From contig JAVBOR010000030.1 in assembly GCA_031550325.1 (NCBI GenBank), positions 11,309 through 75,308 of the forward strand: a stretch of 64,000 nucleotides of DNA, read 5' to 3'. A model generated the notes under the pieces. That model ran no database searches. It was not told the origin of the DNA and saw only the letters and a program-made list of their open reading frames with translations. The translations under genes and the position numbers were made by a program. This document shows positions 1 to 64,000 of the stretch, piece by piece; positions within the stretch are counted from its first letter, which is position 1, and each line of letters starts with the position of its first letter. The stretch is from Oscillospiraceae bacterium. Lineage in GTDB: Bacteria > Bacillota > Clostridia > Oscillospirales > UBA929.

Positions 1-589
1 GCGCGCGCAGCGGCGCGTCGGGATCCCCCTTCGGCGCTGGCACGCTGCTGACCACGAGCTCCAGAACGGCGTCTATGCCGACGCCCTGTTTGGCCGAAAT
101 GCGCGGCGCTGCCTCGGCGGGCAGGCCGATCACGTCCTCGATTTCGCGCACGGCGCGCTCGGGGTCTGCGGCGGGCAGGTCGATCTTGTTGATCACCGGA
201 AGCACTTCCAGGTTGTGATCCATGGCCAGATAGGTGTTGGCCAGTGTCTGCGCCTCAATGCCCTGCGAGGCGTCCACCACCAAAATGGCGCCCTCGCAGG
301 CAGCCAGCGAGCGGGATACTTCGTAGTTGAAGTCGACATGGCCGGGCGTGTCGATGAGGTTGAGCGTATACTCCTGTCCGTCGGCTGCGGTGTACGGCAG
401 ACGGGCGGCGCGCGCCTTGATGGTGATGCCGCGCTCGCGCTCAAGATCCATATTGTCAAGGATCTGGTCGGACATCACACGCTGCTCCACCGAGTGCGTG
501 GCTTCAATCAAACGGTCGGCAAGCGTGCTCTTCCCGTGGTCGATATGGGCAATAATAGAGAAATTGCGGATGTTTTGCTGATTTGTCAT
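1..589 (-). CDS. lepA: Elongation factor 4 (LepA), N-terminal ~196 aa; rest of gene lies beyond window edge
   Basis: Own translation of minus strand from ATG at 589-587: [36 protein letters not shown]...; GTPase motifs [20 protein letters not shown] seen. Absent from ORF track because it runs off the edge. Confidence 0.9.
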
Positions 590-669
590 GACAAATTCTC
601 CAATGGGCGGCAAAGTATTTGAAAAATGCTTGTGGTTATTATAGCATCATGGTATAAATATGTAAAGAC

Positions 670-2046
670 ATGGCGCGAGCGTTGGTGAGGGGGATTTTCC
701 GGGTGTTTGATTGGCGGCGCATGATGCGGATGTTCTGGCCGGTGTTGGCGGAGCAAGGGTTTGCGGTCATGATCGGCATTCTGGCCACGATCATGGTGCG
801 GTCTGTGTCGGGCGCAGCCATGGCAGGGGTCGGCATGCTCGGCACGCTGAATTTTCTCGTGATGAACGCGTTTACCGCTGTGGCCTCGGGCGTGACGGTC
901 GTGGTCAGTCAGGACATCGGCGGGCAGCGGTATGCCGAGGCCGGCCGCGCGTCCTCCCATTCGCTGACCACGGTGCTGTACGTCTCGCTGGCCATGGGCG
1001 CGCTGCTGACCGCGCTGAACAGGCCGCTGCTGATGCTTCTGTTCGGCTCAGCCGAGCCCGACGTTATTGAGGCAGCGCAAATTTACTTCCTCTGGTCTAG
1101 CATTTCTCTTCCTCTGCAGGCCATTTTTTCCACAATCGCCGGGATTATGCGCGCCACCGGCAATACCGCCATGCCGATGGCGGGCTCCATTTTGTCCAAC
1201 GTGGCCTATCTCGCCTCGGCCGGTCTGTGCATTTACGGGCTGAGCATGGGCGTTCAGGGCGCTGGCGTCGGCCTGATGATGTCCCGGCTCTTCCCCGCGG
1301 CGCTGCTGTCCTATTGGCTTTACCGGGGCAAGGCCGGGGTCTATCCGTCGCGGATGCCGCTGAAGCCCAGCATGGAGGTCATGCGGCCCGTGCTGAGAAT
1401 CGCCGTCCCCGCCGGCGTGGACAGCCTGATCTTCAACGGCGGCAAGCTGGTGGTGCAGGTGTTTATGTCGGGCATGGGCACGCCCGTGCTGGAGGCCAAC
1501 TCCATCGCCAACAACCTCGCGATGTTTTTAAATCTCCCGGGAGGCTCGCTGCAGATCATCGCGGTGACCATTGTCGGGCAGACCGTCGGCGCCGGAATGC
1601 GCGCGCAGGCGAAAAAGGAGACCTTCAGGCTGACCTGGGTGAGCTCGCTGTCCCAGCTTGCCATGAGCGCGCTGATGTTTGCCGCCCTGAATCCGTTGAT
1701 CAACCTGTTTGAGCCGTCCTCCGTGACCTTTGCCATTACGCGCGATGTCATGCTGATCATGCTGGTGTTCACGCCGCTGCTCTGGTCGCCGTCCTTTGTC
1801 ACGCCCCAGGCGCTGCGCGCCGGGGGGGACGCCACCTACACCATGTGGGTGTCCATCGGCTCGATGCTGCTGCTGCGCGTACTGGCGGCGTGGGTGCTCG
1901 GCGTCACGCTGAACATGGGCCTGCAGGGCATCTGGCTGGCCATGATGCTCGACTGGCTGGCGCGCGCAATCCTGTTTTTGCTGCGCACGCGGGGGATGGC
2001 CGACCGCAATGTTACCGGTGTGTTACAAACCGCTCAAAGATCTTGA
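670..2046 (+). CDS. MATE family efflux transporter
   Basis: 458-aa ORF, hydrophobic throughout (about 12 TM segments by eye), N-terminal WPVLAEQ-type MatE signature; true start may be an internal Met. Confidence 0.8.
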   Translation: MARALVRGIFRVFDWRRMMRMFWPVLAEQGFAVMIGILATIMVRSVSGAAMAGVGMLGTLNFLVMNAFTAVASGVTVVVSQDIGGQRYAEAGRASSHSLTTVLYVSLAMGALLTALNRPLLMLLFGSAEPDVIEAAQIYFLWSSISLPLQAIFSTIAGIMRATGNTAMPMAGSILSNVAYLASAGLCIYGLSMGVQGAGVGLMMSRLFPAALLSYWLYRGKAGVYPSRMPLKPSMEVMRPVLRIAVPAGVDSLIFNGGKLVVQVFMSGMGTPVLEANSIANNLAMFLNLPGGSLQIIAVTIVGQTVGAGMRAQAKKETFRLTWVSSLSQLAMSALMFAALNPLINLFEPSSVTFAITRDVMLIMLVFTPLLWSPSFVTPQALRAGGDATYTMWVSIGSMLLLRVLAAWVLGVTLNMGLQGIWLAMMLDWLARAILFLLRTRGMADRNVTGVLQTAQRS

Positions 2047-2122
2047 CCTTTTTCCGTTCATGCTGTAAAGTAGCAAGTGTAAGACGGGCATACGCCCCAA
2101 ATTTAAGGAGGTACATATTCAC

Positions 2123-4798
2123 ATGCGTAACATGAAGAGATTTTTGTCTCTCGCACTCGCGCTCGTTATGGTCTTCTCGCTGGTCATTTCCGCATCGGCG
2201 AAGTCGATTGACGAGTTTGCCGACATCAACCCCGATGTCGACGCCAACGACGCCATGAACGACTATCTCGACGACGGCGACTATTTCCGTGACAGCCTGC
2301 AGATGGCCGTCGACCTCAGCATCCTCAAGGGCGACAACAACAACAACCTCAACCCGCAGGGTTCGGTCACCCGCGCTGAGTTCGTCACCATGCTGTACAA
2401 GTTCATGCATGGCGGCGCCGAGATCGCCGGCGTGTGGACCAACACCGCGTTCGCCGACATCGTGGGCCACTGGGGCGAAAAGTACATCGCCTGGGCCTAT
2501 GGCCAGGGTCTGATCAGCGGAACCAAGGCGCCCACCAACGCCACCTCTAAAGACGGCGTGTTCAGCCCGAACGGCACCATCAGCTACACCCAGGCGCTGC
2601 GCATGACTCTGTCGGCGCTGGGCATCAACGGCACCTACGAAGGCATCGACGCCTACAACTGGGCCAACAAGACCCTTGTCATCGCCACCGAAGGCGACAT
2701 CAACATCGTGCGTGATTTCAACGCCGCCAACAACGCCACCCTGACCCGCGTTGAGTGCGCCGTCATCCTCAACTTCGCGCTTGAGGCCGCCATGCAGGAG
2801 TACACCATGCAGTACAACGGCTCCGGCATGACCTATACCCGCAAGTCCGCCGAGCGCTCCAACGATCTCCTGCTCGCCGGCGTGAAGTACTATGACTATA
2901 CCCGTGTAAGCGGCACCGTTGCCGCCAACGACATAGCTGCCGTCAGCGGCGCCGTCGCCGCCTCGGGCAAGATCCGCATGACCAGTGTCGTCGCCGGCAC
3001 GTTTACCGGATCCCAGACCTATTCGATCGATCTGCCCGTCGAGGCCATTGGCCGTGACGTGTACTTCTACGCGAAGATCAACCAGACCACCGGCGCCGCC
3101 TCGAAAATTTACGGCTCGGTCAACTACACCGATAAAATGGACACCTACTCTGTGGGCGGCCTGACAGTTAGTGGCACAACCCTCGTAAACGGCGACGGCG
3201 ATACTGTTGCCAACAACGCCACGACGGGCACTTACGTCAACTACGCGATTGGCACGGATGCCACGACCGTGCGTAACACTTTTGCCGCCGCCAAAGCCGA
3301 CAACAATGTCCGCCTGATCTTCAAAAATGGCGCCACCGTCGCCACATACGCGTTCTTTGAAGACCTGACCTTCACCCAGATCAGCAAGGTTTCGGGCGGA
3401 AAGGTCACCGCCAAGGCCGTCATGACGACCGCCACTGAGACCAAGTACATCGAAACCAAAGACACCCTGGCCGCCAACGATTACGTCACCATTGCCCCGG
3501 TGGGCAGCGTCTACCTGATCAACAAGGCCACCACACTGAAGGCTCAGGTCAGCCGCACCCGCGACGCCGGCGCCACCTTTGTCATCAACGGCACCAACTA
3601 CTCTAACTACGCGATTACCGGCCTCACCGCGTTTGACCCGGCCGGAAACCTTGCCAAGGACTTCACGTTCTACGTCTTCGGCACGAAAATCGCCAAGGCC
3701 GTGAGCGCTTCGTCCGAGGTTGCCGAAGCTACCCAGTACTGCTACGTTGAGAAGTTCGTTGTGGACTCCAGCGTCATGGGCGACACGTCTGACGTTGTCA
3801 CCGCCCGCGTCTGGTCCCTCAAGGATCCCAAGGGCAAGGGCTATGTCGTCAGCGAAGACAGCACGGGTTATGCCGCCATGGCTAACAAAACCACCACTAC
3901 GGGATACTTCTCCTACACGATTGACGGCGACGGCCTGATCGTTCTTGACACTGCCGCTTCCACTACGAGCAGTGCAGCCACGCAGACGGTGCCCGCCTAT
4001 AACGGCACGTCCTCTATGATTAAACTTCCCATCGGCTCAACAAACACCAAAGAGTTCTACATCGCCGCCAACACCGCGTTCTTCCTGACTGACTCTTCTG
4101 ACGCGGTCGTCGGTGTGCGCAACAAGCCCGTCAAGTACGCCGTGTCCTCCGCGCTGGCTGTTGACAAGGTTAAGACCCTCGCTTCCACCGCAGCGGCTGA
4201 TCAGGTCAGCGGGCTTGACGTCCTGTATTACGCTGTGATGCCGAGCTTTGACGCGGCCTCCAACTTCCAGTATGTCTTCGCGACCGACCACGGCAGCTAT
4301 AACAGTGACAAGACCGTTACCTTCTCGGCCTTTGACGGTACTGTGGTCAAGGATTATGTGTCCGTCGCCGATGTGAAGATCAACGGAACCAAGGCCACCG
4401 CGACCACTAACCTGAAGTTCAAAAACCAGATCATTAAGCTTGACAACGCCACAGGCGAAATCGTTGACATTATCTGGGGCGCCACCAACGCATACACCAG
4501 CAAGACCACCACGACCTACATGAGCTCCGAGTCGACCGGCTACTTCAAGGGCAGAGTCCTCGGCGTCAGCGGCGGCATCATTGGTCTGGGCAACGACGGA
4601 ACCGCCACCGACACAATCTTCCGCAGCGAGTTCTCCAAGGTCAAACTCTATGTCATCCAGGGCACTGATTGCGCAGAGATCACCGATCTGGCTGACTTCA
4701 CGATGGACACCGACAACAACACCTACACCGCGTACTTCAACTGGAACAACTCAGACGCGACTGTCACCGACATCTGGGTTCTCGTTGCAGCCAAATAA
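2123..4798 (+). CDS. S-layer-type surface protein with N-terminal SLH domains
   Basis: AAGGAGG RBS at 2105-2111; signal peptide MRNMKRFLSLALALVMVFSLVISASA; SLH-like segments (FADI...VTRAEFVTMLYKF; FADIVGHWGEKYIAWAYGQGLISG); long Thr/Ala/Asn/Val-rich body typical of S-layer proteins. Confidence 0.75.
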   Translation: MRNMKRFLSLALALVMVFSLVISASAKSIDEFADINPDVDANDAMNDYLDDGDYFRDSLQMAVDLSILKGDNNNNLNPQGSVTRAEFVTMLYKFMHGGAEIAGVWTNTAFADIVGHWGEKYIAWAYGQGLISGTKAPTNATSKDGVFSPNGTISYTQALRMTLSALGINGTYEGIDAYNWANKTLVIATEGDINIVRDFNAANNATLTRVECAVILNFALEAAMQEYTMQYNGSGMTYTRKSAERSNDLLLAGVKYYDYTRVSGTVAANDIAAVSGAVAASGKIRMTSVVAGTFTGSQTYSIDLPVEAIGRDVYFYAKINQTTGAASKIYGSVNYTDKMDTYSVGGLTVSGTTLVNGDGDTVANNATTGTYVNYAIGTDATTVRNTFAAAKADNNVRLIFKNGATVATYAFFEDLTFTQISKVSGGKVTAKAVMTTATETKYIETKDTLAANDYVTIAPVGSVYLINKATTLKAQVSRTRDAGATFVINGTNYSNYAITGLTAFDPAGNLAKDFTFYVFGTKIAKAVSASSEVAEATQYCYVEKFVVDSSVMGDTSDVVTARVWSLKDPKGKGYVVSEDSTGYAAMANKTTTTGYFSYTIDGDGLIVLDTAASTTSSAATQTVPAYNGTSSMIKLPIGSTNTKEFYIAANTAFFLTDSSDAVVGVRNKPVKYAVSSALAVDKVKTLASTAAADQVSGLDVLYYAVMPSFDAASNFQYVFATDHGSYNSDKTVTFSAFDGTVVKDYVSVADVKINGTKATATTNLKFKNQIIKLDNATGEIVDIIWGATNAYTSKTTTTYMSSESTGYFKGRVLGVSGGIIGLGNDGTATDTIFRSEFSKVKLYVIQGTDCAEITDLADFTMDTDNNTYTAYFNWNNSDATVTDIWVLVAAK

Positions 4799-4830
4799 TC
4801 AGCGGTAACCAAAAAGGCATAGCGCTTCAA

Positions 4831-4859
4831 GGCCCGCCGGACATTTTGTCCGGCGGGCC
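4831..4859 (+). terminator. GC-rich hairpin downstream of S-layer gene (possible terminator, no U-tract)
   Basis: GGCCCGCCGGAC-ATTTT-GTCCGGCGGGCC, perfect 12-bp stem, 33 nt after stop codon; followed by TCAGCC rather than T-run. Confidence 0.45.
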
Positions 4860-4864
4860 TCAGC

Positions 4865-4990
4865 CTGTAGACAAAGGCCGCCTCTTCGTTCCTTTGCGCA
4901 AAACCACGTCGAGCCTGACGCCGAAGGCGGCGGGTCCATGCTCGGGCGGGCGGCTCTTCGCTTGGGCGGCTCTTCTTGCGTTTTGCGGGG
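4865..4990. repeat. Intergenic repeat locus R1 (truncated copy of the 209-bp composite: left GTAG end plus class III E hairpin)
   Basis: 4865-4937 CTGTAGACAAAGGCCGCCTCTTCGTTCCTTTGCGCAAAACCACGTCGAGCCTGACGCCGAAGGCGGCGGGTCC matches the first ~73 nt of 35508-35716 almost exactly; possible 3' arm GTTTTGCG near 4980. Confidence 0.85.
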
Positions 4991-5004
4991 GCGCATGGTA
5001 CAAT
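4976..5004 (+). promoter_or_regulatory. Candidate sigma-A promoter for the LRR gene (TTGCGT-17-TGgTACAAT)
   Basis: -35 TTGCGT 4976-4981, 17-nt spacer, extended -10 TGGTACAAT 4996-5004; ~23 nt upstream of the ATG at 5027. Confidence 0.35.
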
Positions 5005-5026
5005 GATTCCCAAAGCAGGTGAAACC

Positions 5027-6739
5027 ATGAAAAAAATTGTGCCATGGGTCATCGCGGTGTGCGTGATCATTGCGCTCGCGGGCGGATGGCTTTTATTTGG
5101 CGGGCGGGCGCTGCAGTGGTACTATACCTCGCAGGCCACGCGCGCCATTGAGGAAAACAGGCCCGAGCGCGCGGCGGAAATGCTGCAGAAGCGCTTGGAT
5201 ATGACGCCCGGGGACGACACGCTGCGGCTGCGCCTGGCCGAAATGCTGGCCGGGATGGGCGCGTTTTCCCGCGCCGAGTATATCCTGCATGAGGGCTTGG
5301 AGGAGGCAGCCGACCCCGTACCGTTTTACGCGGCGCTGAGCGCTGTTTTTGTGACGCAGGACAAGCTGTATGACGCGGTGGCGCTGCTGGACGGCGTTAA
5401 AAACCCGCTCACGGCCGAGAAGCTCTCCGCGCTGCGGCCGGCTGATCCGGTGCCGCAGCCCTTGGGCGGCGTGTATCAGCATCTGCTGGAGGTGTCGGTG
5501 ACCGTGCCGGAGGGCTATAGCTGCTATATCTCCTGGGAGGGGGAGATCCCTTCGATAGAGCGGGATAGGTACACGGAGCCGCTGACGCTTCAGCCGGGGA
5601 TTACGCAGGTCAAGGCCGTCATGGTGGATGAGGCGGGAATAGTGTCTGGCTGGGCGGTTGCCGAGTACAGACTGGAAAATGTGCGGGTGCCGCTTACGTT
5701 TGCCGATCCGATGGTGGAGCGCGACGTGCGCGCTGCCCTGAACAAGCCCGAGGGCGAGCTCTATTCGGACGAGGCGGCGGCGCTGACCGAGCTTCATTCC
5801 GTGGAACCTGCGGCGTACAAGACGCTGAGCGACCTGGAACCGCTGACCGGGCTGACGAAGCTCACGCTGCAGGGGCTTGGCGAGCATTGCGATATTTCGG
5901 TTCTGCCGAAGATGGGCAAGCTGGCGGAGCTACGTCTTCAGAGCATGAGCCTGGACTCGATGGATCTTGAGGTCATCAGCCAAATGCTCTGGCTGCGCGT
6001 CCTCTCACTGCCCGAGAACCAGATGACCATCCTCACGCCCCTGTCGGCACTGACAGAGCTCACAGAGCTCAATCTGAGCAGCAACAGCCTGATGGAGCTG
6101 GAGGATCTGCGCGCTCTGACGGCGCTCACAGGGCTCAATCTGGCCGGAAACGCCGTCCAGGACGTGAGCGTGCTGCGGGAGCTGACAGCGCTTAAGTCGC
6201 TTGATCTGTCGGGAAACCGCATCGTGACGCTCGACGGACTGCAGAACATGAAGGCGCTGACCACGCTGTCGGTGGCGCACAACTATCTGAGCGGGCTCTT
6301 TGAAATACAGGGCCTTACGGCTCTGCAGGAACTGGATATCTCAAGCAACGCGCTGACCTCGCTCTCTGCGCTGAGCGCTCTCACTGCTCTGCGCGTTTTA
6401 AAGGCCCCGGGCAATGAGCTTGAGGCCCTGGAGGCGCTGAGCACGCTTGCGGCGCTCGAGACCCTGGACGTGTCGGGCAATCAGATTGCCGCGCTGACCG
6501 GGCTGGAGTCCCTTACCTCGCTCAGCGAGCTGGAGGCCAGCAAGAACAAGATCACCGGCGTCGAGCCGCTTCGCGGGCTCCCGGCGCTTGCTGTGCTGCG
6601 TCTGGAGAACAACGCCGTTCAGACGCTGCAGCCGCTGAAAGACTGCCCAAAGCTCAAGACGGTGTACGCGTTTGGCAACACGCTGACAGATCCGGTCGAC
6701 GCGTTTTCCGGCACGGGCATCACCTTGTACCGCAACTAA
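5027..6739 (+). CDS. Membrane-anchored leucine-rich-repeat (LRR) surface protein
   Basis: Start moved to MKKIVPWVIAVCVIIALAGG (RBS AGGTGA); N-terminal TM anchor, TPR-like helical region, a beta-rich segment, then more than a dozen tandem ~22-aa LRRs (L..L..L.L..N.I..L..L). Confidence 0.8.
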   Translation: MKKIVPWVIAVCVIIALAGGWLLFGGRALQWYYTSQATRAIEENRPERAAEMLQKRLDMTPGDDTLRLRLAEMLAGMGAFSRAEYILHEGLEEAADPVPFYAALSAVFVTQDKLYDAVALLDGVKNPLTAEKLSALRPADPVPQPLGGVYQHLLEVSVTVPEGYSCYISWEGEIPSIERDRYTEPLTLQPGITQVKAVMVDEAGIVSGWAVAEYRLENVRVPLTFADPMVERDVRAALNKPEGELYSDEAAALTELHSVEPAAYKTLSDLEPLTGLTKLTLQGLGEHCDISVLPKMGKLAELRLQSMSLDSMDLEVISQMLWLRVLSLPENQMTILTPLSALTELTELNLSSNSLMELEDLRALTALTGLNLAGNAVQDVSVLRELTALKSLDLSGNRIVTLDGLQNMKALTTLSVAHNYLSGLFEIQGLTALQELDISSNALTSLSALSALTALRVLKAPGNELEALEALSTLAALETLDVSGNQIAALTGLESLTSLSELEASKNKITGVEPLRGLPALAVLRLENNAVQTLQPLKDCPKLKTVYAFGNTLTDPVDAFSGTGITLYRN

Positions 6740-6751
6740 AGCCCTTACGGC

Positions 6752-6972
6752 TGTCAAAGAACCAATGGTTCTTTGACAAAGCGGGGACAGGCTCGCGTCT
6801 TTGTGAAGACGCGTTCCTGCTCCCGTTTGTAGACAAATCGAAGGTTTGTCTACAGACTAAAGGCATTCCCGGAATGAATCCGGGAATGCCTTTTGGTCTC
6901 ATCTTTTGCGGTTTTTATCCCAGAAAGCACCTTGCGGCTGCGCCGTCAGGCTCGGCGTAAAAACCGCAAAAG
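6752..6972. repeat. Intergenic repeat locus R2 (modules A-B-C-D-E, all intact)
   Basis: Hairpins: A 6752-6778 TGTCAAAGAACC-AATG-GGTTCTTTGACA; B 6794-6813 CGCGTCTT-TGTG-AAGACGCG; C 6828-6854 TGTAGACAAA-TCGAAGG-TTTGTCTACA; D 6859-6893; E 6903-6972 with perfect 14-bp outer stem CTTTTGCGGTTTTT/AAAAACCGCAAAAG. Confidence 0.9.
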
Positions 6973-7012
6973 GGTGCGGATGCGTGGGGCTCGTTGACGC
7001 GCGGGCAATGTG

Positions 7013-7831
7013 TCAGGTCAGGCTGCCGAAAAACTGGCCCGTCATGGCGTTGATGTAATAGCGCCCACTGTCCAGATCGGCCCGCCAAAAAGGAGTAAGC
7101 CGCAGGACGTCGGTGGAGATGAGCTCGGCGTTATACCCAAGGGAGAGCTCGACAAGCGCTCCCGGCGAGACACCCTGCGCGCTCAGCCCGCTGGCCAGGG
7201 AGAGCAGGCACCAGCCCGCTGTTTTGCAAGGAGCGCGGGATGTTATCTGAGGCGTCCCCAGCGGCCAGCGCCCTGAAAAAGACGTCAAAGCGCCGTCTTC
7301 AAGCACAAAATCAATGCCCGCGCCCCACAGGGGAAGCCCGTTGACATCGGCCTGGAGGTGGAGCCCAGCCGTCGTCGGCTCAAATACGGGTTCCTCCAGT
7401 GCCATCCAGAAGCCCATGGCGCGAAGCCACCGGGCGCATTGCGCCTCCGGATCCTGTGTAGGAACAGGAAAATTGGGCTGGCAGGAAAAGGTCGCGTCGG
7501 CGCGGAAATGAGCGCTCCATGCGGCGCCGGTCATTTCAAAACTGCCGCCGCCCAGATTCTGCATGGTGACCGCGCCGCCGTTGAGCGCCGTTACGGCGGT
7601 GAGTTCGGCTGCGGAATCTCTGGGAATGTCACATACATAGGCCGTTTCGTCGGAAAGCGCGGAGGAAGAGACCTCCAGCCCGGCCTCGCGCAGCAAGCTC
7701 AGCAGCGCCTCCGATTCCCGCCTGGTCTCGGCAGCGCCGCTCCATGCGCGCGCGCTTAAAAAGGCGATGAGCACCAGATTGATAAACAGCAGAAGGACGA
7801 TCATAGAGGTCTTCGCTTTTGGCCAATCCAT
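7013..7831 (-). CDS. yycI: YycI-like two-component regulatory protein
   Basis: Start set at MDWPKAKTSMIVLLLFINLVLIAFL (GGAGGG RBS), the characteristic YycI N-terminus with single TM; last gene of the walRK-yycHI order. Confidence 0.65.
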   Translation of the reverse strand: MDWPKAKTSMIVLLLFINLVLIAFLSARAWSGAAETRRESEALLSLLREAGLEVSSSALSDETAYVCDIPRDSAAELTAVTALNGGAVTMQNLGGGSFEMTGAAWSAHFRADATFSCQPNFPVPTQDPEAQCARWLRAMGFWMALEEPVFEPTTAGLHLQADVNGLPLWGAGIDFVLEDGALTSFSGRWPLGTPQITSRAPCKTAGWCLLSLASGLSAQGVSPGALVELSLGYNAELISTDVLRLTPFWRADLDSGRYYINAMTGQFFGSLT

Positions 7832-7844
7832 GCGTATCCCTCCA

Positions 7845-9116
7845 TCAATTCCGTCGGCGCGCGTACCAGCTTGGCTTGTACGCGCCGCCGTCGGCGGCAT
7901 AACTCACGCCCGGCAGCGTGCCGGCGGGCAGCAGCGCAGCGGCCTGCCGAACGGGCAGGAGAGGAATGGATTCATCGGTGAGCGTGTATTGACGCAGAAG
8001 GATATCGGCCCGGACGATAACCCCGTTTTCAATCTCCACCGTGGCGGACGAGCCGTCAAAGACCGGCGCGCCGTGAAGCCAAAGCGAAAAGGTGAAAACG
8101 GTCTGCCCGCGCACCTCGCTCAACTGGAACTCCGCGGAGCCCAGCGCGGGGGAGAGCGTGGCCAGAAGCCCGCGCGCCATTTCAACATGGGCGGCCGTCG
8201 TATCCGAGGCTGCGAACATCGCCATTTCCTGCTCGTCGAGTGTTTGATAGTCAATCACGCCGTCCGGGGAAAAACGGCAGGCGCGCAAGCTGTCCACATA
8301 CACCCGCGTGCCGTCGGCCTCGGTGTAGTGCGCGCCCTGCTCCATTTCCAGCGCGCGCAGAAACTGCGCAGTGTAGAGGGTGGCGTCCACCGTGGTGGCG
8401 GCGGCGCTCGGAAGGACCGGCGCGTCGGCCATCAAAAACGCGTCGGAGGGGACGGTTGGGTATTGATCGGGTTGCTCGAAGGCAAAGAAGCAGGGCTTTG
8501 CGTCCGGAAGCTCGTCCCAGTCCGGCCACGCCGCGGCCGCGGCGGTGTCGCAGCGGTAGAGAAGCCCGTTTTGCGCGTCCTCATACAAAAGGGCTACGCC
8601 GCCGCCGGTCTGACTCAGCAGAAGCCTGCCGGCGGTCGCGCCGCCCGCATAATCGGTGGAAATCCAGGCGGCAAGCACGTCCAGCGGCAGCGCGAGGTCG
8701 TACTCAATGTACGCGCCCGGACCGGCCAGCGCTTTCAGCCACTGCTCGCGGGTGATCTGTACGGGGCTGCCCGCCGTACCCAGCGCCTCGCGCAGCGTCG
8801 GCTGCAGCAGGCGCTGGAAGGCGCCGATCCCCGCCGCGTCGGCGCTGGCGCCGAGCATGACGCCTTTCGCGCGAAGCGCAACCGACACCGGCCGGGTGGC
8901 CGGCTCAAAAGTGGTTTCCAGAGCGACAGTGACCTCGGGCGGCTGCTGGGGAAACCCCCAAATCCAGCGCAACGGGGCAGCCCAGGCCATGGCCGGGGTG
9001 CTGAGCATGGCCGGATCAGAGATCAAGGCGCGCAGCGTGAGGCCGATGGTCAGCAGAAACAAGGCGGCAAGCAGAACCGATTTGAGCAGCTCCCTGATGC
9101 CTGTCAACTTTTTCAC
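7845..9116 (-). CDS. yycH: YycH-like two-component regulatory protein
   Basis: 423 aa, GTG start overlapping walK stop (GTGA), GGAGGAG RBS, N-terminal TM (LLKSVLLAALFLLTIGLTL), position between walK and yycI. Confidence 0.6.
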   Translation of the reverse strand: MKKLTGIRELLKSVLLAALFLLTIGLTLRALISDPAMLSTPAMAWAAPLRWIWGFPQQPPEVTVALETTFEPATRPVSVALRAKGVMLGASADAAGIGAFQRLLQPTLREALGTAGSPVQITREQWLKALAGPGAYIEYDLALPLDVLAAWISTDYAGGATAGRLLLSQTGGGVALLYEDAQNGLLYRCDTAAAAAWPDWDELPDAKPCFFAFEQPDQYPTVPSDAFLMADAPVLPSAAATTVDATLYTAQFLRALEMEQGAHYTEADGTRVYVDSLRACRFSPDGVIDYQTLDEQEMAMFAASDTTAAHVEMARGLLATLSPALGSAEFQLSEVRGQTVFTFSLWLHGAPVFDGSSATVEIENGVIVRADILLRQYTLTDESIPLLPVRQAAALLPAGTLPGVSYAADGGAYKPSWYARRRN

Positions 9117-10888
9117 GGCGTCTCCTCCGGCTTGTTGCGGCTGATGGGAAGCGTCATCGTGATCACCGTGCCGTGGCCGTAGTGGCTCTGCAGGTCAATA
9201 TAGCCGTGATGGGCCTCGATGATCTCTTTGGCAATGGCCAGCCCAAGCCCTGTGCCGCCCGACTGCCGGGATCTGGCCCTGTCCACACGGTAAAAACGCT
9301 CAAAAATGCGCGGCAGATCCTCCACGGGAATGCCCACGCCGTTGTCCTTGACGCGGCACCAGATCTCATCGGCCACCTGTCCCGCCGAAAGCTCGATGAG
9401 CCCGCCGTCTGGCGTGTATGTGATGGCGTTGGAAAGAATGTTCAGCAGCACCTGCTCGATGCGGGAGGAGTCGCCCCAGATGTCCGGCAGACCGGGCAGA
9501 ATGTCGAGCGTGAGCTTGTGGCCGTGCCGCCCGGCCTCGAGCAGCATGACGTCGTACACGCTCTGCAGGCTGTCGGCAAACGAGAACAGCTCGGGGTTCC
9601 AGTTTGCCTGCCCGTAGTCAAACCGCGACAGCGTGAGCAGGTCGCGCACAAGCCGCGTCATGCGGTCGGCCTCGTTGACGATGACCTGGGCAAAGCCCAT
9701 GATCGTCTCCATGGGGATGTCCGAGGACTCGGTCAGCGTTTCGGCATAGCTGCGAATGTTGGTCAGCGGCGTGCGCAGCTCGTGAGAGACGTTGGACACA
9801 AACTCGCGCCGCACCTCGTCCAGCCGCTGCTGCTCGGTGACGTCGTGGATGACGGCAAGCGCGCCGCCCTCGGCGGTGTCGCCGCCAAAAGGGGCAAAAA
9901 AGATTTGCAGGTGCTTGTTGCCGATCGTGACGCCGTGCTCGATGAACTCAGGGGGCTTGAGCAGCATGACGTCCTGAAACGGCGCGATGTGCCCGAGCAC
10001 CTGGTCATAGGTCATGCCCTCGATAAAGCGCAGATTGAGCAGCGCGATGGCGGCTGGGTTCATGTGGACGATCGCACCTGAGCGGTCAAACGACGCCACG
10101 CCGTCGGTCATGTGCTGAAAAAGCGCGCCGAACTTGTCGCGCTCGCTCTCCACGGTTTCAATGGTCTCCTGGAGCACGCGCGCCATGTTGTTGAATGTGC
10201 GCGTAAGCACGCCGATTTCGTCGGTCGAGCGCACCTCAAGCGGCTGGGAGAAATCGCCCGAGGCCACCTTGGTCGCCGAAAGCGTGAGATTTTCGATGGG
10301 CGTCGACATCGTCTTGGACAGGAAAAAGCTCAGGACAATCGAAATGGCCAACCCGAACAGAACGGCCTGCACCACGATCATGAACAGATCGGAGGTCAGC
10401 CGCCTGAGGTTGGCCTTGGTGTCGCGGATATAGACAATGTAGCTGCCGCTGTTTCCCGGAAACGGCACCGCGCAGTCGAAAAAGGCGTCGGTCTCGCGGA
10501 GCTTGTAGCCGACCTCCCCGCCGAGCGCCGTCAGAATGTTGGGCGTGAGGTCGATCGAGATGTCGCCGGGGTCGTTGCCGCCGAGATAGGCGCCCGTGCC
10601 GCCGTCGAGGATAAAAAACTTGCGCTGTCCGCCGTCGATGCCGAGCGGCGCGGCGTAAGCCTCGACAACCTGGGCCAGCTGCGCCGGGGCGTTATCCTCG
10701 GTGGCCGCCTGACGCAGCGCCTCGACAAAGTTTTGGTTGTCGCTGAACGACTCGGACATCTGGTTGGAAAACTCTCCGATATAAAAGCCCACGACCGAGT
10801 TGATGAGGAAAACCCCCACCACGGCCATCAAGGACAGTATGAGCAGGATCAGGATGAAGACGAGCTTCATATGCAGGCTTCGAAACAC
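9113..10888 (-). CDS. walK: Sensor histidine kinase, WalK/VicK-like
   Basis: Two TM segments flanking an extracytoplasmic domain, HAMP and PAS-like regions, H-box SHELRTPLT, ATPase boxes NAITYTP, DNGVGIP, GGTGLGLAI. Confidence 0.85.
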   Translation of the reverse strand: MFRSLHMKLVFILILLILSLMAVVGVFLINSVVGFYIGEFSNQMSESFSDNQNFVEALRQAATEDNAPAQLAQVVEAYAAPLGIDGGQRKFFILDGGTGAYLGGNDPGDISIDLTPNILTALGGEVGYKLRETDAFFDCAVPFPGNSGSYIVYIRDTKANLRRLTSDLFMIVVQAVLFGLAISIVLSFFLSKTMSTPIENLTLSATKVASGDFSQPLEVRSTDEIGVLTRTFNNMARVLQETIETVESERDKFGALFQHMTDGVASFDRSGAIVHMNPAAIALLNLRFIEGMTYDQVLGHIAPFQDVMLLKPPEFIEHGVTIGNKHLQIFFAPFGGDTAEGGALAVIHDVTEQQRLDEVRREFVSNVSHELRTPLTNIRSYAETLTESSDIPMETIMGFAQVIVNEADRMTRLVRDLLTLSRFDYGQANWNPELFSFADSLQSVYDVMLLEAGRHGHKLTLDILPGLPDIWGDSSRIEQVLLNILSNAITYTPDGGLIELSAGQVADEIWCRVKDNGVGIPVEDLPRIFERFYRVDRARSRQSGGTGLGLAIAKEIIEAHHGYIDLQSHYGHGTVITMTLPISRNKPEETP

Positions 10889-10893
10889 AGCGA

Positions 10894-11604
10894 TCAGGCC
10901 TTTCCGGACGCAAACAGATACCCGGCGCCCCGGCGCGTCAAAATGTGGACGGGTTCGGCGGGATTGGCCTCAATCTTTTCCCGCAGCCGCCGCACCGCGA
11001 CGTCAACGGCGCGCAAGTCCCCATAGTAGGCGAAGTTCCAGACGTTTTCCATGAGCTCCTCGCGGCTCACCACCCGGTCAAGGCGACTGATGAGATAGTA
11101 GAGCAGGTCATATTCACGCTGGCTGAGCTCGACGGGCGCGCCGTTGACGGTGGCGCTCATGCGGCCCGTGTGCAGAGAAATCCCGCCGACCGTCAGCACT
11201 TCCTCAGGCTCGGCCCGCTTGGCCTCGTGCGCCGAGCGGCGCACGTTGGCGCGCACCCGCGCCATGAGCTCCTTGACGCCAAACGGTTTGGTGATATAGT
11301 CGTCGGCGCCCAGCTCCAGCCCCAGCACCTTGTCGGACTCATCCTCGCGCGCTGTCAGCATGAGAACCGGTGTGAGGGGGTCTGTTTTGCGCAGCTCGCG
11401 GCACACGGCAAACCCGTCCATTTCGGGCAGCATGACGTCGAGAAGGATGATGTCCGGCGCTTCCTTCAGCGCCATTTGCAGGCCCTGCGCGCCGTCGTAC
11501 GCCACGAGCGTCTCAAAACCCTCGCGCCGCAGATGGAACGACACAATGTCCACAATTTGCTTTTCGTCCTCAATGACCAGCGCTTTTCTCCCCACTCCGG
11601 TCAC
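10894..11604 (-). CDS. walR: OmpR-family response regulator, WalR-like
   Basis: Receiver domain (ALVIEDE..., LLDVMLPEMDG, KPF) plus winged-helix C-terminus; GTG start overlaps the Nudix stop (GTGA). Confidence 0.85.
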   Translation of the reverse strand: MTGVGRKALVIEDEKQIVDIVSFHLRREGFETLVAYDGAQGLQMALKEAPDIILLDVMLPEMDGFAVCRELRKTDPLTPVLMLTAREDESDKVLGLELGADDYITKPFGVKELMARVRANVRRSAHEAKRAEPEEVLTVGGISLHTGRMSATVNGAPVELSQREYDLLYYLISRLDRVVSREELMENVWNFAYYGDLRAVDVAVRRLREKIEANPAEPVHILTRRGAGYLFASGKA

Positions 11605-12143
11605 CCGCGCGCGGCGCGCAACGCGTACCGGTACAGCGCCGCCATGGTTTTGGCGTCGTCAATGCCGCCCGACAGAACAAGGCTTTGCGCTTCATTAAGC
11701 GGCATATAGACAGCGCGCACAAACTCTCCGTCGTCGGGACAGCAGTCGCCCTGCGTCAGCCCACTCGCCAGGTAGAGGTAAATGCGCTCGGTGTCATAGC
11801 CGGGGGTGGGCAGAACCATGCCCAGACTTTCAAACTTCGCGCAGCGCAGACCGGTCTCCTCGGCAAGCTCACGCCTTCCGGCCACGGCCGGGTCCTCGCC
11901 GGGCTCAATGCGTCCGGCGGGAATCTCCAAAAGTTCGCGGCCAGCGGCGTAGCGGAACTGGCGCACAAGATAAATCCCTTCGTGTTCGTCAACTGCCAGA
12001 ACGGCGACGCCGCCGGGATGGCGCACGACCTCGCGCGTGGACTTAGCCCCGTTGGGCAGCAAAACGTCGTCCCGTTCTATGGAAAACACTTTTCCGTGAA
12101 ACAGAGTTTCGCCGGAGAGCCGGCGCTCGGTGAAATCGGTCAT
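11601..12143 (-). CDS. NUDIX hydrolase (ADP-ribose pyrophosphatase-like)
   Basis: 180 aa; Nudix box GRIEPGEDPAVAGRRELAEETG; N-terminal FHGKVF...D.V.LPNG typical of NudF-type enzymes. Confidence 0.8.
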   Translation of the reverse strand: MTDFTERRLSGETLFHGKVFSIERDDVLLPNGAKSTREVVRHPGGVAVLAVDEHEGIYLVRQFRYAAGRELLEIPAGRIEPGEDPAVAGRRELAEETGLRCAKFESLGMVLPTPGYDTERIYLYLASGLTQGDCCPDDGEFVRAVYMPLNEAQSLVLSGGIDDAKTMAALYRYALRAARG

Positions 12144-12172
12144 CAGCTTCCTCCTCAGGTTGCGCGGGAAAA

Positions 12173-13597
12173 CTACACATCCTCGTTGCGCAGAGATCCC
12201 TCAGTGGGGTGCCCGTTTAAATAGTATGCGACAAGATCCCTCTTTTTCTGCACGCCAACCTTGGACAGCACATTGCGAATGTGAAACTTCACGGTGTTGA
12301 TGGAGATGTACAGCTCGTTGGCGATCTGCTGATTGGAATAGCCGCTCAATATGAGGAAAAACACGCGCTTCTCGGCGTTTGTCAGCGTTTGCGTCAGCTT
12401 TTCAACGTCCAGAACGTCCCGGTTCTCCCTGGGCGGAGCCTCGCTCTCGGCGGCGGGCTGCGCCGCCGCTTCGGGCCTCAGGTCCCTGAAGAGTATGGGC
12501 GCGAGCATCAGCACAAACACGGTCAGCGCGATGCCGACGGCGCCGTACCAGGAAAAGGAAAACAGCAGGTACAGGTCGTCGCGGTAAATAAACGCGGTCA
12601 GCGCCCACAGGCACAGAATATACGCCAGTCCGCACATCATGCCCCGGTTGACCGGCGAAACGGCCCGCACCGCATAGCTGAAAAACAGGACGAGCATGCC
12701 GGCGCCCGCCACAACATACAGCATGCTGGGCAAATCGCGCAAAAGGTCGCTCTGGGCTGTGCGGAAGAGCAGGGAAAACAGAACGCCCAGGCAAAAGGAC
12801 GTAAAGACGATATAACATGCCTGCCAGTACCGCCCTTTTTGACAAAGACGGCCATAGAGCCAGATCATCACAATGAAAAAAAGCGCGCCGACAAGAATCC
12901 AGGCCTGAAACGCCCCCCAACGCCCGCCTCCCGCGCCTTCCGACCGTCCCATGAGGCGCAGAACCTCCAGCGCGGCGAAAACGGCGGACAGACAGGCCGC
13001 CGCGCACAGCAGGAACATGGACGTCCTCGGCCGCGTCTCCGAACAGGGGGCGGGCGCTTCCTCAGGCGGCGCGCGCATCGCGAGCAGTCCCGAAACGCCG
13101 CCGCCCAGCGGAAGAACGGCGAGCAGAACAGGCGTCAGCACCTCGGTGGGCACAAACGCGCGCAAAACAAGCCCATAAAGCAGCGCCAGCGCGACAGACA
13201 GCGACATGCCGGCCTGGAAAACGCGAATACTGCCGCTGCGCTCGGCCAAAAGCGGCATCAGCAAAAAGAACATCAGTGAAAACACACCGTAAGCGCACGC
13301 CACACAGGCGGCGCCGGACAACGACACCCAAAGCCCGCAAAAGCCGCCCAAAACCAAAACGGCGAAGACGGCGCAGCGCGTCCAAACGGCAGCGCGCCGC
13401 GAGACAAATCTGGCGGCGGTTAATGCGGTAAAGAAGCCCGCCACCGCAGCGGCGAGCGTCGCCGGCCAGGGAAGCGCAATGAGGCATGTTGAGCCGGGTT
13501 CTCCGATCAGCAGCGTGAGCCAAAGGAAAACAGCCGCAATGCAAACTCCCGACAAAAGAGCGTTTTTCAGGCCCGGGGTTACTGTGTCGGTCACCAT
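12173..13597 (-). CDS. Polytopic membrane protein with C-terminal LuxR-type HTH
   Basis: About 390 aa of TM-rich sequence (10 or more hydrophobic segments by eye), then LTNAEKRVFFLILSGYSNQQIANELYISINTVKFHIRNVLSKVGV (LuxR/GerE HTH). Confidence 0.8.
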   Translation of the reverse strand: MVTDTVTPGLKNALLSGVCIAAVFLWLTLLIGEPGSTCLIALPWPATLAAAVAGFFTALTAARFVSRRAAVWTRCAVFAVLVLGGFCGLWVSLSGAACVACAYGVFSLMFFLLMPLLAERSGSIRVFQAGMSLSVALALLYGLVLRAFVPTEVLTPVLLAVLPLGGGVSGLLAMRAPPEEAPAPCSETRPRTSMFLLCAAACLSAVFAALEVLRLMGRSEGAGGGRWGAFQAWILVGALFFIVMIWLYGRLCQKGRYWQACYIVFTSFCLGVLFSLLFRTAQSDLLRDLPSMLYVVAGAGMLVLFFSYAVRAVSPVNRGMMCGLAYILCLWALTAFIYRDDLYLLFSFSWYGAVGIALTVFVLMLAPILFRDLRPEAAAQPAAESEAPPRENRDVLDVEKLTQTLTNAEKRVFFLILSGYSNQQIANELYISINTVKFHIRNVLSKVGVQKKRDLVAYYLNGHPTEGSLRNEDV

Positions 13598-13770
13598 TTC
13601 ACCGCCCCATCATACGTATAAAGACGCCATTGGCTTAGTATAGCACATTTTCAGTATTCATTTCAAGGGAGTTATCCCCTAAAAAGGGACAACTTTGGAT
13701 AATAATCGTCAAAATCTCCGAAAGAAAGCGTCCAAAGCCGCGCCTACGTATGGCCGCAAGTCAATCTTCG

Positions 13771-13836
13771 CGCGTCTTCGCAAAGCCGCGAGCCTGACCT
13801 CAGCTTTGTCAAAAAACCGAGGGCTCTTTGACAAAG
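13771..13836. repeat. Intergenic repeat locus R3a (degenerate B plus A module)
   Basis: CGCGTCTTCGCAAAGCCGCG (B-like) and 13804-13836 CTTTGTCAAAAAACCGAGGGCTCTTTGACAAAG (A-like, degenerate near the loop). Confidence 0.7.
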
Positions 13837-13844
13837 ACTCAGAC

Positions 13845-13995
13845 TGTTGACAAAAGTTGCAGTCGCGATTCCAAAGCTTTTCCGACCAGCAAATCCGGAA
13901 CATTTCGCCGCATTAGGGCGCTTTAGCGCCTCCAATCTTCCGGATTTGACAACTCGCCACTGTGCGGCTTCGGGTCGGAAAAGTCTTTGTCATCA
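13845..13995. repeat. Second repeat family F, copy 1 (~150 bp)
   Basis: Aligns by eye to the reverse complement of 29443-29600 (e.g. GGATTTGACAACTCGCCACTGTGCGGCTTCGGGTCGGAA versus CCATTTGACAACTCACCGCTGTGCGGCTTCGGATCGGAA). Confidence 0.8.
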
Positions 13996-14107
13996 GCCTT
14001 TTTTGCCCATAAACGAATCTAAGCGGCGCGCCCGCAGCTCTGGCCCCGGAAGCGCCGCTCAGAAGTACAAAACCTGGTAAGAAGAGCCCCGCAAGCCTTT
14101 AGCCGCC

Positions 14108-14302
14108 TCAGACGTATGTATCAATGCGGCGCCCAAGCGGGGAGCGAAGCGCAAACTGCGGCCGGCGCGCGTCGGTGCGCGGCTGGGCGTCCTGGGGGAG
14201 CTGCTGCTTTTGACTCTGCCTGAACATGGCGGACGAAAACTTCGTCTGCGCGGCGTACTGACGAATGGCGGCAGAAGAGCCGCTGATTTTTCCCGAGTTC
14301 AC
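14108..14302 (-). CDS. Small hypothetical protein (64 aa, basic, Gln/Arg-rich)
   Basis: GTG start 6 nt downstream of a strong GAAGGAGG RBS (reverse complement of 14309-14316); no family recognised. Confidence 0.4.
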   Translation of the reverse strand: MNSGKISGSSAAIRQYAAQTKFSSAMFRQSQKQQLPQDAQPRTDARRPQFALRSPLGRRIDTYV

Positions 14303-14499
14303 AACGCACCTCCTTCAGCGCGACACTGACGCGCACGGACATCTTCACTGCGGGGGATACTTCATTCAGTGTATCATCATGCCGGGCAAAAATCAACCCC
14401 GCGGCGGCGGGAACGGCCCGTGACACTTGACCGCGCGGGGAAGGCGTGATATTCTATTCTTCTGAATCAATAGACACGAAACTCAAAGGAGAATGTCCT

Positions 14500-15177
14500 G
14501 TGAAACGATCTTTTATCAACGCCGAGATTGTGAAAAACATCGAATTTATCCGCGCCATGAACTTTAATCTGCCGCCGTTTGCGTTCTGGACCCCCGGACA
14601 GTGGGAGAGCGCTGGCGACGAATACCGTGAGATCCGCGACAACATGCTGGGCTGGGATATGACCGACTACGGTAAGGGAGACTACCGCAAGGTCGGGCTG
14701 TTTTTGTTCACGATCCGAAACGGGAACCTGAGCCGTCCCGACAACAAAAAAACATACGCCGAAAAGCTGCTGATCGTGGGCGAGGAGCAGGTAACGCCCA
14801 TGCACTTCCACTGGGCGAAGATGGAGGACATCATCAACAGGGGAGGCGGCAACCTGCTCGTGCGCGTCTATAACGCAACGAACGACGAGGCACTTGCCGA
14901 CACGCCCGTCAGGGTCAATGTCGACGCGAGAAGCTACACGGTGGACGCCGGCTCGGTGATCACGCTGAAGCCGGGGGAGAGCATTACGCTGCTGCCCTAT
15001 CAGTACCACAGCTTTTGGGGCGAGAAGGGCAAGGGCGTATGCCTCGTGGGCGAGGTCTCGCAGGTCAACGACGACGTAAACGACAACCGGTTTCTGGAGG
15101 AGATGCCCCGGTTTTCCACGATTGAGGAGGACGAGCCGCGCCTGTACGTGCTCTGCAACGAATACGCAAAGACATGA
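14500..15177 (+). CDS. D-lyxose/D-mannose-family sugar isomerase (cupin)
   Basis: Start set at GTG 14500 (AAAGGAG RBS); motif VTPMHFHWAKMEDIINRGGG and downstream H.F.GE are as I recall for this family. Confidence 0.7.
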   Translation: MKRSFINAEIVKNIEFIRAMNFNLPPFAFWTPGQWESAGDEYREIRDNMLGWDMTDYGKGDYRKVGLFLFTIRNGNLSRPDNKKTYAEKLLIVGEEQVTPMHFHWAKMEDIINRGGGNLLVRVYNATNDEALADTPVRVNVDARSYTVDAGSVITLKPGESITLLPYQYHSFWGEKGKGVCLVGEVSQVNDDVNDNRFLEEMPRFSTIEEDEPRLYVLCNEYAKT

Positions 15178-16367
15178 GCAATCAGATCGGGCTTTACGCG
15201 CACATTCCGTTTTGCGTCAGCAAGTGCGTGTACTGCGACTTTTATTCGCTGACGGACGTCGATAAACGCGGGCTGGACGACTACCTCAAGGTCATGCAGG
15301 CGCATCTGCGCGAGACCGCCGAGTTTACGGGCAAGAAGGCCAAGGGTGGCGTGGGCATCGACACGGTCTATTTTGGCGGCGGCACCCCGACGCTGTTTGG
15401 GGCTGACCGCATCAAGGCGCTTCTCAAGGCCATTCAGACGCTGTGGGCAGTTTCGCGAAACGCCGAGATCACGGTTGAGGCCAATCCCGAGAGCGTGGAT
15501 GAAAAGCAGCTGCGGAAGCTTCACCGGGCGGGCGTAAACCGAATCTCCTTCGGCGTGCAGGCCATGCAGGACGAGCACCTGAAGGCGCTGGGCCGCGCCC
15601 ATGACGCCGCCCGCGCGAAAGAGGCCGTGGCGCAGGCACGCGCGGCGGGCTTTGACAACGTCAGCGTCGACCTGCTGTTCGGACTGCCGGAGCAGACCGC
15701 CGAGCAGCTATACGAATCGCTTGAATGGGCGGTCGGCGCGAAGGTCGAGCATATCTCGGTATACGGCCTGAAGGTGGAGGAGCGCACGCCGCTTTATAAG
15801 GCGCGCGACAAGTTTGTCTTCCCCGACGACGACGCACAGGCTGCCATGTATTTGGCCACTGTGGCGTACCTCGAGCGCGAGGGATATGAGCAATACGAGA
15901 TCTCCAACTTTGCAAGGCCCGGCTGGGCCTGCCGGCACAACCTGAAGTACTGGCAGCTCGATCCCTATATCGGCATTGGTCCATCGGCGCACAGCGACTT
16001 CGGCGGCAAGCGATACAGCAATGTGCGCAGCCTCGAGGTCTACTGCGACGGCGTGCGCAACGGGGATTCGGTCATTGACGAAATGACGGCGGTTCCCTTG
16101 CTGGAGCGCGCCGGGGAGTATGTGATGTGCGGACTGCGCACGGCCTACGGCATTTCGGGAAACGCCTATACCAAACAGTATAAGGTCAGCTTTGACCCCA
16201 TCGAGCGGCGCCTGGAGAGGTTTATGCAATACGACCTGACGCAGCGTCACGGGGATCGCTGGCGGCTGACGCCCAAGGGCTTTTTGGTGTCCAACAGCAT
16301 CCTTGCCGAGCTGCTGAGCGCTGAGTCGCAGGACGTGAGCGGGAATATGGCGGCTCATATCGGGTAG
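15174..16367 (+). CDS. hemW: Radical SAM heme chaperone HemW (HemN-like, oxygen-independent coproporphyrinogen oxidase family)
   Basis: GLYAHIPFCVSKCVYCDF CxxxCxxC motif, GGGTP, HemN C-terminal region; ATGA overlap with upstream gene. Confidence 0.85.
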   Translation: MSNQIGLYAHIPFCVSKCVYCDFYSLTDVDKRGLDDYLKVMQAHLRETAEFTGKKAKGGVGIDTVYFGGGTPTLFGADRIKALLKAIQTLWAVSRNAEITVEANPESVDEKQLRKLHRAGVNRISFGVQAMQDEHLKALGRAHDAARAKEAVAQARAAGFDNVSVDLLFGLPEQTAEQLYESLEWAVGAKVEHISVYGLKVEERTPLYKARDKFVFPDDDAQAAMYLATVAYLEREGYEQYEISNFARPGWACRHNLKYWQLDPYIGIGPSAHSDFGGKRYSNVRSLEVYCDGVRNGDSVIDEMTAVPLLERAGEYVMCGLRTAYGISGNAYTKQYKVSFDPIERRLERFMQYDLTQRHGDRWRLTPKGFLVSNSILAELLSAESQDVSGNMAAHIG

Positions 16368-16375
16368 GGGGCCTC

Positions 16376-16900
16376 ATGATGGCGGATGTCTTCACAGAAC
16401 ACATGGTCAAAAGGCGGTCCTCTCCCAAGACGGCGCTCATCAAGCTGCTGATTGCCGCGGCATCCGCGCTGGCGGCGCTTTGGCCGGCGCTGGCGCTGCT
16501 CAAGGGGGTTAACCTGCTGTACTTTTTGCCGCTGACCGCCGCAGGCGGGTTCTGGTTTGGCCGGAAGCTCATTTTGAGACAAAATGTTGAGTTTGAATAT
16601 ATGGTCACCAATGGAGAGCTTGATGTGGACAAAATTCTGGCGCGCAGAATACGCAGACATTTGCTGACGGTGGACTGCCGCAGCTTTATTACGCTGGCGC
16701 CCTGCGCGCCGGGGCGTCCTTATGAGCCCACGCCGGTCGGGCGCCGGGTCGACGCCTCGTCGGCGCCCGACAGCCCGCAGAGGTGGCTTGTCGTTTTTCC
16801 CGGAGGGGACGGCGTGCGCACGCTGCTGGTCTTTGAACCGAACGAGCAGATGCTGGACGCGTTTCGTCAGCTCAATCCGGGCTGTTTTGAAGCGCGATGA
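16376..16900 (+). CDS. Hypothetical membrane protein (two TM segments)
   Basis: 174-aa ORF overlapping the acpS start by 4 nt; N-terminal hydrophobic hairpin LIKLLIAAASALAALWPALALL / LLYFLPLTAAGGFWF. Confidence 0.5.
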   Translation: MMADVFTEHMVKRRSSPKTALIKLLIAAASALAALWPALALLKGVNLLYFLPLTAAGGFWFGRKLILRQNVEFEYMVTNGELDVDKILARRIRRHLLTVDCRSFITLAPCAPGRPYEPTPVGRRVDASSAPDSPQRWLVVFPGGDGVRTLLVFEPNEQMLDAFRQLNPGCFEAR

Positions 16901-17217
16901 GGATCGGGCTGGACATGCTGGACATTGAGCGCATGGAGAGGCTTCTGCACCATGCGCGGTTTATGGAGCGCATTTACAGCGCTGCCGAGCGGGAGTATAT
17001 CGCGTCCAAGGGTTCCCGCGCCGCGCAAACGGCTGCGGGAATTTTCTGCGCCAAGGAGGCCTATGCCAAGGCAGCCGGAAGAGGGGTCGCCGCGCTGCTG
17101 GGGGGCTGCCTAGAGGTGCGCTACGATCAAGACGGCAAGCCCTTTATGCAGGGTGCCGCCGTATCGATTACCCATACGGATCGCACGGCCGCGGCGGTTG
17201 TTTTGCTGGAGGATTGA
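16897..17217 (+). CDS. acpS: Holo-[acyl-carrier-protein] synthase
   Basis: MRIGLDMLDIERM..., FCAKEAYAKA motif typical of AcpS; 106 aa. Confidence 0.8.
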   Translation: MRIGLDMLDIERMERLLHHARFMERIYSAAEREYIASKGSRAAQTAAGIFCAKEAYAKAAGRGVAALLGGCLEVRYDQDGKPFMQGAAVSITHTDRTAAAVVLLED

Positions 17218-18068
17218 GCATGGATATCGACAAAGAGCTGGTGAAGACGCTTTTGCCTGTGCGTGCGCGAGAGAGCCACAAGGGCGATTTTGGCAGAGTG
17301 CTGGTGCTGGCGGGCAGCGTCGGGTTCACCGGCGCCGCGCGGCTGTGCGCGATGGGCGCTGTGCGCGCGGGCGCTGGCCTTGTCACCGTCGGCACGCCGC
17401 GCAGCTGCTGGCCGATTGTGGCAGCCGGCGCTCCCGAGCCCATGTGCCACCCCTTGCCGGAGGACGAGAGCGGACGCCTCAGCCTGGAGGCCTGGTCGTG
17501 GATCGAACCCGCGCTTCTCCGCAGCGACGTGTGCGTCATCGGGCCGGGACTGGGCCGGTCGGATGACATTGCGCAGCTTGTAGGGCTTGTGCTGAAGGCC
17601 GGGCTTCGGGTTGTTTTGGACGCCGACGGCATAAACGCCTATGACGGTCATATACTGGATTGTCCGTGTGTTCTCACCCCTCACGAGGGAGAGTTTGTGC
17701 GGGCGGGCGGCGATTTGAGCGCCGGGCGGGACGCGGGGGCGCGTGCGTTCGCCGCTAAGACGGGCGGCGTCCTTGTGCTCAAGGGGCGGCACACGCTGGT
17801 GGCCTCCCCTAAAGGGCTGCTGCGCCGCAACACGACCGGGAATCCCGGGCTGGCCAAGGGCGGCAGCGGCGACGTGCTGGCCGGAATGATCGGCGCGCTG
17901 GCCGGGCAGGGCCTGACGATGTTTGACGCAGCCTCGGCGGCGGTCTGGCTGCACGGAGAGGCTGCCGATCACTGCGCGCGGCGTTGGGGGGAGTACGCCA
18001 TGACGCCGTCAGATCTGCTTTTGTCGCTGGCGCGCGTCCTCACAGCCTATAATGGAGGGAAGACATGA
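17214..18068 (+). CDS. nnrD: ADP-dependent NAD(P)H-hydrate dehydratase (YjeF C-terminal/YxkO type)
   Basis: SHKGDFGRVLVLAGS.GFTGAA, TPH.GE, GNPGLAKGGSGDVLAG motifs; dehydratase domain only. Confidence 0.8.
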   Translation: MSMDIDKELVKTLLPVRARESHKGDFGRVLVLAGSVGFTGAARLCAMGAVRAGAGLVTVGTPRSCWPIVAAGAPEPMCHPLPEDESGRLSLEAWSWIEPALLRSDVCVIGPGLGRSDDIAQLVGLVLKAGLRVVLDADGINAYDGHILDCPCVLTPHEGEFVRAGGDLSAGRDAGARAFAAKTGGVLVLKGRHTLVASPKGLLRRNTTGNPGLAKGGSGDVLAGMIGALAGQGLTMFDAASAAVWLHGEAADHCARRWGEYAMTPSDLLLSLARVLTAYNGGKT

Positions 18069-18634
18069 AAAAGCTGGCCCTTGCACTGATGCTGCTTATT
18101 TTGCTCACGGCATGCGGGCAGAAGGAAGGCGAGTCCTCCGAAGATATTCGGGACTACTACCGTTCGCTAGAGCATATCGAGATGACCGTCACGCAGCGCA
18201 CCGACTTCGGCGACCGCGTGCTGGACTTTGAGGTGCTGTACAAATGGCAAAAGGACGGCGCGTGTACGATAGAGACGCTGTCTCCGCAGGCCATTCGCGG
18301 GCTGACGGCCACGCTGAGGGACGATGGCGCGACGCTGGCGTTTGATCAGACCATCGTCGAGCTCGGCGCGCTTCCCGGAACGGGCCTGTCCCCGCTGGAG
18401 GCACTGCCGCTGATGATCGGGCAGTGGAGCGACGGGTACGTCTCGTCGAGCGGCCGGGAAAAGCTGGCCGAGCAGCCGTGTCTGCGCTATACATACAAGA
18501 CCACGTGGAATGAGACTGCGCTCGAGCAGACCGTGTGGTTTGCGCAGGACAGCCGCGCGCCCGTCCTGGCCGAACTTGCGGCCGACGGGCAGGTGATCGT
18601 GCGATGCACGTTTTCCGGAGTAAACCTGACTTGA
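18065..18634 (+). CDS. Lipoprotein, YdcC/LolA-like
   Basis: Lipobox LLTAC|GQ; located between the acpS block and alr as ydcC is in Bacillus subtilis (synteny argument from memory). Confidence 0.5.
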   Translation: MKKLALALMLLILLTACGQKEGESSEDIRDYYRSLEHIEMTVTQRTDFGDRVLDFEVLYKWQKDGACTIETLSPQAIRGLTATLRDDGATLAFDQTIVELGALPGTGLSPLEALPLMIGQWSDGYVSSSGREKLAEQPCLRYTYKTTWNETALEQTVWFAQDSRAPVLAELAADGQVIVRCTFSGVNLT

Positions 18635-18674
18635 CGCCGCGCGCGTTTCAAACGATAGAGTAAGGAGAGCCCTT

Positions 18675-19766
18675 ATGGTCAAAAAGGCACGAACCTGGGC
18701 GGAGATTTCGCTCGACGCGCTCTCGGGCAACTATAAAGCCGTGAAGGCCATCACCGATAAGCGTATTATGGCGGTTGTGAAGGCCGACGCCTACGGGCAT
18801 GGCGCGACGCCGATCGCCCGGCGGCTTGAAGAGGAACAGGTGGATTTTCTGGCCGTGGCCACCGCCGAGGAGGCCGTGGCGCTGCACGGCGGCGGCGTGA
18901 CAACCCCGCTGCTGGTGCTGGGGTATGTACCGCCCGATCTGGTGGCCGAAATGGCCGAGAGGGACGTGCGCCTCGCGCTGTTTGATTTCGAGCAGGCCAA
19001 GGCCGTTTCCGGCGCCGTTGGGCGCAGGCCTGTCAAGGTGCATGTGAAGGTTGACACCGGAATGTCGCGGCTGGGCTTTTTGTCGCTGGAGGAGTTGGAG
19101 GCCGCCTGCCGGCTGCCCGGCTTTGTTCCGGAGGGAATTTTTACCCATCTGGCCACGGCGGATCTCCCCGGAGACGGCTTTGTCTCGGTGCAGGCAGCCG
19201 CTTTTACGGGGATTATTGAGGGATTGCGGGCAAAAGGTCTTGAATTTGAGATTATCCATTGCGCAAACAGCGGGGGTGTGATAAACTATAATGAAGTTCC
19301 GGGGAACATGGCCCGCACGGGGCTTCTGCTTTATGGATGCAGCCCGTCCGGCGCTGGTTTTCCGGCGCTTACGCCCGTGATGCGCTTCTGCGCCACCGTG
19401 GCGCAGGTGAAGCGTCTTCACCGGGGCGACACTGTCAGCTATGGCCGCACCTTCACCGTCGGCGAGGGCGCCTCTGTCGCGGTTTTAACCTGCGGGTATG
19501 CAGACGGCTATCACCGCGCGCTTTCCAACCGCGCGGACGTGCTGCTCAACGGCTGCCGCGCGCCTATTCGCGGCAACATCTGCATGGATATGATGATCGT
19601 CGACGCGACGGGATGCCCCAACGCAAGGTCGGGCGACACCGCGGTTCTGTTCGGCCGCGACGGCGGTCTTACGCTACCTGTGGACGAGCTTGCGGGCCGG
19701 GCCGGGACGATTTCCTACGAGCTTTTGTGTTCGGTCAGCGCACGCGTACCGCGTTTTTATGTGTGA
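18675..19766 (+). CDS. alr: Alanine racemase
   Basis: AVVKADAYGHG PLP-lysine motif, 363 aa, C-terminal SYELLC...RVPR.Y. Confidence 0.9.
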   Translation: MVKKARTWAEISLDALSGNYKAVKAITDKRIMAVVKADAYGHGATPIARRLEEEQVDFLAVATAEEAVALHGGGVTTPLLVLGYVPPDLVAEMAERDVRLALFDFEQAKAVSGAVGRRPVKVHVKVDTGMSRLGFLSLEELEAACRLPGFVPEGIFTHLATADLPGDGFVSVQAAAFTGIIEGLRAKGLEFEIIHCANSGGVINYNEVPGNMARTGLLLYGCSPSGAGFPALTPVMRFCATVAQVKRLHRGDTVSYGRTFTVGEGASVAVLTCGYADGYHRALSNRADVLLNGCRAPIRGNICMDMMIVDATGCPNARSGDTAVLFGRDGGLTLPVDELAGRAGTISYELLCSVSARVPRFYV

Positions 19767-19857
19767 CGGCAAGCGCCGTGCGCGTATAAAATAATCCCTC
19801 TTGTGGGACAATGTTAGTGCTGGTAACAGCCAAGCATTGAACATAAGAGGTGCGACT

Positions 19858-20268
19858 ATGGATTCCAGTACGAGCATTCGATTGGGCTCTGAAGCGCTGG
19901 CCGAGACCCGTCAGGAGACGACCGTCCGGCGCGGCGACATTTACTACGCGGATCTCAGCCCGGTGGTCGGCAGCGAGCAGGGCGGCATGCGCCCGGTTCT
20001 CATCGTGCAAAACAATGTGGGCAACCGCCACAGCCCAACCGTCATCGCGGCGGCCATCACCTCGCAGATCGGCAAGGCGCGGCTGCCGACACATATTGAG
20101 TTGTCGGCACGGACATATGGGTTGTCGCGGGACTCGGTCGTTCTGCTGGAGCAGGTGCGGACGATTGACAAGAAGAGACTGAAGGAGCGCATGGGGCGGC
20201 TGGACGAGCAGTTGATGCAGCAGGTGGATTCGGCGTTGGCGGTGAGTTTTGGATTGTCGGCCATGTGA
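19858..20268 (+). CDS. mazF: MazF/EndoA (PemK-family) mRNA interferase toxin with ~22-aa N-terminal extension
   Basis: [59 protein letters not shown]... closely resembles B. subtilis EndoA as I recall it; ATG 19858 preceded by an AAGAGG RBS. Confidence 0.85.
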
Positions 20269-20358
20269 TACGGCGGCGCAAAGGATTGTTTTTTGACAGT
20301 TGGCGGCGCGGGCGGGAAGCCCGCTTACATAGAAATGGCGCACATAGGAGGGTTTTGT

Positions 20359-20994
20359 ATGGCACATAAGAGGGCGATCATTGGCACCCTGGCGTTTTTG
20401 CTGGTTGCGGTGCTGGCGGTGGGGTACTTTGCCCTTGCCGCCGAGATTGGCGGAAAGGACAACCCTTTGGTCACGCTGAGTTACCTCAGTGGCATTGAGC
20501 CGCAGCTGGAGGCCCAAATTGACCAGATGATCACTCAGCAGACCCAAAAGCAGGCCGATGAGCTGGACGCGAAATACGCGCAGGCGAAGGACTCGCTGCA
20601 GAAGATGATCGACGACTTCTCCGGCGCAAACGCCGGGGCCATCACGTCCGACCCCGCCTTCATGACGGCGGTCGTCAACGCGGTGCTGGCGCAGATGGAT
20701 CCGTCCGGTTCGAGCACGGGCACGCAGCCCGAGACCTTTAAGCGCGTCGACATTCCGAGCGGGAAGACCGTGACGCTGGGCATGGGCAGCATGGCCTTTC
20801 TGCGCAGCGGGGCCGCGAAATGTTATTCAACCGGTTCGCCCGGCCTGATCAATCTGAGCGATGGAACGGCGCTTGAAAACAACAGCGCGCTGGTGAAGAA
20901 CAACCTGTATTCCGTGACGTTTGACAGCGGACGCGGCTTTAAGACTTCCGAGGCTTCCATCGTATTCATCCTTGGTTCGTACTCCATCCAGTAA
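20359..20994 (+). CDS. Hypothetical membrane-anchored protein
   Basis: Start at MAHKRAIIGTLAFLLVAVLAVGYF (TAGGAGGG RBS); N-terminal TM, helical Q/D/K-rich segment, beta-rich C-terminus; no family recognised. Confidence 0.5.
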   Translation: MAHKRAIIGTLAFLLVAVLAVGYFALAAEIGGKDNPLVTLSYLSGIEPQLEAQIDQMITQQTQKQADELDAKYAQAKDSLQKMIDDFSGANAGAITSDPAFMTAVVNAVLAQMDPSGSSTGTQPETFKRVDIPSGKTVTLGMGSMAFLRSGAAKCYSTGSPGLINLSDGTALENNSALVKNNLYSVTFDSGRGFKTSEASIVFILGSYSIQ

Positions 20995-21011
20995 TATTGG
21001 GAGGTTTGGCA

Positions 21012-21944
21012 ATGGCGAAAGCATCTGAGGCGGAAATTCTTCTGGAAAGCGGCACCAATGAATTGGGAATCATGGAATTTACCATCGCGGGCAACATTTT
21101 TGGCATCAACGTCGCCAAGGTCACCGAGATCATGATGTATTCCCCCGTCAGGCCCATGCCCAACTCGCATCCGAACATCGAGGGCGTTTTCAAGCCCCGT
21201 GACGCGATCATCACCGTCATTGATCTGGCCTCCTTTATGGGGCTGCCGCCCTCCGAGAACACCGACCGAGACATGTTTATCATCACAGGCTTTAACAAGA
21301 TGAGCGTCGCGTTCCACGTGCACACGGTCGAGGGCATCCACAGGGTATCCTGGGCCAACATTGAAAAACCGGACAACACCATTTACGGCGGGCAGGAGGG
21401 CCTGGCCACCGGCATCGCCAAAGTGGGGGACAAGCTGATCACCATTGTGGATTTCGAGAAGATTGTGTTCGATATCAGCCCGCAGAGCGGCATTCAGATG
21501 TCTGAGATCAAGGATCTCGGCCCGCGCGAGCGTAGCGAAAAGCCGATTTTTGTGGCAGAGGATTCGCAGCTGCTCAAGCGAATGATTCTCGAAGCGCTGC
21601 ATGAGTCCGGATACGCAAATGTATCGGCGTTTCCCAACGGCGAGGACGCCTGGGTCCGGCTGCAGGAGGTCAGACAGCGCACCATGGCCGGGACGCCGCT
21701 GGAGTCACAGGTGGCCTGCCTGATCACCGACATAGAGATGCCCAAAATGGACGGGCACCGGCTGACAAAGCTCGTCAAAGAGGACGCCATCTTGCAGAAT
21801 ATCCCCGTGGTCATCTTCTCTTCGCTGATTGATGAGGCTATGCGCGTCAAGGGCGAGGCTCTCGGCGCCGACGCCCAGCTGTCCAAGCCCGAAATCGGCA
21901 ACCTTGTGTCTATGGTTGACCGCTGGACGCAGAAAAAAGACTGA
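21012..21944 (+). CDS. cheV: Chemotaxis protein CheV (CheW-like domain plus receiver domain)
   Basis: CheW-like N-terminus (GINVAKVTEIM...VFKPRDAIITVIDL), C-terminal REC (IFVAEDS..., ITDIEMPKMDG, LSKP); GGGAGG RBS before ATG 21012. Confidence 0.8.
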   Translation: MAKASEAEILLESGTNELGIMEFTIAGNIFGINVAKVTEIMMYSPVRPMPNSHPNIEGVFKPRDAIITVIDLASFMGLPPSENTDRDMFIITGFNKMSVAFHVHTVEGIHRVSWANIEKPDNTIYGGQEGLATGIAKVGDKLITIVDFEKIVFDISPQSGIQMSEIKDLGPRERSEKPIFVAEDSQLLKRMILEALHESGYANVSAFPNGEDAWVRLQEVRQRTMAGTPLESQVACLITDIEMPKMDGHRLTKLVKEDAILQNIPVVIFSSLIDEAMRVKGEALGADAQLSKPEIGNLVSMVDRWTQKKD

Positions 21945-22069
21945 CAGCACATTCACGCGGCTTCGCTGAAAGTAGACCCAAACGGGGACTTTTCCGGGCC
22001 TTCGCTTGATGTGGAGGTCCGATTGTTTTTCTCCTCAGAAGGAGAGAGTTAGAGAAAGAGGTGTTTTTA

Positions 22070-23410
22070 TTGAAAAAAAGAGTGTTGTCCCTTGGCCTTG
22101 CGCTGGTGCTGCTGTGCGGACTGTTCGCGCAGACTGCCCTTGCGCTCGGCGTGCAGGCCGAAAAAGCCAAGGCCGTGCAATGGGCCACGGCCCATCCTCA
22201 GACAGCCGGCCTGGGCGATGTCCTCGCGCGGTACTCCCTCGGCATTTCGGGCGTTTCTATTCCCGCGGAGAGCGCTGCCGGAACGGTGACCGCCCTGGCG
22301 TCCAACATTCTCCTGCGCCTGGTGGCCGACAAAAGCGTCGGACAGCTCGCGTATGATCTGGCGATGAAGCAGCTGCCCAATGGCAGTTTTGGGGACGGTC
22401 TCACCGACACGGTCTACGCCGTTCTGGCGCTGAACAAGACGCTGCCCGCCCGCTTTGACTTTGAGAAGGCGCAGGCGTGGATCGCTGCCCAGCAGCTGGC
22501 CGACGGCGGCTTTGCCTACTCCGGCAGCACGGGAGACATCGACATGACCGCCATGGCCCTGCTCGTCTATGAGGGCGACAACACGGGCAAGGCCATCAAC
22601 TTTCTCCAGCGGCAGATGACCGCAAACGGCGGCTACATATCCCCCTGGTCCCCCAAAAAGGAAGAAAACGCATGCTCCGTGGCCACGGTGATTACCGGGC
22701 TGCTGGCGTGCGGCGCGGTGGTTGACGACAAGATGATCGCCAATATGCTCTCGTTCCAGCTGGCCGACGGGTCCTTCTGCTACCAGCTGTCGGACAAGAC
22801 AACAGACGCGTTTGCCACCCAGCAGTGCCTGCTCGCGCTCGGAGAGTTGAGCGCGCAGGAGAGCGTGTACACGCGCATCCCCGCCGCCGAGCTTCCGCTT
22901 TACCGCGACTGGCCGTCGATTGCCGTCTGGGCGCGCTCGGGCGTGACGACCTGCTTTGAGACGGCGCTCATGGTGGGCGACAACCGGCTCAACTACAACC
23001 CGATGCAAAACTTCAACAAGGCGGAGCTTGCCGTGATCATCTCCAAGTTTCTGCCTGAAAATGCCCCGGCAACCGATCCCGGCCTGAAGGACGTCGCGCC
23101 CGGAGCCTGGTACTACACCCATGTCTGCCGCGCCATTGCCGCCGGAGTGCTCAGCGGAAGCGGCGGGCTGTTCCGGCCCGACGTCGCCGTCACGCGCGAG
23201 GAAGTCGCCTACGCCCTGACAAAGCAACTCTCGCTCGCGCCCGGCCCGAAAAAACCAGACGACATCGGCTTGGCCAACCCGGCCTATGTGGACGCCATCA
23301 CGGCTGTGATGGCTGAGAATCTCATGGTGGGCGACGGCAAGACTTTCCGGCCCAAGGAACTGATTACGCGGCAGGAGGTTGCCACTGTCTTTGCCAAACT
23401 GTATGATTAA
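22070..23410 (+). CDS. Secreted prenyltransferase/terpenoid-cyclase-like alpha-alpha barrel repeat protein with three C-terminal SLH domains
   Basis: Signal peptide LKKRVLSLGLALVLLCGLFAQTALA; repeats QLPNGSFGD, QQLADGGFAY, QMTANGGYIS, FQLADGSFCY; C-terminal SLH-like units ending ..TREEVAYAL, ..TRQEVATVFAKLY. TTG 22070 favoured over GTG 22061 by RBS spacing. Confidence 0.7.
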   Translation: MKKRVLSLGLALVLLCGLFAQTALALGVQAEKAKAVQWATAHPQTAGLGDVLARYSLGISGVSIPAESAAGTVTALASNILLRLVADKSVGQLAYDLAMKQLPNGSFGDGLTDTVYAVLALNKTLPARFDFEKAQAWIAAQQLADGGFAYSGSTGDIDMTAMALLVYEGDNTGKAINFLQRQMTANGGYISPWSPKKEENACSVATVITGLLACGAVVDDKMIANMLSFQLADGSFCYQLSDKTTDAFATQQCLLALGELSAQESVYTRIPAAELPLYRDWPSIAVWARSGVTTCFETALMVGDNRLNYNPMQNFNKAELAVIISKFLPENAPATDPGLKDVAPGAWYYTHVCRAIAAGVLSGSGGLFRPDVAVTREEVAYALTKQLSLAPGPKKPDDIGLANPAYVDAITAVMAENLMVGDGKTFRPKELITRQEVATVFAKLYD

Positions 23411-24071
23411 GCGCCTGATACTGCTTGTCTTTGTGCTTTTATGGCTGACGGCGTGCGCATCTTCCCCCTCTGCGCCGAGCGGCCAAAATAAAACAGGCGA
23501 CGTTTCGACGTCGCCTGTTTTGGTCGTACCCGCACCCTCCGTACCGCAGATAGAGCAGTCCTCTGTGCCGACTGAAAACGCGACAGGTGAGAAAGAATCG
23601 CCGCCTCCGGGAGCAGCCTCTCAGGCGCCGCCCTCACCGTCTCCGTCTCCGTCGTCCGTTCGGCCGTCGGCCTCGCCGACTCAGACGCCGACAGCGGCCC
23701 TGTCCCCCAGCCCGGCGGCCGCTTCGGAGCAGCCGGCGCATGTTCTGGTCAAGATCGAAGGGCCGGAGGGGTGGCTGATCGAGGGCGCGACGGTCGCCTG
23801 GACGCAGGACATGACCGCGTATGACGCCATTTTGGAGGCCTGTACGCAGGCCGAGGTGGAGCTTGTCACCACCGGAAGCGGGTCGTATGTCTATATTTCC
23901 TCGGTGGGCGGCTTTGCCGAAAAGAGCGACGGAGTGCTCTCCGGCTGGATTTTTAAGTTCAACGGCGAAATGGCCTCCAAGGGCTGCGGCGCGGTCAAAC
24001 TCGAGGAAAACGACCGTGTCAGCGTGTATTTCACCCGAGATCTGGGCATCGACTGCGCCGACAAGGACTAG
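23403..24071 (+). CDS. Lipoprotein with Pro/Ser-rich linker and C-terminal DUF4430 (transcobalamin-like beta) domain
   Basis: Lipobox LWLTAC|AS; start overlaps the upstream stop; C-terminal ...ISSVGGFAEKSDGVLSGWIFKFNGEMASKGCGAVKLEENDRVSVYF matches my memory of DUF4430. Confidence 0.65.
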   Translation: MIKRLILLVFVLLWLTACASSPSAPSGQNKTGDVSTSPVLVVPAPSVPQIEQSSVPTENATGEKESPPPGAASQAPPSPSPSPSSVRPSASPTQTPTAALSPSPAAASEQPAHVLVKIEGPEGWLIEGATVAWTQDMTAYDAILEACTQAEVELVTTGSGSYVYISSVGGFAEKSDGVLSGWIFKFNGEMASKGCGAVKLEENDRVSVYFTRDLGIDCADKD

Positions 24072-24090
24072 GGAAGGGCGGGCCATGGCC

Positions 24091-25416
24091 TCAGCCCTTT
24101 TCCAGCTTTCGGCCGACGGTGGAGATCACGACGACGCCTACCAGCATGACGGCGGCGGTCAAAAGCATCAAAAGCTGCTTGTTGCCGAAGGCAAAGCCCA
24201 GCACGGTCACGGTTCCGGCCGCGCCGACGAACGCGCGCCCGCAGAACACGCCGAGAAGCGCCGCCAGATTGCTGGCCGCGGCAAAAAAACCGATATACAC
24301 GGTCTGGTTTTGGGCGGGGATGTTCATATAGGGGAGATTTGCCAGCGCTAGCTGTACGCCGGGCAAAATTAAAAAGGCAAAAATCATGGTCACGGGATAG
24401 AGCGCGATGGACGAGGGCGAAACAAAGGCCAGCCCGATATAGTGGAGCAGAAAGACCGCCATGGCGACCGCCAGCGTTTTGGTCCAGGAGTTCCGGTCAA
24501 TTCTTCGCCGCCAGAGCGGCATGATGAACAGGATGATCGGAATGTTGGCCAGCCCTACGCTGTTGAGGAAGGAATAGCTCACGCCCATGTCGCGGAGCAT
24601 GTATATGGTGTAATACGGTCCGGGCAGGTTAAACGCGAAGCTCCAACAAAATGACATCAGCGTCGTGATGAGATATTTGGGCTCCCGCAACGGGAGCAGC
24701 AGCAGGTCGCGCAGCCTGATGCGCCGCGCCGCGGGCGCTGTAGGGTATTCCTTGACCCGCAGCAGGAAGAAAAAGTCCACCGCCACCATCACAAGCGCGA
24801 TGCCGCGCAATACGATCAGGCCGGTCAATTCGCTGCCGCGCGCCCTGAAGAGGTCGACAAGCTGGCTGCCCAGAAAAATGGAAAGGTACACAAACGCGCC
24901 GCTGGTTGCGTTGAGCAACGCAAAAAACCTCGCCCGCACCGAGTCCGGCACGCTTTTGATGTGCCAAACCATCAGGCCGGGCGTGGCCAGCGCCGAGATG
25001 ATGTTAAAGGCCAGCAGCGCCGACAGGATCAGCATGAGCTTGACCGACTGCTCGAGCGGGAGCAGCGCCGAGACGCCGACGAGAACCACGTTGATCAGCG
25101 CCCCGCCGACGCGGCACGCGATCAGAAGTGTTTTTCTGCGCTCAAACCGCTCCAGCAGAAGCGGCGCAAAGATCTGAAAGAGGTTGCCCAAAAAGCCGAT
25201 CATCGAGATCACGCCCATGAAGGCGTTGTCGGCCCCAAGCAGGAGGAGCAGCCCCGTGATAAAGCTGCCGCCGACCAGATTGACAGAAACGCCCGACGCA
25301 TTGTTGGCGACAATGACGCGCCGCCTGTTTACCGCCAGCTCGTCCGGCTCAACGCGGAAAGCGCCCAGACGGGACAGCCTGCGCCAAAGGGCTGAAAAAA
25401 ACGTAGACATGGCCAC
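24091..25416 (-). CDS. MFS-type transporter
   Basis: 441 aa, about 12 hydrophobic segments, basic loop motifs (LLERFERRK) typical of MFS loop 2-3. Confidence 0.7.
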   Translation of the reverse strand: MAMSTFFSALWRRLSRLGAFRVEPDELAVNRRRVIVANNASGVSVNLVGGSFITGLLLLLGADNAFMGVISMIGFLGNLFQIFAPLLLERFERRKTLLIACRVGGALINVVLVGVSALLPLEQSVKLMLILSALLAFNIISALATPGLMVWHIKSVPDSVRARFFALLNATSGAFVYLSIFLGSQLVDLFRARGSELTGLIVLRGIALVMVAVDFFFLLRVKEYPTAPAARRIRLRDLLLLPLREPKYLITTLMSFCWSFAFNLPGPYYTIYMLRDMGVSYSFLNSVGLANIPIILFIMPLWRRRIDRNSWTKTLAVAMAVFLLHYIGLAFVSPSSIALYPVTMIFAFLILPGVQLALANLPYMNIPAQNQTVYIGFFAAASNLAALLGVFCGRAFVGAAGTVTVLGFAFGNKQLLMLLTAAVMLVGVVVISTVGRKLEKG

Positions 25417-25494
25417 CTCCTGCCAATGTTGGGCTATGTACGTTCGGCGCGTGATAGAGAGGCGGTGACGGCGCCTGCCCCAAAACCCGTAAAG

Positions 25495-26058
25495 CTAATA
25501 CGCAATGGTTTGGCCATGCGGCCGTCCCGCGGCCATGGCCCGCGCCGCCGCAGTGGCGGCCGCCCGCTTGTAGTCGTTGTTCCAGCGGTTTACGCCGATG
25601 ATGTCATAGGGGAGCGCGCCGGTGTGCCGGCAAAGCCGGTCCATTTGCTCCAGACAGCTGAGCAGCCCGTTGCCGGTGCCGCCGGCACAGGCCACGAGCA
25701 AAACGGGCTTGCCGGACAGCGCGCCGCTCTGGCCGAACGAACAGCGGCGGAGCTTATCTGTAAAGCTTTTCAGGGATTCCTCCATTTCGCCCCAGTAAAC
25801 GGGCGTGATCAGACAGAGCGCGTCTGCGCGCCCAATGTGCTCGAGCGCCTCGTTAAAGCCGTCCGAGCCAAAGGCGCAGCAGTGTTGATCCCGGCATATG
25901 CCCCAACCGTCGCCGCAGACGCGGCAGCGCGCCAGCTGGTCCACATGCAGAATATCCACAGCGGCGCCGGCCTCCATGGCGCCGCGCGCCACGGCGTGCG
26001 TGACGGCATAACACAGACCGTCCGACTTTGGGTTGCCTGTGACACATAAATAGTTCAC
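25495..26058 (-). CDS. Flavodoxin-like fold NAD(P)H-dependent FMN reductase / iron-sulfur flavoprotein-like
   Basis: 187 aa; N-terminal GNPKSDG, ITPVYWGEM motif, Cys cluster CRVCGDGWGIC. Confidence 0.6.
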   Translation of the reverse strand: MNYLCVTGNPKSDGLCYAVTHAVARGAMEAGAAVDILHVDQLARCRVCGDGWGICRDQHCCAFGSDGFNEALEHIGRADALCLITPVYWGEMEESLKSFTDKLRRCSFGQSGALSGKPVLLVACAGGTGNGLLSCLEQMDRLCRHTGALPYDIIGVNRWNNDYKRAAATAAARAMAAGRPHGQTIAY

Positions 26059-26666
26059 CGTTCGGACTCCTCCAACGCGCTTTGCATGGCCTTGAGCGTG
26101 CGTTCCAGCAGGGTGTCCAGCTCGATGCCCAGCATGTCGGCGCCCGCCTGGATGACGCTGCGGGAGCAGCCGGCCGCAAAGCTCAGATTTTTATACTTCT
26201 TTCGAAGCGACGCAAGTTCCATGTCACAGACGCTGCGCGAGGGCCGCATGAGCGCCGCCGCGCCGATCAGCCCGGTCAGCTCATCCACGGCATACAGCAC
26301 CTTTTCCATGACGGATTCAGGCCGGATATCCACGAAAAGGCCATAACCGTGGCTGGCGCAGGCGCGCACGATGAGCTCGTCAACGCCGTGCTCACGCAAA
26401 ATGGCTTGCGTCCTGACGCAATGCTCGTCGGGGAACCGCTCGAAGTCGAGGTCGTGCAAAAGTCCGACGACCGCCCAGAGTGCCTCGTCCTCTCCGAGAT
26501 CACGCGCCCACCAGCGCATCACGCTCTCCACGGTTTGGGCGTGCCGCAGCAGAAAATCCTCCTGCGTATACTCTTTAAGCAGCGCCATGGCCTGCGCGCG
26601 GGAGGGAATCATGGGCCAACCTTCTTTCATAATGGCGTTCAGACTGTCAAAAAAGCTCCCTCGCAC
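26055..26666 (-). CDS. HD-domain metal-dependent phosphohydrolase
   Basis: LLHDLDFE HD motif, HA..VE..M; alternative starts at 26630 or 26612 (MIPSRAQAMALL) are equally plausible. Confidence 0.75.
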   Translation of the reverse strand: MRGSFFDSLNAIMKEGWPMIPSRAQAMALLKEYTQEDFLLRHAQTVESVMRWWARDLGEDEALWAVVGLLHDLDFERFPDEHCVRTQAILREHGVDELIVRACASHGYGLFVDIRPESVMEKVLYAVDELTGLIGAAALMRPSRSVCDMELASLRKKYKNLSFAAGCSRSVIQAGADMLGIELDTLLERTLKAMQSALEESER

Positions 26667-26946
26667 TCCCGCAAACCGCTTCAGCGGGTTGATCCGCTCC
26701 CCGGCTTTGTCAAAGATCCGAAGGGGTTAAGGCAAGCCGGCGCATTCAAGCGCCTTTCGCAGTTTTAGTATAGCACCCCGCATGGGCTAAGGCAAGACGG
26801 TTGTTTTCCATGTAAAGCCGGCGCGTGTACACGCTCTATTATGAATTGACGTGGCCTCTTTGGCTTGGTATAATAATGCGCGTACGCGGCCCGCGGTGAG
26901 AAACGTTGCGCTTCGGGCGAAATGAAGAACCGGGAGGGGGGAGACC

Positions 26947-28329
26947 ATGCCGCTTTTGACGCGCGACAGGAGCTTTTACAAGACGCTGGTGAGGTTGGCC
27001 ATTCCGATCTCTCTGCAAAACTTCATTACGTTCAGCGTCGGCCTGTCGGACAACATCATGGTCGGCTCGCTCGGAGAATATGCCATCTCGGGCGTATACA
27101 TCGGCAATCAGATTCAGATCTTCCTGCAGTTCTATGTCGACGGCATTTGCGCTGCGCTGCTCATTTTGGCGGCGCAGTATTGGGGGCGGCAGGACAAGCA
27201 GAGCATAAAAAAACTCGTGAGCATCGCGTTTCGCCTGGTGATGGCGGGCGGCCTGCTCGTCAGTCTTCTGTCTATGTTTTTCCCGGCGCAGCTCGTATCG
27301 CTGTTTACACCCGACAGCCTCATTGTGACCGAGGCTGTTCACTATGTGCGCATCGTGGCGTTTTCCTATCTGCTGTTCTGCCTGTCGCAGGTGCTGATTT
27401 CAACCATGCGCAGTGTCGAGAGCGTGCGCATCGGCCTGCTGATCTCCCTCACGGCGTCCCTTCTGAATATCGGGCTGAACTACCTGCTCATCTTTGGCAA
27501 ATTCGGCCTGCCGGCCATGGGCGTCGCGGGCGTCGCGACGGCCACGCTGATTTCCCGCGTCGTTGAATGCGCGATTGCCTGCGTCTATGTCTTTGTCGTG
27601 GATAAAAAGCTGCATCTGAAGCTGCGGGACTTTTGGAAAAGCGACGTCGCGCTCTGGCGTGATTTTATCCGTTACGGGTTGCCTGTGCTGGGCGGCAATG
27701 TCGTTTGGGCGGCGAACATGCTCGCCCAGAGTGCGATTGTCGGGCAGATGGGCGCCGAAGCGGTCGCCTCCATGAGCATGACCGGTATGCTCAACAACCT
27801 TGTGGCCGTTTGGGTCTTTGGTCTGGGCGCCGGACTGGGGATCATCACCGGAAAAACGGTGGGCGCCGGAGACTTTGGGCGTGAAAAGCAGTACGCGGTT
27901 ACGGCCCAGGTTCTGTTCGCCGGGTTGGGCGTCGTGGCCGGTCTGACCGTGTTTTTGACCAAAGGGCCATTTTTGTCGTTTTACGCGGTCAGTCAGGCCA
28001 CCCTCGATGTGGCCAACCAGTTTATGCTGGTGCAGTCGGTCGCCATGGTCGGGCGATGTTATCAGGCGGTCTGCCTGGCGGGACTGGTCAAGGCCGGCGG
28101 GGATACCGGGTTTGTGTTCCTCAACGACACGATTTTTGTCTTTGGCGTTGTGCTGCCGTCGGCGCTTGTCGCCATGTTTGTCTTTCACGCGCCGGCCTGG
28201 GTGATTTACGCCTGCCTGCAGAGCGACCAGATCCTCAAGTGCTTCGTCGCCGTGATAAAAATCAATCGCTTTAAGTGGATGAAAAACCTGACGCGCGGCG
28301 CTCAGCGGGCGTCGCCCCAGCCGGGATAA
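26947..28329 (+). CDS. MATE family efflux transporter
   Basis: 460 aa; FYKTLVRLAIPISLQNFI MatE N-terminus; 12 TM pattern. Confidence 0.85.
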   Translation: MPLLTRDRSFYKTLVRLAIPISLQNFITFSVGLSDNIMVGSLGEYAISGVYIGNQIQIFLQFYVDGICAALLILAAQYWGRQDKQSIKKLVSIAFRLVMAGGLLVSLLSMFFPAQLVSLFTPDSLIVTEAVHYVRIVAFSYLLFCLSQVLISTMRSVESVRIGLLISLTASLLNIGLNYLLIFGKFGLPAMGVAGVATATLISRVVECAIACVYVFVVDKKLHLKLRDFWKSDVALWRDFIRYGLPVLGGNVVWAANMLAQSAIVGQMGAEAVASMSMTGMLNNLVAVWVFGLGAGLGIITGKTVGAGDFGREKQYAVTAQVLFAGLGVVAGLTVFLTKGPFLSFYAVSQATLDVANQFMLVQSVAMVGRCYQAVCLAGLVKAGGDTGFVFLNDTIFVFGVVLPSALVAMFVFHAPAWVIYACLQSDQILKCFVAVIKINRFKWMKNLTRGAQRASPQPG

Positions 28330-28336
28330 ACATAAG

Positions 28337-28364
28337 ATATCGAAAAACTGTGGTTTTTCGATAT
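28337..28364 (+). terminator. Perfect 12-bp hairpin just after the MATE stop (possible terminator)
   Basis: ATATCGAAAAAC-TGTG-GTTTTTCGATAT, 8 nt after the stop; AT-rich stem, no clear U-tract. Confidence 0.35.
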
Positions 28365-28368
28365 ACAG

Positions 28369-28552
28369 TTTGTCAAAGAACCTCCGGTTCTTTGACAAAG
28401 CGGGGGTCTGGCTCGCGTCTTTGCGAAGATGCGCAAAGAAATGCTTTCCCGAAGTGAATCCGTGAAAGCGTTGTGGTTCAATCTTTTTCGGCTTTCAGTC
28501 CAGCAAGGACCTGCCGGCTGCGCCGTCAGGCTCGACATGAAAACCGAAAAAG
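28369..28552. repeat. Intergenic repeat locus R4 (modules A-B-D-E)
   Basis: A 28369-28399 TTTGTCAAAGAACC-TCCG-GTTCTTTGACAAA; degenerate B 28414-28433; D 28439-28472; E 28483-28552 (stem CTTTTTCGGCTTTC/GAAAACCGAAAAAG). Confidence 0.9.
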
Positions 28553-28586
28553 GACGAGGACGCGAGGGGTTCTTTAACAACCTAGG

Positions 28587-28625
28587 CCGCCGAAAGCGAA
28601 ACGCTTTCGGCGGTTTATCGTTTTT
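28587..28625 (+). terminator. Canonical rho-independent terminator located after the repeat array, upstream of sigK
   Basis: CCGCCGAAAGCG-AAA-CGCTTTCGGCGG (perfect 12-bp GC-rich stem) followed by TTTATCGTTTTT. Confidence 0.7.
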
Positions 28626-28670
28626 GTGCCGCCGCCTTAAAGGAAAGCGGCACAAAAGGGCGCTTCTGAC

Positions 28671-28678
28671 CATACAAT
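28671..28678 (+). promoter_or_regulatory. Candidate mother-cell sigma-E-type -10 element (CATACAAT) upstream of sigK
   Basis: CATACAAT matches the remembered sigma-E -10 consensus CATACA-T; 28 nt before the RBS; no convincing -35 seen. Confidence 0.35.
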
Positions 28679-28705
28679 GAGAGTAAGTCGATTTGCGGGA
28701 GGAGG

Positions 28706-29398
28706 ATGCCCATGCTCGGCGCGGCAATCACTTTACTGCTGCACAGCTTCTATCTCTGTCTGCGCCTGACCGGTCGAAGCGGTTCTTTTCCCCGGCCGCT
28801 GACGCCGGAAGAGGAGCAGTCCGCGCTCAAAAAAATGTTTGAGGGGGACCAGCAGGCGCGCGAAACGCTGATCTTACACAACCTCAGGCTGGTGGCGCAT
28901 GTCATCAAGAAGTATTACACCCACACCTCTGATCAGGACGACCTGATCTCCATCGGTACCATTGGTCTCGTCAAAGCCATAGACTCCTACCGCCCGGACA
29001 GAAGCGTCAAGCTGCCCACCTATGCCTGCAAATGCATTCAAAATGAGCTGTTCATGTACTTCCGCAACCTCAAAAAGCGCGCCGGTGAGCTCTCGCTGAG
29101 TGATCCGCTGGACAACGAAAATGAAGGCCCGCCGCTCTCGGTGCTGGATGTGCTGCAGACCGAGGACTTCACGCAGGAGCATCTGGAGATGGAGGAGACT
29201 TACGGGCAGCTTTTACGCCTGGTGGAAAAACTGCCCGACGCCCGGCAGCGGCAGATCATTCGCCAGCGGTATGGACTGGACGGACATCCGCCGATGACGC
29301 AGCGCGACGTGGCCGAACAGCTGGGCATCTCCCGCAGCTATGTATCGCGCCTGGAAAAAAAGACGCTTGCCGAACTGGAGGCCGGCATGTCGCAGTAG
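28706..29398 (+). CDS. sigK: Pro-sigma-K (sporulation sigma factor), uninterrupted
   Basis: Hydrophobic pro-sequence then SFPRPLTPEEEQSALKKMFEGDQQARETLILHNLRLVAHVIKKY..., close to B. subtilis SigK (AFPQPLSSSEE...HNLRLVAHIVKKF) as I recall; region 4 ISRSYVSRLEKK. ATG 28712 is an alternative start. Confidence 0.8.
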   Translation: MPMLGAAITLLLHSFYLCLRLTGRSGSFPRPLTPEEEQSALKKMFEGDQQARETLILHNLRLVAHVIKKYYTHTSDQDDLISIGTIGLVKAIDSYRPDRSVKLPTYACKCIQNELFMYFRNLKKRAGELSLSDPLDNENEGPPLSVLDVLQTEDFTQEHLEMEETYGQLLRLVEKLPDARQRQIIRQRYGLDGHPPMTQRDVAEQLGISRSYVSRLEKKTLAELEAGMSQ

Positions 29399-29442
29399 CT
29401 CTCCCGGGGCTGCCCAAAGCAGTTGCTCCGCACCTCCCAGGC

Positions 29443-29600
29443 TGATGATTAAACAGTTCCGATCCGAAGCCGCACAGCGGTGAGTTGTCAAATGGGGAAC
29501 ATTTCGCCGCATCCATGCCTTAATGCGGCAAAATGTTCCCCATTCTCTGGTTGAAAAAGCTTTAGAGTCTCGACTGCGAAGGACAAACTTGACAATCAAA
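29443..29600. repeat. Second repeat family F, copy 2 (inverted relative to copy 1)
   Basis: Homologous to the reverse complement of 13845-13995; contains a 19-bp hairpin at 29494-29541 (GGGGAACATTTCGCCGCAT...ATGCGGCAAAATGTTCCCC, 1 mismatch). Confidence 0.8.
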
Positions 29601-29618
29601 GCGCCGCGGCGCTATACT
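29589..29618 (+). promoter_or_regulatory. Sigma-A-type promoter (TTGACA-18-TATACT)
   Basis: -35 TTGACA 29589-29594 (inside the end of repeat F copy 2), -10 TATACT 29613-29618. Confidence 0.6.
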
Positions 29619-29624
29619 GAGGGC

Positions 29625-29774
29625 AGCGTTGGGCGGGTTTCGCCGCTCAACGAAAAAGCGGACATGCCCGGCCTTCGGCAAAGGCCCCGATAGGGCGTCC
29701 GGCAGGGGTCAATTCGGGAAACCCGGGGTGTTTTGTTGCGCCGAAACGGCACAACCGAAAAGAGGGGATAATCA
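29625..29774 (+). promoter_or_regulatory. Structured ~150-nt 5' leader of the aldo/keto reductase gene (unclassified; possible cis-regulatory RNA)
   Basis: Several hairpins: CGTTGGGCGG/CCGCTCAACG (29628-29653), GGCCTT-CGGCA-AAGGCC (29670-29686), CGGG-AAA-CCCG (29715-29725), GTTGCGCC-GAAA-CGGCACAAC (29735-29755) abutting the RBS AGAGGGG. Confidence 0.3.
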
Positions 29775-30716
29775 ATGAAAAAAATAACATTGGGGGGTTC
29801 GGGCCTGGAGGTTCCGGTTGTCGCCGTGGGCTGCATGCGCCTGAACAAACTGAGCCCGGCGGAGGCCGAGAGACTCATCGGGTCGGCACTGGAGATGGGC
29901 GCGAACTTCTTCGATCACGCCGACATTTACGGCGGCGGAGAGTGCGAGGAGATTTTCGGCGGCGCGGTCAAGCTGCGCGGCGACGCGCGGGAAAAGATCA
30001 TCCTGCAGTCCAAATGCGGCATCTCCCGGAGCGTGGCCGGCGGCGGCGCCCAAACCATATTTGACTTTTCCAAAGAGCATATTCTGGCGGCCGTTGAGGG
30101 CATTCTGTCCCGCCTGCGCACCGATTATCTGGACGTTTTACTGCTGCACCGCCCTGACGCGCTCGTCGAGCCCGAAGAGGTGGCCGAGGCCTTCAGCCTG
30201 CTGCACCGCGCGGGAAAGGTTCGCCAGTTTGGCGTCTCCAATCAGAACCCCGCTCAGATCAGGCTTTTGCAAAAGTACGTCGCCCAGCCGATTGTGGCAA
30301 ACCAGCTGCAGCTCAGCGTCACCAACGCGGGCATGATTTCGGCGGGGCTCCACGTCAACATGGAGGTTCCAGCGGGGATCGACCGGGACGGCGGCGTGCT
30401 GGATTTCTGCCGTCTCCACGACATCACGGTTCAGCCGTGGTCACCGTTCCAATACGGTTTTTTTGAGGGCGTGTTTTTAGACAGCCCGAAATACCACGAG
30501 CTCAATCAAGTGATCAGGGAGATCGCCGCCCAGTACGGGGTCAGCAACACCACCATCGCCATGGCGTGGCTGCTGCGCCACCCGGCGAAGATGCAGCCCG
30601 TGACCGGGACGACGAACGTCGGCAGGCTGCGCGACTGCGTCAAAGCGACCGAGATTGAGCTGACCCGCGCGCAGTGGTATGAGATTTATCTCGCTGCCGG
30701 CAATGTTCTGCCGTGA
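29775..30716 (+). CDS. Aldo/keto reductase
   Basis: 313 aa; GCMRL, DHADIYGGGE, LLHRPD, FGVSN AKR signatures. Confidence 0.85.
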   Translation: MKKITLGGSGLEVPVVAVGCMRLNKLSPAEAERLIGSALEMGANFFDHADIYGGGECEEIFGGAVKLRGDAREKIILQSKCGISRSVAGGGAQTIFDFSKEHILAAVEGILSRLRTDYLDVLLLHRPDALVEPEEVAEAFSLLHRAGKVRQFGVSNQNPAQIRLLQKYVAQPIVANQLQLSVTNAGMISAGLHVNMEVPAGIDRDGGVLDFCRLHDITVQPWSPFQYGFFEGVFLDSPKYHELNQVIREIAAQYGVSNTTIAMAWLLRHPAKMQPVTGTTNVGRLRDCVKATEIELTRAQWYEIYLAAGNVLP

Positions 30717-30819
30717 GGCAGCCGGAAAAGCCGCTTCGAGGAACCGTTTGGGGGCATAGTTTGATGGAAGCTACCCGCGCTGCGCCTGAGAGAACAAAGG
30801 CTCGGGAGGGCCGGCTGCC

Positions 30820-31116
30820 ATGAGCCCGATGGTTGTGCCGTGTGTGATGGGATATTTGGCGCTGATCAACCTGCTGACTTTTGTGCTGTGTGGCACCGAC
30901 AAACGCAGGGCAAGGCGCGGCCAGTGGCGCATATCGGAGGCCACCCTGCTGATTCTCGGGCTCTTGGGAGGGTGCTTCGGGCTGTATCTTGCCATGATTG
31001 CGTTCCATCACAAGACAGAGCATGTTTTGTTTAAAGTGGTCGTGCTCCTGGAGGCCTTCGGCTGGTTTATCCTGGGAATTTACCTGATCACGCGTGATTA
31101 CTTTGGCGGCAAATAG
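30820..31116 (+). CDS. DUF1294 family small membrane protein
   Basis: GTDKRRARRGQWRISEATLL..LGG..G...AM..FHHKT motif as remembered for DUF1294. Confidence 0.7.
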   Translation: MSPMVVPCVMGYLALINLLTFVLCGTDKRRARRGQWRISEATLLILGLLGGCFGLYLAMIAFHHKTEHVLFKVVVLLEAFGWFILGIYLITRDYFGGK

Positions 31117-31159
31117 GTGGGCTGGGGACAGAGGCTGATAAAAGCCCCTCGCATGCTCG

Positions 31160-31378
31160 TCCTTTTCCTGGATTCACGTCGAGCCTGACGCCGAAGGCGG
31201 CGGGTTCTTGCCGGACCGGATCCAGGAAAAATATGAACCACAACGGTTTCGGGAGTTCATTTCTCGAAACCGTTTCTCGTCAAACCGCCTCAGCGGTTTG
31301 ATCCTGCTTTCGTTTTGTCTAAGAACCAAAGGTTCTTTGACAGGCTTAGGCTGCTCAAGAATCTAGGTTCTTTGACAG
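31160..31378. repeat. Intergenic repeat locus R5 (E-D inverted, G, A, plus a half-A inside the CDS end)
   Basis: E 31160-31231 (stem TTTCCTGGATTC/GGATCCAGGAAA); D 31242-31274 (AACGGTTTCG...CGAAACCGTT); G 31281-31300 CAAACCGC-CTCA-GCGGTTTG; A 31313-31343; half-A GGTTCTTTGACA 31366-31377. Confidence 0.85.
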
Positions 31379-32937
31379 ATAAAAATGCCCTGCTCCTTGC
31401 TAATGTGGAACACGCCGCCGTTCTCAAAGCAGCGCCCGACCAGCGCCTCGAACTCGGCGGAAACGTCCTCGGGGATGTGGTTATACGACCTGATATAGGC
31501 AATTAAGTCGCTCGGATCGGGCACCTCAAGCGCGTCGGGGTATTCGCGCTTTTCCACCGCACCGAAGTGCTTGCCGAGGAGCGCTGCTCCGTTTTCCAGC
31601 GTAAAGCTGATTTTATTCATGAAGACGAACTCTGCCTTGCCCTCGAACGCGCGGTAAAGGTCATGCAGCTCCTTGAGCGAGTCTTGGCCGAGTGTCGTGG
31701 CGTAGAAAGCGCCGCCGGGCTTGAGAACCCTGTATGCCTCCCGCAGCCCCTTGTTCAGGTCGGGCACATGGTAAAGCATGTGGTTGGCGATCACGACGTC
31801 AAAACACTCGTCGGGGTAGGGAAGACTTTGAATGTCCGCCTCCTGAAACGAAAATACCGGATTGTCGCCGAGGCGCTCCTTGACCTTGGAGACCATGAGA
31901 GGGGAAAAGTCTGCAAGGATGACGGCACAGCCGCCGGGCAGCCGGTGCGCCCTGCCCTGCCAGAGCTGGCCAGTGCCGCAGCCGAGCTCGAGAATCCTCG
32001 CGTTCGGCTGAATGGAAAGCTGGTCAAACACCCAGTTCTGCCAGCCGTAGGGGTTGACGCTGCACTTTTCCTGAAAGGCGATGCGGATAGAGAGCGTGTC
32101 CTTTTTTTTGTACATTTCGTCCAGGTGGCCGGCCCGCCACATGCGCGGGATGGCCTTTTCGCAGTCGACGATATACGTGTCATACTCGTGGCTGAAGTGG
32201 TAGCCCAGCTTTTGGGCCAGCGCCACCGACGCCTTGTTTGCGGCGTCCCAGCTCGGGTAGAGGCCGCGGCTCAGGCACTCCAGGATCAGCCTGGCAGCGC
32301 AGGCCGTGGCAAGTCCCTTGCGGCGATGCTCCCTTTGGGTGTCGACTTCAATTTCAATGCCGCCGTCATAATAGGTATAGGACGACGCGCCGCCGACGAT
32401 GTCCCCGCCGTACATCGCGCAAAAGCCCAGGCCCTTTTGCGCGAAGTGTTCGGCGGAACTGAACTGCGAGCAGAGGTCGTGCGAGAAGTTCTGCTCAAGC
32501 GCCCGCGCATAAAGCTCGGTGTCGATTTGCCTGAGCGTATATCCCGGAGGAAGAGTCTCGGCCAAAGCCGCGAGTTTTGCTTTGTCAAAGCAGTCGGGCT
32601 CCTTTTTTATGGCGTATCTGCTTGTGAGTTCACAGGCGTCCGGGAAAGCCTCTTCTATAAGCGCCGACCACTCTTTGTCGGGTGGGGCAATCAGAAACGT
32701 GGAGGAAGGGAAGTCTGCGGGGATGTGACTTGCGAGCTCGGCGGCGCCCTGCGAGGCGGCGTCTCCCCTCAAGAAGCAGAAGTCGCCGACAAGGACCTGC
32801 ACGCAGGACGGGGCCTCGAGGCTGTCGGTCCATCCGCGCCCAAGATGCCCCTGCAGATAGGAGAGGGCGAGCGTCTCCTGCGTGTTGCCAAAAAACCGCT
32901 CAAACGCCTTTTCGGCGCCCTTGGGGATTTGCTGCAT
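31363..32937 (-). CDS. Fusion protein: GNAT-family acetyltransferase-like N-terminal half plus class I SAM-dependent methyltransferase C-terminal half
   Basis: N-terminal half ends with a GNAT core (HRRKGLATACAARLILECL); C-terminal half has ILELGCGTGQLW (motif I), FDVVIANHMLYHV, LKPGGAFY. Confidence 0.7.
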   Translation of the reverse strand: MQQIPKGAEKAFERFFGNTQETLALSYLQGHLGRGWTDSLEAPSCVQVLVGDFCFLRGDAASQGAAELASHIPADFPSSTFLIAPPDKEWSALIEEAFPDACELTSRYAIKKEPDCFDKAKLAALAETLPPGYTLRQIDTELYARALEQNFSHDLCSQFSSAEHFAQKGLGFCAMYGGDIVGGASSYTYYDGGIEIEVDTQREHRRKGLATACAARLILECLSRGLYPSWDAANKASVALAQKLGYHFSHEYDTYIVDCEKAIPRMWRAGHLDEMYKKKDTLSIRIAFQEKCSVNPYGWQNWVFDQLSIQPNARILELGCGTGQLWQGRAHRLPGGCAVILADFSPLMVSKVKERLGDNPVFSFQEADIQSLPYPDECFDVVIANHMLYHVPDLNKGLREAYRVLKPGGAFYATTLGQDSLKELHDLYRAFEGKAEFVFMNKISFTLENGAALLGKHFGAVEKREYPDALEVPDPSDLIAYIRSYNHIPEDVSAEFEALVGRCFENGGVFHISKEQGIFICQRT

Positions 32938-33087
32938 ATCGTCACCAACTTTCCGTTACTGCCTATATTATGCGCTTCAGCCGCGTTTTTGGCAAGGCCC
33001 TGTTCCCAAAAGGCAAAAATGGCGCCGATTTTGTTGAAAACGAGCAATACATTACTAGTCCTGGGAAAAATAGAATCCGATAATTTG

Positions 33088-33115
33088 TTGATTTTTCTAA
33101 AAATTGTGGTATACT
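33088..33115 (+). promoter_or_regulatory. Sigma-A promoter with extended -10 (TTGATT-16-TGgTATACT) in an AT-rich gap
   Basis: -35 TTGATT 33088-33093; TGG TATACT 33107-33115; faces the small ORF and vWA gene. Confidence 0.5.
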
Positions 33116-33200
33116 TATCTTTAGAAGGAAGCCTGTAATGATACGCAATCAGAATGGAATAAGAAGAAATGGGTTTGAAAAGAAAGGTGGAGCGAGAACT

Positions 33201-33368
33201 ATGAAGCAGGCGTACATAAAACCCAAGGCAACGTTGATCAGTCTCTTCCCGGAGGATCGCCTGTGCGCGGACGGCTGCCTTCGCGGGTATGGTGGTCCAG
33301 GCGCGGAGGAATATCCGCAGAACACGAACTGCACGATTCTCTTCGATCAGGGCCCCTCGGAATCCTAG
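33201..33368 (+). CDS. Small hypothetical peptide (55 aa, 3 Cys)
   Basis: MKQAYIKPKATLISLFPEDRLCADGCLRGYGGPGAEEYPQNTNCTILFDQGPSES; strong RBS AAAGGTGGAG 8 nt upstream of the ATG; between the predicted promoter and the vWA gene. Confidence 0.4.
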   Translation: MKQAYIKPKATLISLFPEDRLCADGCLRGYGGPGAEEYPQNTNCTILFDQGPSES

Positions 33369-33473
33369 ACGGGGTTTCGGTGCTTTCACAACAGCTAGAT
33401 GATTCAGGGCTCTCTTTTTGAGAGATACCTGGACAAGAGGATTTGGGTGAAAGTCTATTTTGAAGGTGATACG

Positions 33474-35453
33474 ATGAAAACTACACGAAAACGTCGCTTA
33501 CATGCAATGGTCGTTGCCCTCGTTCTGATGGCTATTCTCGCAAACATTCTGCTTGTCACGTTTGCGTATAATGGCCCCGGCGGACAAACGCTCAACTTGA
33601 GCGGGAAGGGCGCGGACCCCTCTACCATGGATTCCTGGAAGGATCAGAGCGGACCTGTCTTGGAAGACGGCGAGGTTTGGGCGGATAAAACCGTGCAGTA
33701 CGCCCGGCCGAATGACGGCGAGTTTACGGTCACGCTTTCGGCGCTGGCGCGTGAAAAAGCTCTTTATGAAGAAGCCGCCGAAAATTTGATTGTCCTGATG
33801 ATCGACTGGTCGGGCAGTGTGGTGGACTTTAATACGGCCTGCCATACCGCAGAAGGCGTCCTTGACACGATTTACGCAGATCGTCCGGAAAGCAGAATCC
33901 TGATGGTTTCTTACGGAACCAATAACGTCACCTCTCCTGTATTCAGTGACTCCGTTTCAGCAAAAGACTACCTGAATACATTTATCAAGGCCAACAAGCC
34001 CACCGTAGAGAAGGATAGCGGTACCAACATACAAGGCGCCATTTTCGCGGCTGAGCAAGCGCTTAAACTGCACATGGCAGCCTCCGGCGAACGGCTGGTT
34101 CCCTCCTATGTGCTGATCACGGACGGGGTGCCTACCTACGCGTATCGCTATGTGCTCAACGAAAGCGTCACGCCTGACGTCGGCTTGCGCATGGGCGACG
34201 GCCACACGCCGCACACCGCGTTTTACGGCCAGCCGCTGTTCAGTTTCCAGACCATCCTTCAGGCGAATGCCTCCAAGAAAGCGCTGCCGGGGAGCCTGTT
34301 CTTTACCTTCCGCTCTCCTGGCGACAACAGCAGCAGCGCATCGGCAACCTTGGGCGCTGCTCTGCCCAATGAAGACCTTCTGTACATACACGACGGCAAA
34401 TACGAGGTTCAAAAGCTTATCCCGGGCACCAACCCCGAGGAGTGGGAAGAGTATACAAACGTTTCCAATCCCTTTGTGAATATGTTCCACGCGTTTACCG
34501 ATGAGCAGACCTTTACCGAGCCCTATTTTGTGGAAGTCGATCGATATGTGGGCGGCCAGTACCGCACCGGATACTGGGTGTATCCCACCTTTATCGAAGA
34601 GAGCCTGCCCCAGAACTACACGCCGTACGCCGACATTGCGGCCGGTCTGAACGTGAATCCGGCCGACACCGGACTGACCAGTATGCTTGCCCAGCAGCGC
34701 GTTGTCCGCAACGGCGTCATCAAGCCGCTGCGCGCTGAGACAGATATGGTCATCACCGACGTGCTGGGCGAAACCTTTACGCTGGACGCTCAGGCGCTCA
34801 CCGCCGCCGCCGCCGCGCAGGCGCCGGGAACGAGCGTGGCTTACGACGAGACGACCAGAACCGTCACGTGGACCATCCCCGCTGCGCTTGTGCCTCTGCT
34901 GCCGTGCACGGAGGATTATCAGGAGCCCAGTAACGTAGCGCCGCTCCGGCTGAGTTATGATATTTTGTTCAGCCCCGCTGCCGGCCAGCTGGACAACTGG
35001 TCCGAGGGAATGCGCTACTACACAAACGCGCGCACGATGCTTGCGGGCGTCGAGTCCAATCCGAACCTTGCCACCTTTGCTCCCAACCTTCTTGCCGGAC
35101 GCTACGTAAACGAGACCGAGACCATCCTGCTTCCCAATCGCGGTTGGGTTGAGCTGACGGTCAGGACTCCGCCCACAAGCAGCGGCAGGACCAGCACAAC
35201 GCCGAGCGACCCCACGAGCTTTTCTCCGCCGCCCAGCGATGAGTTTACCACGCCCAGCATTCCGATCGATTTTCCGGTTTCTCCCTCTCCCAGCGATGAT
35301 GGGTTTGAGGATACCAGCATTCCGATTGACCCGCCCATTCCGCCGACAGGCGGCGTGAACTCAGCTTTATTCATGCTTTTCGGGGGTATAGCTCTGGTGG
35401 GCTGTGGTCTCCTGCTCGGAAGAAAAGTCGGCGGAAACGTGTCCCAGGATTAA
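33474..35453 (+). CDS. vWA-domain surface protein with LPXTG-like (IPPTG) C-terminal sorting signal
   Basis: Signal/TM MKTTRKRRLHAMVVALVLMAILANILLV; MIDAS DWSGS...TN...TDG; Pro/Ser/Thr-rich stalk; C-terminus IPPTGG, then hydrophobic stretch, then GRKVGG. Confidence 0.75.
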   Translation: MKTTRKRRLHAMVVALVLMAILANILLVTFAYNGPGGQTLNLSGKGADPSTMDSWKDQSGPVLEDGEVWADKTVQYARPNDGEFTVTLSALAREKALYEEAAENLIVLMIDWSGSVVDFNTACHTAEGVLDTIYADRPESRILMVSYGTNNVTSPVFSDSVSAKDYLNTFIKANKPTVEKDSGTNIQGAIFAAEQALKLHMAASGERLVPSYVLITDGVPTYAYRYVLNESVTPDVGLRMGDGHTPHTAFYGQPLFSFQTILQANASKKALPGSLFFTFRSPGDNSSSASATLGAALPNEDLLYIHDGKYEVQKLIPGTNPEEWEEYTNVSNPFVNMFHAFTDEQTFTEPYFVEVDRYVGGQYRTGYWVYPTFIEESLPQNYTPYADIAAGLNVNPADTGLTSMLAQQRVVRNGVIKPLRAETDMVITDVLGETFTLDAQALTAAAAAQAPGTSVAYDETTRTVTWTIPAALVPLLPCTEDYQEPSNVAPLRLSYDILFSPAAGQLDNWSEGMRYYTNARTMLAGVESNPNLATFAPNLLAGRYVNETETILLPNRGWVELTVRTPPTSSGRTSTTPSDPTSFSPPPSDEFTTPSIPIDFPVSPSPSDDGFEDTSIPIDPPIPPTGGVNSALFMLFGGIALVGCGLLLGRKVGGNVSQD

Positions 35454-35471
35454 CAGATAAGCAGTTTTATC

Positions 35472-35503
35472 AGGATCCCCCTTGAGTATTCAAGGGGGAT
35501 CCT
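35472..35503 (+). terminator. Perfect 13-bp hairpin after the vWA gene (possible terminator, no U-tract)
   Basis: AGGATCCCCCTTG-AGTATT-CAAGGGGGATCCT, 19 nt after the stop. Confidence 0.45.
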
Positions 35504-35507
35504 CAGT

Positions 35508-36048
35508 CTGTAGACAAAGGCCGCCTCTTCGTTCCTTTGCGCAAAACCACGTCGAGCCTGACGCCGAAGGCAGCGGGTCCCTGCTGGACTGGTTGAGCGC
35601 AAAGCATGGAAACAAGTGACTTCCACGAATTCACTCCGGGAAAGTCACCCAATGCGCGTCTTCACAAAGACGCGTTCCTGCTCCCGTTTGTAGACAAATC
35701 GAAGGTTTGTCTACAGTCTCAACAAACCGCTGAGGCGGTTTGCAGGGAAACGGTTTTGAGAAATGAATTCCCGAAACCGTTGAGGTTCCTATTTTTCCTG
35801 GATTCAGTCCAGCAAGAACCTGTCACTTGCAGCGCCAGACTCGACGCGAATCCAGGAAAGGGACGAAGGCGCAAAGCTCCGGTTTGACTACAAAACGATG
35901 AAAAGTGATCGGCTCTGTGGAGCCTCCCAAAGAAAGGCTTTCCCGGAGTGAATCCGAGAAAGCCTTTCTATTTCATCTTTTGCGGTTCACATCCCAGAAA
36001 GGACCTTGCGGCTCCGGCCGCAAGGCTCGGCGTAAAAACCGCAAAAGG
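35508..36048. repeat. Intergenic repeat locus R6, largest array (209-bp composite plus G plus two further D-E units plus H)
   Basis: E 35533-35605(-), D 35612-35650(-), B 35655-35674, C 35688-35716, G 35722-35743, D 35746-35782, E 35792-35860, H 35886-35926, D 35932-35968, E 35976-36048. Confidence 0.9.
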
Positions 36049-36135
36049 ACGAGCGCGCGGGACTGTTGCTTTGCACCAAGCTCCAGTAGCTCCTGGAACA
36101 AGGCAGGTGAACACCCCACGCGGAGACTCCAGCTA

Positions 36136-36180
36136 TATAACAAAGTGTCAAAAAAACAGACAATTCGACAGTTTGTTATA
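36136..36180 (-). terminator. Hairpin downstream of addA (weak terminator candidate)
   Basis: TATAACAAAGTGTC ... GACAGTTTGTTATA (14-bp stem, 1 mismatch, 17-nt A-rich loop). Confidence 0.25.
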
Positions 36181-36227
36181 TGGAGAGGCCGTGGATGACC
36201 GTGTCGGCGGCGGTTCGGCTGATTTGT

Positions 36228-39200
36228 CTACTCCAGAGCCAGGGCCTGATCGATGGCGAAGAAATAGACGAGCTTTTCTCCGACCTCCAGCCCGGTCATG
36301 CGCTGTGCGGCGTGGGCGTAAGTCTCCAGCTGCACGCGGTAGTGCTCGGCGCGCGCTGGCGCGCCCTCGGGGCTTATGGAGTCAGTCTTGAAATCCAGCA
36401 CAATCAGCTTGCCGCTTTCGACGAAGAAGCAGTCAATAACGCCCTGCAGCAAAATCTCCTCCCCCATGGCTGTCGTGGCGCCGGTCAGGACGTCGGCGGG
36501 CTCGAGCATGGAAAACTTGCACTCCCTCCAGAGCCTTGTTGCCTTCAGGACGCGCTGGCCCAGGTCGCTCTGAAAGAACAAGGCTATTTTTTCGGGGGAC
36601 ACGGCGTCTGTTTGCTCGGGCGTGAGGATGCGCCGCTTTGCAAGGCGCGACAGCTCGCCCCGGACACCGCCGGCGCTCTGGCAAGCAGCATACGAAATAA
36701 ACTGCATGGCCAGATGGTAGGCCTGCCCGCGCTCCGGCCCCGATAAGCCGCGCCCGCGCGCTGGGCTTTGCGAAAGAAAGGTGCCGGTGCCCTCCCAAAC
36801 CTCAAGATCGGTATAGCGGCCCTTCAGCTGGGTCACCGTCATCTTGGACGGCAGGTCGACCGCGCCGGCGTAAGGGTAGACAAAGGCATCGCGCGCCTGA
36901 ATCGCGTCGCGTTCGGCGCCGGGGGCGGGCGCGGCGGTCAGTGCCGCCGGCGGGGCGGCCAGCCAGTCGGGCTCGGCCACGCCCAGCAGAAGATCCATGA
37001 AGCTGGAAGCCTCACGCAAGCTCTGCGCGGGCGTCGTCTCGCTGCCCAGCATGATCAGCTTGTTCTGCGCGCGCGTCATCGCGACATACAGCAGGCGCAG
37101 CTCTTCGGCCTTGTGCTCGCGCGTGAGCTCCTGCCGCACCGCGTGGTAGGCGGCGGTAGGGTACTCGCACAAGTCGGTGCGCCGCTTCAGGCCGCAGCCG
37201 GTCGTTTCGTGCATCAGGAGCTTGGCGTTCATATCGCGAAGGTTGTACGACCTGCCAAGGTCGGCCAGCACGACAACGGGAAACTCCAGACCTTTGGACC
37301 TGTGAATGGTCATGAGCCTGACGGCGCTGTCCGTGTGCACGCGGGTGCGGGAGAGTGTCTGCCGGTGAAGCCACGGCAGAAAGGCGGCCAGGCCGCTTTC
37401 GTGCGGGCAGGCTTGGGCAAGCTCTAAAAAAGCCATGAGATCGGCCTGGCCCTGTGCGTCAAACTTTGTGTCCAGATCGGTTTGCGCGTAAATACGCGAC
37501 ACCAGCCGCCACACGGGAAGGTCGGGCGCGAGGTAGCGCCACTGGCGCAGCAGAATGAGCAGCCGCTGGCTCTTGAGCTGCGTGTCGGCCAGCAGGCAGT
37601 CGTACAACGACAGCTCCGACACGGCGCGAAGCGACGCCAGCTCCTCGGCAGTAAACGCGAACGCGGGCGAGCGCAGCGCGGCGAGTAGCTGGACGTCGTT
37701 GCGCGGGTTGAGTGTGACCTCCAAAAGCGAGGTGATCGCCCGCACGGCGCCGGACTGTTCGTCCTCGGCAGCGTCGGAGTTTGCGTCCAGACCGGCGTCG
37801 CGCAGCGCCGCCAAATAGGCCGGCGCGCGGTTTTTCAGCGAGCGCAGCAAAATAACGCAGTCCCCCGGGCGGGCAAAACCCGCGTCGATGAGCGCGCGAA
37901 GCCGCGCAGCCACGGCGCGCGCCTGCTGAGCCAGCTTATCGCTCTCGCCTGTGTCGGGCAAGGCGATGAGCTCGACGGCGGGCTCCTGCTGCGGGGGAAA
38001 GCCCAGACCGCTCCTGAGGGGCGGCCCATAGTCCATCTCGGCGTCCGCGCGCGTCATCAGGCGCTCAAGCGTGTGGTTTACGGCCGAGAGAACCTCGGGC
38101 CGCGAGCGGAAGTTGCTGGTCAGATACACCTTGCACGGGCCGGCCGCCGCCTCGCTCCACAGCGCAAACTCGTCGAGCTTGCGCAGAAAGATGGTCGGGT
38201 CGGCGTGCTGGAACCTGTAAATGGACTGGCGCACGTCCCCCACATAGAACACATTGTCCCTGCCGGCGGACAGCGCGTCGATCAGCGCGTCCTGGCGCGC
38301 GTTGACGTCCTGGTACTCGTCGACCAGAATCTCGGCAAAGCGCGCGCTCACGGTCAGCCCTGTTTCGGTCGGGCGGCCGCTCTCGTCGGTGAGCAGGGAG
38401 AGCGCGGCAAGCTCATAGTCGGTGAAGTCGGCCAGCTTGCGCGCCGCCTTCTCCTGCCGGTAGGCCTCGTCAAAGCAATTCACGGCGAAAAAGAGCCCGC
38501 TGAGCACCTCCTGCGTGTCGGCGATGTCGGCAAGATTGTCCTCATGCGTGCAGGAGATGCGCTCGCACAGAGCCCCGACGCCCTTTTTCCAGCCGTCCCG
38601 CTCGGCGCGAAGGCCTTCGGCCTGATCCTTCGCGGCGTCGTCGACGGCTTTAAAGGGCTTGAGCTTGGCAAAGCTCAGCGCGTGAAGCGCCTCAAAGGCT
38701 TTGTCCCAGCCCGCGCCCAGCGCGCCGTCCAGCGCGGTCAGCGCGTCGATATCGCTCAGGAGCGCCGGCGCGTACGCCGTGTACAGCGCGGGATCGTCCA
38801 CGCCCTCCAGGGCGCTTTGCGCTTGGGCGCGCCACTTGGCCAGCTGATGGCGCGCGTCCTCCAGTACGAGCTCTTCCCAGAACTGTACGCGCCTGTCGGA
38901 GGCGCGCAGCTGCTCTGCCCGCCAGCCCGCCGGGCCGCGCATCGTTCGGGTCTTTCGCCAGGTTCTCTCGACAAGCTCCGAAACCGCCCTGTCACCGCGC
39001 ATGTCCACAAAGGCGTCGACAAAGCGCCCGAACTGCGGCAGCCCGCCGCCTTCCAGCTGGTCGTACAGCTCGTCCAGCACGCGGTTCAGGGTGTCGCCGA
39101 ACAGCCCGGCCGCCTCGCTGTCCTCGCAGACCCTGACGTCGGGCGGCAGGACGCTTTGGGCGGCGAACTCGCGCAGCAGCTCGACGCAGTACGCGTGCAG

Positions 39201-39503
39201 CGTGCAAATGCGCGCCGTGTACAGGCGGTTCAGCTGGCGGCGCAGATGGCGGCTATCCGGGTCGGCCTCCATGCGCCCGCGCAGCGCGCGGAGAATGCGC
39301 GCGCGCATCTCCCCGGCGGCGGCGCGCGTATAGGTGATGAGCAAGAAGTCGTCGATGTTGCGCGGGCAACTCTCGTCTGTGAGATAGGCCATCAGCCGCT
39401 CGACAAGCACAAGGGTCTTGCCCGCGCCTGCCGCCGCCGAGACCAAAACGGTGCGGCCGCGCAGCGTGACGGCGGCGTGTTGTTCATCCGTGAGCTCTCT
39501 CAT
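36228..39503 (-). CDS. addA: ATP-dependent helicase/nuclease subunit A (AddA)
   Basis: 1091 aa; UvrD-type motifs VSAAAGAGKT, ILVDEYQDVN, TIHRSKGLEFPVV; C-terminal RecB-type nuclease region (QGVIDCFF...LDFKTD). Confidence 0.9.
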   Translation of the reverse strand: MRELTDEQHAAVTLRGRTVLVSAAAGAGKTLVLVERLMAYLTDESCPRNIDDFLLITYTRAAAGEMRARILRALRGRMEADPDSRHLRRQLNRLYTARICTLHAYCVELLREFAAQSVLPPDVRVCEDSEAAGLFGDTLNRVLDELYDQLEGGGLPQFGRFVDAFVDMRGDRAVSELVERTWRKTRTMRGPAGWRAEQLRASDRRVQFWEELVLEDARHQLAKWRAQAQSALEGVDDPALYTAYAPALLSDIDALTALDGALGAGWDKAFEALHALSFAKLKPFKAVDDAAKDQAEGLRAERDGWKKGVGALCERISCTHEDNLADIADTQEVLSGLFFAVNCFDEAYRQEKAARKLADFTDYELAALSLLTDESGRPTETGLTVSARFAEILVDEYQDVNARQDALIDALSAGRDNVFYVGDVRQSIYRFQHADPTIFLRKLDEFALWSEAAAGPCKVYLTSNFRSRPEVLSAVNHTLERLMTRADAEMDYGPPLRSGLGFPPQQEPAVELIALPDTGESDKLAQQARAVAARLRALIDAGFARPGDCVILLRSLKNRAPAYLAALRDAGLDANSDAAEDEQSGAVRAITSLLEVTLNPRNDVQLLAALRSPAFAFTAEELASLRAVSELSLYDCLLADTQLKSQRLLILLRQWRYLAPDLPVWRLVSRIYAQTDLDTKFDAQGQADLMAFLELAQACPHESGLAAFLPWLHRQTLSRTRVHTDSAVRLMTIHRSKGLEFPVVVLADLGRSYNLRDMNAKLLMHETTGCGLKRRTDLCEYPTAAYHAVRQELTREHKAEELRLLYVAMTRAQNKLIMLGSETTPAQSLREASSFMDLLLGVAEPDWLAAPPAALTAAPAPGAERDAIQARDAFVYPYAGAVDLPSKMTVTQLKGRYTDLEVWEGTGTFLSQSPARGRGLSGPERGQAYHLAMQFISYAACQSAGGVRGELSRLAKRRILTPEQTDAVSPEKIALFFQSDLGQRVLKATRLWRECKFSMLEPADVLTGATTAMGEEILLQGVIDCFFVESGKLIVLDFKTDSISPEGAPARAEHYRVQLETYAHAAQRMTGLEVGEKLVYFFAIDQALALE

Positions 39504-42500
39504 GGCGTATCCCCCTCCCGAAGCGCCTGCCAGAATGACTGAAGCGAAAAGCTCTGCAACGGCGCGTCTTTCTCGCGCGAGGCGTCAAAGTAGCAGCATG
39601 GCGCAAAGTCGCAGTTGTCGCAGGCGCTGCTCTGGCCGCTCTCCCGCACGGGAACGGCGCGAACGTCCCCCCGGATCAGGTCGGAGGCCACCGCGCGCGT
39701 CAGGGCTTCGACGTGACGCCCCAGCCGCGCGAAATCTTCCCGGTCGCCCACCTGAGACCGCTGGTCGAGCTCGCCGCTCTTTTTGCGGTCAAACGGCAGA
39801 AGACCAGCGCCGTCCGGGCCGCTCATCGCCTCCAGCACGGCGTCGTCGGCCAGCAGAAGGCCGCGGCGCTTGAGGCCGGCGGACGGGCCGGGCAGCTGCG
39901 CGCCCGGATGGGACTTTAAGGTGAGAACCTCGTCGCGGGCGGGGACATAGAGCATCCCCGCGGGTTCGATGCGGTCGGCGCCGAACAGCCCGGCCCCCAG
40001 CTTGGCCAGCGTGAACAGATACAGCGGCAGCTGCAGCCCCAGGCCGTGATAGAGCTCCGAGACCGAAAAAATCTTTTTGCCGGTTTTGTAGTCGACAACC
40101 CGAAGATAGAGGGTGCCGTCAGGCCCGCGCCAGCCGTCCACGCGGTCAACCGCGCCCTCGACAAGCGCCGAAAAGCCGCCGGGCAGGCCGTCCACGCGGA
40201 CGGCGGGCAGCTTCCCGCCGCGGTCGGAAAAGCGCAGTTCATAGGCGAGCGGAGAGAACAGGGAAGCTTGCAGCTCGGCCAAAACATCGGCGGCGATGCT
40301 CACCGCCGAGCGGCGCAGCGTGTCGAACAGCCGCGCAAAGCGCCGCGTGTGCCCGGCAAAGCCTTTCAGGACGGTATTCTCGTAGGCGGTCGTATACATA
40401 GCGGCCCAGTCGCGCACCTGTTCGGCGGTCACGTTTGCCGCGCCGCCGGCGAGCTCTGTGTTTCGCCCGGTCTGCTCAAGCATGCCGTGGATAAACGCGC
40501 CGATGTCCAGCGGGGCAAACCCCGGCTGTTCGGTCGGGCGGGCGCGCAGCCCATACTGGCAGAAGTAGGCAAACCGGCAGGTGAACGCGCGCTGGAGTCT
40601 CGTCGCGCTGAAACGCAACTCCGTGCCGTACAGAGACGTGACGGCGTCGGGGGAGAGCGGCTCGCGCAGCTCGGGCGGCGGCGTAAAGGGCCGCACAACC
40701 GGGGGAAGCGCGGTGATCTCCACGCCGCAGAGCGCGCAGGCGCGGCTGAGCACGTCGGCGGGCAGCGCCTTGCCGTCGCCGTCTCTGGAAAAGCTCAGGT
40801 ACAGGGCGTCGGACGGAAGCGTCATGGCGGCATAGAGGTTGAACAACTCGCGCTCCAGCCTCTGCTCGCCGTCCGGCGGCATCTGCAGGTCAAACGCCTC
40901 CAGAACGGCGCGCTCCTCCAGGGACAGCAGCGAGTCGGTGTTCGGCACCATGGGCATCGCGTCGGCGCGCGCGCCGGGCAGAAACACAACGCGGGGCGAA
41001 TGCCGGCGCAGGCGGCCGCACTGGCCGATGCCGACGCGGTCAAGCGCGACCGGAATCGTGCCGACCTGGCAGCCGGACAGCAGCAAGAGCAAAAGATCCA
41101 TAAAGCCGTCCAGGTTCATCGGCGTATCTCCGAGAATCGAGGCGCACTCGTCCAGAGCCTCTACAAAAAGCTCCCAAAGCTGGGCGCACTCGTCGGCCAG
41201 CTTGAGCTCCCCAAGCGACCGAAGCGCCTCGATGCGGCGCTTCAGCGCGCGGTCAACGCGCATTTGCAAAAGGACTTGGAGCAGAAGCTTACTCCAGCCG
41301 GACGCGGTGCGTCCGCCGCGCAGCGCGGACAGCGGCGTGTGGATGAGGGCGCGCATACGGTTGACAAAGATAAGCGCGCGCGTGTCCTCCTCGGTCATCG
41401 TCTCGACATAGCCGCGCGGATGCAGCGTAAACGGTTTTGCCCACTGCGCGCCGTGGGGCCGCCACCGGCGCAGATAGGGCTCAAAGCGGTCAACCTGCTC
41501 GAGCGGCGCGCGGAACAGACCGGTGCGCAGCAGGACAAGCACGTCCTCGCTGCGCCAGCCGTACAGCGTGATGTCGGCGAGGGCGCGCAAAAACTGCGGC
41601 AGAGCTTTGCCGATGACGTCGTCGGTGCTGTCCATAAACACGGGAACGCCCTCGCGCTCAAAAGCCCGCTCAAGAAGCGGGCCGTAGAGGGGCAGGTCGT
41701 TGACGGCCACCTGCATGTCGCGGTAGCGCAGCCCGCCCGCCGCCAGGCGCTGGACTGTCTGGGCGATGACGGCGCACTCGTCCGAGACGGTTTGCGCGCA
41801 CAGCGCAGTGACGGCGCCGCCGCCGTCAACGGACAGCGTGGATCTGTCGAAAAAGTGCGCCTCCAGATGGGCCAGCGCGGGGGCGGAAAAGCGCCTTGGC
41901 TGTGTCAGGACGGTCTGCGTCGCGTCGCCGAGCGCTCTTGTAAGCGCGGCGGCCGTGCGCTGGGCGACCGGGAAGTCCTGACCGTCGGGCAGGCCGCACA
42001 GCGCGCAGAGAATCTGCCCCCGTCCCTGCGAGAACGCGCTCAAAACGTCGATTTCCTGCGGGGTAAACGTGACAAAGCCGTCCAAGAAAAGCCTCTTGTC
42101 CAACGCAAAAAAACTGTGGCGCAGCTTGTCCGCCAGCAGCGTCAGTCTGTCGCGCTTGTCCAGCGGGCCGGAGGCCAGCAGCGCGTTGTAAGAGGCGTAA
42201 ATCAGCGAAAGCTCACGCAATTTCAGCGCGGAGGAGCCCTTGGCCGCGTCTGAGGCCTGATGCAGGGCCTCGGGCGCAATGCCGTAGCATTTACACTCAT
42301 CCACGGTCTGGAGCAGCGAGGCCAAAAACGCGGGCTTGTGGGCGTTTTTGGCCCACAGGCTCAGCTGATCGCGCACCACGTCGACCGCGAGGCGCATGGT
42401 GAGAAGCCGCCCTCCGTCGGAGAGCGGCCGGCGGGCCAGACCGCCCTCCTGTCCAAACACGCGGTCGGCCAGCCGCCCGAACGTGAGCACCTCGGCGTGC

Positions 42501-42673
42501 AGGCAAATGGCCGGGCCGCCGTGCGCCGCCAAAAAACGCTCGCACTCGTGGGAGAAGGGCTCCGGAACAAGCCAGATCAGGCCCTCCTCGCCGTGCGCCG
42601 CGCGCGCGCAGATTTCATTAACGATTGTTGTCGTCTTGCCGCTTCCGGCGCGGCCCCAGAGAAGGTGCAGCAA
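39500..42673 (-). CDS. addB: ATP-dependent helicase/nuclease subunit B (AddB)
   Basis: GRAGSGKT P-loop near the N-terminus; C-terminal nuclease with Cys cluster (CDNCDFAPCC); ATGA overlap with addA. Start placed at TTG 42673 (GGGAGG RBS); the ORF-track extension to 42772 looks non-coding. Confidence 0.85.
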   Translation of the reverse strand: MLHLLWGRAGSGKTTTIVNEICARAAHGEEGLIWLVPEPFSHECERFLAAHGGPAICLHAEVLTFGRLADRVFGQEGGLARRPLSDGGRLLTMRLAVDVVRDQLSLWAKNAHKPAFLASLLQTVDECKCYGIAPEALHQASDAAKGSSALKLRELSLIYASYNALLASGPLDKRDRLTLLADKLRHSFFALDKRLFLDGFVTFTPQEIDVLSAFSQGRGQILCALCGLPDGQDFPVAQRTAAALTRALGDATQTVLTQPRRFSAPALAHLEAHFFDRSTLSVDGGGAVTALCAQTVSDECAVIAQTVQRLAAGGLRYRDMQVAVNDLPLYGPLLERAFEREGVPVFMDSTDDVIGKALPQFLRALADITLYGWRSEDVLVLLRTGLFRAPLEQVDRFEPYLRRWRPHGAQWAKPFTLHPRGYVETMTEEDTRALIFVNRMRALIHTPLSALRGGRTASGWSKLLLQVLLQMRVDRALKRRIEALRSLGELKLADECAQLWELFVEALDECASILGDTPMNLDGFMDLLLLLLSGCQVGTIPVALDRVGIGQCGRLRRHSPRVVFLPGARADAMPMVPNTDSLLSLEERAVLEAFDLQMPPDGEQRLERELFNLYAAMTLPSDALYLSFSRDGDGKALPADVLSRACALCGVEITALPPVVRPFTPPPELREPLSPDAVTSLYGTELRFSATRLQRAFTCRFAYFCQYGLRARPTEQPGFAPLDIGAFIHGMLEQTGRNTELAGGAANVTAEQVRDWAAMYTTAYENTVLKGFAGHTRRFARLFDTLRRSAVSIAADVLAELQASLFSPLAYELRFSDRGGKLPAVRVDGLPGGFSALVEGAVDRVDGWRGPDGTLYLRVVDYKTGKKIFSVSELYHGLGLQLPLYLFTLAKLGAGLFGADRIEPAGMLYVPARDEVLTLKSHPGAQLPGPSAGLKRRGLLLADDAVLEAMSGPDGAGLLPFDRKKSGELDQRSQVGDREDFARLGRHVEALTRAVASDLIRGDVRAVPVRESGQSSACDNCDFAPCCYFDASREKDAPLQSFSLQSFWQALREGDTP

Positions 42674-42803
42674 CCAAAATTCCTCCCAAAATCCGCTGGG
42701 CGGAGAAGATCTGCGCAGGCCGCCCCCGAATGATGCCGGGGGAGGCCTGCGCAATGTAAACCGTCTTCCCAATCCTTGGCGCGCCGAAAGAGTCCATTGA
42801 CAA

Positions 42804-43145
42804 GAGTTTTCCCCGACTCACTCCGGAAAAACCCTCTCTGCAAACCGCCTCAGCGGTTTGATCCAATCCTTCGCTTTGACAAGGAACCGGAGCCCTTTGT
42901 CAAAGGGTGTAAACAGAAGCGGTATCCGCGCTCCTTTGCGCAAAACCACGTCGAGCCTGACGGCGTAGCCGGCAGGTCCTTGCTGGACTGGTTTAGCGCA
43001 AAGGAGCGAAACAAGAGACTTTCACGGATTCATTCCGGGAAAGTCGTTCTCCGCGCGTCTTCGCAAAGACGCGATCTAAGCCCCCGTTTGTAGGCAAACC
43101 GAAGGTTTGCCTACAGCCTGCAAAGAACCGAAGGTTCTTTGTCAG
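42804..43145. repeat. Intergenic repeat locus R7 (D-G-A-E-D-B-C-A)
   Basis: G 42841-42860; A 42874-42905; E 42931-43006 (CTCCTTTGCGCAAAACC/GGTTTAGCGCAAAGGAG); D 43015-43046; B 43053-43073; C 43087-43116 (GTAGGCAAACC-GAA-GGTTTGCCTAC, compensated variant); A 43118-43145. Confidence 0.9.
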
Positions 43146-43152
43146 TTTATTG

Positions 43153-44991
43153 TTATTTTGTTGTCAGTGCGTTATAGAGCTGAACAAACGTGACGTCGGC
43201 CATCTCGCGCGAGAAGGTCATTTTGGGCTCAAAGCCCTTGGCGGTGCCGTTCATGATGCCGTTGGCCGAGACGTAGTCAACAGCGCTCGTTGCCCATGAG
43301 GAGATCGTGGCCTTGTCGGAAAAGCTGTTGGCCGGGGCAGCCGACATGAGCCCGAGCGAGCGCACGGTGTTGGCCAGCATGACGGCCGCCTGCTCGCGGG
43401 TGATGTCCCCGTTCGGGTCGAAGATGGTCGTGGACTTGCCCGCTACGACGCCCAGCTTGTTGGCCGCCACGATGACCTTGTCGCTGGTGTCGGTAAACGT
43501 GTTGGTCGAAAGGTCGATGCCGCGTTCGGCGATCAGCTGGTCGAGCGTTTTGCCGGTCACCGACTCCATGAGCATGACCGCCTGAAGGCAGAACTCGGCG
43601 CGCGTGGCGTTTTTCTTGTAGTCGCCGATCAGCGAAGCGGGGATCAGATTATGGGCGTAAGCCGCCTCGATGTGCACGGTCGCCCACGAGCTGGCCTCGC
43701 CGAGCTTGAGGTCGACAGGAAGCTCGCCGGGCACGCGGACGCCCGACAGAATTTGAACGGGACTCATGCGCCCGGTGGCCGAACCGTCGCCAATCGAGCC
43801 CTCTGTGTTGCTTTGGCCCCAGGACCACAGCGTGCCGTCCTTTTTCAGCGCCAGCGTACTGTAGTTGCTGAGTACGGCGCTTTCAACCCCGTCAAGAACC
43901 TTGACAGGAGCCGAACGGTTTTCTTCGGTGCTGTCGCCGAGCTGTCCATAGAGGTTGTCTCCCCACATCCACAGCGAGCCGTCGGCCTTCAGCGCGCCGA
44001 AATGTACGGCCCCGCTAAAGAGTGAGGCAGCGCCCGTCATCTTCAGCGCCGGCTGGCTTCTGGAGAATACTATTCTGGTCTCGGTTGATTCAACCGAAAG
44101 CGTAGCCTGATAAACGTCTCCGTTTTGCTTAAGCATGACGACATCCTGAATACCGTTGACAATGCTGACCACCCCGTCGGCGTACTTTTCAGGTGTTTCG
44201 ACAAAGTCTACATTGGCGGTTGTGGACGTGACATTTAATCCCTTCACCCCCCAGAACCACACGGTACCGTTGGTCTTCAGGGCAAAGGTCCCTATCAGAT
44301 CTCCGGAAACCGCGGCAACGTCGCTGAGCAGCTGAGACGGGGCCGTCGAGCCGCTTGCTCCCAGATATTCGCTCATTCCATAGTATTTGTCGCCCCAAGT
44401 CCAGAGGGTGCCGTCCAGCTTGACCGCCATGCCCTGGTAGATGTGGATGTCCATGTTGCGAACGCCGTCCATGAGTTTGACCGGGCTCAGCCGGTCCCTC
44501 GTCGTGCCGTCGCCGATCAAACCGTTTGCGTTGCTTCCCCAGCTCCAGAGACTGCCGTCCTTTTTCAGCATCAGCTGCGTCTCGCCGTTTGTAGTGACGC
44601 TTTTGACGTCTTTGGCGATCTCAACGGGGCTCGGCCGATCGACCCTGCTGCCGTCGCCGAGGTAACCTACATTGTAACCCCAGCCCCAGAGCGTGCCGTC
44701 CTTTGTGATTGCGTAGTTGGTTTCGCCTATCGCCATGACGGAGATGACGTCAGTCATGACTTTGACCGGGCTCAGCCGGTCGGTCGTCGTGCCGTCGCCA
44801 ATCTGGCCGTAGTTGTTGAATCCCCAGCACCACAGTGAGCCGTCGGCCTTAATGGCCATGCCGCCGTCCAATCCGGTGTCAAATGTGCGCGTGAGGCGTT
44901 CCTGGGGCGCGACCGCGTCCGCGGCGAGGGCTGGCAACGCTGATAACAGCATGAGAAGGGCAAGAACCAGACAAAGTAATCGTTTTTTCAT
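43153..44991 (-). CDS. Secreted RCC1-repeat beta-propeller protein with three C-terminal SLH-like domains (paralog 1)
   Basis: Signal peptide [23 protein letters not shown] (GGAGGA RBS); repeated GSLW.WG.N..GQ(L/I)GDG units; C-terminal ...[14 protein letters not shown], ...[16 protein letters not shown]. Confidence 0.8.
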
Positions 44992-45132
44992 AATAATTCC
45001 TCCAAAACTAGCAAAGTAGTCTTCACGGCGCGGCCCGCCAACCGTTGCGTCCGGGCGGCGCGTGAAGCTCAAATGTTATTCCCAGATGACGCCCATCGGA
45101 GGTACGCTAAAAAGCCGCCAGGCTCTCCAGCT

Positions 45133-45406
45133 TGCAGACAAAGAGGGCTTTGTCTACAAAACGATGACAAATGATCGGCTCTGTGGAGCCTCATAAAGGA
45201 ATGTTTTCCCGGAGTGAATCCGTGAAAGCATTGCGGTTTAATATTTTGCGGTTTTTGTCCCAGCAAGGACCTTGCGGCTCCGGCCGCAAGGCTCGGCGTA
45301 AAAACCGCAAAAGGACGAGAGCGCGTAAGGTTTATCTTCAGTCTGACGTCTGCCGCCGAAGGCGGCAGACCCTCGTTTTGACAAAGAACCTATGGTTCTT
45401 TGTCAG
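45133..45406. repeat. Intergenic repeat locus R8 (C-H-D-E-hairpin-A)
   Basis: C 45133-45158; H 45155-45192; D 45198-45234; E 45242-45313 (ATTTTGCGGTTTTT/AAAAACCGCAAAAG); hairpin GTCTGCCGCC-GAA-GGCGGCAGAC 45348-45370; A 45376-45406. Confidence 0.9.
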
Positions 45407-45413
45407 TTTATTA

Positions 45414-47222
45414 TCAGTTTGCTGTCAGTGCGTTATAGAGCTGAACAAACGTGACGTCGGCCATCTCGCGCGAGAAGGTCAGTTTGGGCTCAAAGCCCTT
45501 GGCGGTGCCGTTCATGATGCCGTTGGCCGAGACGTAGTCAACAGCGCTCGTGGCCCAGGAGGAGATCGTAGCCCGGTCGGAAAAGCTGTTGGCCGGGGCA
45601 GCCGACATGAGCCCGAGCGAGCGCACGGTGTTGGCCAGCATGACGGCCGCCTGCTCGCGGGTGATGTCCCCGTTCGGGTCGAAGATGGTCGTGGACTTGC
45701 CTGCCGCGACGCCCAGCTTGCTGGCCGCCACGATGACCTTGTCGCTGGTGTCGGTAAACGTGTTGGTCGAAAGATCGATGCCGCGCTCGGCGATCAGCTC
45801 GTCGAGTGTTTTTCCGGTCACCGACTCCATGAGCATGACCGCCTGAAGGCAGAACTCGGCGCGCGTGGCGTTTCTGGTGTAGCTGCCGATCAGCGAAGCG
45901 GGGAGCAGATTGTTGGCGTAAGCCGCCTCGATGTGCACGGTCGCCCACGAGCTGGCCTCGCCGAGCTTGAGGTCGACAGGCGGAAGCGGCATGCCGGTCA
46001 GCACTTTCAGCGGATAGGTGATGTGCGTGCCCAGGCCGGCGTCGTCGACATTCTGTCCGTTCAGGCCGCAGACCCAAAGACTGCCGTCTGTTTTCTCAAT
46101 CATGGTGCTGGTTCCGCTGACAAACGGCAGCGAAAGCACGTCCAGAGACATGGTCTTGACCGGGGCCGCGCGGTCAACGACAGTGCCGTCGCCGAGCTGT
46201 CCGAAATGATTGGTCCCGCGGGACCAGAGCGAGCCGTCCTTGAGAAGGAAGGAGGTCTGCGTCTGCGCGCTGACCATGGACACGACGTTTTCAATCAGCT
46301 TGACGGCGGGCTGGCGCGTCATCGACGTAACGCCGGATTTGGTCTCCGGCGGCGTCTCGATCGTCCAGGCCACGCCGGCGGTATTCAGGTAGTTCAGCGC
46401 GTACAGCTCGGCAGTGACGCCCGTAACGCCGGTCAGCTGCCTGACGGGCGCGGCGTCCAGGGTCACGCTGTCCTTGGCCAGCGTCTTCAGGCCCCAAACA
46501 TAAAGCGTCGAATCCTCGAGGACGGCGCCGGCCAGCGTCTGCCCCAGCGCGAACGCCTTGACGTTTTCCAGCACCTTCACAGGAGAGGTTCCGTCGGTCT
46601 GCGCGCCGAGAAGCCCGTATCTGGACTGGCCCCATGACCAGAGGCTTCCGTCCGTTTGGAGGGCAAGGGTTTGATCGCCGTTGGTGGCGACGTCCAGCAC
46701 ATCGTCCATCACTTTAAAGGGCTCAAGCGGGTTGGTTTTTCCCGCCGCAAGATAGCCGTGGTCGATCCCCCAGCACCAGAGGCTGCCGTCCGTTTGAACG
46801 GCGTAGGTAAACGTCGCGCCGGGCACCACGAGAGAGACGTCCGGGAAAATATAGGTCGGCGTGAGCCGGTGAGCGGCGTCGCCGGTGCCCAGGATTCCGT
46901 TGGTGTTTCTTCCCCAGGCGTAGAGGTCGCCGTTGTCCAGAACGGCAAATGACGAGCGGTTATAGGCGAACACGGCGCGCACGCCGTCCCGCAGGTTGAC
47001 CGGCGAGGGGCGGGCGTTGATGCCGCCGTCGCCAAGCTGTCCATAGTGGTTGGCGCCCCAGGAGTACAACGTTCCGGTGGCGGTGACTGCCAGAAAGTGG
47101 TTCTGCCCGGCGGCGTACGCGTGGCCAAGCCGGTCTGCCGGCGTCTGCGCCGCGAGGCTGTGCCCTGCAAGGGACAGGACAAGTGCGAGGGCCAGCGCGA
47201 TGCTCAGAATTTTGCGTTTCAT
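45414..47222 (-). CDS. Secreted RCC1-repeat beta-propeller protein with three C-terminal SLH-like domains (paralog 2)
   Basis: Signal peptide MKRKILSIALALALVLSLAGHSLA; RCC1-type repeats; C-terminal ~190 aa nearly identical to paralog 1. Confidence 0.8.
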   Translation of the reverse strand: MKRKILSIALALALVLSLAGHSLAAQTPADRLGHAYAAGQNHFLAVTATGTLYSWGANHYGQLGDGGINARPSPVNLRDGVRAVFAYNRSSFAVLDNGDLYAWGRNTNGILGTGDAAHRLTPTYIFPDVSLVVPGATFTYAVQTDGSLWCWGIDHGYLAAGKTNPLEPFKVMDDVLDVATNGDQTLALQTDGSLWSWGQSRYGLLGAQTDGTSPVKVLENVKAFALGQTLAGAVLEDSTLYVWGLKTLAKDSVTLDAAPVRQLTGVTGVTAELYALNYLNTAGVAWTIETPPETKSGVTSMTRQPAVKLIENVVSMVSAQTQTSFLLKDGSLWSRGTNHFGQLGDGTVVDRAAPVKTMSLDVLSLPFVSGTSTMIEKTDGSLWVCGLNGQNVDDAGLGTHITYPLKVLTGMPLPPVDLKLGEASSWATVHIEAAYANNLLPASLIGSYTRNATRAEFCLQAVMLMESVTGKTLDELIAERGIDLSTNTFTDTSDKVIVAASKLGVAAGKSTTIFDPNGDITREQAAVMLANTVRSLGLMSAAPANSFSDRATISSWATSAVDYVSANGIMNGTAKGFEPKLTFSREMADVTFVQLYNALTAN

Positions 47223-47246
47223 TATGTAAACTCCCTTTTGATCAAA

Positions 47247-47279
47247 TCGCCCCCGATCCGCAAACGGAAACGGGGGCGA
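47247..47279 (-). terminator. Hairpin downstream of eno (possible terminator)
   Basis: TCGCCCCCG/CGGGGGCGA 9-bp stem, 15-nt loop; on the minus strand followed by TTTGATC. Confidence 0.4.
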
Positions 47280-47290
47280 AAAAACAGCGT

Positions 47291-48616
<1,326 letters not shown>

Positions 48617-48664
48617 TTAAAGTGGGGAGGAAGCCCTCCCGTCAAAAAAACCGTGAGGCTTGCG

Positions 48665-50185
48665 CTAGCTGACAATCAGGGACACGCCGGTCATTTCGGC
48701 GGGCTTTTCCAGCCCGAGAAGATCCAGAATGGTCGGGCAGATGTCACACAGGCGTCCGGGGTGAAGCGTGCCCCGCGCTCCATACAGGATGAAGGGGACG
48801 GGACTGGTGGTGTGGGCCGTAAACGGCGTTACGCCGTCCGGCTCGAGCATCTGGTCGGCGTTGCCGTGGTCGGCGGTGATGAGCGCAATGCCCCCGACCT
48901 CCGAAATGGCCTCTATGACCCGGCCGACGCAGGCGTCAACCGTTTCCACGGCGCTCTTCGCGGCGCTGAACACGCCGGTGTGGCCGACCATGTCGCAGTT
49001 GGCGTAATTGAGGACGATCACGTCATATTTCCCGTTGTGAATGCTCTCCACCACGGCGTCGGTGACGGGAATCGCGCTCATCTCAGGCATGAGGTCATAT
49101 GTCGCGACCTTGGGGGAGGGGACCAAAATGCGGTCCTCGCCCGGAAATACCCGCTCCTCGCCGCCGTTAAAGAAAAACGTGACGTGGGCGTATTTTTCGG
49201 TTTCGGCGATGCGCAGCTGGGTCAGTCCGATACGGCTGACGTACTCGCCAAAAATGTTGGTGAGCTTATCCGGCTGAAAGGCGACGGCGACGTTGGGCAT
49301 GGACGCGTCATACTGCGTTGTACAGACATACGTCAGAGGGAAGTACCCCTCACGCCGCGCAAAGCCCGAAAACGCGGGGTCGACAAACGCGCGGGTGATT
49401 TCGCGCGCGCGGTCGGGCCGGAAATTGGTGAAAATCACACTGTCGTTCGGTGAGACGCTGGCGCCCTTTACGCAGACGACCGGCTGAACAAACTCGTCGG
49501 TCACTCCGGCGTCATAGGAGGCCTGGACTGCCGAGACGGGATCGGGTAGGAATGTCCCCTCTCCGTACGCAAGCGCGGCGTACGCGCGTTCAACGCGCTC
49601 CCAGCGGTTGTCGCGGTCCATGGCGTAATAACGGCCCATCACGGTGGCCACCTGCCCGGTGATCGAGGCGCATTTGGCCACGGCTTCTTCCACAAAGGCC
49701 TTTCCCGACATCGGCGGAACGTCCCGCCCGTCGAGGAAGCAGTGCAGAAAAACCTTGCTCAGCCCACGCTTCTTGCACAGCTCCAAAAACGCCCAGGTGT
49801 GGGTGTTGTGGCTGTGCACGCCGCCGTCCGACATGAGCCCCATGAGGTGGAGCGCCGAACCGTGCGCCAGGCAGTTGTCGATCGCGGCGTTAAAGGCGGC
49901 GTTCTGAAAAAAGTCACCGTCTTCAATGGACTTGGTGATGCGCGGGAGATCCTGATAGACGACGCGCCCGGCACCGATGTTGGTGTGTCCGACTTCACTG
50001 TTGCCCATCTGACCGTTCGGCAGGCCGACGTCCAGCCCCGACGCGCTCAGCGTCGTGTGGGGACACTCGGCAAACAGCCTGTCCAGATGAGGCGTCTCGG
50101 CCGCCCTGACGGCGTTGCCCGGCCCGTCGGGGCCAAGGCCGAACCCATCGAGGATCAAGAGCGCCAACGCTTGCTTTTTGCTCAT
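48665..50185 (-). CDS. gpmI: 2,3-bisphosphoglycerate-independent phosphoglycerate mutase
   Basis: 506 aa; [39 protein letters not shown]. Confidence 0.95.
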
Positions 50186-50952
50186 TGGTTCGCCGCCTGA
50201 ACAATGGTGGAAAAGTCATCGGCCTTCAGCGAAGCGCCGCCGATCAGACCGCCGTCGATATCCGGCTGCGCCAGAAGCTCAACAGCGTTTGAGGCGTTCA
50301 TGGAGCCGCCGTACAAAATGGATACGGCGCGCGAGGCGCGGGCGCCGTACAGCTTGCGGATGGTGGTGCGGATAAACATGCAGACCTCCTGCGCCTGCTC
50401 GGACGTGGCGGTCTTGCCGGTTCCGATCGCCCATATCGGCTCGTACGCAAAAATGACGTGGCGCAGCTTGGCGGCCGGAATGGCGGACAGCGCGGATTTG
50501 ACCTGCAGCGCGATGAGATCGGTCGTGATGCCCATTTCGCGCTGCTCCAGGCTCTCGCCGACGCAGACGATCGGGTGAAGATCCTCTGCCAGCGCGGCGG
50601 AGATCTTTTGGGCCACCAGGGCGTCGGTCTCTCCAAAATACTGGCGGCGCTCGCTGTGTCCGATGATGACGTATTTTGCGCCGGAGTTTTTCAGCATGGA
50701 GGCCGAGATCTCTCCGGTGTAGGCGCCGGAGGTTTCCTGATGCAGGTTCTGGCCGCCCACGGCAATGCGGCTGTCCTTGAGCGCGCGCACGGCGAGGGGG
50801 ATGTCAACAAACGGGACGCAGCACACGACTTCGCACCATTTGGCCTTAAAGATTTTCTGTTTCATCTCGTCGAGCAGCACGCGGGCATCAGCGGGAGTCT
50901 TGTTCATTTTCCAGTTTCCGGCAATCACTGTTTTGCGGTATCTTCTGTTCAT
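50182..50952 (-). CDS. tpiA: Triosephosphate isomerase
   Basis: Start at [19 protein letters not shown] (GAAGGTGGG RBS); [21 protein letters not shown]. Confidence 0.95.
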
Positions 50953-51050
50953 GCGATAACCCACCTTCTATTTTTCGAAATTTATGGTGCACACGGATTG
51001 GGCTGGCTCAGTGGTGTGCGTTGTCCGCGAAATAACGGAAAGCGCGCCGC

Positions 51051-52241
51051 CTATTTGTCCTCCAGACAGGCAACGCCGGGAAGCTCCAGACCCTCCAGGA
51101 ACTCAAGCGACGCTCCGCCGCCCGTGCTGACATGCGTCATCTTGTCGGCGAATCCAAGCTGCGCAACCGCCGCCGCGCTGTCGCCGCCGCCAATGATGCT
51201 GATCGCGCCGCTGTTGGCGATGGCTTCGGCAACGGCCTTCGTGCCGCCCGAAAACGCGTCGAACTCGAAAACGCCCATGGGACCGTTCCACACCACGGTT
51301 CCGGCTGATGCAATATGCGCCGAGAACAGTTTAATGCTCTCGGGGCCGATGTCAAGGCCCATCAGGCCGTCGGGAATGCCGACCGAGGGGCAAATGATCG
51401 GCTTGGCGTCGGCCGCGAAGTGGTCGGCGCAAAGCGTGTCGACGGGAAGCAGGAAGTCGACGCCCTTTTCCTTGGCCTTCTTGAGCATCTCCAGCGCGTA
51501 GGCGAGCTTATCCTCTTCAAACAGCGAGTTGCCCACGGTGCCGCCCTGCGCCTTGACGAAGGTGTAGGCCATGGCGCCGCCGATGATGATGCAGTCGCAC
51601 TTGTCCAGAAGGTTGTTGATGACGCCGATCTTGTCCGACACCTTGACCCCGCCCAGAATGGCCACAAACGGACGCTTGGGATCGTTGAGCGCCTTGCCCA
51701 TGATGTCGATCTCTTTCTGGATGAGGTAGCCGCACACCGAGGGAAGATAGGCCGAGACGCCCGCGGTTGAGGCGTGGGCGCGGTGCGCCGTGCCAAACGC
51801 GTCGTTGACGTAGATGTCGGCAAGAGACGCCAGCTTTTGAGAAAACTCCGGATCGTTCTTTTCCTCTTCTTTATGGAAGCGGACGTTCTCCAGCAGAACA
51901 ACGTCGCCGTCCTTCATGGCGGCTGCCTTGGCCTGGGCGTCAGGCCCGATGACGTCGGACGCAAGGGCGACCGGGCGGCCAAGAAGCTCGGAGAGCCTTT
52001 TGGCAACAGGCGCCATGGAGTATTTGGCGTTGACTTCGCCCTTGGGACGGCCCAGATGAGAGCACAGAATGACTCCGGCGCCATGCTCAAGCAGGTAGTT
52101 AATGGTGGGCAGGGACTCGACAATGCGCTTGTCGGCGGTGATGTTGCCCGCCTCGTCCTGGGGGACATTAAAGTCGCAGCGAACAAGAACGCGTTTGCCT
52201 TTCACCGGAATGTCTTCAATGGTCTTTTTGTTGACGTTCAT
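51051..52241 (-). CDS. pgk: Phosphoglycerate kinase
   Basis: 396 aa; [33 protein letters not shown]; GGAGGA RBS. Confidence 0.95.
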
Positions 52242-52367
52242 ACCGTTCCTCCTAAAAATACCAAACAGGCATTAATATTATATACGAACGGCCAAAATAA
52301 TACAAGTACAGGCCCATTCGTTTACAATTAATTCACGTTCGTCAAACGCCCCGCATCTATTTGAGAG

Positions 52368-52415
52368 GCTGATGACCAATAAATCCGACCCAAAACCGCA
52401 CAGCGGCGGGTTGTC
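52368..52415. repeat. Second repeat family F, fragment (copy 3)
   Basis: GCTGATGACCAATAAATCCGACCCAAAACCGCACAGCGGCGGGTTGTC aligns to 29441-29490 GCTGATGATTAAACAGTTCCGATCCGAAGCCGCACAGCGGTGAGTTGTC. Confidence 0.65.
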
Positions 52416-52427
52416 TGCGGCCTGAGC

Positions 52428-53309
52428 TCAGGACGAGACCTGCGGCCTGCCGTTGAACACCAGCGCCATGGCCTGCGGGCCGGTATTGATGGCAATGACC
52501 GCGCCGATCGGGTGGCGCGTCAGCGAACGGGGACGGAGCGTCTTGCGGACGGCTGCCTCGGCGCGCGCAATCTCCTCCTCGGGGACGTCGGCGTAGAGAA
52601 GAATCATGTCCTGCTCCTCGGGCTTTTCGGCGTATTCAAGCGCGAGCCTGGCCATCCTCGGCACAATGTTTTTATCGCCCCGCACGCGCTCGATCGGGGA
52701 GATGACGCCGTCGCGGATCCAGAGGATGGGCCGCAGTCCGAGCGTCTCCCCGACAAAGGCGGCCATTCCGGTGATGCGGCCGCTCTTTTTCAGGTGGTGC
52801 AGGGAGTATACCCACAATAACGCCTGAGCTTTCGCAAGCTCGGTACGCAAAAAGGAAACCGTTTCGGCAAACGAGGCGCCATCCGCGGCCATTTGGGCCG
52901 CCATCGGCATCAGCCTGCCGTAAATGATACTGTAGTTGCGGGAATCGAGTATTTCAATCACCAGCCCGGCCGGATGATCCGCGCCGTAGATCTCCCGCGC
53001 GGCGCAGGCGCTGCCGTAGGTGCCGGTGGCCGTTGAGCTGAGCAAAAGGACAATCATGTGTGTGTATCCCTCGGCGCTTTTTTGGGCAAACAGGCTGATC
53101 CACTGGTCGGGGGTGATCTGCGCGGTGGTCGGGATGTCCTCGTGGGTGTAGAGCTCTTTCCAAAACGCGGTGCGTTCAACGTCATAGTAGTCGCGGCGGG
53201 TGACGGAGTCCACGGTGATGGTCACGGGGGCGATATGGATGTCGAAGGCCTGCGCCTGTTCAGGGAGCAGGTCGCCGGGGGAATCCATCACAAAGGCGAT
53301 CTTCATCAA
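52428..53309 (-). CDS. DegV family (fatty-acid-binding) protein
   Basis: 293 aa; MKIAFVMDSPGDL..., SST.SGTY-like LSSTATGTY, typical DegV length. Confidence 0.8.
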   Translation of the reverse strand: MMKIAFVMDSPGDLLPEQAQAFDIHIAPVTITVDSVTRRDYYDVERTAFWKELYTHEDIPTTAQITPDQWISLFAQKSAEGYTHMIVLLLSSTATGTYGSACAAREIYGADHPAGLVIEILDSRNYSIIYGRLMPMAAQMAADGASFAETVSFLRTELAKAQALLWVYSLHHLKKSGRITGMAAFVGETLGLRPILWIRDGVISPIERVRGDKNIVPRMARLALEYAEKPEEQDMILLYADVPEEEIARAEAAVRKTLRPRSLTRHPIGAVIAINTGPQAMALVFNGRPQVSS

Positions 53310-53534
53310 ACGGGGCCTCCTTATACGCGGTGAACTGTAAGCAGAGAAAACGTCACTATGATACAGTAAAACGATTAGAATTTCAAGAGCATTCTTGCCT
53401 TATCATGAGATTTATGAGAAATTTGTGCGTTTTAGACACTTTCTCTTGAAGAATATTCCATTTGGCGCCCGGCCGCGCGCCGAAACCGGGTGCGCCGGGC
53501 GGCGGCGGGCCCGCGGGGCAGCGCGGGGTAAATA

Positions 53535-53563
53535 TTGTATTTCGAGCGGGTTTGCTGTATAAT
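53535..53563 (+). promoter_or_regulatory. Candidate sigma-A promoter for proBA (TTGTAT-17-TATAAT)
   Basis: -35 TTGTAT 53535-53540; -10 TATAAT 53558-53563; ~65-nt GC-rich leader to the GTG start. Confidence 0.5.
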
Positions 53564-53629
53564 GGCGTCACATTTGCCGGTGCGCGGGGCCTTCCTGGGG
53601 GCGCGGCGGCGCGATTTGGGGGGGAAGCC

Positions 53630-54424
53630 GTGAAAAAAGAGAGACGTATCGTCGTCAAGGTGGGCACGTCGACATTGACCCATCCGTCCGGGAAGCTGTT
53701 TTTGGAGCGCATCGACAAGCTTGCCCGAGTGGTCTCGGATGTGCAAAATGCCGGACACAAGGTTGTGCTGGTCACCTCCGGCGCGATCGGCGTGGGCGTT
53801 TCGGCGATCGGACTGCCCCGGCGGCCGGAGGAGCTGAAGTACAAGCAGGCCGCCGCGGCCATCGGGCAGTGCCGGTTGATGCACTTATATGACAAGCTGT
53901 TTGGAGAATATGGCCGGGTTGTGTCGCAGATTCTACTTTCCCGGCCCGACACCGACATCCCCGAGCGGCGCGAAAACCTGCTGCGCACGTTCGAGGCACT
54001 GCTGGAGTGGGATGTTCTGCCGATCGTCAACGAGAACGACTCGGTGTCCCCTGAAGAAATCGAGTCCGCCCGGTCCAAGATCTTCGGCGACAACGACACG
54101 CTGTCGGCGATCGTCGCGCGGCTTATCAGGGCAGACCTCTTGGTGCTGCTGACGGACATTGACGGGCTGTACGACGCCGATCCCCATCAGAATCCCGGCG
54201 CCAGGCTCGTGCCGCGCGTGTCGGAGATTACGCCGGCGCTTCGGCAGGCGTCCGGCGGCGCGGGGTCGGCGCGCGGCACCGGCGGCATGCAGACCAAGCT
54301 GGCCGCCGCCGAAATCGCGCTGGAGTGCGGGTTTGATATGGTTGTGGCCAACGGAGCAAGCCCGTCCCTGCTCGCAGAGATTGTGGCGGGGAAAGACGTG
54401 GGAACACTATTTAGGAGGGATTAG
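53630..54424 (+). CDS. proB: Glutamate 5-kinase (short form without PUA domain)
   Basis: GTG start: VKKERRIVVKVGTSTLT; VTSGAIG, NENDSV, DNDTLSA, GTGGM motifs; the upstream Gly/Pro/Arg-rich part of the ORF (53462-53629) is judged non-coding. Confidence 0.9.
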   Translation: MKKERRIVVKVGTSTLTHPSGKLFLERIDKLARVVSDVQNAGHKVVLVTSGAIGVGVSAIGLPRRPEELKYKQAAAAIGQCRLMHLYDKLFGEYGRVVSQILLSRPDTDIPERRENLLRTFEALLEWDVLPIVNENDSVSPEEIESARSKIFGDNDTLSAIVARLIRADLLVLLTDIDGLYDADPHQNPGARLVPRVSEITPALRQASGGAGSARGTGGMQTKLAAAEIALECGFDMVVANGASPSLLAEIVAGKDVGTLFRRD

Positions 54425-54425
54425 C

Positions 54426-55673
54426 ATGTCTGTCAAACTGTTGGCGCAGAACTGCAGGCAGGCAGCCGAGCAGCTGCGCATCGCGCCCATCGGGGTGCGC
54501 AACGCCGTTTTGGAGCGCATGGCAAGCATGCTCACAGAGCATCGCGAGCAGCTTCTGGCGGCAAACGCCGCCGACGTGGCGCACGCGCGGGAAAACGCCC
54601 TGAGCGAGGCCATGGTCGACCGGCTGACGCTGAACGCGGCGCGCATAGAGGGCATGGCGGCCGGTCTGCGCGAGGTGGCCGCGATGCCCGACCCGATCGG
54701 CTCGATGGACTTTGTCTCCCGCCGCCCGAACGGGCTTCAGATCGGCTGCAAGCGCGTGCCGCTGGGCGTGGTGGGCGTCATCTTCGAGTCGCGGCCCAAC
54801 GTCACGGTCGACTCGGCTGCCCTGTGCCTGAAGGCCGGGAATCCCTGTTTGCTGCGCGGCGGGAAAGAGGCCATTTCGTCCAACATGGCGCTGGCCGGCC
54901 TGCTGCGCGCGGCGCTTGAGGCCTCCGGGCTTCCGGCCGACTGCGTCTGCCTGGTGGAGGACACTGACCGCGCGAGCGCCGTGGAAATGATGGGGCTCGT
55001 CGGGCTTCTGGACGTGCTTGTCCCGCGCGGCGGCGCGTCCCTGATCCGCACGGTCGTGGAAAACGCGCGCGTTCCGGTCATTCAGACCGGGGAGGGCAAC
55101 TGCCACATCTATGTTGATGAGGACGCCGATGAGGACATGGCGGTCGGCATCGTCGTCGACGCCAAGTGCTCGCGTCCGTCAACGTGCAACGCCGCCGAGA
55201 CGCTGCTGGTTCATCAAAAGATCGCGCCGGGCTTTCTGAAGGCCTGCGCAAAGGCGCTGCTGGAGCGCGGCGTCGAGCTGCGCGGCTGTGAGCGCACGCG
55301 CGCGATTCTGACGCAGGGCGTCAAGGAGGCCACGGAGAGCGACTGGCAGACCGAATACAACGACCTCATTCTGGCAGTGCGCGTGGTCGACGGGCTGTAC
55401 ATGGCCACGGCGCACATCGCAGCGTACGGTACAAAGCACAGCGAGGCGATCGTCACGCGCAACCTCTTCACTGCCCAGCGGTTTATTGACCGCGTTGACG
55501 CCGCGGCGGTGTATGTCAACGCCTCGACACGGTTTACAGACGGCGGGGAGTTTGGGCTTGGCGCCGAGCTGGGCATCTCAACCCAAAAGCTGCACGCGCG
55601 CGGTCCGATGGGCCTGCGCCACCTCACCACCGTTCAGTATGTCGTGATTGGCGAGGGGCAGGTCAGGGGGTAA
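54426..55673 (+). CDS. proA: Gamma-glutamyl phosphate reductase
   Basis: ATG 54426 two nt after the proB stop; GVIFESRPNVT, CNAAETLLVH, ST.FTDGGEFG motifs. Confidence 0.9.
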   Translation: MSVKLLAQNCRQAAEQLRIAPIGVRNAVLERMASMLTEHREQLLAANAADVAHARENALSEAMVDRLTLNAARIEGMAAGLREVAAMPDPIGSMDFVSRRPNGLQIGCKRVPLGVVGVIFESRPNVTVDSAALCLKAGNPCLLRGGKEAISSNMALAGLLRAALEASGLPADCVCLVEDTDRASAVEMMGLVGLLDVLVPRGGASLIRTVVENARVPVIQTGEGNCHIYVDEDADEDMAVGIVVDAKCSRPSTCNAAETLLVHQKIAPGFLKACAKALLERGVELRGCERTRAILTQGVKEATESDWQTEYNDLILAVRVVDGLYMATAHIAAYGTKHSEAIVTRNLFTAQRFIDRVDAAAVYVNASTRFTDGGEFGLGAELGISTQKLHARGPMGLRHLTTVQYVVIGEGQVRG

Positions 55674-55675
55674 GG

Positions 55676-56128
55676 CTGTCAAAGAACGTGTGCTTTCGCT
55701 TTGTGAAAGCACACGTTCTTTGACAAAGCGGGGGTTGGATCAAACCGCTGTGGCGGTTTGCAGAGTAGGGCGTTCCCGGAATGAATCCGGGAACGCCCTA
55801 AGACTGTAGACAAACCTTCGATTTGTCTACAAACGGGAGCAGGAACGCGTCTTTGTGAAGACGCGCATTGGGTGACTTTCCCGGAGTGAATCCGTGAAAG
55901 TCACTTGTTTCCATGCTTTGCGCTCAACCAGTCCAGCAGGGCCTAGCCGCCTTCGGCGTCAGGCTCGACGTGGTTTTGCGCAAAGGAACGAAGAGGCGGC
56001 CTTTGTCTACAGGCAGACAAACCGAAGGTTCGATGGGAAACGGTTTCGAAGAGTGAAATCCCGAAACCATTGTGGTTCATTTTTTTTGGATTCAATCCAG
56101 CAAGAACCTGTCGGCTGCGCAGCTGAGA
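55676..56128. repeat. Intergenic repeat locus R9 (A-G-D, 209-bp composite, then a D-E unit)
   Basis: Extended A 55676-55728 (20-bp perfect stem GTCAAAGAACGTGTGCTTTC/GAAAGCACACGTTCTTTGAC); G 55741-55760; D 55766-55800; C 55804-55832; B 55845-55865; D 55871-55904; E 55915-55987; D 56036-56073; truncated E 56082-56128. Confidence 0.9.
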
Positions 56129-56185
56129 GCAGGGCTTTGCGGAAGTTACTTCCGCAAAGCCCTGCTCTTGTTTACTCTTTTTGGT
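56127..56185 (+). terminator. Strong rho-independent terminator after the repeat array downstream of proBA
   Basis: GAGCAGGGCTTTGCGGAAGT / ACTTCCGCAAAGCCCTGCTC (20-nt perfectly complementary arms) followed by TTGTTTACTCTTTTTGG. Confidence 0.7.
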
Positions 56186-56334
56186 TTTAGGCGGGGCCAG
56201 TTGCCCATATGCACGGCCTTCTCCCCTTTGGTCCATTTTGCGCCGATCATCCTCAATTAACATTTTTACCCGCCTGTTTTCCAATAATCCCTATAAAATG
56301 ATGTGACTTTCTGAAAATTTCTTCACAATCTGTC

Positions 56335-56363
56335 CTTTACTTTTTGAAGCAATATGGTATAAT
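56335..56363 (+). promoter_or_regulatory. Candidate promoter with extended -10 (TGgTATAAT) for the second LRR gene
   Basis: TGG TATAAT at 56355-56363; weak -35 CTTTAC 17 nt upstream. Confidence 0.5.
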
Positions 56364-56436
56364 TTTCCCATGGGAAACACACTCTATGGCTTCCAGCATT
56401 TGGCAATTGGGTATTGGACAAGGAGGAAATTAGACA

Positions 56437-59100
56437 ATGAACCGTTTATTAAGAGGTCTCTCACTGGCCCTTGCGCTGGTTCTGCTTTCAACTCTGGTTC
56501 CGGCGGGCCTGGCCGTGAGCGGCCCTGACCATGCAGCGCATGTTATGCAGGGGGATGTCATTTCCCGCGAGAATGCTCTTTCCCTTCCCTTTGCCCCTCC
56601 TGCCCCAAATTTTGAGCAGCCTTCCCCGGATCTGGAGCGTCCCCTCCGCGCGCGTCCCGCCCGCACCTCCGGCGTGTACGCCGGCGCGTTTGACTATAAC
56701 GCGCACGACGCGGCCGCGGTCAGGACCTTTCTGGGCCAAATGCGCGAGGGCGTGTGCAACTTTGAAAAACTCGGCCTCTCTTCCCAGGATATCAATACGC
56801 CCACAGCATGGCGCTTCGCGGACTGGACGCTTGTCGGCAGCGAGTACCGGTTGCTCTCTCTCAATCTGTTTTTCCGCGGCGTATCGGGCTCCATTGACCT
56901 TTCGGGCTGCACAGAGCTGACCGAGGCCTATTTTGACTACAATCAGATCACCGATCTCAGGCTTACGGACTGTCAGAGCCTTGTGCGGTTGTCTCTTGAC
57001 GGCAACCCCATCCGATCGCTTGATCTGTCCGGCCTTTTGTCGCTTAGTGAGGTCGATTGCTCCGCGACCGGACTTCAAACGCTGAATGTCGCCGGCTGCC
57101 AGTCGCTCACGACCCTGTATTGCAGCGACAGTGAACTTGCCTCTTTGGAGCTCGACGGACTGACCTCACTGAGGTTTCTCGATTGCACGGACAACCGGCT
57201 CACCCAGCTCAGCCTCGCGGGCACAACCGGTATGATTGACTTTGCCTGCGACGGAAACAATTTGACAAGCCTTGATTTGACCGGCTACGCGTCGCTCCTG
57301 AATCTGTCCTGCACGCGCAACGCGCTTGACAGCCTGATCCTGGACGGCTGCGGCGCGCTCACCAGCCTTTTCTGCGGCACAAACGAGCTTACCGGTCTGG
57401 ACTTAACCGGACTGAACGCTCTTATCTCCCTCAACTGCGCGGGCAACAAGCTGACAGGCCTGACGCTCAGCTCGACTTCAGAGCTCCTCTGGCTGGGCTG
57501 CAGCAACAACCAGTTTACCTCGCTTGACCTGTCGGCGCTGACGAACCTCGAAACTCTGATTTGCTCAGACAATCGGCTCAAGTCGCTTGACCTGTCGGCT
57601 CAGCCCAACCTGTTCCTTCTCGACTGCGGTCAAAATGAACTTGCCTCGCTGGAGCTCTCCGGCCATGATGCGCTCACCTATCTTTACGCCGGCGAGAACA
57701 AGCTTACAGACATTACCCTCACGGGCTGCTCATCGCTTTTTTCGGCCGACTTTTCCCAAAACAAGCTCTCTGCTCTGGATCTGGACGGGCTGATTTCGCT
57801 GAACGACCTGATGATTCGCTACAACCTGTTCAGCGTTCTCAGCATCACGGATCTTCCCCGTCTGACCGTACTGGACTGCGCGTATAACGGCATGACCGAG
57901 CTGAGCCTTGTCGACCTTCCTTGGATGTCCCGCCTCGACGTCAGCGGCAACGAGCTGACAAGCCTCGGCTTTAACCCCGCAGATTTTCCCTGGCTTGAGC
58001 TGTTTTATGGCAACCACAACTATTTCTCATCGCTCGACTTTTCGGGCTGCAACTTCCTGTTGGAGGTCAGATGCGCCGGCAACGGCCTGAACGAGCTTGT
58101 TCTGGACGGCTGCACGGGTCTCCAACTGCTGCAGTGCCAGGAAAACGCGCTCTCCGAGCTTGACGTGTCCGACGCCGACGAGCTCGTTTTGCTCTCGGCT
58201 TACGCCAATCCGTTGACCGACGAGTGCGTTGACGTCTTATTGACGGCCGGGCTGACTTTCCTTGACTATACGCTGAACCAAAGGGGATACTCCATCCTGT
58301 CCTACGGAGAATACTTTGCGGACATCCAAAGCACAGGAGACGGAATGGCGCTTGTCTCCGACCTGAACACTCACAGCGGGGAGATTTACTTCCGCGTGCT
58401 CCCTGTTGCAAGCTTCATCGGCTGGCAAAGCCTTGTCGGCATGGAACAGCCCGAACCGGACTCCAATGAGGACAACACCATCGGCTACTACACCGCCGCC
58501 ATGACAGGGCCCCGGATGAGCGCCCTGGCCGTGTTCGCCGAGCCGTCGATTGTAACGAAGCTCGTGGTAAACAGCCCGAGCATAGTCGAGGGTCTGGCCG
58601 CCACGCTCAAAATTGACCTCACTGGCGAGAATCTCGACGGAAAAGAGATTACGGCGGGCTTCACCGCCGGCGGGCAAACCGTGGGCTCTCCGATTGCGCT
58701 GACCGCCGAAGGCGGCGTCTATCGCGCCAAGCTTGCGCTGAGCAGCGCCCCGGCCTGCGGCACTGACTGCGCTGTGGTGATTTGGGCTAACCGTGCCCTC
58801 CTTGCCTCCTTCCCGATTACCCTTCTAGAGTATAAGCCACAGGATCTCTGGTCGCCCGTATATCGGCCCGAACCGGACGGCGGCCGCATTGTCTTCGGCG
58901 AGACCATCGCGCCAGCCGCAAAGGGCGGATACGCGCTGAAAATTGATGGAACCTCTGTAAGCGCATGGCAATCAGACCGTAATACGCTTTCGTTTTCCAC
59001 TCCTCTCCCGCCGCAGCCGGGGAGCAAAATTGCCGTCAGCGGCGTCAAGTACCCAGAACTTTTCCCCAGCTACAGCTTCAGCTTTACGCTCAACGTGTAA
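56437..59100 (+). CDS. Secreted leucine-rich-repeat protein (internalin-like LRR array plus C-terminal beta-rich domains)
   Basis: AAGGAGG RBS; signal peptide MNRLLRGLSLALALVLLSTLVPAGLA; more than 20 tandem ~22-aa repeats (L..L.C..N.LTSLDLSG...L); ~250-aa C-terminal non-LRR region. Confidence 0.85.
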   Translation: MNRLLRGLSLALALVLLSTLVPAGLAVSGPDHAAHVMQGDVISRENALSLPFAPPAPNFEQPSPDLERPLRARPARTSGVYAGAFDYNAHDAAAVRTFLGQMREGVCNFEKLGLSSQDINTPTAWRFADWTLVGSEYRLLSLNLFFRGVSGSIDLSGCTELTEAYFDYNQITDLRLTDCQSLVRLSLDGNPIRSLDLSGLLSLSEVDCSATGLQTLNVAGCQSLTTLYCSDSELASLELDGLTSLRFLDCTDNRLTQLSLAGTTGMIDFACDGNNLTSLDLTGYASLLNLSCTRNALDSLILDGCGALTSLFCGTNELTGLDLTGLNALISLNCAGNKLTGLTLSSTSELLWLGCSNNQFTSLDLSALTNLETLICSDNRLKSLDLSAQPNLFLLDCGQNELASLELSGHDALTYLYAGENKLTDITLTGCSSLFSADFSQNKLSALDLDGLISLNDLMIRYNLFSVLSITDLPRLTVLDCAYNGMTELSLVDLPWMSRLDVSGNELTSLGFNPADFPWLELFYGNHNYFSSLDFSGCNFLLEVRCAGNGLNELVLDGCTGLQLLQCQENALSELDVSDADELVLLSAYANPLTDECVDVLLTAGLTFLDYTLNQRGYSILSYGEYFADIQSTGDGMALVSDLNTHSGEIYFRVLPVASFIGWQSLVGMEQPEPDSNEDNTIGYYTAAMTGPRMSALAVFAEPSIVTKLVVNSPSIVEGLAATLKIDLTGENLDGKEITAGFTAGGQTVGSPIALTAEGGVYRAKLALSSAPACGTDCAVVIWANRALLASFPITLLEYKPQDLWSPVYRPEPDGGRIVFGETIAPAAKGGYALKIDGTSVSAWQSDRNTLSFSTPLPPQPGSKIAVSGVKYPELFPSYSFSFTLNV

Positions 59101-59103
59101 AGC

Positions 59104-59131
59104 GCGCCGCCGCGCTGAGTCGCGGCGGCGC
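59104..59131 (+). terminator. GC hairpin after the LRR gene (possible terminator, no U-tract)
   Basis: GCGCCGCCGCG-CTGAGT-CGCGGCGGCGC, 4 nt after the stop. Confidence 0.4.
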
Positions 59132-59318
59132 TGGCAGCCGCGAAACGTTTTGCCGGGGTTCGGGCGCAGCGTCGTTTGAGCCGCCGGCGAAACATTTTGC
59201 CTTGTTATGTAAAGTTTCCTCTTGTAACTTTGAAAGATATACTGTATCATAATAGGGATATAAGCAGTTTTTAATCATTACTCTACTTTCAGCATGCACA
59301 AAGGAAGGATGACGAGCC

Positions 59319-60407
59319 ATGTCAAATCGCATGTTTCAGGGCATAGTCCTGCAAATGAAAGAAGCTTCGGATCGCATTCTCGGCGTGCTGGACGGGACGG
59401 GAACGGTTGTCGCCTGCAGTGATCTGTCCAAGATTGGCGAAAAGTGGGAGTTGGCCGTCAACGACATTTCCATGCAGTCGGACGACATCGTTGTCAGCGG
59501 CGGCTACACGTATCGCCCGCTGACCAGCTGGTCTTCCCATTTTGACTACGCCGCCTTTGTCGAGGGCGATACGCCGCACGCGCGCAGCCTGTGCGTCGCA
59601 ATTGCCGTGGCGCTCAATGGCGCGAAGGCGTTTTTTGATGAAAAGCACGACAAGGCAACGTTTGCCAAAAACATTCTGCTGGACAACATCCTGCCCGGAG
59701 ACATTTATGTCCACAGCCGCGAACTGCACTTTGACGGCGACGTCCCGCGAGCTGTCCTTCTGGTGCGTCAGCTTGACACGCCGGACATCGCGGCCGTCGA
59801 CATTATCCAGGGCCTGTTTCCTGACCGCCAGCACGATTTTGTTGTCTCGCTCAACGAGACCGACATCGCGCTTGTCAAGGAAGTCTTGCCCGACGTTGAT
59901 CCCAAGGACCTCAGAAAACTTGCGCTCGCCATTGAAGAAACCATCAAAAGCGAGCTCATGGTGCGCACGGTCATCGGCATCGGCACGGTCGCCGAGCATG
60001 TGAAGGATCTGGCGGCGTCCTACAAGGAGGCCACCGTTGCCATTGAGGTCGGCAAGGTGTTTGACACCGAAAAGACCATCATCAATTACGAGAACCTGGG
60101 AATAGGGCGGCTGATTTATCAGCTTCCCACGACCATGTGCGAAATGTTTTTATCCGAGGTGTTCAAAAAGAGCACCATTGACTCCCTTGACCGCGAAACG
60201 CTGGAGACCATCCAAAAGTTTTTTGAAAACAACCTCAACGTCTCCGAAACCTCGCGGAAGCTTTTTGTCCACCGCAACACGCTTGTGTACAGGCTTGAAA
60301 AGATCAAGAAGCTCACGGGACTAGACTTGCGCGAATTCGACCACGCGATTATTTTCAAGGTTGCGCTGATGGTCAAGCGGTATCTGCTTTCCAGACAGGG
60401 CGGATGA
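59319..60407 (+). CDS. CdaR/PucR-family transcriptional regulator
   Basis: N-terminal diacid-regulator-like segment (MFQGIVLQMKEASDRILGVLDGTGTVVACSD), C-terminal PucR HTH (LNVSETSRKLFVHRNTLVYRLEKIKKLTGLD). Confidence 0.75.
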   Translation: MSNRMFQGIVLQMKEASDRILGVLDGTGTVVACSDLSKIGEKWELAVNDISMQSDDIVVSGGYTYRPLTSWSSHFDYAAFVEGDTPHARSLCVAIAVALNGAKAFFDEKHDKATFAKNILLDNILPGDIYVHSRELHFDGDVPRAVLLVRQLDTPDIAAVDIIQGLFPDRQHDFVVSLNETDIALVKEVLPDVDPKDLRKLALAIEETIKSELMVRTVIGIGTVAEHVKDLAASYKEATVAIEVGKVFDTEKTIINYENLGIGRLIYQLPTTMCEMFLSEVFKKSTIDSLDRETLETIQKFFENNLNVSETSRKLFVHRNTLVYRLEKIKKLTGLDLREFDHAIIFKVALMVKRYLLSRQGG

Positions 60408-60450
60408 TGATAGAGATGGAAGACTCCGGGGGCATTATGGGAGTGGTAAA

Positions 60451-61146
60451 TTGGTTCGATTTGTAGATGTGTATAAAGCATATGACAATGGTACGAAAGC
60501 GCTGAAAGGCGTCACTCTGCGCATTGACGACGGGGAGTTTGTGTTTTTGGTCGGCCCTTCGGGTTCGGGGAAATCTACCATCATCAAGCTTTTGACCGGT
60601 GAAATCAGGCCCACCGAGGGCAAGGTTATGGTCAACGGCTACAGCATCAACACCGCCAAAGAAAATGAGATCCCCATGCTCAGGCGCACCCTCGGCGTCA
60701 TATTTCAGGATTTTCGGCTGATTGACAAAAAGAGCGTCTATGAGAACGTGGCTTTTGCCATGCGTGTCGTAGGCGCCTCTCCACGTGAGATCAAGCTTCG
60801 CGTGCCCTATGTCCTGGACCTGGTCGGACTCTCCCACAAGGCGCGCAGGCGTCCCTTTGAACTTTCGGGCGGGGAGCAGCAGCGCGTGGCCATTGCGCGC
60901 GCGCTGATCAACAACCCACGCGTGATCATCGCGGACGAGCCCACGGGAAACCTTGATCCGGCGCGCAGCCTGGAGATCATGATGCTGCTTGAGCGCATCA
61001 ACGCGCTGGGAACAACCGTTTTGGCGGTCACACACGAAAAAGAACTGGTCAACCGCTTTGCCAAGCGCGTGGTGGCCATTGACGGCGGCCGGGTCATTGG
61101 CGACCGGACCGGCGGGTATTTTAACTATGAAACGTTACGTCACTAG
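60451..61146 (+). CDS. ftsE: Cell-division ATP-binding protein FtsE
   Basis: TTG start; Walker A GPSGSGKST, signature LSGGEQQRVAIARAL, Walker B IIADEPTGNLD. Confidence 0.9.
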   Translation: MVRFVDVYKAYDNGTKALKGVTLRIDDGEFVFLVGPSGSGKSTIIKLLTGEIRPTEGKVMVNGYSINTAKENEIPMLRRTLGVIFQDFRLIDKKSVYENVAFAMRVVGASPREIKLRVPYVLDLVGLSHKARRRPFELSGGEQQRVAIARALINNPRVIIADEPTGNLDPARSLEIMMLLERINALGTTVLAVTHEKELVNRFAKRVVAIDGGRVIGDRTGGYFNYETLRH

Positions 61147-62014
61147 ATACTTCCTTACCGAGGGAATACGCGGACTTTTTCTGCACGGCTTTATGAGTTT
61201 TGCCGCCGTCGGCGTGATTGTGGCGTGCCTGCTGATCATGGGCAGCTTCACGCTTCTGGCCGTCAATATTGACTCGCTTGTGCGCGGCCTTGAACAGCAA
61301 AATGAGCTGATCGCCTATGTGGACGAGTCGCTCACCGATGCCGAGGCCCGCAGCGTCGGTACGCGCATCAACCTATTGGACAATATCGCCAACACGATTT
61401 TTGTCTCCAAGGAGGATGCGCTGGAGGAGTTTACCGATTCCTTCGGGCAGTATAAATTTCTGCTGGAGGGCTATGAGGACAACAACAATCTGCGCCACCG
61501 CTACCGCGTGTTTCTTATGGACATTTCCCTGGTCAATGAAACCGTGGCGGAGATCCAGACCGTGGCCGGCGTGGCCGAGGTTCATGTCGACCTGGAAGTG
61601 GCCAACGGGCTGATCACCTTCCGGCGCGTCATTGAAACCGTCTCCTTTGTGCTGATCGTCGCGCTCTTGCTCGTGAGCATCTTCATCATATCCAATACGA
61701 TTAAGCTGGCCACCTTTGACCGGCGCGAGGAAATCGGGATCATGCGCATTGTCGGCGCAACCAAGAGCTTCATCCGCTGGCCGTTTGTGGTCGAGGGCTT
61801 TTTGCTTGGCATGATGGCCGCTGTTTTCGCGTTCTTTTTCCAGTGGATCGTCTACAACACCTTTGCCGACGGCGTACTGAGCGACGTTTCGCAGGTACAG
61901 CTGATCTCCTTTGGGGACATGTTCCTGCCCATTTTGCTCATCTTTGTGCTGACCGGCTTTCTCGTGGGCGTGGGCGGAAGCCTGCTGACCATCCGTAAAT
62001 TCCTGCGCGTTTAG
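61127..62014 (+). CDS. ftsX: Cell-division permease-like protein FtsX
   Basis: ATG 61127 overlaps the ftsE end; 4-TM FtsX topology with a large first extracellular loop; C-terminal FtsX domain. Confidence 0.85.
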   Translation: MKRYVTRYFLTEGIRGLFLHGFMSFAAVGVIVACLLIMGSFTLLAVNIDSLVRGLEQQNELIAYVDESLTDAEARSVGTRINLLDNIANTIFVSKEDALEEFTDSFGQYKFLLEGYEDNNNLRHRYRVFLMDISLVNETVAEIQTVAGVAEVHVDLEVANGLITFRRVIETVSFVLIVALLLVSIFIISNTIKLATFDRREEIGIMRIVGATKSFIRWPFVVEGFLLGMMAAVFAFFFQWIVYNTFADGVLSDVSQVQLISFGDMFLPILLIFVLTGFLVGVGGSLLTIRKFLRV

Positions 62015-62065
62015 CGCAGGCGCACATAAAACGCATTCGTTTTGCATACATTAGGGGGATTGACT

Positions 62066-63301
62066 TTGAAAAAACCTGTGAAAACCCGCAGGCAAAAGCT
62101 GGCCATGTGGCTTGCGATCGGCTTGGCCGTCCTGCTTCTCGTGCCGATTTTGGCAGGCGTCATCCTGTCCATGCTCCCCTCTGCGGAGGCCGTGACACAG
62201 TCGGAAATTTCCCGCCTTAAGGACAACCAAAAAGCGCTGGAGTCCGAAAAAAAACGCATTCAGGATCAGCTCAATGCCCTTAAAAGCGAAAAGGCCGACG
62301 CCATCGCGCAGAAACAGGCCATTGATCTGCAGATTGACGTCACCGCCATGGAGATTGAAAACACGACGGCGCTGATTCAGGAGCTGACCCAGGCGATCTT
62401 TGACCAGCAGGTGGCGCTGGGCCGCGCCGTTTCCGAGGGAGATGAGGCCTACGAGCTCTTCCGTACGCGCGTGCGCGTGATGGAGGAGGCCGGCAGCGCG
62501 ACGTACCTAGGCATTTTGTTCCAGTCCAGCAGCTTTTCCGACCTGCTTGGTCGATGGGAGTTTATCAACGAGGTCATTGCGTCCGACCAGCGGCTGATGT
62601 CCGATCTGGCTGAAAAGCGCGCTGCCATCGACGAGGCCCGTCTGCAGCTCGAGGCCGACAAGGCCGACCAGATGGAAAACAGACGCCAGCTGGACGTGCG
62701 GCAAGCCGAGCTGGCCGAACAGTACCGCCAGGCCGACGCCTTTATCGCCCAGCTTGTCAATGAACACGCGGAGTACGAAAAGGCTTATAACGACCAGGTC
62801 AAGGCCATGGAGGACGCCAGCAAGGACATCGCCAAGGCCGAGGCCGAGTTTAAGCGGCAGCAGCAGGCCGCCAAGAAAAGTACAAAATACGTGGGCGGCG
62901 TGTACACCTGGCCGCTCCCGAGCAGCTACAACATCACCTCTCCGTTCGGCTGGCGCGACCATCCGATTTTAAAGGTTCCCAAGATGCACACGGGCATTGA
63001 CATCGGCGCGCCGAAGAACTCCCAGATCGTCGCGGCCAACGCCGGTACGGTGATCGTGGCCACATACAACAGCGGCTACGGCAACTACATCGTCATTGAC
63101 CACGGCGGCGGGCAGTCCACACTGTACGCCCACCAGACCAAGTTCGCCAGCGGCGTCAAAGTCGGCACTGAAGTGAAAAAGGGCCAGCTGATCGGCTATG
63201 TTGGCTCGACCGGGCTGTCCACGGGCCCGCACCTTCACTTTGAAGTGCGCATCAATGGCGAACACCAGAATCCTGAGAAGTATTTTACGAAGGCTGGGTA
63301 A
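62066..63301 (+). CDS. M23-family peptidase with N-terminal coiled coil (EnvC-like)
   Basis: TM anchor, ~230-aa heptad-like Q/E/K/A region, LytM motifs HTGIDI, YGNYIVIDHGGG.STLYAH, GSTGLSTGPHLHFEV. TTG 62066 favoured by AGGGGGA RBS. Confidence 0.85.
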   Translation: MKKPVKTRRQKLAMWLAIGLAVLLLVPILAGVILSMLPSAEAVTQSEISRLKDNQKALESEKKRIQDQLNALKSEKADAIAQKQAIDLQIDVTAMEIENTTALIQELTQAIFDQQVALGRAVSEGDEAYELFRTRVRVMEEAGSATYLGILFQSSSFSDLLGRWEFINEVIASDQRLMSDLAEKRAAIDEARLQLEADKADQMENRRQLDVRQAELAEQYRQADAFIAQLVNEHAEYEKAYNDQVKAMEDASKDIAKAEAEFKRQQQAAKKSTKYVGGVYTWPLPSSYNITSPFGWRDHPILKVPKMHTGIDIGAPKNSQIVAANAGTVIVATYNSGYGNYIVIDHGGGQSTLYAHQTKFASGVKVGTEVKKGQLIGYVGSTGLSTGPHLHFEVRINGEHQNPEKYFTKAG

Positions 63302-63304
63302 TGC

Positions 63305-64000
63305 TTGAAAAGAAGGTTTTCAACCGGCACTGTCCTCGCGCTGATGCTGCTCGCCGCAGCGCTCACCTATTTGTTGTCCCTGGTGTCAATCAACGAAACG
63401 TATAACGCGAAGCTGAAAGCCGCCGAGCAAACGATTGAACAGGCCAAGACCTTTTTGGAGGCCGAAACGGTCATTGAACAGAACTTCGTCGGCGATTGGG
63501 ACGCCGATACGCTTATGGACGGCGCGATCAGCGGCATGGTCGGGTCACTGGGCGACCGTTGGTCGCATTACCTGACCGCCGAGCAGTATGAGGCGTATCA
63601 AAACGCCGACGCCGAGTTTGTCGGTATCGGCGTGACCGTCACGCCCGTCCCCGATTCGCAGCGGCTGCAAATCTCTTCGGTATACAGCGACTCCCCCGCG
63701 CAGGAGGCCGGCATCGCGCCCTACGACATCATTATTTCGGTAGATGGCATTGACGTGGAGACGCTTGGCTATCAGGGCGCCGTCAACCGCGTGCGCGGCG
63801 AGGAGTACACCGTTGTCAGCCTCACGCTCATCCGCGCCGCCGACGAGACCACCTATACGGTCAATGTCACCAGGCGCGCCGTCAAGGCAGAGCGCGTAAC
63901 TTCGGAGATCCTCGACGGCGACATCGGCTATATTCGCGTGCGCTCCTTCAACGAGCGCGTGGACGAGGAATTTGCCAGCGCGCTTAATCAGCTTCTGGAC
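63305..64000 (+). CDS. S41-family C-terminal processing peptidase (partial, continues past window end)
   Basis: Own translation from TTG 63305: LKRRFSTGTVLALMLLAAALTYLL...GMVGSLGDRWSHYLT...FVGIGV..., PDZ-like SPAQEAGIAPYDIIISVDG, GYIRVRSF. Confidence 0.8.
   Translation, partial: MKRRFSTGTVLALMLLAAALTYLLSLVSINETYNAKLKAAEQTIEQAKTFLEAETVIEQNFVGDWDADTLMDGAISGMVGSLGDRWSHYLTAEQYEAYQNADAEFVGIGVTVTPVPDSQRLQISSVYSDSPAQEAGIAPYDIIISVDGIDVETLGYQGAVNRVRGEEYTVVSLTLIRAADETTYTVNVTRRAVKAERVTSEILDGDIGYIRVRSFNERVDEEFASALNQLLD

Follow-up and report, generated by a model that had tools for sequence, protein, structure and literature searches.

Modular, multi-hairpin intergenic repeats with MITE-like members at gene 3' ends in an Oscillospiraceae bacterium

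What kind of element is the 209-nt segment at 35508-35716, which returns as its reverse complement at 55804-56012? An original prediction, made from the letters of the 64,000-nt stretch of DNA analysed here (the window), had read the pair as a recently mobilised, non-autonomous composite with inverted termini. The window has a GC content of ~60% (0.602), falling to 0.49 within 33001-34000, a part that holds the 5' portion of a VWA/pilin-like ORF (33399-35453) and its upstream gap. Domain scans found genes for AddAB, SLH-domain and LRR surface proteins, DegV and a glycolytic cluster. Named AddA homologues belonged to Oscillospiraceae, Flavonifractor and Sporobacter at 38-41% identity, and the closest AddA relative reached 53%, indicating that the lineage is poorly sampled. 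Exact-protein matches showed that the same strain is otherwise on record as short Logan contigs only, from SRR23967709.

MAFFT and BLAST alignments confirmed the reverse-complement relationship and lengthened it by 3 nt, to 35508-35719 on the plus strand (copy A) against 55801-56012 (copy B), so that the shared block reaches through ...CTACAGTCT. The gap-free alignment contained 6 mismatches in 212 nt (97.2% identity), a match that cannot be due to chance. As had been noticed by manual alignment, these mismatches are clustered, 4 of them within 8 nt at the E apex and 2 in D, and the unit runs from CTGTAGACAAAGG to GGTTTGTCTACAG(TCT) with the internal order end, E, D, B, C. Its 11-nt terminal inverted repeats (CTGTAGACAAA...TTTGTCTACAG) are perfect, and A/B identity stops exactly at them. 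Because the flanks differ right at the terminal repeats, a segmental duplication including flanks was rejected. The flanks had been called unrelated; they differ between A and B, yet themselves consist of modules of the same family. Two convergent ORFs, 33399-35453(+) (VWA domain) and 36228-39503(-) (AddA), enclose the 774-nt gap in which copy A sits; copy B occupies the 763 nt that separate 54159-55673(+) (aldehyde dehydrogenase) from 56437-59100(+) (LRR protein). Compared with their surroundings, the elements are slightly richer in AT (GC 0.545-0.557 vs 0.602 for the window), and the ORFs across them are only spurious overlaps typical of high-GC sequence.

The element had been described as present twice, which proved too few: a third full copy at 42907-43116 matches A and B at 82% identity, and six more units in the window carry the E-D core. 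The partial copy predicted at 4865-4937 is real and extends over 4858-4942 at 96% identity, yet it is not 5'-truncated; its left end is kept and its right side is lost. The C-type copies are as follows.

4858-4942, plus strand: truncated C-type copy, 96% identical to A; end arm and first two thirds of E; partial covariance-model match at 4904-4949
35508-35719, plus strand: copy A, full C-type; end arm 35508-35520, spacer, E 35535-35604, D 35616-35648, B 35655-35674, spacer 35675-35688, C hairpin 35689-35716, then TCT; D-to-E direction on the minus strand, covariance-model match 35520-35657(-), 132 bits
42907-43116, plus strand: third full C-type copy; covariance-model match 42919-43056(-), 134 bits
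55801-56012, minus strand: copy B, full C-type, 97.2% identical to A; C 55804-55831, B 55846-55865, D 55872-55904, E 55916-55985, end arm 56000-56012; covariance-model match 55863-56000(+), 135 bits

The third full copy and the truncated copy have their left boundary in common with A and B, and the C hairpin of the third copy (43089-43116) carries the compensatory change GTAGGCAAA/TTTGCCTAC. With three full copies and one truncated copy, a length below 300 nt, no coding content and terminal inverted repeats, the 209-nt unit is a MITE-like composite, and it has probably been active recently: three copies of at least 96% identity in different flanks fit recent proliferation.

Folding of all repeat-bearing gaps defined the modules from which this unit and its relatives are built.

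Module G: TGTCAAAGAACC-n3-GGTTCTTTGACA
Module C: (C)TGTAGACAAA-n6/7-TTTGTCTACA(G), its arms also given as CTGTAGACAAA/TTTGTCTACAG
Module B: CGCGTCTT-n4-AAGACGCG
Module F: CAAACCGC-n4-GCGGTTTG
Module H: GGCTC-TGTG-GAGCC
Module D: variable stem with proximal TTYCCCGG and the conserved loop ARTGAAT
Module E: long three-helix hairpin

D plus E (~130 nt) recurs as a block more regularly than any other, and the conserved loops of these two hairpins are ARTGAAT, CAGTCCAGCAAG and CTCGACGTG. When each unit was extended into its flanks, module order was identical in all of them, giving non-coding elements of ~210-230 nt with several hairpins. In the D-to-E direction, a palindrome P (G or C) is followed by a spacer (AARCGGGNGCAGGAW), a small hairpin X (B, F or H), D, a linker and E; on the distal side come a second spacer (GACGAGnnnGCGAGG) and a third copy of the P arm, resulting in terminal inverted repeats of 11-13 nt. 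The 209-nt element noted first is thus exactly one complete C-type unit, with the left C-hairpin arm and the third, distal arm as its terminal inverted repeats, and other units carry palindrome G in place of C. The distal arm was of the same class as P in all seven classifiable units (permutation p ~0.04, a modest value to which A and B do not contribute independently). The symmetry of the P palindromes is kept by compensatory changes, TGACAAAG/CTTTGTCA at 43120, at 45379 and in a unit from another species (contig L037). The G-type ends may resemble the terminal repeats of the ISL3 family, a likeness that was given no weight.

A covariance model of the D+E core found nine full units in the window (122-149 bits), all intergenic, plus three partial ones. 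By self-BLAST, the gap that holds copy A (35454-36227) is tiled nearly throughout by segments that recur in other intergenic regions. The remaining units and associated hairpins are listed below.

6752-7000, plus strand: U1, G-type; G 6752-6778, B 6794-6813, C 6826-6856, D-E 6851-6986, end arm GGGCTCGTTGAC
28371-28582, plus strand: U2, G-type; G 28371-28397, B', D-E 28431-28566, end arm GGTTCTTTAACAA
31128-31345, minus strand: U10, G-type; in minus-strand order G 31316-31342, F 31281-31300, D-E 31148-31283, end arm
35473-35507, plus strand: GC-rich hairpin T without a T-tract, then TCAGT; abuts the end arm of copy A
35720-35900, plus strand: U4; F 35723-35742, D-E 35740-35875, C-type end arm GGTTTGACTACA
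35900-36075, plus strand: U5; H hairpin, then D-E 35925-36061
43120-43146, strand unspecified: G hairpin, 6 nt past the stop codon of ORF 43153-45072(-)
45133-45340, plus strand: U7; C-like hairpin 45133-45160, H, D-E 45191-45327, end arm GGTTTATCTTCAG
55677-55800, plus strand: start of the array that contains copy B; long G hairpin 55677-55730, F 55741-55760, D-only hairpin 55758-55797
56013-56174, plus strand: U9, truncated; degenerate F, D 56030-56068 and the 5' half of E, running into a T-tract terminator at 56124-56170

U1, U2, U10 and the L037 unit share the layout of the C-type copies with G arms instead; in U2 the terminal inverted repeats (TTGTCAAAGAACC...GGTTCTTTAACAA) match at 12 of 13 positions. 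The right-hand part of the 209-nt element, predicted to recur near 6794, does so as the B-C block of U1 (6794-6861, 91% identity to copy A). The B hairpin here lies within a longer stem at 6779-6828 (AAGCGGGGACAGG...CCTGCTCCCGTTT), one side of which is a G-type spacer and the other a C-type spacer in reverse complement. A single B hairpin is thus common to two oppositely oriented half-elements, suggesting that palindromic modules have been sites of recombination. Neighbouring units also share palindromic ends. The C hairpin at 35689-35716 is common to copy A and U4, which together form a ~390-nt foldback, and the end arm of U4 doubles as the left end of U5.

G hairpins similar to that at 43120-43146 occur at 45379-45405 and 13807-13833. 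The hairpin that starts the array containing copy B is 54 nt long, begins 3 nt after the aldehyde dehydrogenase stop codon and encloses another perfect palindrome, GTGTGCTTTC...GAAAGCACAC, within its loop. A 300-nt direct repeat (43121-43420 and 45382-45681, 96% identity) spans the 3' ends (SLH region) of the tandem paralogous RCC1-repeat/SLH genes 43153-45072(-) and 45414-47222(-) and takes in the G hairpin directly after each stop codon; it is a gene duplication that carried the G module along.

The observation that the left end abuts a GC-rich hairpin followed by TCAG in two cases was borne out at 4831-4864 and 35473-35507 (TCAG(Y)), where the truncated copy is preceded by a hairpin at 4831-4859 plus TCAGC and hairpin T starts 19 nt past the stop codon of ORF 33399-35453. 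A third such hairpin (45348-45376) adjoins a related unit, U7 being followed by TCTGAC and a GC-rich hairpin at 45348-45370. The three have wholly different stems and no T-tract, and each is followed by (G)TCAGN and an E-side end arm (CTGTAGACAAA or CTGAAGATAAA). They may reflect a preference for targets on the 3' side of hairpins, or else be one more module of the element that covaries.

Target-site duplications in the flanks had been proposed as a check on mobility. None was found around copies A, B or the third copy, as no consistent direct repeat flanks them even with boundaries shifted by up to 4 nt. A 6-nt duplication (CAGTCT) at copy A was rejected, being part of a near-palindromic AGNCT extension of the terminal repeat, with no matching left flank at copy B. 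The absence of a target-site duplication at the two youngest copies argues against a classic DDE cut-or-copy transposon. As originally stated for transposases, no mobilising gene of this kind was found in the window: a Pfam scan of ~50 window ORFs detected no transposase, integrase or HUH domain. The proposed recent mobilisation of a non-autonomous element thus finds support in a discrete non-coding unit, in three copies at 96% or more and in their differing flanks, but not in target-site duplication.

We favour, with somewhat better than even confidence, the reading that A and B are young members of the C-type subfamily of a large, undescribed non-coding repeat family and were mobilised as proposed. 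The family itself is best read as new non-autonomous MITE/BOX/BIME-like repeats, a type of element known in other bacteria. For its spread we infer the following course. The elements would be non-autonomous and would be copied as DNA by an enzyme whose gene lies outside the window and which would recognise the conserved loops together with folded or paired ends. New copies would land next to existing palindromes at gene 3' ends, either terminator-like hairpins or family members, and such landing would build chains of alternating-orientation units with common palindromic ends. Recombination between shared palindromic modules would turn these chains into mosaics, and the elements would from then on persist as stable arrays of hairpins, within 3' UTRs and in the gaps between convergent genes.

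How the folded structure is conserved was evaluated with an alignment of D+E from the nine window units and the one from the other species, using RNAalifold and then a covariance model. RNAalifold predicted 37 pairs, 18 of which showed compensatory double changes, vs 1-4 when partners were slid by 1-3 columns. With the same sliding, the fraction of paired cells dropped from 94.6% to 29-47% and the covariation score from 0.429 to 0.04-0.09; 0 of 500 shuffles reached any of the three observed values. The most conserved columns are loops and internal loops, while the stems covary. Neither strand was favoured: read on the D-to-E strand, the pair lists gave ~14 G.U cells vs ~12 A.C cells, and copy A folded equally well as ssDNA on its two strands (z = -5.4 and -5.6). 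Folded in isolation, its termini pair and close the whole element. Orientation is mixed as well, because in co-directional gaps U2, U6, U8 (copy B), U9 and the D-only hairpin run D-to-E in the sense direction and U7 and the truncated copy at 4858 in antisense. Taken together, the balance of G.U and A.C cells, the equal folds and the mixed orientation argue against a single strand-specific RNA function, and would fit a constraint at the DNA level or on both strands.

The placement of units relative to genes is likewise uneven. Full units occurred in all three convergent gaps, in 4 of 16 co-directional gaps and in none of the three divergent promoter gaps (1,589 nt in total). Divergent gaps (13760-13860 and 26667-26745) hold only module fragments and no D-E unit: the first has B and G with an L-like end (13771-13860), the second degenerate forms of F and G (26672-26742). 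Units were found only at gene 3' ends, some of them between the stop codon and the true terminator. Six of seven G hairpins begin 3-41 nt past a stop codon, the G-like hairpin of L037 starts 8 nt past the rpoC stop, and G-type units are always sense to the preceding gene. The modules are not intrinsic terminators themselves, a possibility rejected for want of a T-tract; within 35300-36400, two consensus terminator sites were found, equal to the shuffle expectation, and none on E, D, B, C or T. T-tract terminator-like sites lie outside the elements, after the arrays (28583-28617 and 56124-56170), and a promoter-like site for the next gene follows the copy B array at 56336-56363. The position of these terminator-like sites puts at least two arrays, including that of copy B, inside 3' UTRs.

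Conserved loops above covarying stems would also fit a function selected by the host. As RNA, the modules could form hairpin arrays in 3' UTRs that protect transcripts or punctuate them; as DNA, they could be palindromes bound by proteins. In either case, selection would maintain them and recombination or duplication would spread them. Consistent with such a function, arrays at 28371-28617 and 55677-56170 lie between a stop codon and a T-tract terminator, the G hairpins stay close behind stop codons with G-type units always in the sense of the gene, and the family is conserved in a second species, again directly past a gene (rpoC). However, C-type units occur in both orientations relative to transcription, neither strand has an excess of G.U over A.C, and the modules themselves are not terminators. 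The density of the repeats, their truncated copies, the nesting and chaining of units, the three copies of at least 96% identity in different flanks and the absence from the nearest sampled relative are all typical of selfish repeats. We consider host function an unlikely basis for the family.

A scan of 596 Gb of genome contigs with a 19-nt E-core pattern yielded one true relative among the matches listed, the rest being chance: L037, an Oscillospiraceae MAG of another species, in which a D-E unit scoring 127 bits stands directly downstream of rpoC. RpoC relatives of L037 reached ~74% at best, and their contigs (L147-L149) have tight intergenic gaps with no covariance-model match. The contig of the 53% AddA relative (L090) has no modules and is too distant to count as an empty site. 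Of the 56 stretches obtained from a metagenome scan with the D core, most were chance matches to a single conserved gut coding gene. Isolated D-like hairpins appeared in only three of them (L137:322-395, L141:964-1020 and L119:2950-2975), on unrelated metagenome contigs; they are intergenic, contain TTCCCGGARTGAATCCGGGAA and have stems lengthened by unrelated complementary bases, and in L141 more hairpins flank the D-like one. The D motif may have a wider distribution than the complete family. A 21-nt gapped E pattern gave 0 matches in viral contigs, and BLAST found no similar DNA in plasmid and phage records.

A non-autonomous family mobilised from elsewhere has to be weighed against a REP/BIME-REPIN system, in which the palindromes, especially C with its GTAG head, would be REP-like units moved as ssDNA hairpins by a RAYT encoded elsewhere, that is, by a single-copy, IS200/IS605-like HUH tyrosine transposase. 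Hairpins kept by compensatory change, as here, have been reported to be common in REPINs (PMC3116915). The GTAG at the 5' end of the C palindrome, the missing target-site duplication, the extragenic location at gene 3' ends and the lack of strand preference all agree with this scheme, as do the clusters of units with alternating orientation and shared ends, A and U4 forming an inverted doublet. On the other hand, the unit measures ~210 nt and holds 4-5 different hairpins, vs a REP of 20-40 nt or a simple doublet. The GTAG is paired inside the stem with no free 5' head, G-type units lack it, and neither a RAYT nor a Y1 transposase was found among the ~50 window ORFs scanned. RAYTs are, moreover, mostly proteobacterial. 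Movement of these palindromes by a RAYT is quite unlikely in our judgement.

The near-identity of A and B could alternatively reflect gene conversion of two older resident members rather than new insertion. The four mismatches in 8 nt look like a conversion patch, indicating that recombination is clearly acting on the copies, and the E apex of copy A is the variant found in the truncated copy at 4858-4942 and in U10. Both loci are also full of family modules able to supply flanking homology, and conversion between family members may have affected this pair. Yet the identity block stops exactly at both terminal inverted repeats and not at arbitrary points, the immediate flanks differ (T hairpin and F at A, degenerate F and D at B), and the truncated copy, at an unrelated locus, is also 96% identical. 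Conversion as the origin of the A/B match accordingly appears improbable beside mobilisation of young C-type units.

A further scheme, to which we give little credence, would reverse the roles of the parts. The G and C palindromes would be gene-end target or recombination sites, and a cargo of spacer, X, D, E and spacer would insert beside them and duplicate the 10-13 nt right arm. If true, it would account for the complete hairpin at one end of every unit and the matching third arm at the other, for the covariation of arm type between the two ends and for the placement of G hairpins 3-41 nt past stops. It would also mean hairpin-targeting, structure-dependent insertion in a Clostridia lineage that has barely been sampled, with a duplication that derives from the palindrome and is unusually long.

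Known classes of structured sequence were set aside: a known structured RNA, since nothing in the whole window reached the Rfam 15 gathering threshold, a group II intron fragment, since no group II intron domain matched, and a tRNA-derived SINE, since there are no tRNA-like features. When five intergenic regions bearing repeats were scanned by E-value against Rfam, the only matches were sub-threshold ones to generic hairpins such as miRNA precursors, the best relevant one being Clostridiales-2 at 16.9 bits vs a threshold of 58.6. A separate, unrelated ~100-nt repeat, present in two intergenic regions in inverted orientation (13900-14000(+) and 29440-29540(-); ~80% of aligned positions identical, mean column identity 86%), had no Rfam match either.

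The repeats add a well-resolved, structure-conserving modular family to gut-type (Oscillospiraceae-like) Clostridia, for which we found none described in the literature. They also account for the way short-read assemblies of this organism shatter in intergenic regions: independent short-read contigs of the same strain end at 4887, 36024, 42864 and 55985, each within a repeat module, the behaviour expected of genome-wide high-copy repeats. The D-E covariance model provides a marker with which the family and its mobilising enzyme can be sought in complete genomes, and the end hairpin with a third matching arm at stop codons offers a handle on how gene 3' ends are chosen, a question that stands for BOX, SPRITE and many REP-like repeats as well. 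In genomes of this kind, the arrays should be masked before sRNAs, terminators or 3' UTR regulators are predicted.

Among known systems, Correia/NEMIS of Neisseria and ERIC/IRU of enterobacteria are structured MITE-like repeats (summarised in PMC3049150 and PMC3184786). Their likeness to the present family lies in a structured, MITE-like form of 100-170 nt with terminal inverted repeats, in co-transcription with flanking genes and in the occurrence of full-length and deleted variants. By contrast, they are single long imperfect palindromes, Correia with 26-bp repeats and a TA duplication, whereas the present family strings separate hairpins together, has short terminal repeats of 11-13 nt and shows no duplication. 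REP/BIME elements, and REPINs with their RAYT (Bertels & Rainey 2011, PMC3116915; reviewed by Delihas 2011, PMC3184786), resemble it in being extragenic palindromes at gene 3' ends, in mosaic alternating clusters, in compensatory changes, in the absence of target duplication and in a GTAG motif, here in one module. They differ in that the unit described here is ~210 nt long with 4-5 distinct hairpins, has its GTAG within a stem, is accompanied by no RAYT in the window and comes from a different lineage.

BOX elements of Streptococcus pneumoniae and S. suis have the form boxA-boxB(n)-boxC and are modular non-coding intergenic composites, with modules in "particular permutations" and with terminal inverted repeats (Croucher et al. 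2011, PMC3049150). [quoted passage not shown] The present family shares with BOX a Firmicute host, modularity, terminal inverted repeats, extensive base-pairing and nested or adjacent copies, a likeness of architecture only. Unlike BOX, it shows no target-site duplication, resides in a genome of ~60% GC and consists of discrete covarying hairpins with interchangeable G and C palindromic ends and a third arm copy. Judged by architecture, the BOX modules of streptococci are the closest analogues of the repeats described here, and the REP/BIME-REPIN systems are close as well.

Follow-up and report, generated by a model that had tools for sequence, protein, structure and literature searches.

Partial gene conversion as the probable origin of a near-identical SLH anchor in two adjacent RCC1-propeller genes of an Oscillospiraceae bacterium

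Two tandem genes encoding predicted surface proteins

The window, i.e. the whole stretch of 64,000 nucleotides that was analyzed, lies on a contig that seems to be metagenome-derived, and it includes two neighboring genes, A and B, with the same domain architecture (Table 1). The initial annotation had reported 639 and 602 aa, which is correct for the open reading frames. For A, the true start is most likely the ATG at 44991, since a GGAGG ribosome-binding site is located 7 nt upstream and an MKKRLL signal peptide follows. The ATG of gene B lies 68 nt after the stop codon of enolase and 8 nt behind its ribosome-binding site, AAGGGAG. In the structure predicted for A, the putative signal peptide region comprised a helix (residues 2-18) followed by a low-confidence stretch (residues 19-31).

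Table 1. Positions of the genes, the shared block and the neighboring features in the window
Feature	Position	Strand	Content and basis
Gene A	43153..44991	-	612 aa from the most likely start; signal peptide, RCC1-like beta-propeller, linker and three SLH domains
Gene B	45414..47222	-	602 aa; architecture of A, propeller 33% identical to that of A
Signal peptide of A	44923..44991	-	predicted Sec, cut / ADA; read from sequence
Signal peptide of B	47151..47222	-	predicted Sec, putative cut MKRKILSIALALALVLSLAGHSLA / AQT; read from sequence
Propeller-coding part of A	43720..44922	-	mature N-terminal region; GC3 0.724
Propeller-coding part of B	45981..47150	-	GC3 0.807
Block copy 1, in A	43121..43719	-	linker, SLH1-3, stop codon and hairpin H1; blastn
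Block copy 2, in B	45382..45980	-	probable donor; blastn, direction from GC3 and linker
Hairpin H1 after A stop codon	43120..43142	.	CAAAGAACC-NNN-GGTTCTTTG; 3' end of the block
Hairpin H1 after B stop codon	45381..45403	.	same palindrome as after A
A-B spacer	44992..45380	-	second hairpin after B, copy of a dispersed intergenic repeat and upstream region of A
Spacer downstream of A	42809..43119	-	stacked strong hairpins of the dispersed intergenic repeat family

Both proteins matched the Pfam families WD40_RLD (A 194 bits, B 172 bits; cut-off 150) and SLH (54 and 48 bits; cut-off 20.8), and the RCC1 and RCC1_2 repeats as well. The propeller of A has seven WxWG repeats and a degenerate one, and in the AlphaFold2 model of this protein (mean pLDDT 90.9) DSSP assigned eight four-stranded beta-meanders, with three helix pairs in the anchor. 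Among solved structures, phmmer found UVR8 (7e-33), HERC2 (8e-27) and RCC1 (5e-14), and for the anchor the SLH domain of Bacillus anthracis Sap (1e-13). The best Foldseek matches of the model were UVR8, HERC2, RCC1 and BLIP-II (probability 1.0, TM 0.6-0.73 on the target); the rmsd to these RCC1-like propellers was 5-6 Å, and UVR8, RCC1, the HERC2 RLDs and BLIP-II are seven-bladed, whereas the model of A has eight meanders.

In the anchors, the motifs W...TRAE, GVVAG...TREQ and W...GIMNG...SREM can be read from the sequence, with an arginine in all three SLH domains. These agree with the conserved Trp13, GIIxG and TRAE-type motifs described for SLH domains, in which the motif arginine binds the pyruvate ketal (PMC6081394). 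Paenibacillus alvei SpaA and SlhA (6CWC and related entries; PMC6081394) likewise have three tandem SLH domains with these motifs, and their trimers bind pyruvylated wall polymer; for A and B, whose anchor match to SpaA was weak (E = 0.0011), wall-polymer binding is predicted from the sequence. A csaB (pyruvyl transferase) gene was not found within the window.

The spacer downstream of A gave blastn matches at 55801-55987, 35530-35729 and 28395-28536, and the RNA of 42929-43152 was predicted to fold with -110 kcal/mol (z = -9.25). The repeat copy inside the A-B spacer is located at 45149-45325. Between the two spacers blastn revealed no direct similarity, only inverted repeat modules. The H1-type hairpin occurs at four further sites, so that the window holds a six-copy family.

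The shared block and its divergence

Comparison of the two gene regions by blastn gave a single ungapped alignment of 599 nt with 95.16% identity (29 mismatches, 0 gaps, E = 0), and no DNA-level alignment of A and B outside this block. The initial annotation, which had estimated about 95% identity between 43118-43719 and 45381-45980, agrees with this within 3 nt, and the identity boundary that it had placed at the linker is indeed where the block starts, exactly at residue P425 of A and P415 of B. The first 66 nt of the block are identical in both copies, and the bases just upstream match at chance level only. The block spans the final 188 codons, the stop codon and the next 32 nt with the terminator-like hairpin, whose palindrome, CAAAGAACC-NNN-GGTTCTTTG, makes up its last ~22-27 nt. 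Since this hairpin recurs elsewhere in the window, the 3' edge of the putative copied tract is less certain than the 5' edge. The anchor C-termini differ at 12 of 188 residues, in agreement with the dozen or so first counted. The two copies are direct repeats with starts 2261 bp apart. Their mismatches are clumped, leaving identical runs of 66, 60, 52, 126, 69 and 59 nt, the longest of which exceeds expectation (permutation p = 0.027).

The near-identity is confined to the A/B pair. An exhaustive HMMER search of 1.84 billion representative proteins found no other anchor more than 53% identical. Two other SLH proteins within the window are 21-31% identical to the A/B anchor. The tandem SLH genes at a related locus, L006, are 37% identical to each other, and a pair of SLH proteins from a related Oscillospiraceae MAG 39%. 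No sister genome of the source was found in the collections searched. In related organisms, many N-terminal domains with no relation to one another carry SLH anchors of the A/B type.

At the protein level, A and B are 33% identical in the propellers and 94% in the anchors. The dS was 0.084 in the block (dN 0.034) and 1.55, i.e. saturated, in the propellers, an 18-fold change that falls precisely where the domains meet, and the identity at four-fold sites was 94% (99/105) in the block versus 33% (31/94) in the propellers. A difference in selective constraint can therefore not account for this. Divergence along the genes is thus far from uniform, and the clearly diverged propellers described earlier beside a near-identical 3' end are confirmed at both levels.

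Neighbor-joining trees (200 bootstraps) were built separately for the propeller and the anchor, including P0018 and P0021, proteins of other Oscillospiraceae-type genomes. In the propeller tree, B grouped with these two as (B,(P0018,P0021)) with 100% bootstrap and A was placed outside (95%), whereas in the anchor tree A and B were sisters (100%). The propeller of B is 41% identical to that of P0018, compared to 33% for A and B; the anchors of A and B are each ~50% identical to those of P0018 and P0021. This conflict suggests that the duplication is old and that the 3' end was transferred later. The synonymous-divergence step and the tree conflict are independent of each other, and both support non-reciprocal transfer of the 3' end between A and B, in line with the gene conversion (or recent partial duplication) of the wall-anchor module proposed in the initial annotation. 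The accompanying idea of propeller diversification holds in that the propellers have diverged, but no recent duplication preceded this: the propellers are paralogs of ancient origin, that of B being closer to the proteins of other genomes than to that of A.

Possible histories of the 3' end

We consider it highly probable that A and B are old paralogs and that ~0.6 kb of the 3' end was later copied non-reciprocally, most likely from B to A, through partial gene conversion or a 3' replacement with the same outcome. An old duplication would have given two secreted propeller-SLH paralogs, and the copied tract would have run from the first linker codon, past the stop codon and into the terminator-like hairpin. 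Its 5' edge would fall where DNA homology between the paralogs stops, and its 3' edge in the hairpin common to both genes and to the dispersed repeat family, from which the downstream homology may have come. The 29 differences would have built up between the copies after the transfer.

The direction was probably from B to A, as judged from base composition and the linker. In the block, GC3 (0.856 and 0.862) is different from that of the A propeller (Fisher p = 3e-4) but not from that of the B propeller (p = 0.11). The linker PVDLKLxEASSWA is common to the block and P0018, the nearest relative of B (P0021 has PIDPRLNEASSWA), and is absent from the P0008/P0060/P0003 group, which the last blade of A resembles. 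Against this call, the ancestral anchor of A could also have had this linker. Moreover, the A propeller has a GC3 typical of the window (mean 0.77, sd 0.046), and the value of 0.86 in the block is the highest of the window (maximum 0.84 among 41 other genes); as the block, and not the A propeller, is the outlier, the contrast may be due to something else. The 5' junction is harder to account for by gene conversion, because the propellers share no DNA homology at which a RecA-type conversion could start; only a shifted 6-nt GCTTCC match is present there. The timing, the number of events and the direction all rest on one genome.

Less likely, though still deserving some weight, is true concerted evolution, in which the anchors would be kept alike by repeated conversion, perhaps selected to match a lineage-specific wall polymer. 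A patchwork of tracts would yield clumped differences such as those observed, GC-biased conversion could yield the high GC3 of the block, and 600-bp direct repeats in tandem are well suited to conversion. However, the p value of the longest run is marginal, differences would also be clumped if constraint varied along the SLH domains, and the dS of the block shows that there was no whole-block conversion for considerable time. Neither the other SLH genes of the window nor the L006 tandem genes nor the pair in the related MAG are homogenized, so a matched anchor is evidently not required. The concerted evolution named in the initial annotation would be a repeated, ongoing process, whereas one event suffices to give the pattern.

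It is rather improbable that A arose by partial duplication or domain shuffling, i.e. that a moved or acquired propeller gene, earlier without an SLH anchor of its own lineage, was fused illegitimately to the duplicated 3' end of B. The razor-sharp 5' junction at the linker, with no flanking homology, would agree with such a fusion, as would the two-part composition of A (GC3 0.724 vs 0.856, p = 3e-4) and the variety of domains that precede such anchors in related organisms. On the other hand, the propeller of A falls within the RCC1-SLH clade, as sister to B, P0018 and P0021 (95% bootstrap), and all its relatives have a C-terminal SLH trimer, so that replacement of the anchor is more economical than a new fusion. 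Besides, the GC3 of A is not unusual for the window, and no direct-orientation duplication was found downstream beyond hairpin H1.

An assembly artefact, in which the tandem layout or one block copy was made by a metagenome assembler joining contigs via a shared repeat, appears very improbable. In its favor, every housekeeping protein of the window that was tested is a singleton derived from one 97-kb NCBI contig. In an independent Logan assembly of SRR23967709, 36024-42864 is present with 100% identity, including an exact match to the addA-addB region adjoining gene A, but the assembly breaks in dispersed repeats before gene A; a full-length gene A was not found in it by look-up with protein A only, not B, and the 126-nt identical run is beyond short k-mer resolution. 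Nevertheless, repeat duplication or collapse would give identical copies, whereas these two differ at 29 sites spread over the block, 12 amino-acid changes included. Both reading frames are intact, each continues in frame from a different propeller, and the two genes have separate ribosome-binding sites and signal peptides and differ in their downstream sequence. Even if the genes were not adjacent, two strongly differing propeller genes would still carry near-identical anchors, and the main conclusion would stand. Finally, a recent whole-gene duplication, after which the propellers would have diversified very fast under selection while strong purifying selection conserved the anchor, is compatible with the protein pattern alone but is refuted by the equal step at synonymous and four-fold sites, which protein selection cannot cause, and by the propeller tree, in which B is nearer to proteins of other genomes than to A (100% bootstrap), and the DNA identity also runs past the stop codon.

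Related systems and likely role

Gene conversion between duplicated bacterial genes is known, e.g. for tufA/tufB, rRNA operons and pilE/pilS. The A/B pair resembles these cases as a non-reciprocal transfer between paralogs within a genome, seen as a low-dS block with tree conflict, but differs from them in that the tract covers only one domain of a two-domain protein and ends at the linker. We found no sign of a programmed variation system at A/B. The sap and eag genes of B. anthracis are adjacent S-layer genes with a shared SLH anchor. As in A/B, wall-anchored surface proteins are encoded side by side, with a three-SLH anchor far more similar than the functional domains; however, in Sap (SLH structures 3PYW and 6BT4) and EA1 the trimer is N-terminal and followed by an S-layer lattice domain, whereas in A and B it is C-terminal, behind an RCC1-like propeller, and the anchors are far more alike (94%) and clearly recent at synonymous sites.

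In the slpA/slpB and sapA families, the shared end encodes the wall- or LPS-binding part and serves as a recombination substrate. Lactobacillus acidophilus slpA/slpB and the Campylobacter fetus sapA homologues are similar to A/B in being paralogs with one near-identical anchor-coding end and a divergent rest. Yet their copies are inverted, and promoter or segment inversion switches the expressed protein. SlpA and SlpB are described as highly similar and as lying in opposite orientations (PMC10221546). In A/B, by contrast, the repeats run in the same direction and each gene has start signals of its own; neither a silent cassette nor an invertase is evident, and the anchor type is SLH. Gram-positive surface proteins that combine a conserved wall-binding module with a variable exposed domain, as A and B do, are also described for the Clostridioides difficile CWB2 family, e.g. 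CwpV (PMC3080850, PMC2784873). There, the anchor is CWB2 (Pfam PF04122) instead of SLH, the variation is between strains with expression switched by DNA inversion, and partial gene conversion between tandem paralogs is not known to be involved.

The propeller is presumably an exposed ligand-binding head, for which the closest model is BLIP-II, a secreted bacterial RCC1-like propeller that is purely a tight protein binder. Unlike UVR8, RCC1, the HERC2 RLDs and BLIP-II, the propellers of A and B would be anchored to the wall via SLH domains, and no link to Ran, UV-B or beta-lactamase is implied. The remark that bacterial RCC1 propellers on the surface are poorly characterized agrees with our full-text searches pairing RCC1 with SLH terms, which found no paper characterizing an RCC1 + SLH surface protein.

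The locus is, in our reading, a clean but ordinary instance of partial gene conversion. By means of it, two different binding propellers are likely displayed on one wall polymer, through nearly one anchor and what would be one wall receptor. The 599-bp direct repeats are also a substrate for further conversion, and recombination between them could delete the propeller of A.

The shared 3' end of genes A and B and its origin

A and B are minus-strand paralogs in head-to-tail arrangement, and each encodes a predicted signal peptide, an RCC1-like propeller and three SLH domains. Comparison of the two gene regions with blastn gave a single ungapped match, 43121-43719 against 45382-45980, of 599 nt with 95.16% identity (29 mismatches, E = 0), and the repeat search detected the first 300 nt of this block at 96%. 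The block takes in the last 188 codons and runs through the stop codon (TAA and TGA) to 32 nt past it. Its 5' edge is exactly the linker proline (codon 425 of A); A and B agree at each of the first 66 nt and match at the chance level immediately upstream. The only microhomology at this junction was GCTTCC, a match of 6 nt that is offset by one codon and indistinguishable from chance. At the protein level, the propellers of A and B are 33% identical and the anchors, that is the last 188 residues with the SLH trimer, are 94% identical (12 differences, clustered in SLH1). The initial annotation had estimated about 95% identity for the block at these positions to within 3 nt, about a dozen differing C-terminal residues and clearly diverged propellers, and all of its numerical statements were correct in the light of the blastn and protein alignments.

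The same step was seen at silent sites. In the codon alignment (Nei-Gojobori), the propellers had a dS of 1.55 (saturated), a dN of 0.71 and identity at 31 of 94 four-fold sites (33%), versus a dS of 0.084, a dN of 0.034 and identity at 99 of 105 four-fold sites (94%) for the block. In 60-codon windows, the identity of A and B climbs over about 30 codons, from 0.36-0.61 up to 0.93-0.98, so the divergence is not uniform along the genes. The step at silent sites excludes differential protein constraint after one duplication as its cause; the block is far younger than the rest of the two genes.

An artificial duplication or a collapsed repeat in the assembly does not explain the block, because 29 differences are spread over the two copies, which lie in intact, different genes. 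The proteins of the window derive from one 97-kb NCBI contig. A contig of the Logan assembly of SRR23967709 (L008) is 100% identical to window positions 36024-42864 and ends inside dispersed repeats on both sides, and a look-up of protein A found no full-length A gene on record in that assembly. The adjacency of A and B is therefore that seen in one assembly, the NCBI contig.

We built neighbour-joining trees (200 bootstraps) of 14 RCC1-SLH proteins separately for the propeller (374 columns) and the anchor (174 columns). The best full-length homologs have the same RCC1-SLH architecture and about 40% protein identity. In the propeller tree, B grouped with the homologs P0018, from the Oscillospiraceae MAG GCA_031556035.1, and P0021 as (B,(P0018,P0021)) with 100% support, and A was sister to that clade (95%). 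In the anchor tree, A and B formed a pair with 100% support, sister to (P0018,P0021) with 96%. Pairwise identities had the same pattern: 41% for B and P0018 and 33% for A and B in the propeller, versus 94% for A and B in the anchor, where each of them was about 50% identical to P0018 and P0021. From this conflict it follows that the duplication of A and B is older than the split from the P0018 and P0021 lineages, and that the anchors were made alike after that split by non-reciprocal transfer. The interpretation of the initial annotation, gene conversion, was essentially right, as judged from the dS step and the tree conflict.

We also considered a general homogenisation of SLH anchors, and rejected it. 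An exhaustive HMMER search with the 188-residue anchor against 1.84 billion representative proteins returned 34,537 SLH relatives, among which only A (100%) and B (94%) were above 53% identity. The SLH parts of the other SLH proteins of the window (2123-4798 and 22061-23410) are 21-31% identical to the block. In the related MAG GCA_031556035.1, an anchor of the A/B type on a non-RCC1 protein is 39% identical to the anchor of P0018. At L006, a related metagenome-contig locus with two further SLH genes after an RCC1-SLH gene, the anchors of the first two genes are 37% identical, and comparison of the anchor of the third gene gave no detectable match. This low identity indicates that the homogenisation was a specific event in the A/B pair and is not a feature of SLH genes in general or of the region.

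The direction of the transfer was addressed by GC3 and by the linker. GC3 was 0.724 in the propeller and 0.856 in the block of A (Fisher, p = 3e-4), and 0.807 and 0.862 in B, where the difference was not significant (p = 0.11). The 41 other genes of the window have a mean of 0.770 (sd 0.046, maximum 0.84), and the block has the highest GC3 in the window. The linker PVDLKLxEASSWA is common to A, B and P0018, with PIDPRLNEASSWA in P0021; these two homologs are the closest relatives of the propeller of B, whose last blade GQNVDDAGLGTHITYPLKVL continues like theirs. The last blade of A resembles that of the homologs P0008, P0060 and P0003, the linker of which is without those four residues. Together, GC3 and the linker weakly suggest B as the donor, and weakly because the outlier in GC3 is the block and not the propeller of A. 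The 12 differing residues gave no signal of direction when compared with the outgroups P0018 and P0021.

The differences within the block are clumped, with a longest identical run of 126 nt (permutation p = 0.027, although uneven constraint could yield the same). The clumping and the top GC3 fit repeated or GC-biased conversion, neither being decisive. In a search for sister genomes, the anchor-alignment scan of genome contigs found just two distant loci (36-43% identity), two metagenome scans, with peptide patterns and with a wobble-degenerate 56-nt pattern, found no relatives, and no contig was found by exact look-up for either protein A or enolase. Enolase, pgk, gpmI, alr (alanine racemase) and AddA are each the sole member of their 90%-identity cluster (~15 billion proteins). 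The organism belongs to a very poorly sampled, probably Oscillospiraceae-like lineage of about 60% GC, and SRR23967709 also contains the organism of P0018.

Hairpins, dispersed repeats and neighbouring genes

A hairpin, CAAAGAACC-NNN-GGTTCTTTG, lies within the 32 nt after the stop. It occurs six times in the window, against a chance expectation of 0, and several of the copies are located 12-45 nt downstream of the stops of unrelated genes, as a common terminator-like module that has no clear U-tract on the strand of the gene. Between the stop and the hairpin lies AATAAACTG, a stretch unique to A and B, and the copied tract therefore extends at least to the hairpin. Past it, the downstream spacers of A and B differ in direct orientation and carry repeat modules in opposite orientations.

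These modules are part of a mosaic, hairpin-rich intergenic repeat which occupies most of the larger spacers, with copies 75-100% identical (for example, 97% over 212 nt between 35508-35719 and 56012-55801) and many self-complementary modules. Just downstream of A, 42929-43152 is predicted to form a hairpin stack (-110 kcal/mol, z = -9.25). The family looks like a REP/BIME-type element. Rfam gave no match in the whole window at gathering thresholds and none at E <= 1 in 42700-45450, and the tRNA gene scan found no tRNA gene. Inverted similarity flanks A (43019-43042 with 45205-45228, and 42948-42986 with 45260-45299). An invertible segment around A was rejected as its explanation, since the flanking stretches are the dispersed repeat, which is present in about nine other places in both orientations.

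The anchor and the terminator hairpin may make up a portable 'anchor cassette'. The hairpin family of the spacers and the mosaic repeats would then provide homology downstream, the 3' end of one surface-protein gene would overwrite that of another and wall anchors would be swapped; GC-biased conversion would account for the unusually high GC3 of the block. We consider such repeat-assisted swapping of a portable cassette highly doubtful.

The true start of A is most likely the ATG at 44991: GGAGG precedes it by 7 nt, and the resulting N-terminus (MKKRLL...) resembles that of the homologs. Between the stop codon of enolase and the start of B there are 68 nt (47223-47290), which carry a good ribosome-binding site and a GC-rich hairpin (CGCCCCCG...CGGGGGCG) that has a weak T-tract. 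As the gap is hardly long enough for a promoter, transcription of the glycolytic operon may extend into B by read-through. A simple promoter scan of the 421-nt spacer upstream of A found no convincing site on the strand of the gene. Other putative surface proteins are abundant in the window. Two further ORFs, 33399-35453 (plus strand, 684 aa) and 7845-9116 (minus strand, 423 aa), have coding-like GC3 and no Pfam match at E <= 1e-5.

Coordinates of genes and repeats in the window, and of the gene row at L006
Feature	Coordinates	Strand	Remarks
Gene A	43153-45072 (as ORF)	-	likely start ATG 44991, 612 aa
Gene B	45414-47222	-	ORF
addA/addB	36228-42772	-	one side of the A/B pair
eno, gpmI, tpiA, pgk	47291-52241	-	glycolytic genes, other side of the A/B pair
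891-aa protein	2123-4798	+	N-terminal SLH domain
449-aa protein	22061-23410	+	C-terminal SLH domains
587-aa protein	4976-6739	+	leucine-rich repeats
887-aa protein	56437-59100	+	leucine-rich repeats
Hairpin CAAAGAACC-NNN-GGTTCTTTG	6754-6776, 13809-13831, 28373-28395, 31318-31340, 43120-43142, 45381-45403
Dispersed repeat, part 1	4830-4945, 6751-6989, 13758-13999, 26671-26720, 28369-28583, 29439-29577	both	mosaic, hairpin-rich, intergenic
Dispersed repeat, part 2	31132-31343, 35472-36059, 42809-43152, 45149-45413, 55677-56168	both	mosaic, hairpin-rich, intergenic
L006 row (contig positions)	2188-4989, 5309-7162, 7225-8430, 8649-10595		genes

Architecture and predicted function of the RCC1-SLH proteins

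In Pfam, A and B matched WD40_RLD (PF25390) with 194.4 and 172.4 bits (cut-off 150), RCC1 (PF00415) with 106 and 98 bits, RCC1_2 with 88 and 93 bits, and SLH (PF00395) with 53.9 and 48.0 bits (cut-off 20.8). The SLH match covers two stretches in each protein, the first SLH unit scoring under the per-domain threshold. Among solved structures, phmmer found the Sap SLH domains (6BT4, 3PYW; E = 1e-13) and UVR8 (7e-33).

The AlphaFold2 model of A (51-sequence alignment) had a mean pLDDT of 90.9 and a pTM of 0.74. It starts with an N-terminal helix, the predicted signal peptide, followed by a disordered stretch. In the anchor, where the mean pLDDT is 89-98 in nearly all 10-residue blocks, helix pairs are located at 435-446/464-479, 505-512/532-545 and 565-576/595-611, as expected of an SLH trimer, in which three tandem units form a three-helix core with three lobes. 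DSSP assigned eight four-stranded beta-meanders to the model; the propeller sequence contains the WxWG repeat seven times, plus a degenerate version at about residues 259-302. The best PDB matches of the model in Foldseek were UVR8, the HERC2 RLDs, RCC1, RPGR and the bacterial BLIP-II (probability 1.0), with TM-scores on the target of 0.54-0.73 (0.6-0.73 for the best matches) and an rmsd of 5-6 Å. On the basis of the model, the RCC1-SLH proteins may be eight-bladed surface propellers in a barely sampled lineage of Clostridia. RCC1-like propellers such as UVR8 and RCC1 have seven blades.

The SLH hallmarks Trp13, GIIxG (Gly29) and TRAE (Arg43) were defined for SpaA of Paenibacillus alvei and Sap of Bacillus anthracis (PMC6081394). 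As read from the sequence, SLH1 of A and B has SSW...NATRAEF with a degenerate GIIxG, SLH2 has LGVVAG...ITREQ and no Trp, and SLH3 has SSW...NGIMNG...FSREM. The pyruvate-binding arginine is conserved in all three units of both proteins. Scanning of window ORFs revealed no pyruvyl transferase.

In the most likely working model, A and B would leave the cell via the Sec pathway, the SLH trimer would bind a pyruvylated secondary wall polymer non-covalently, and two different propeller faces would be displayed for binding. The predicted anchoring is well founded by homology. BLIP-II is a precedent for a secreted RCC1-like propeller that is a pure binder; guanine-nucleotide exchange on Ran, or any other known activity of RCC1, is not expected for a secreted bacterial protein.

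Blades are also similar to one another at the DNA level. In A, 44470-44559 and 44755-44844 are 80% identical over 90 nt, and 44480-44523 and 44765-44808 are 86% identical over 44 nt; in the gene of P0008 (L006, 5441-6561), stretches of 150-860 nt are 72-79% similar. The pattern suggests that blades of the family were recently amplified or underwent intragenic conversion. At L006, P0008 is the first in a row of three SLH-anchored genes, whose heads are RCC1, Flg_new_2 and beta-helix domains; upstream of the row lies the gene of a 933-aa protein that has sigma-70 regions 2 and 4. The initial 640 bp of this upstream gene are repeated at the other end of the row with 88% identity (2172-2813 versus 10673-11316), which suggests a repeated regulator-plus-surface-protein unit.

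Relation to known cases and significance

Surface-protein paralogs with a near-identical anchor-coding end that differ elsewhere are well known, for example sap/eag of Bacillus anthracis and the sapA homologues of Campylobacter fetus, and gene conversion between bacterial paralogs is textbook knowledge. Further examples are slpA/slpB of Lactobacillus acidophilus (PMC10221546) and the CWB2 family of Clostridioides difficile (PMC3080850, PMC2784873). In the literature searched, we found no characterised member of a family that unites an SLH anchor and an RCC1-like propeller, and nothing directly relevant on S-layer homology with gene conversion or on RCC1 with SLH. The A/B case reveals no new mechanism, settles no open question and would not surprise a specialist. 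What is new is the family itself, possibly with eight blades, and the domain-limited tract is unusually clean.

With the A/B pair, an uncultured and poorly sampled Firmicute provides a clean, quantified case of domain-limited gene conversion. Full-length protein trees would misplace A and B as recent duplicates, and assemblers are likely to break or mis-join at the block. In this old pair of surface proteins the exposed heads stay different and one wall anchor has been overwritten by the other's. The two propellers probably compete with each other for a single wall receptor, and the direct repeats could permit the loss of A or further exchange; a predicted 2261-bp deletion would fuse the propeller of B to the anchor of A. 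The results point to a sizeable family in Clostridia that joins an RCC1-like propeller to an SLH anchor.
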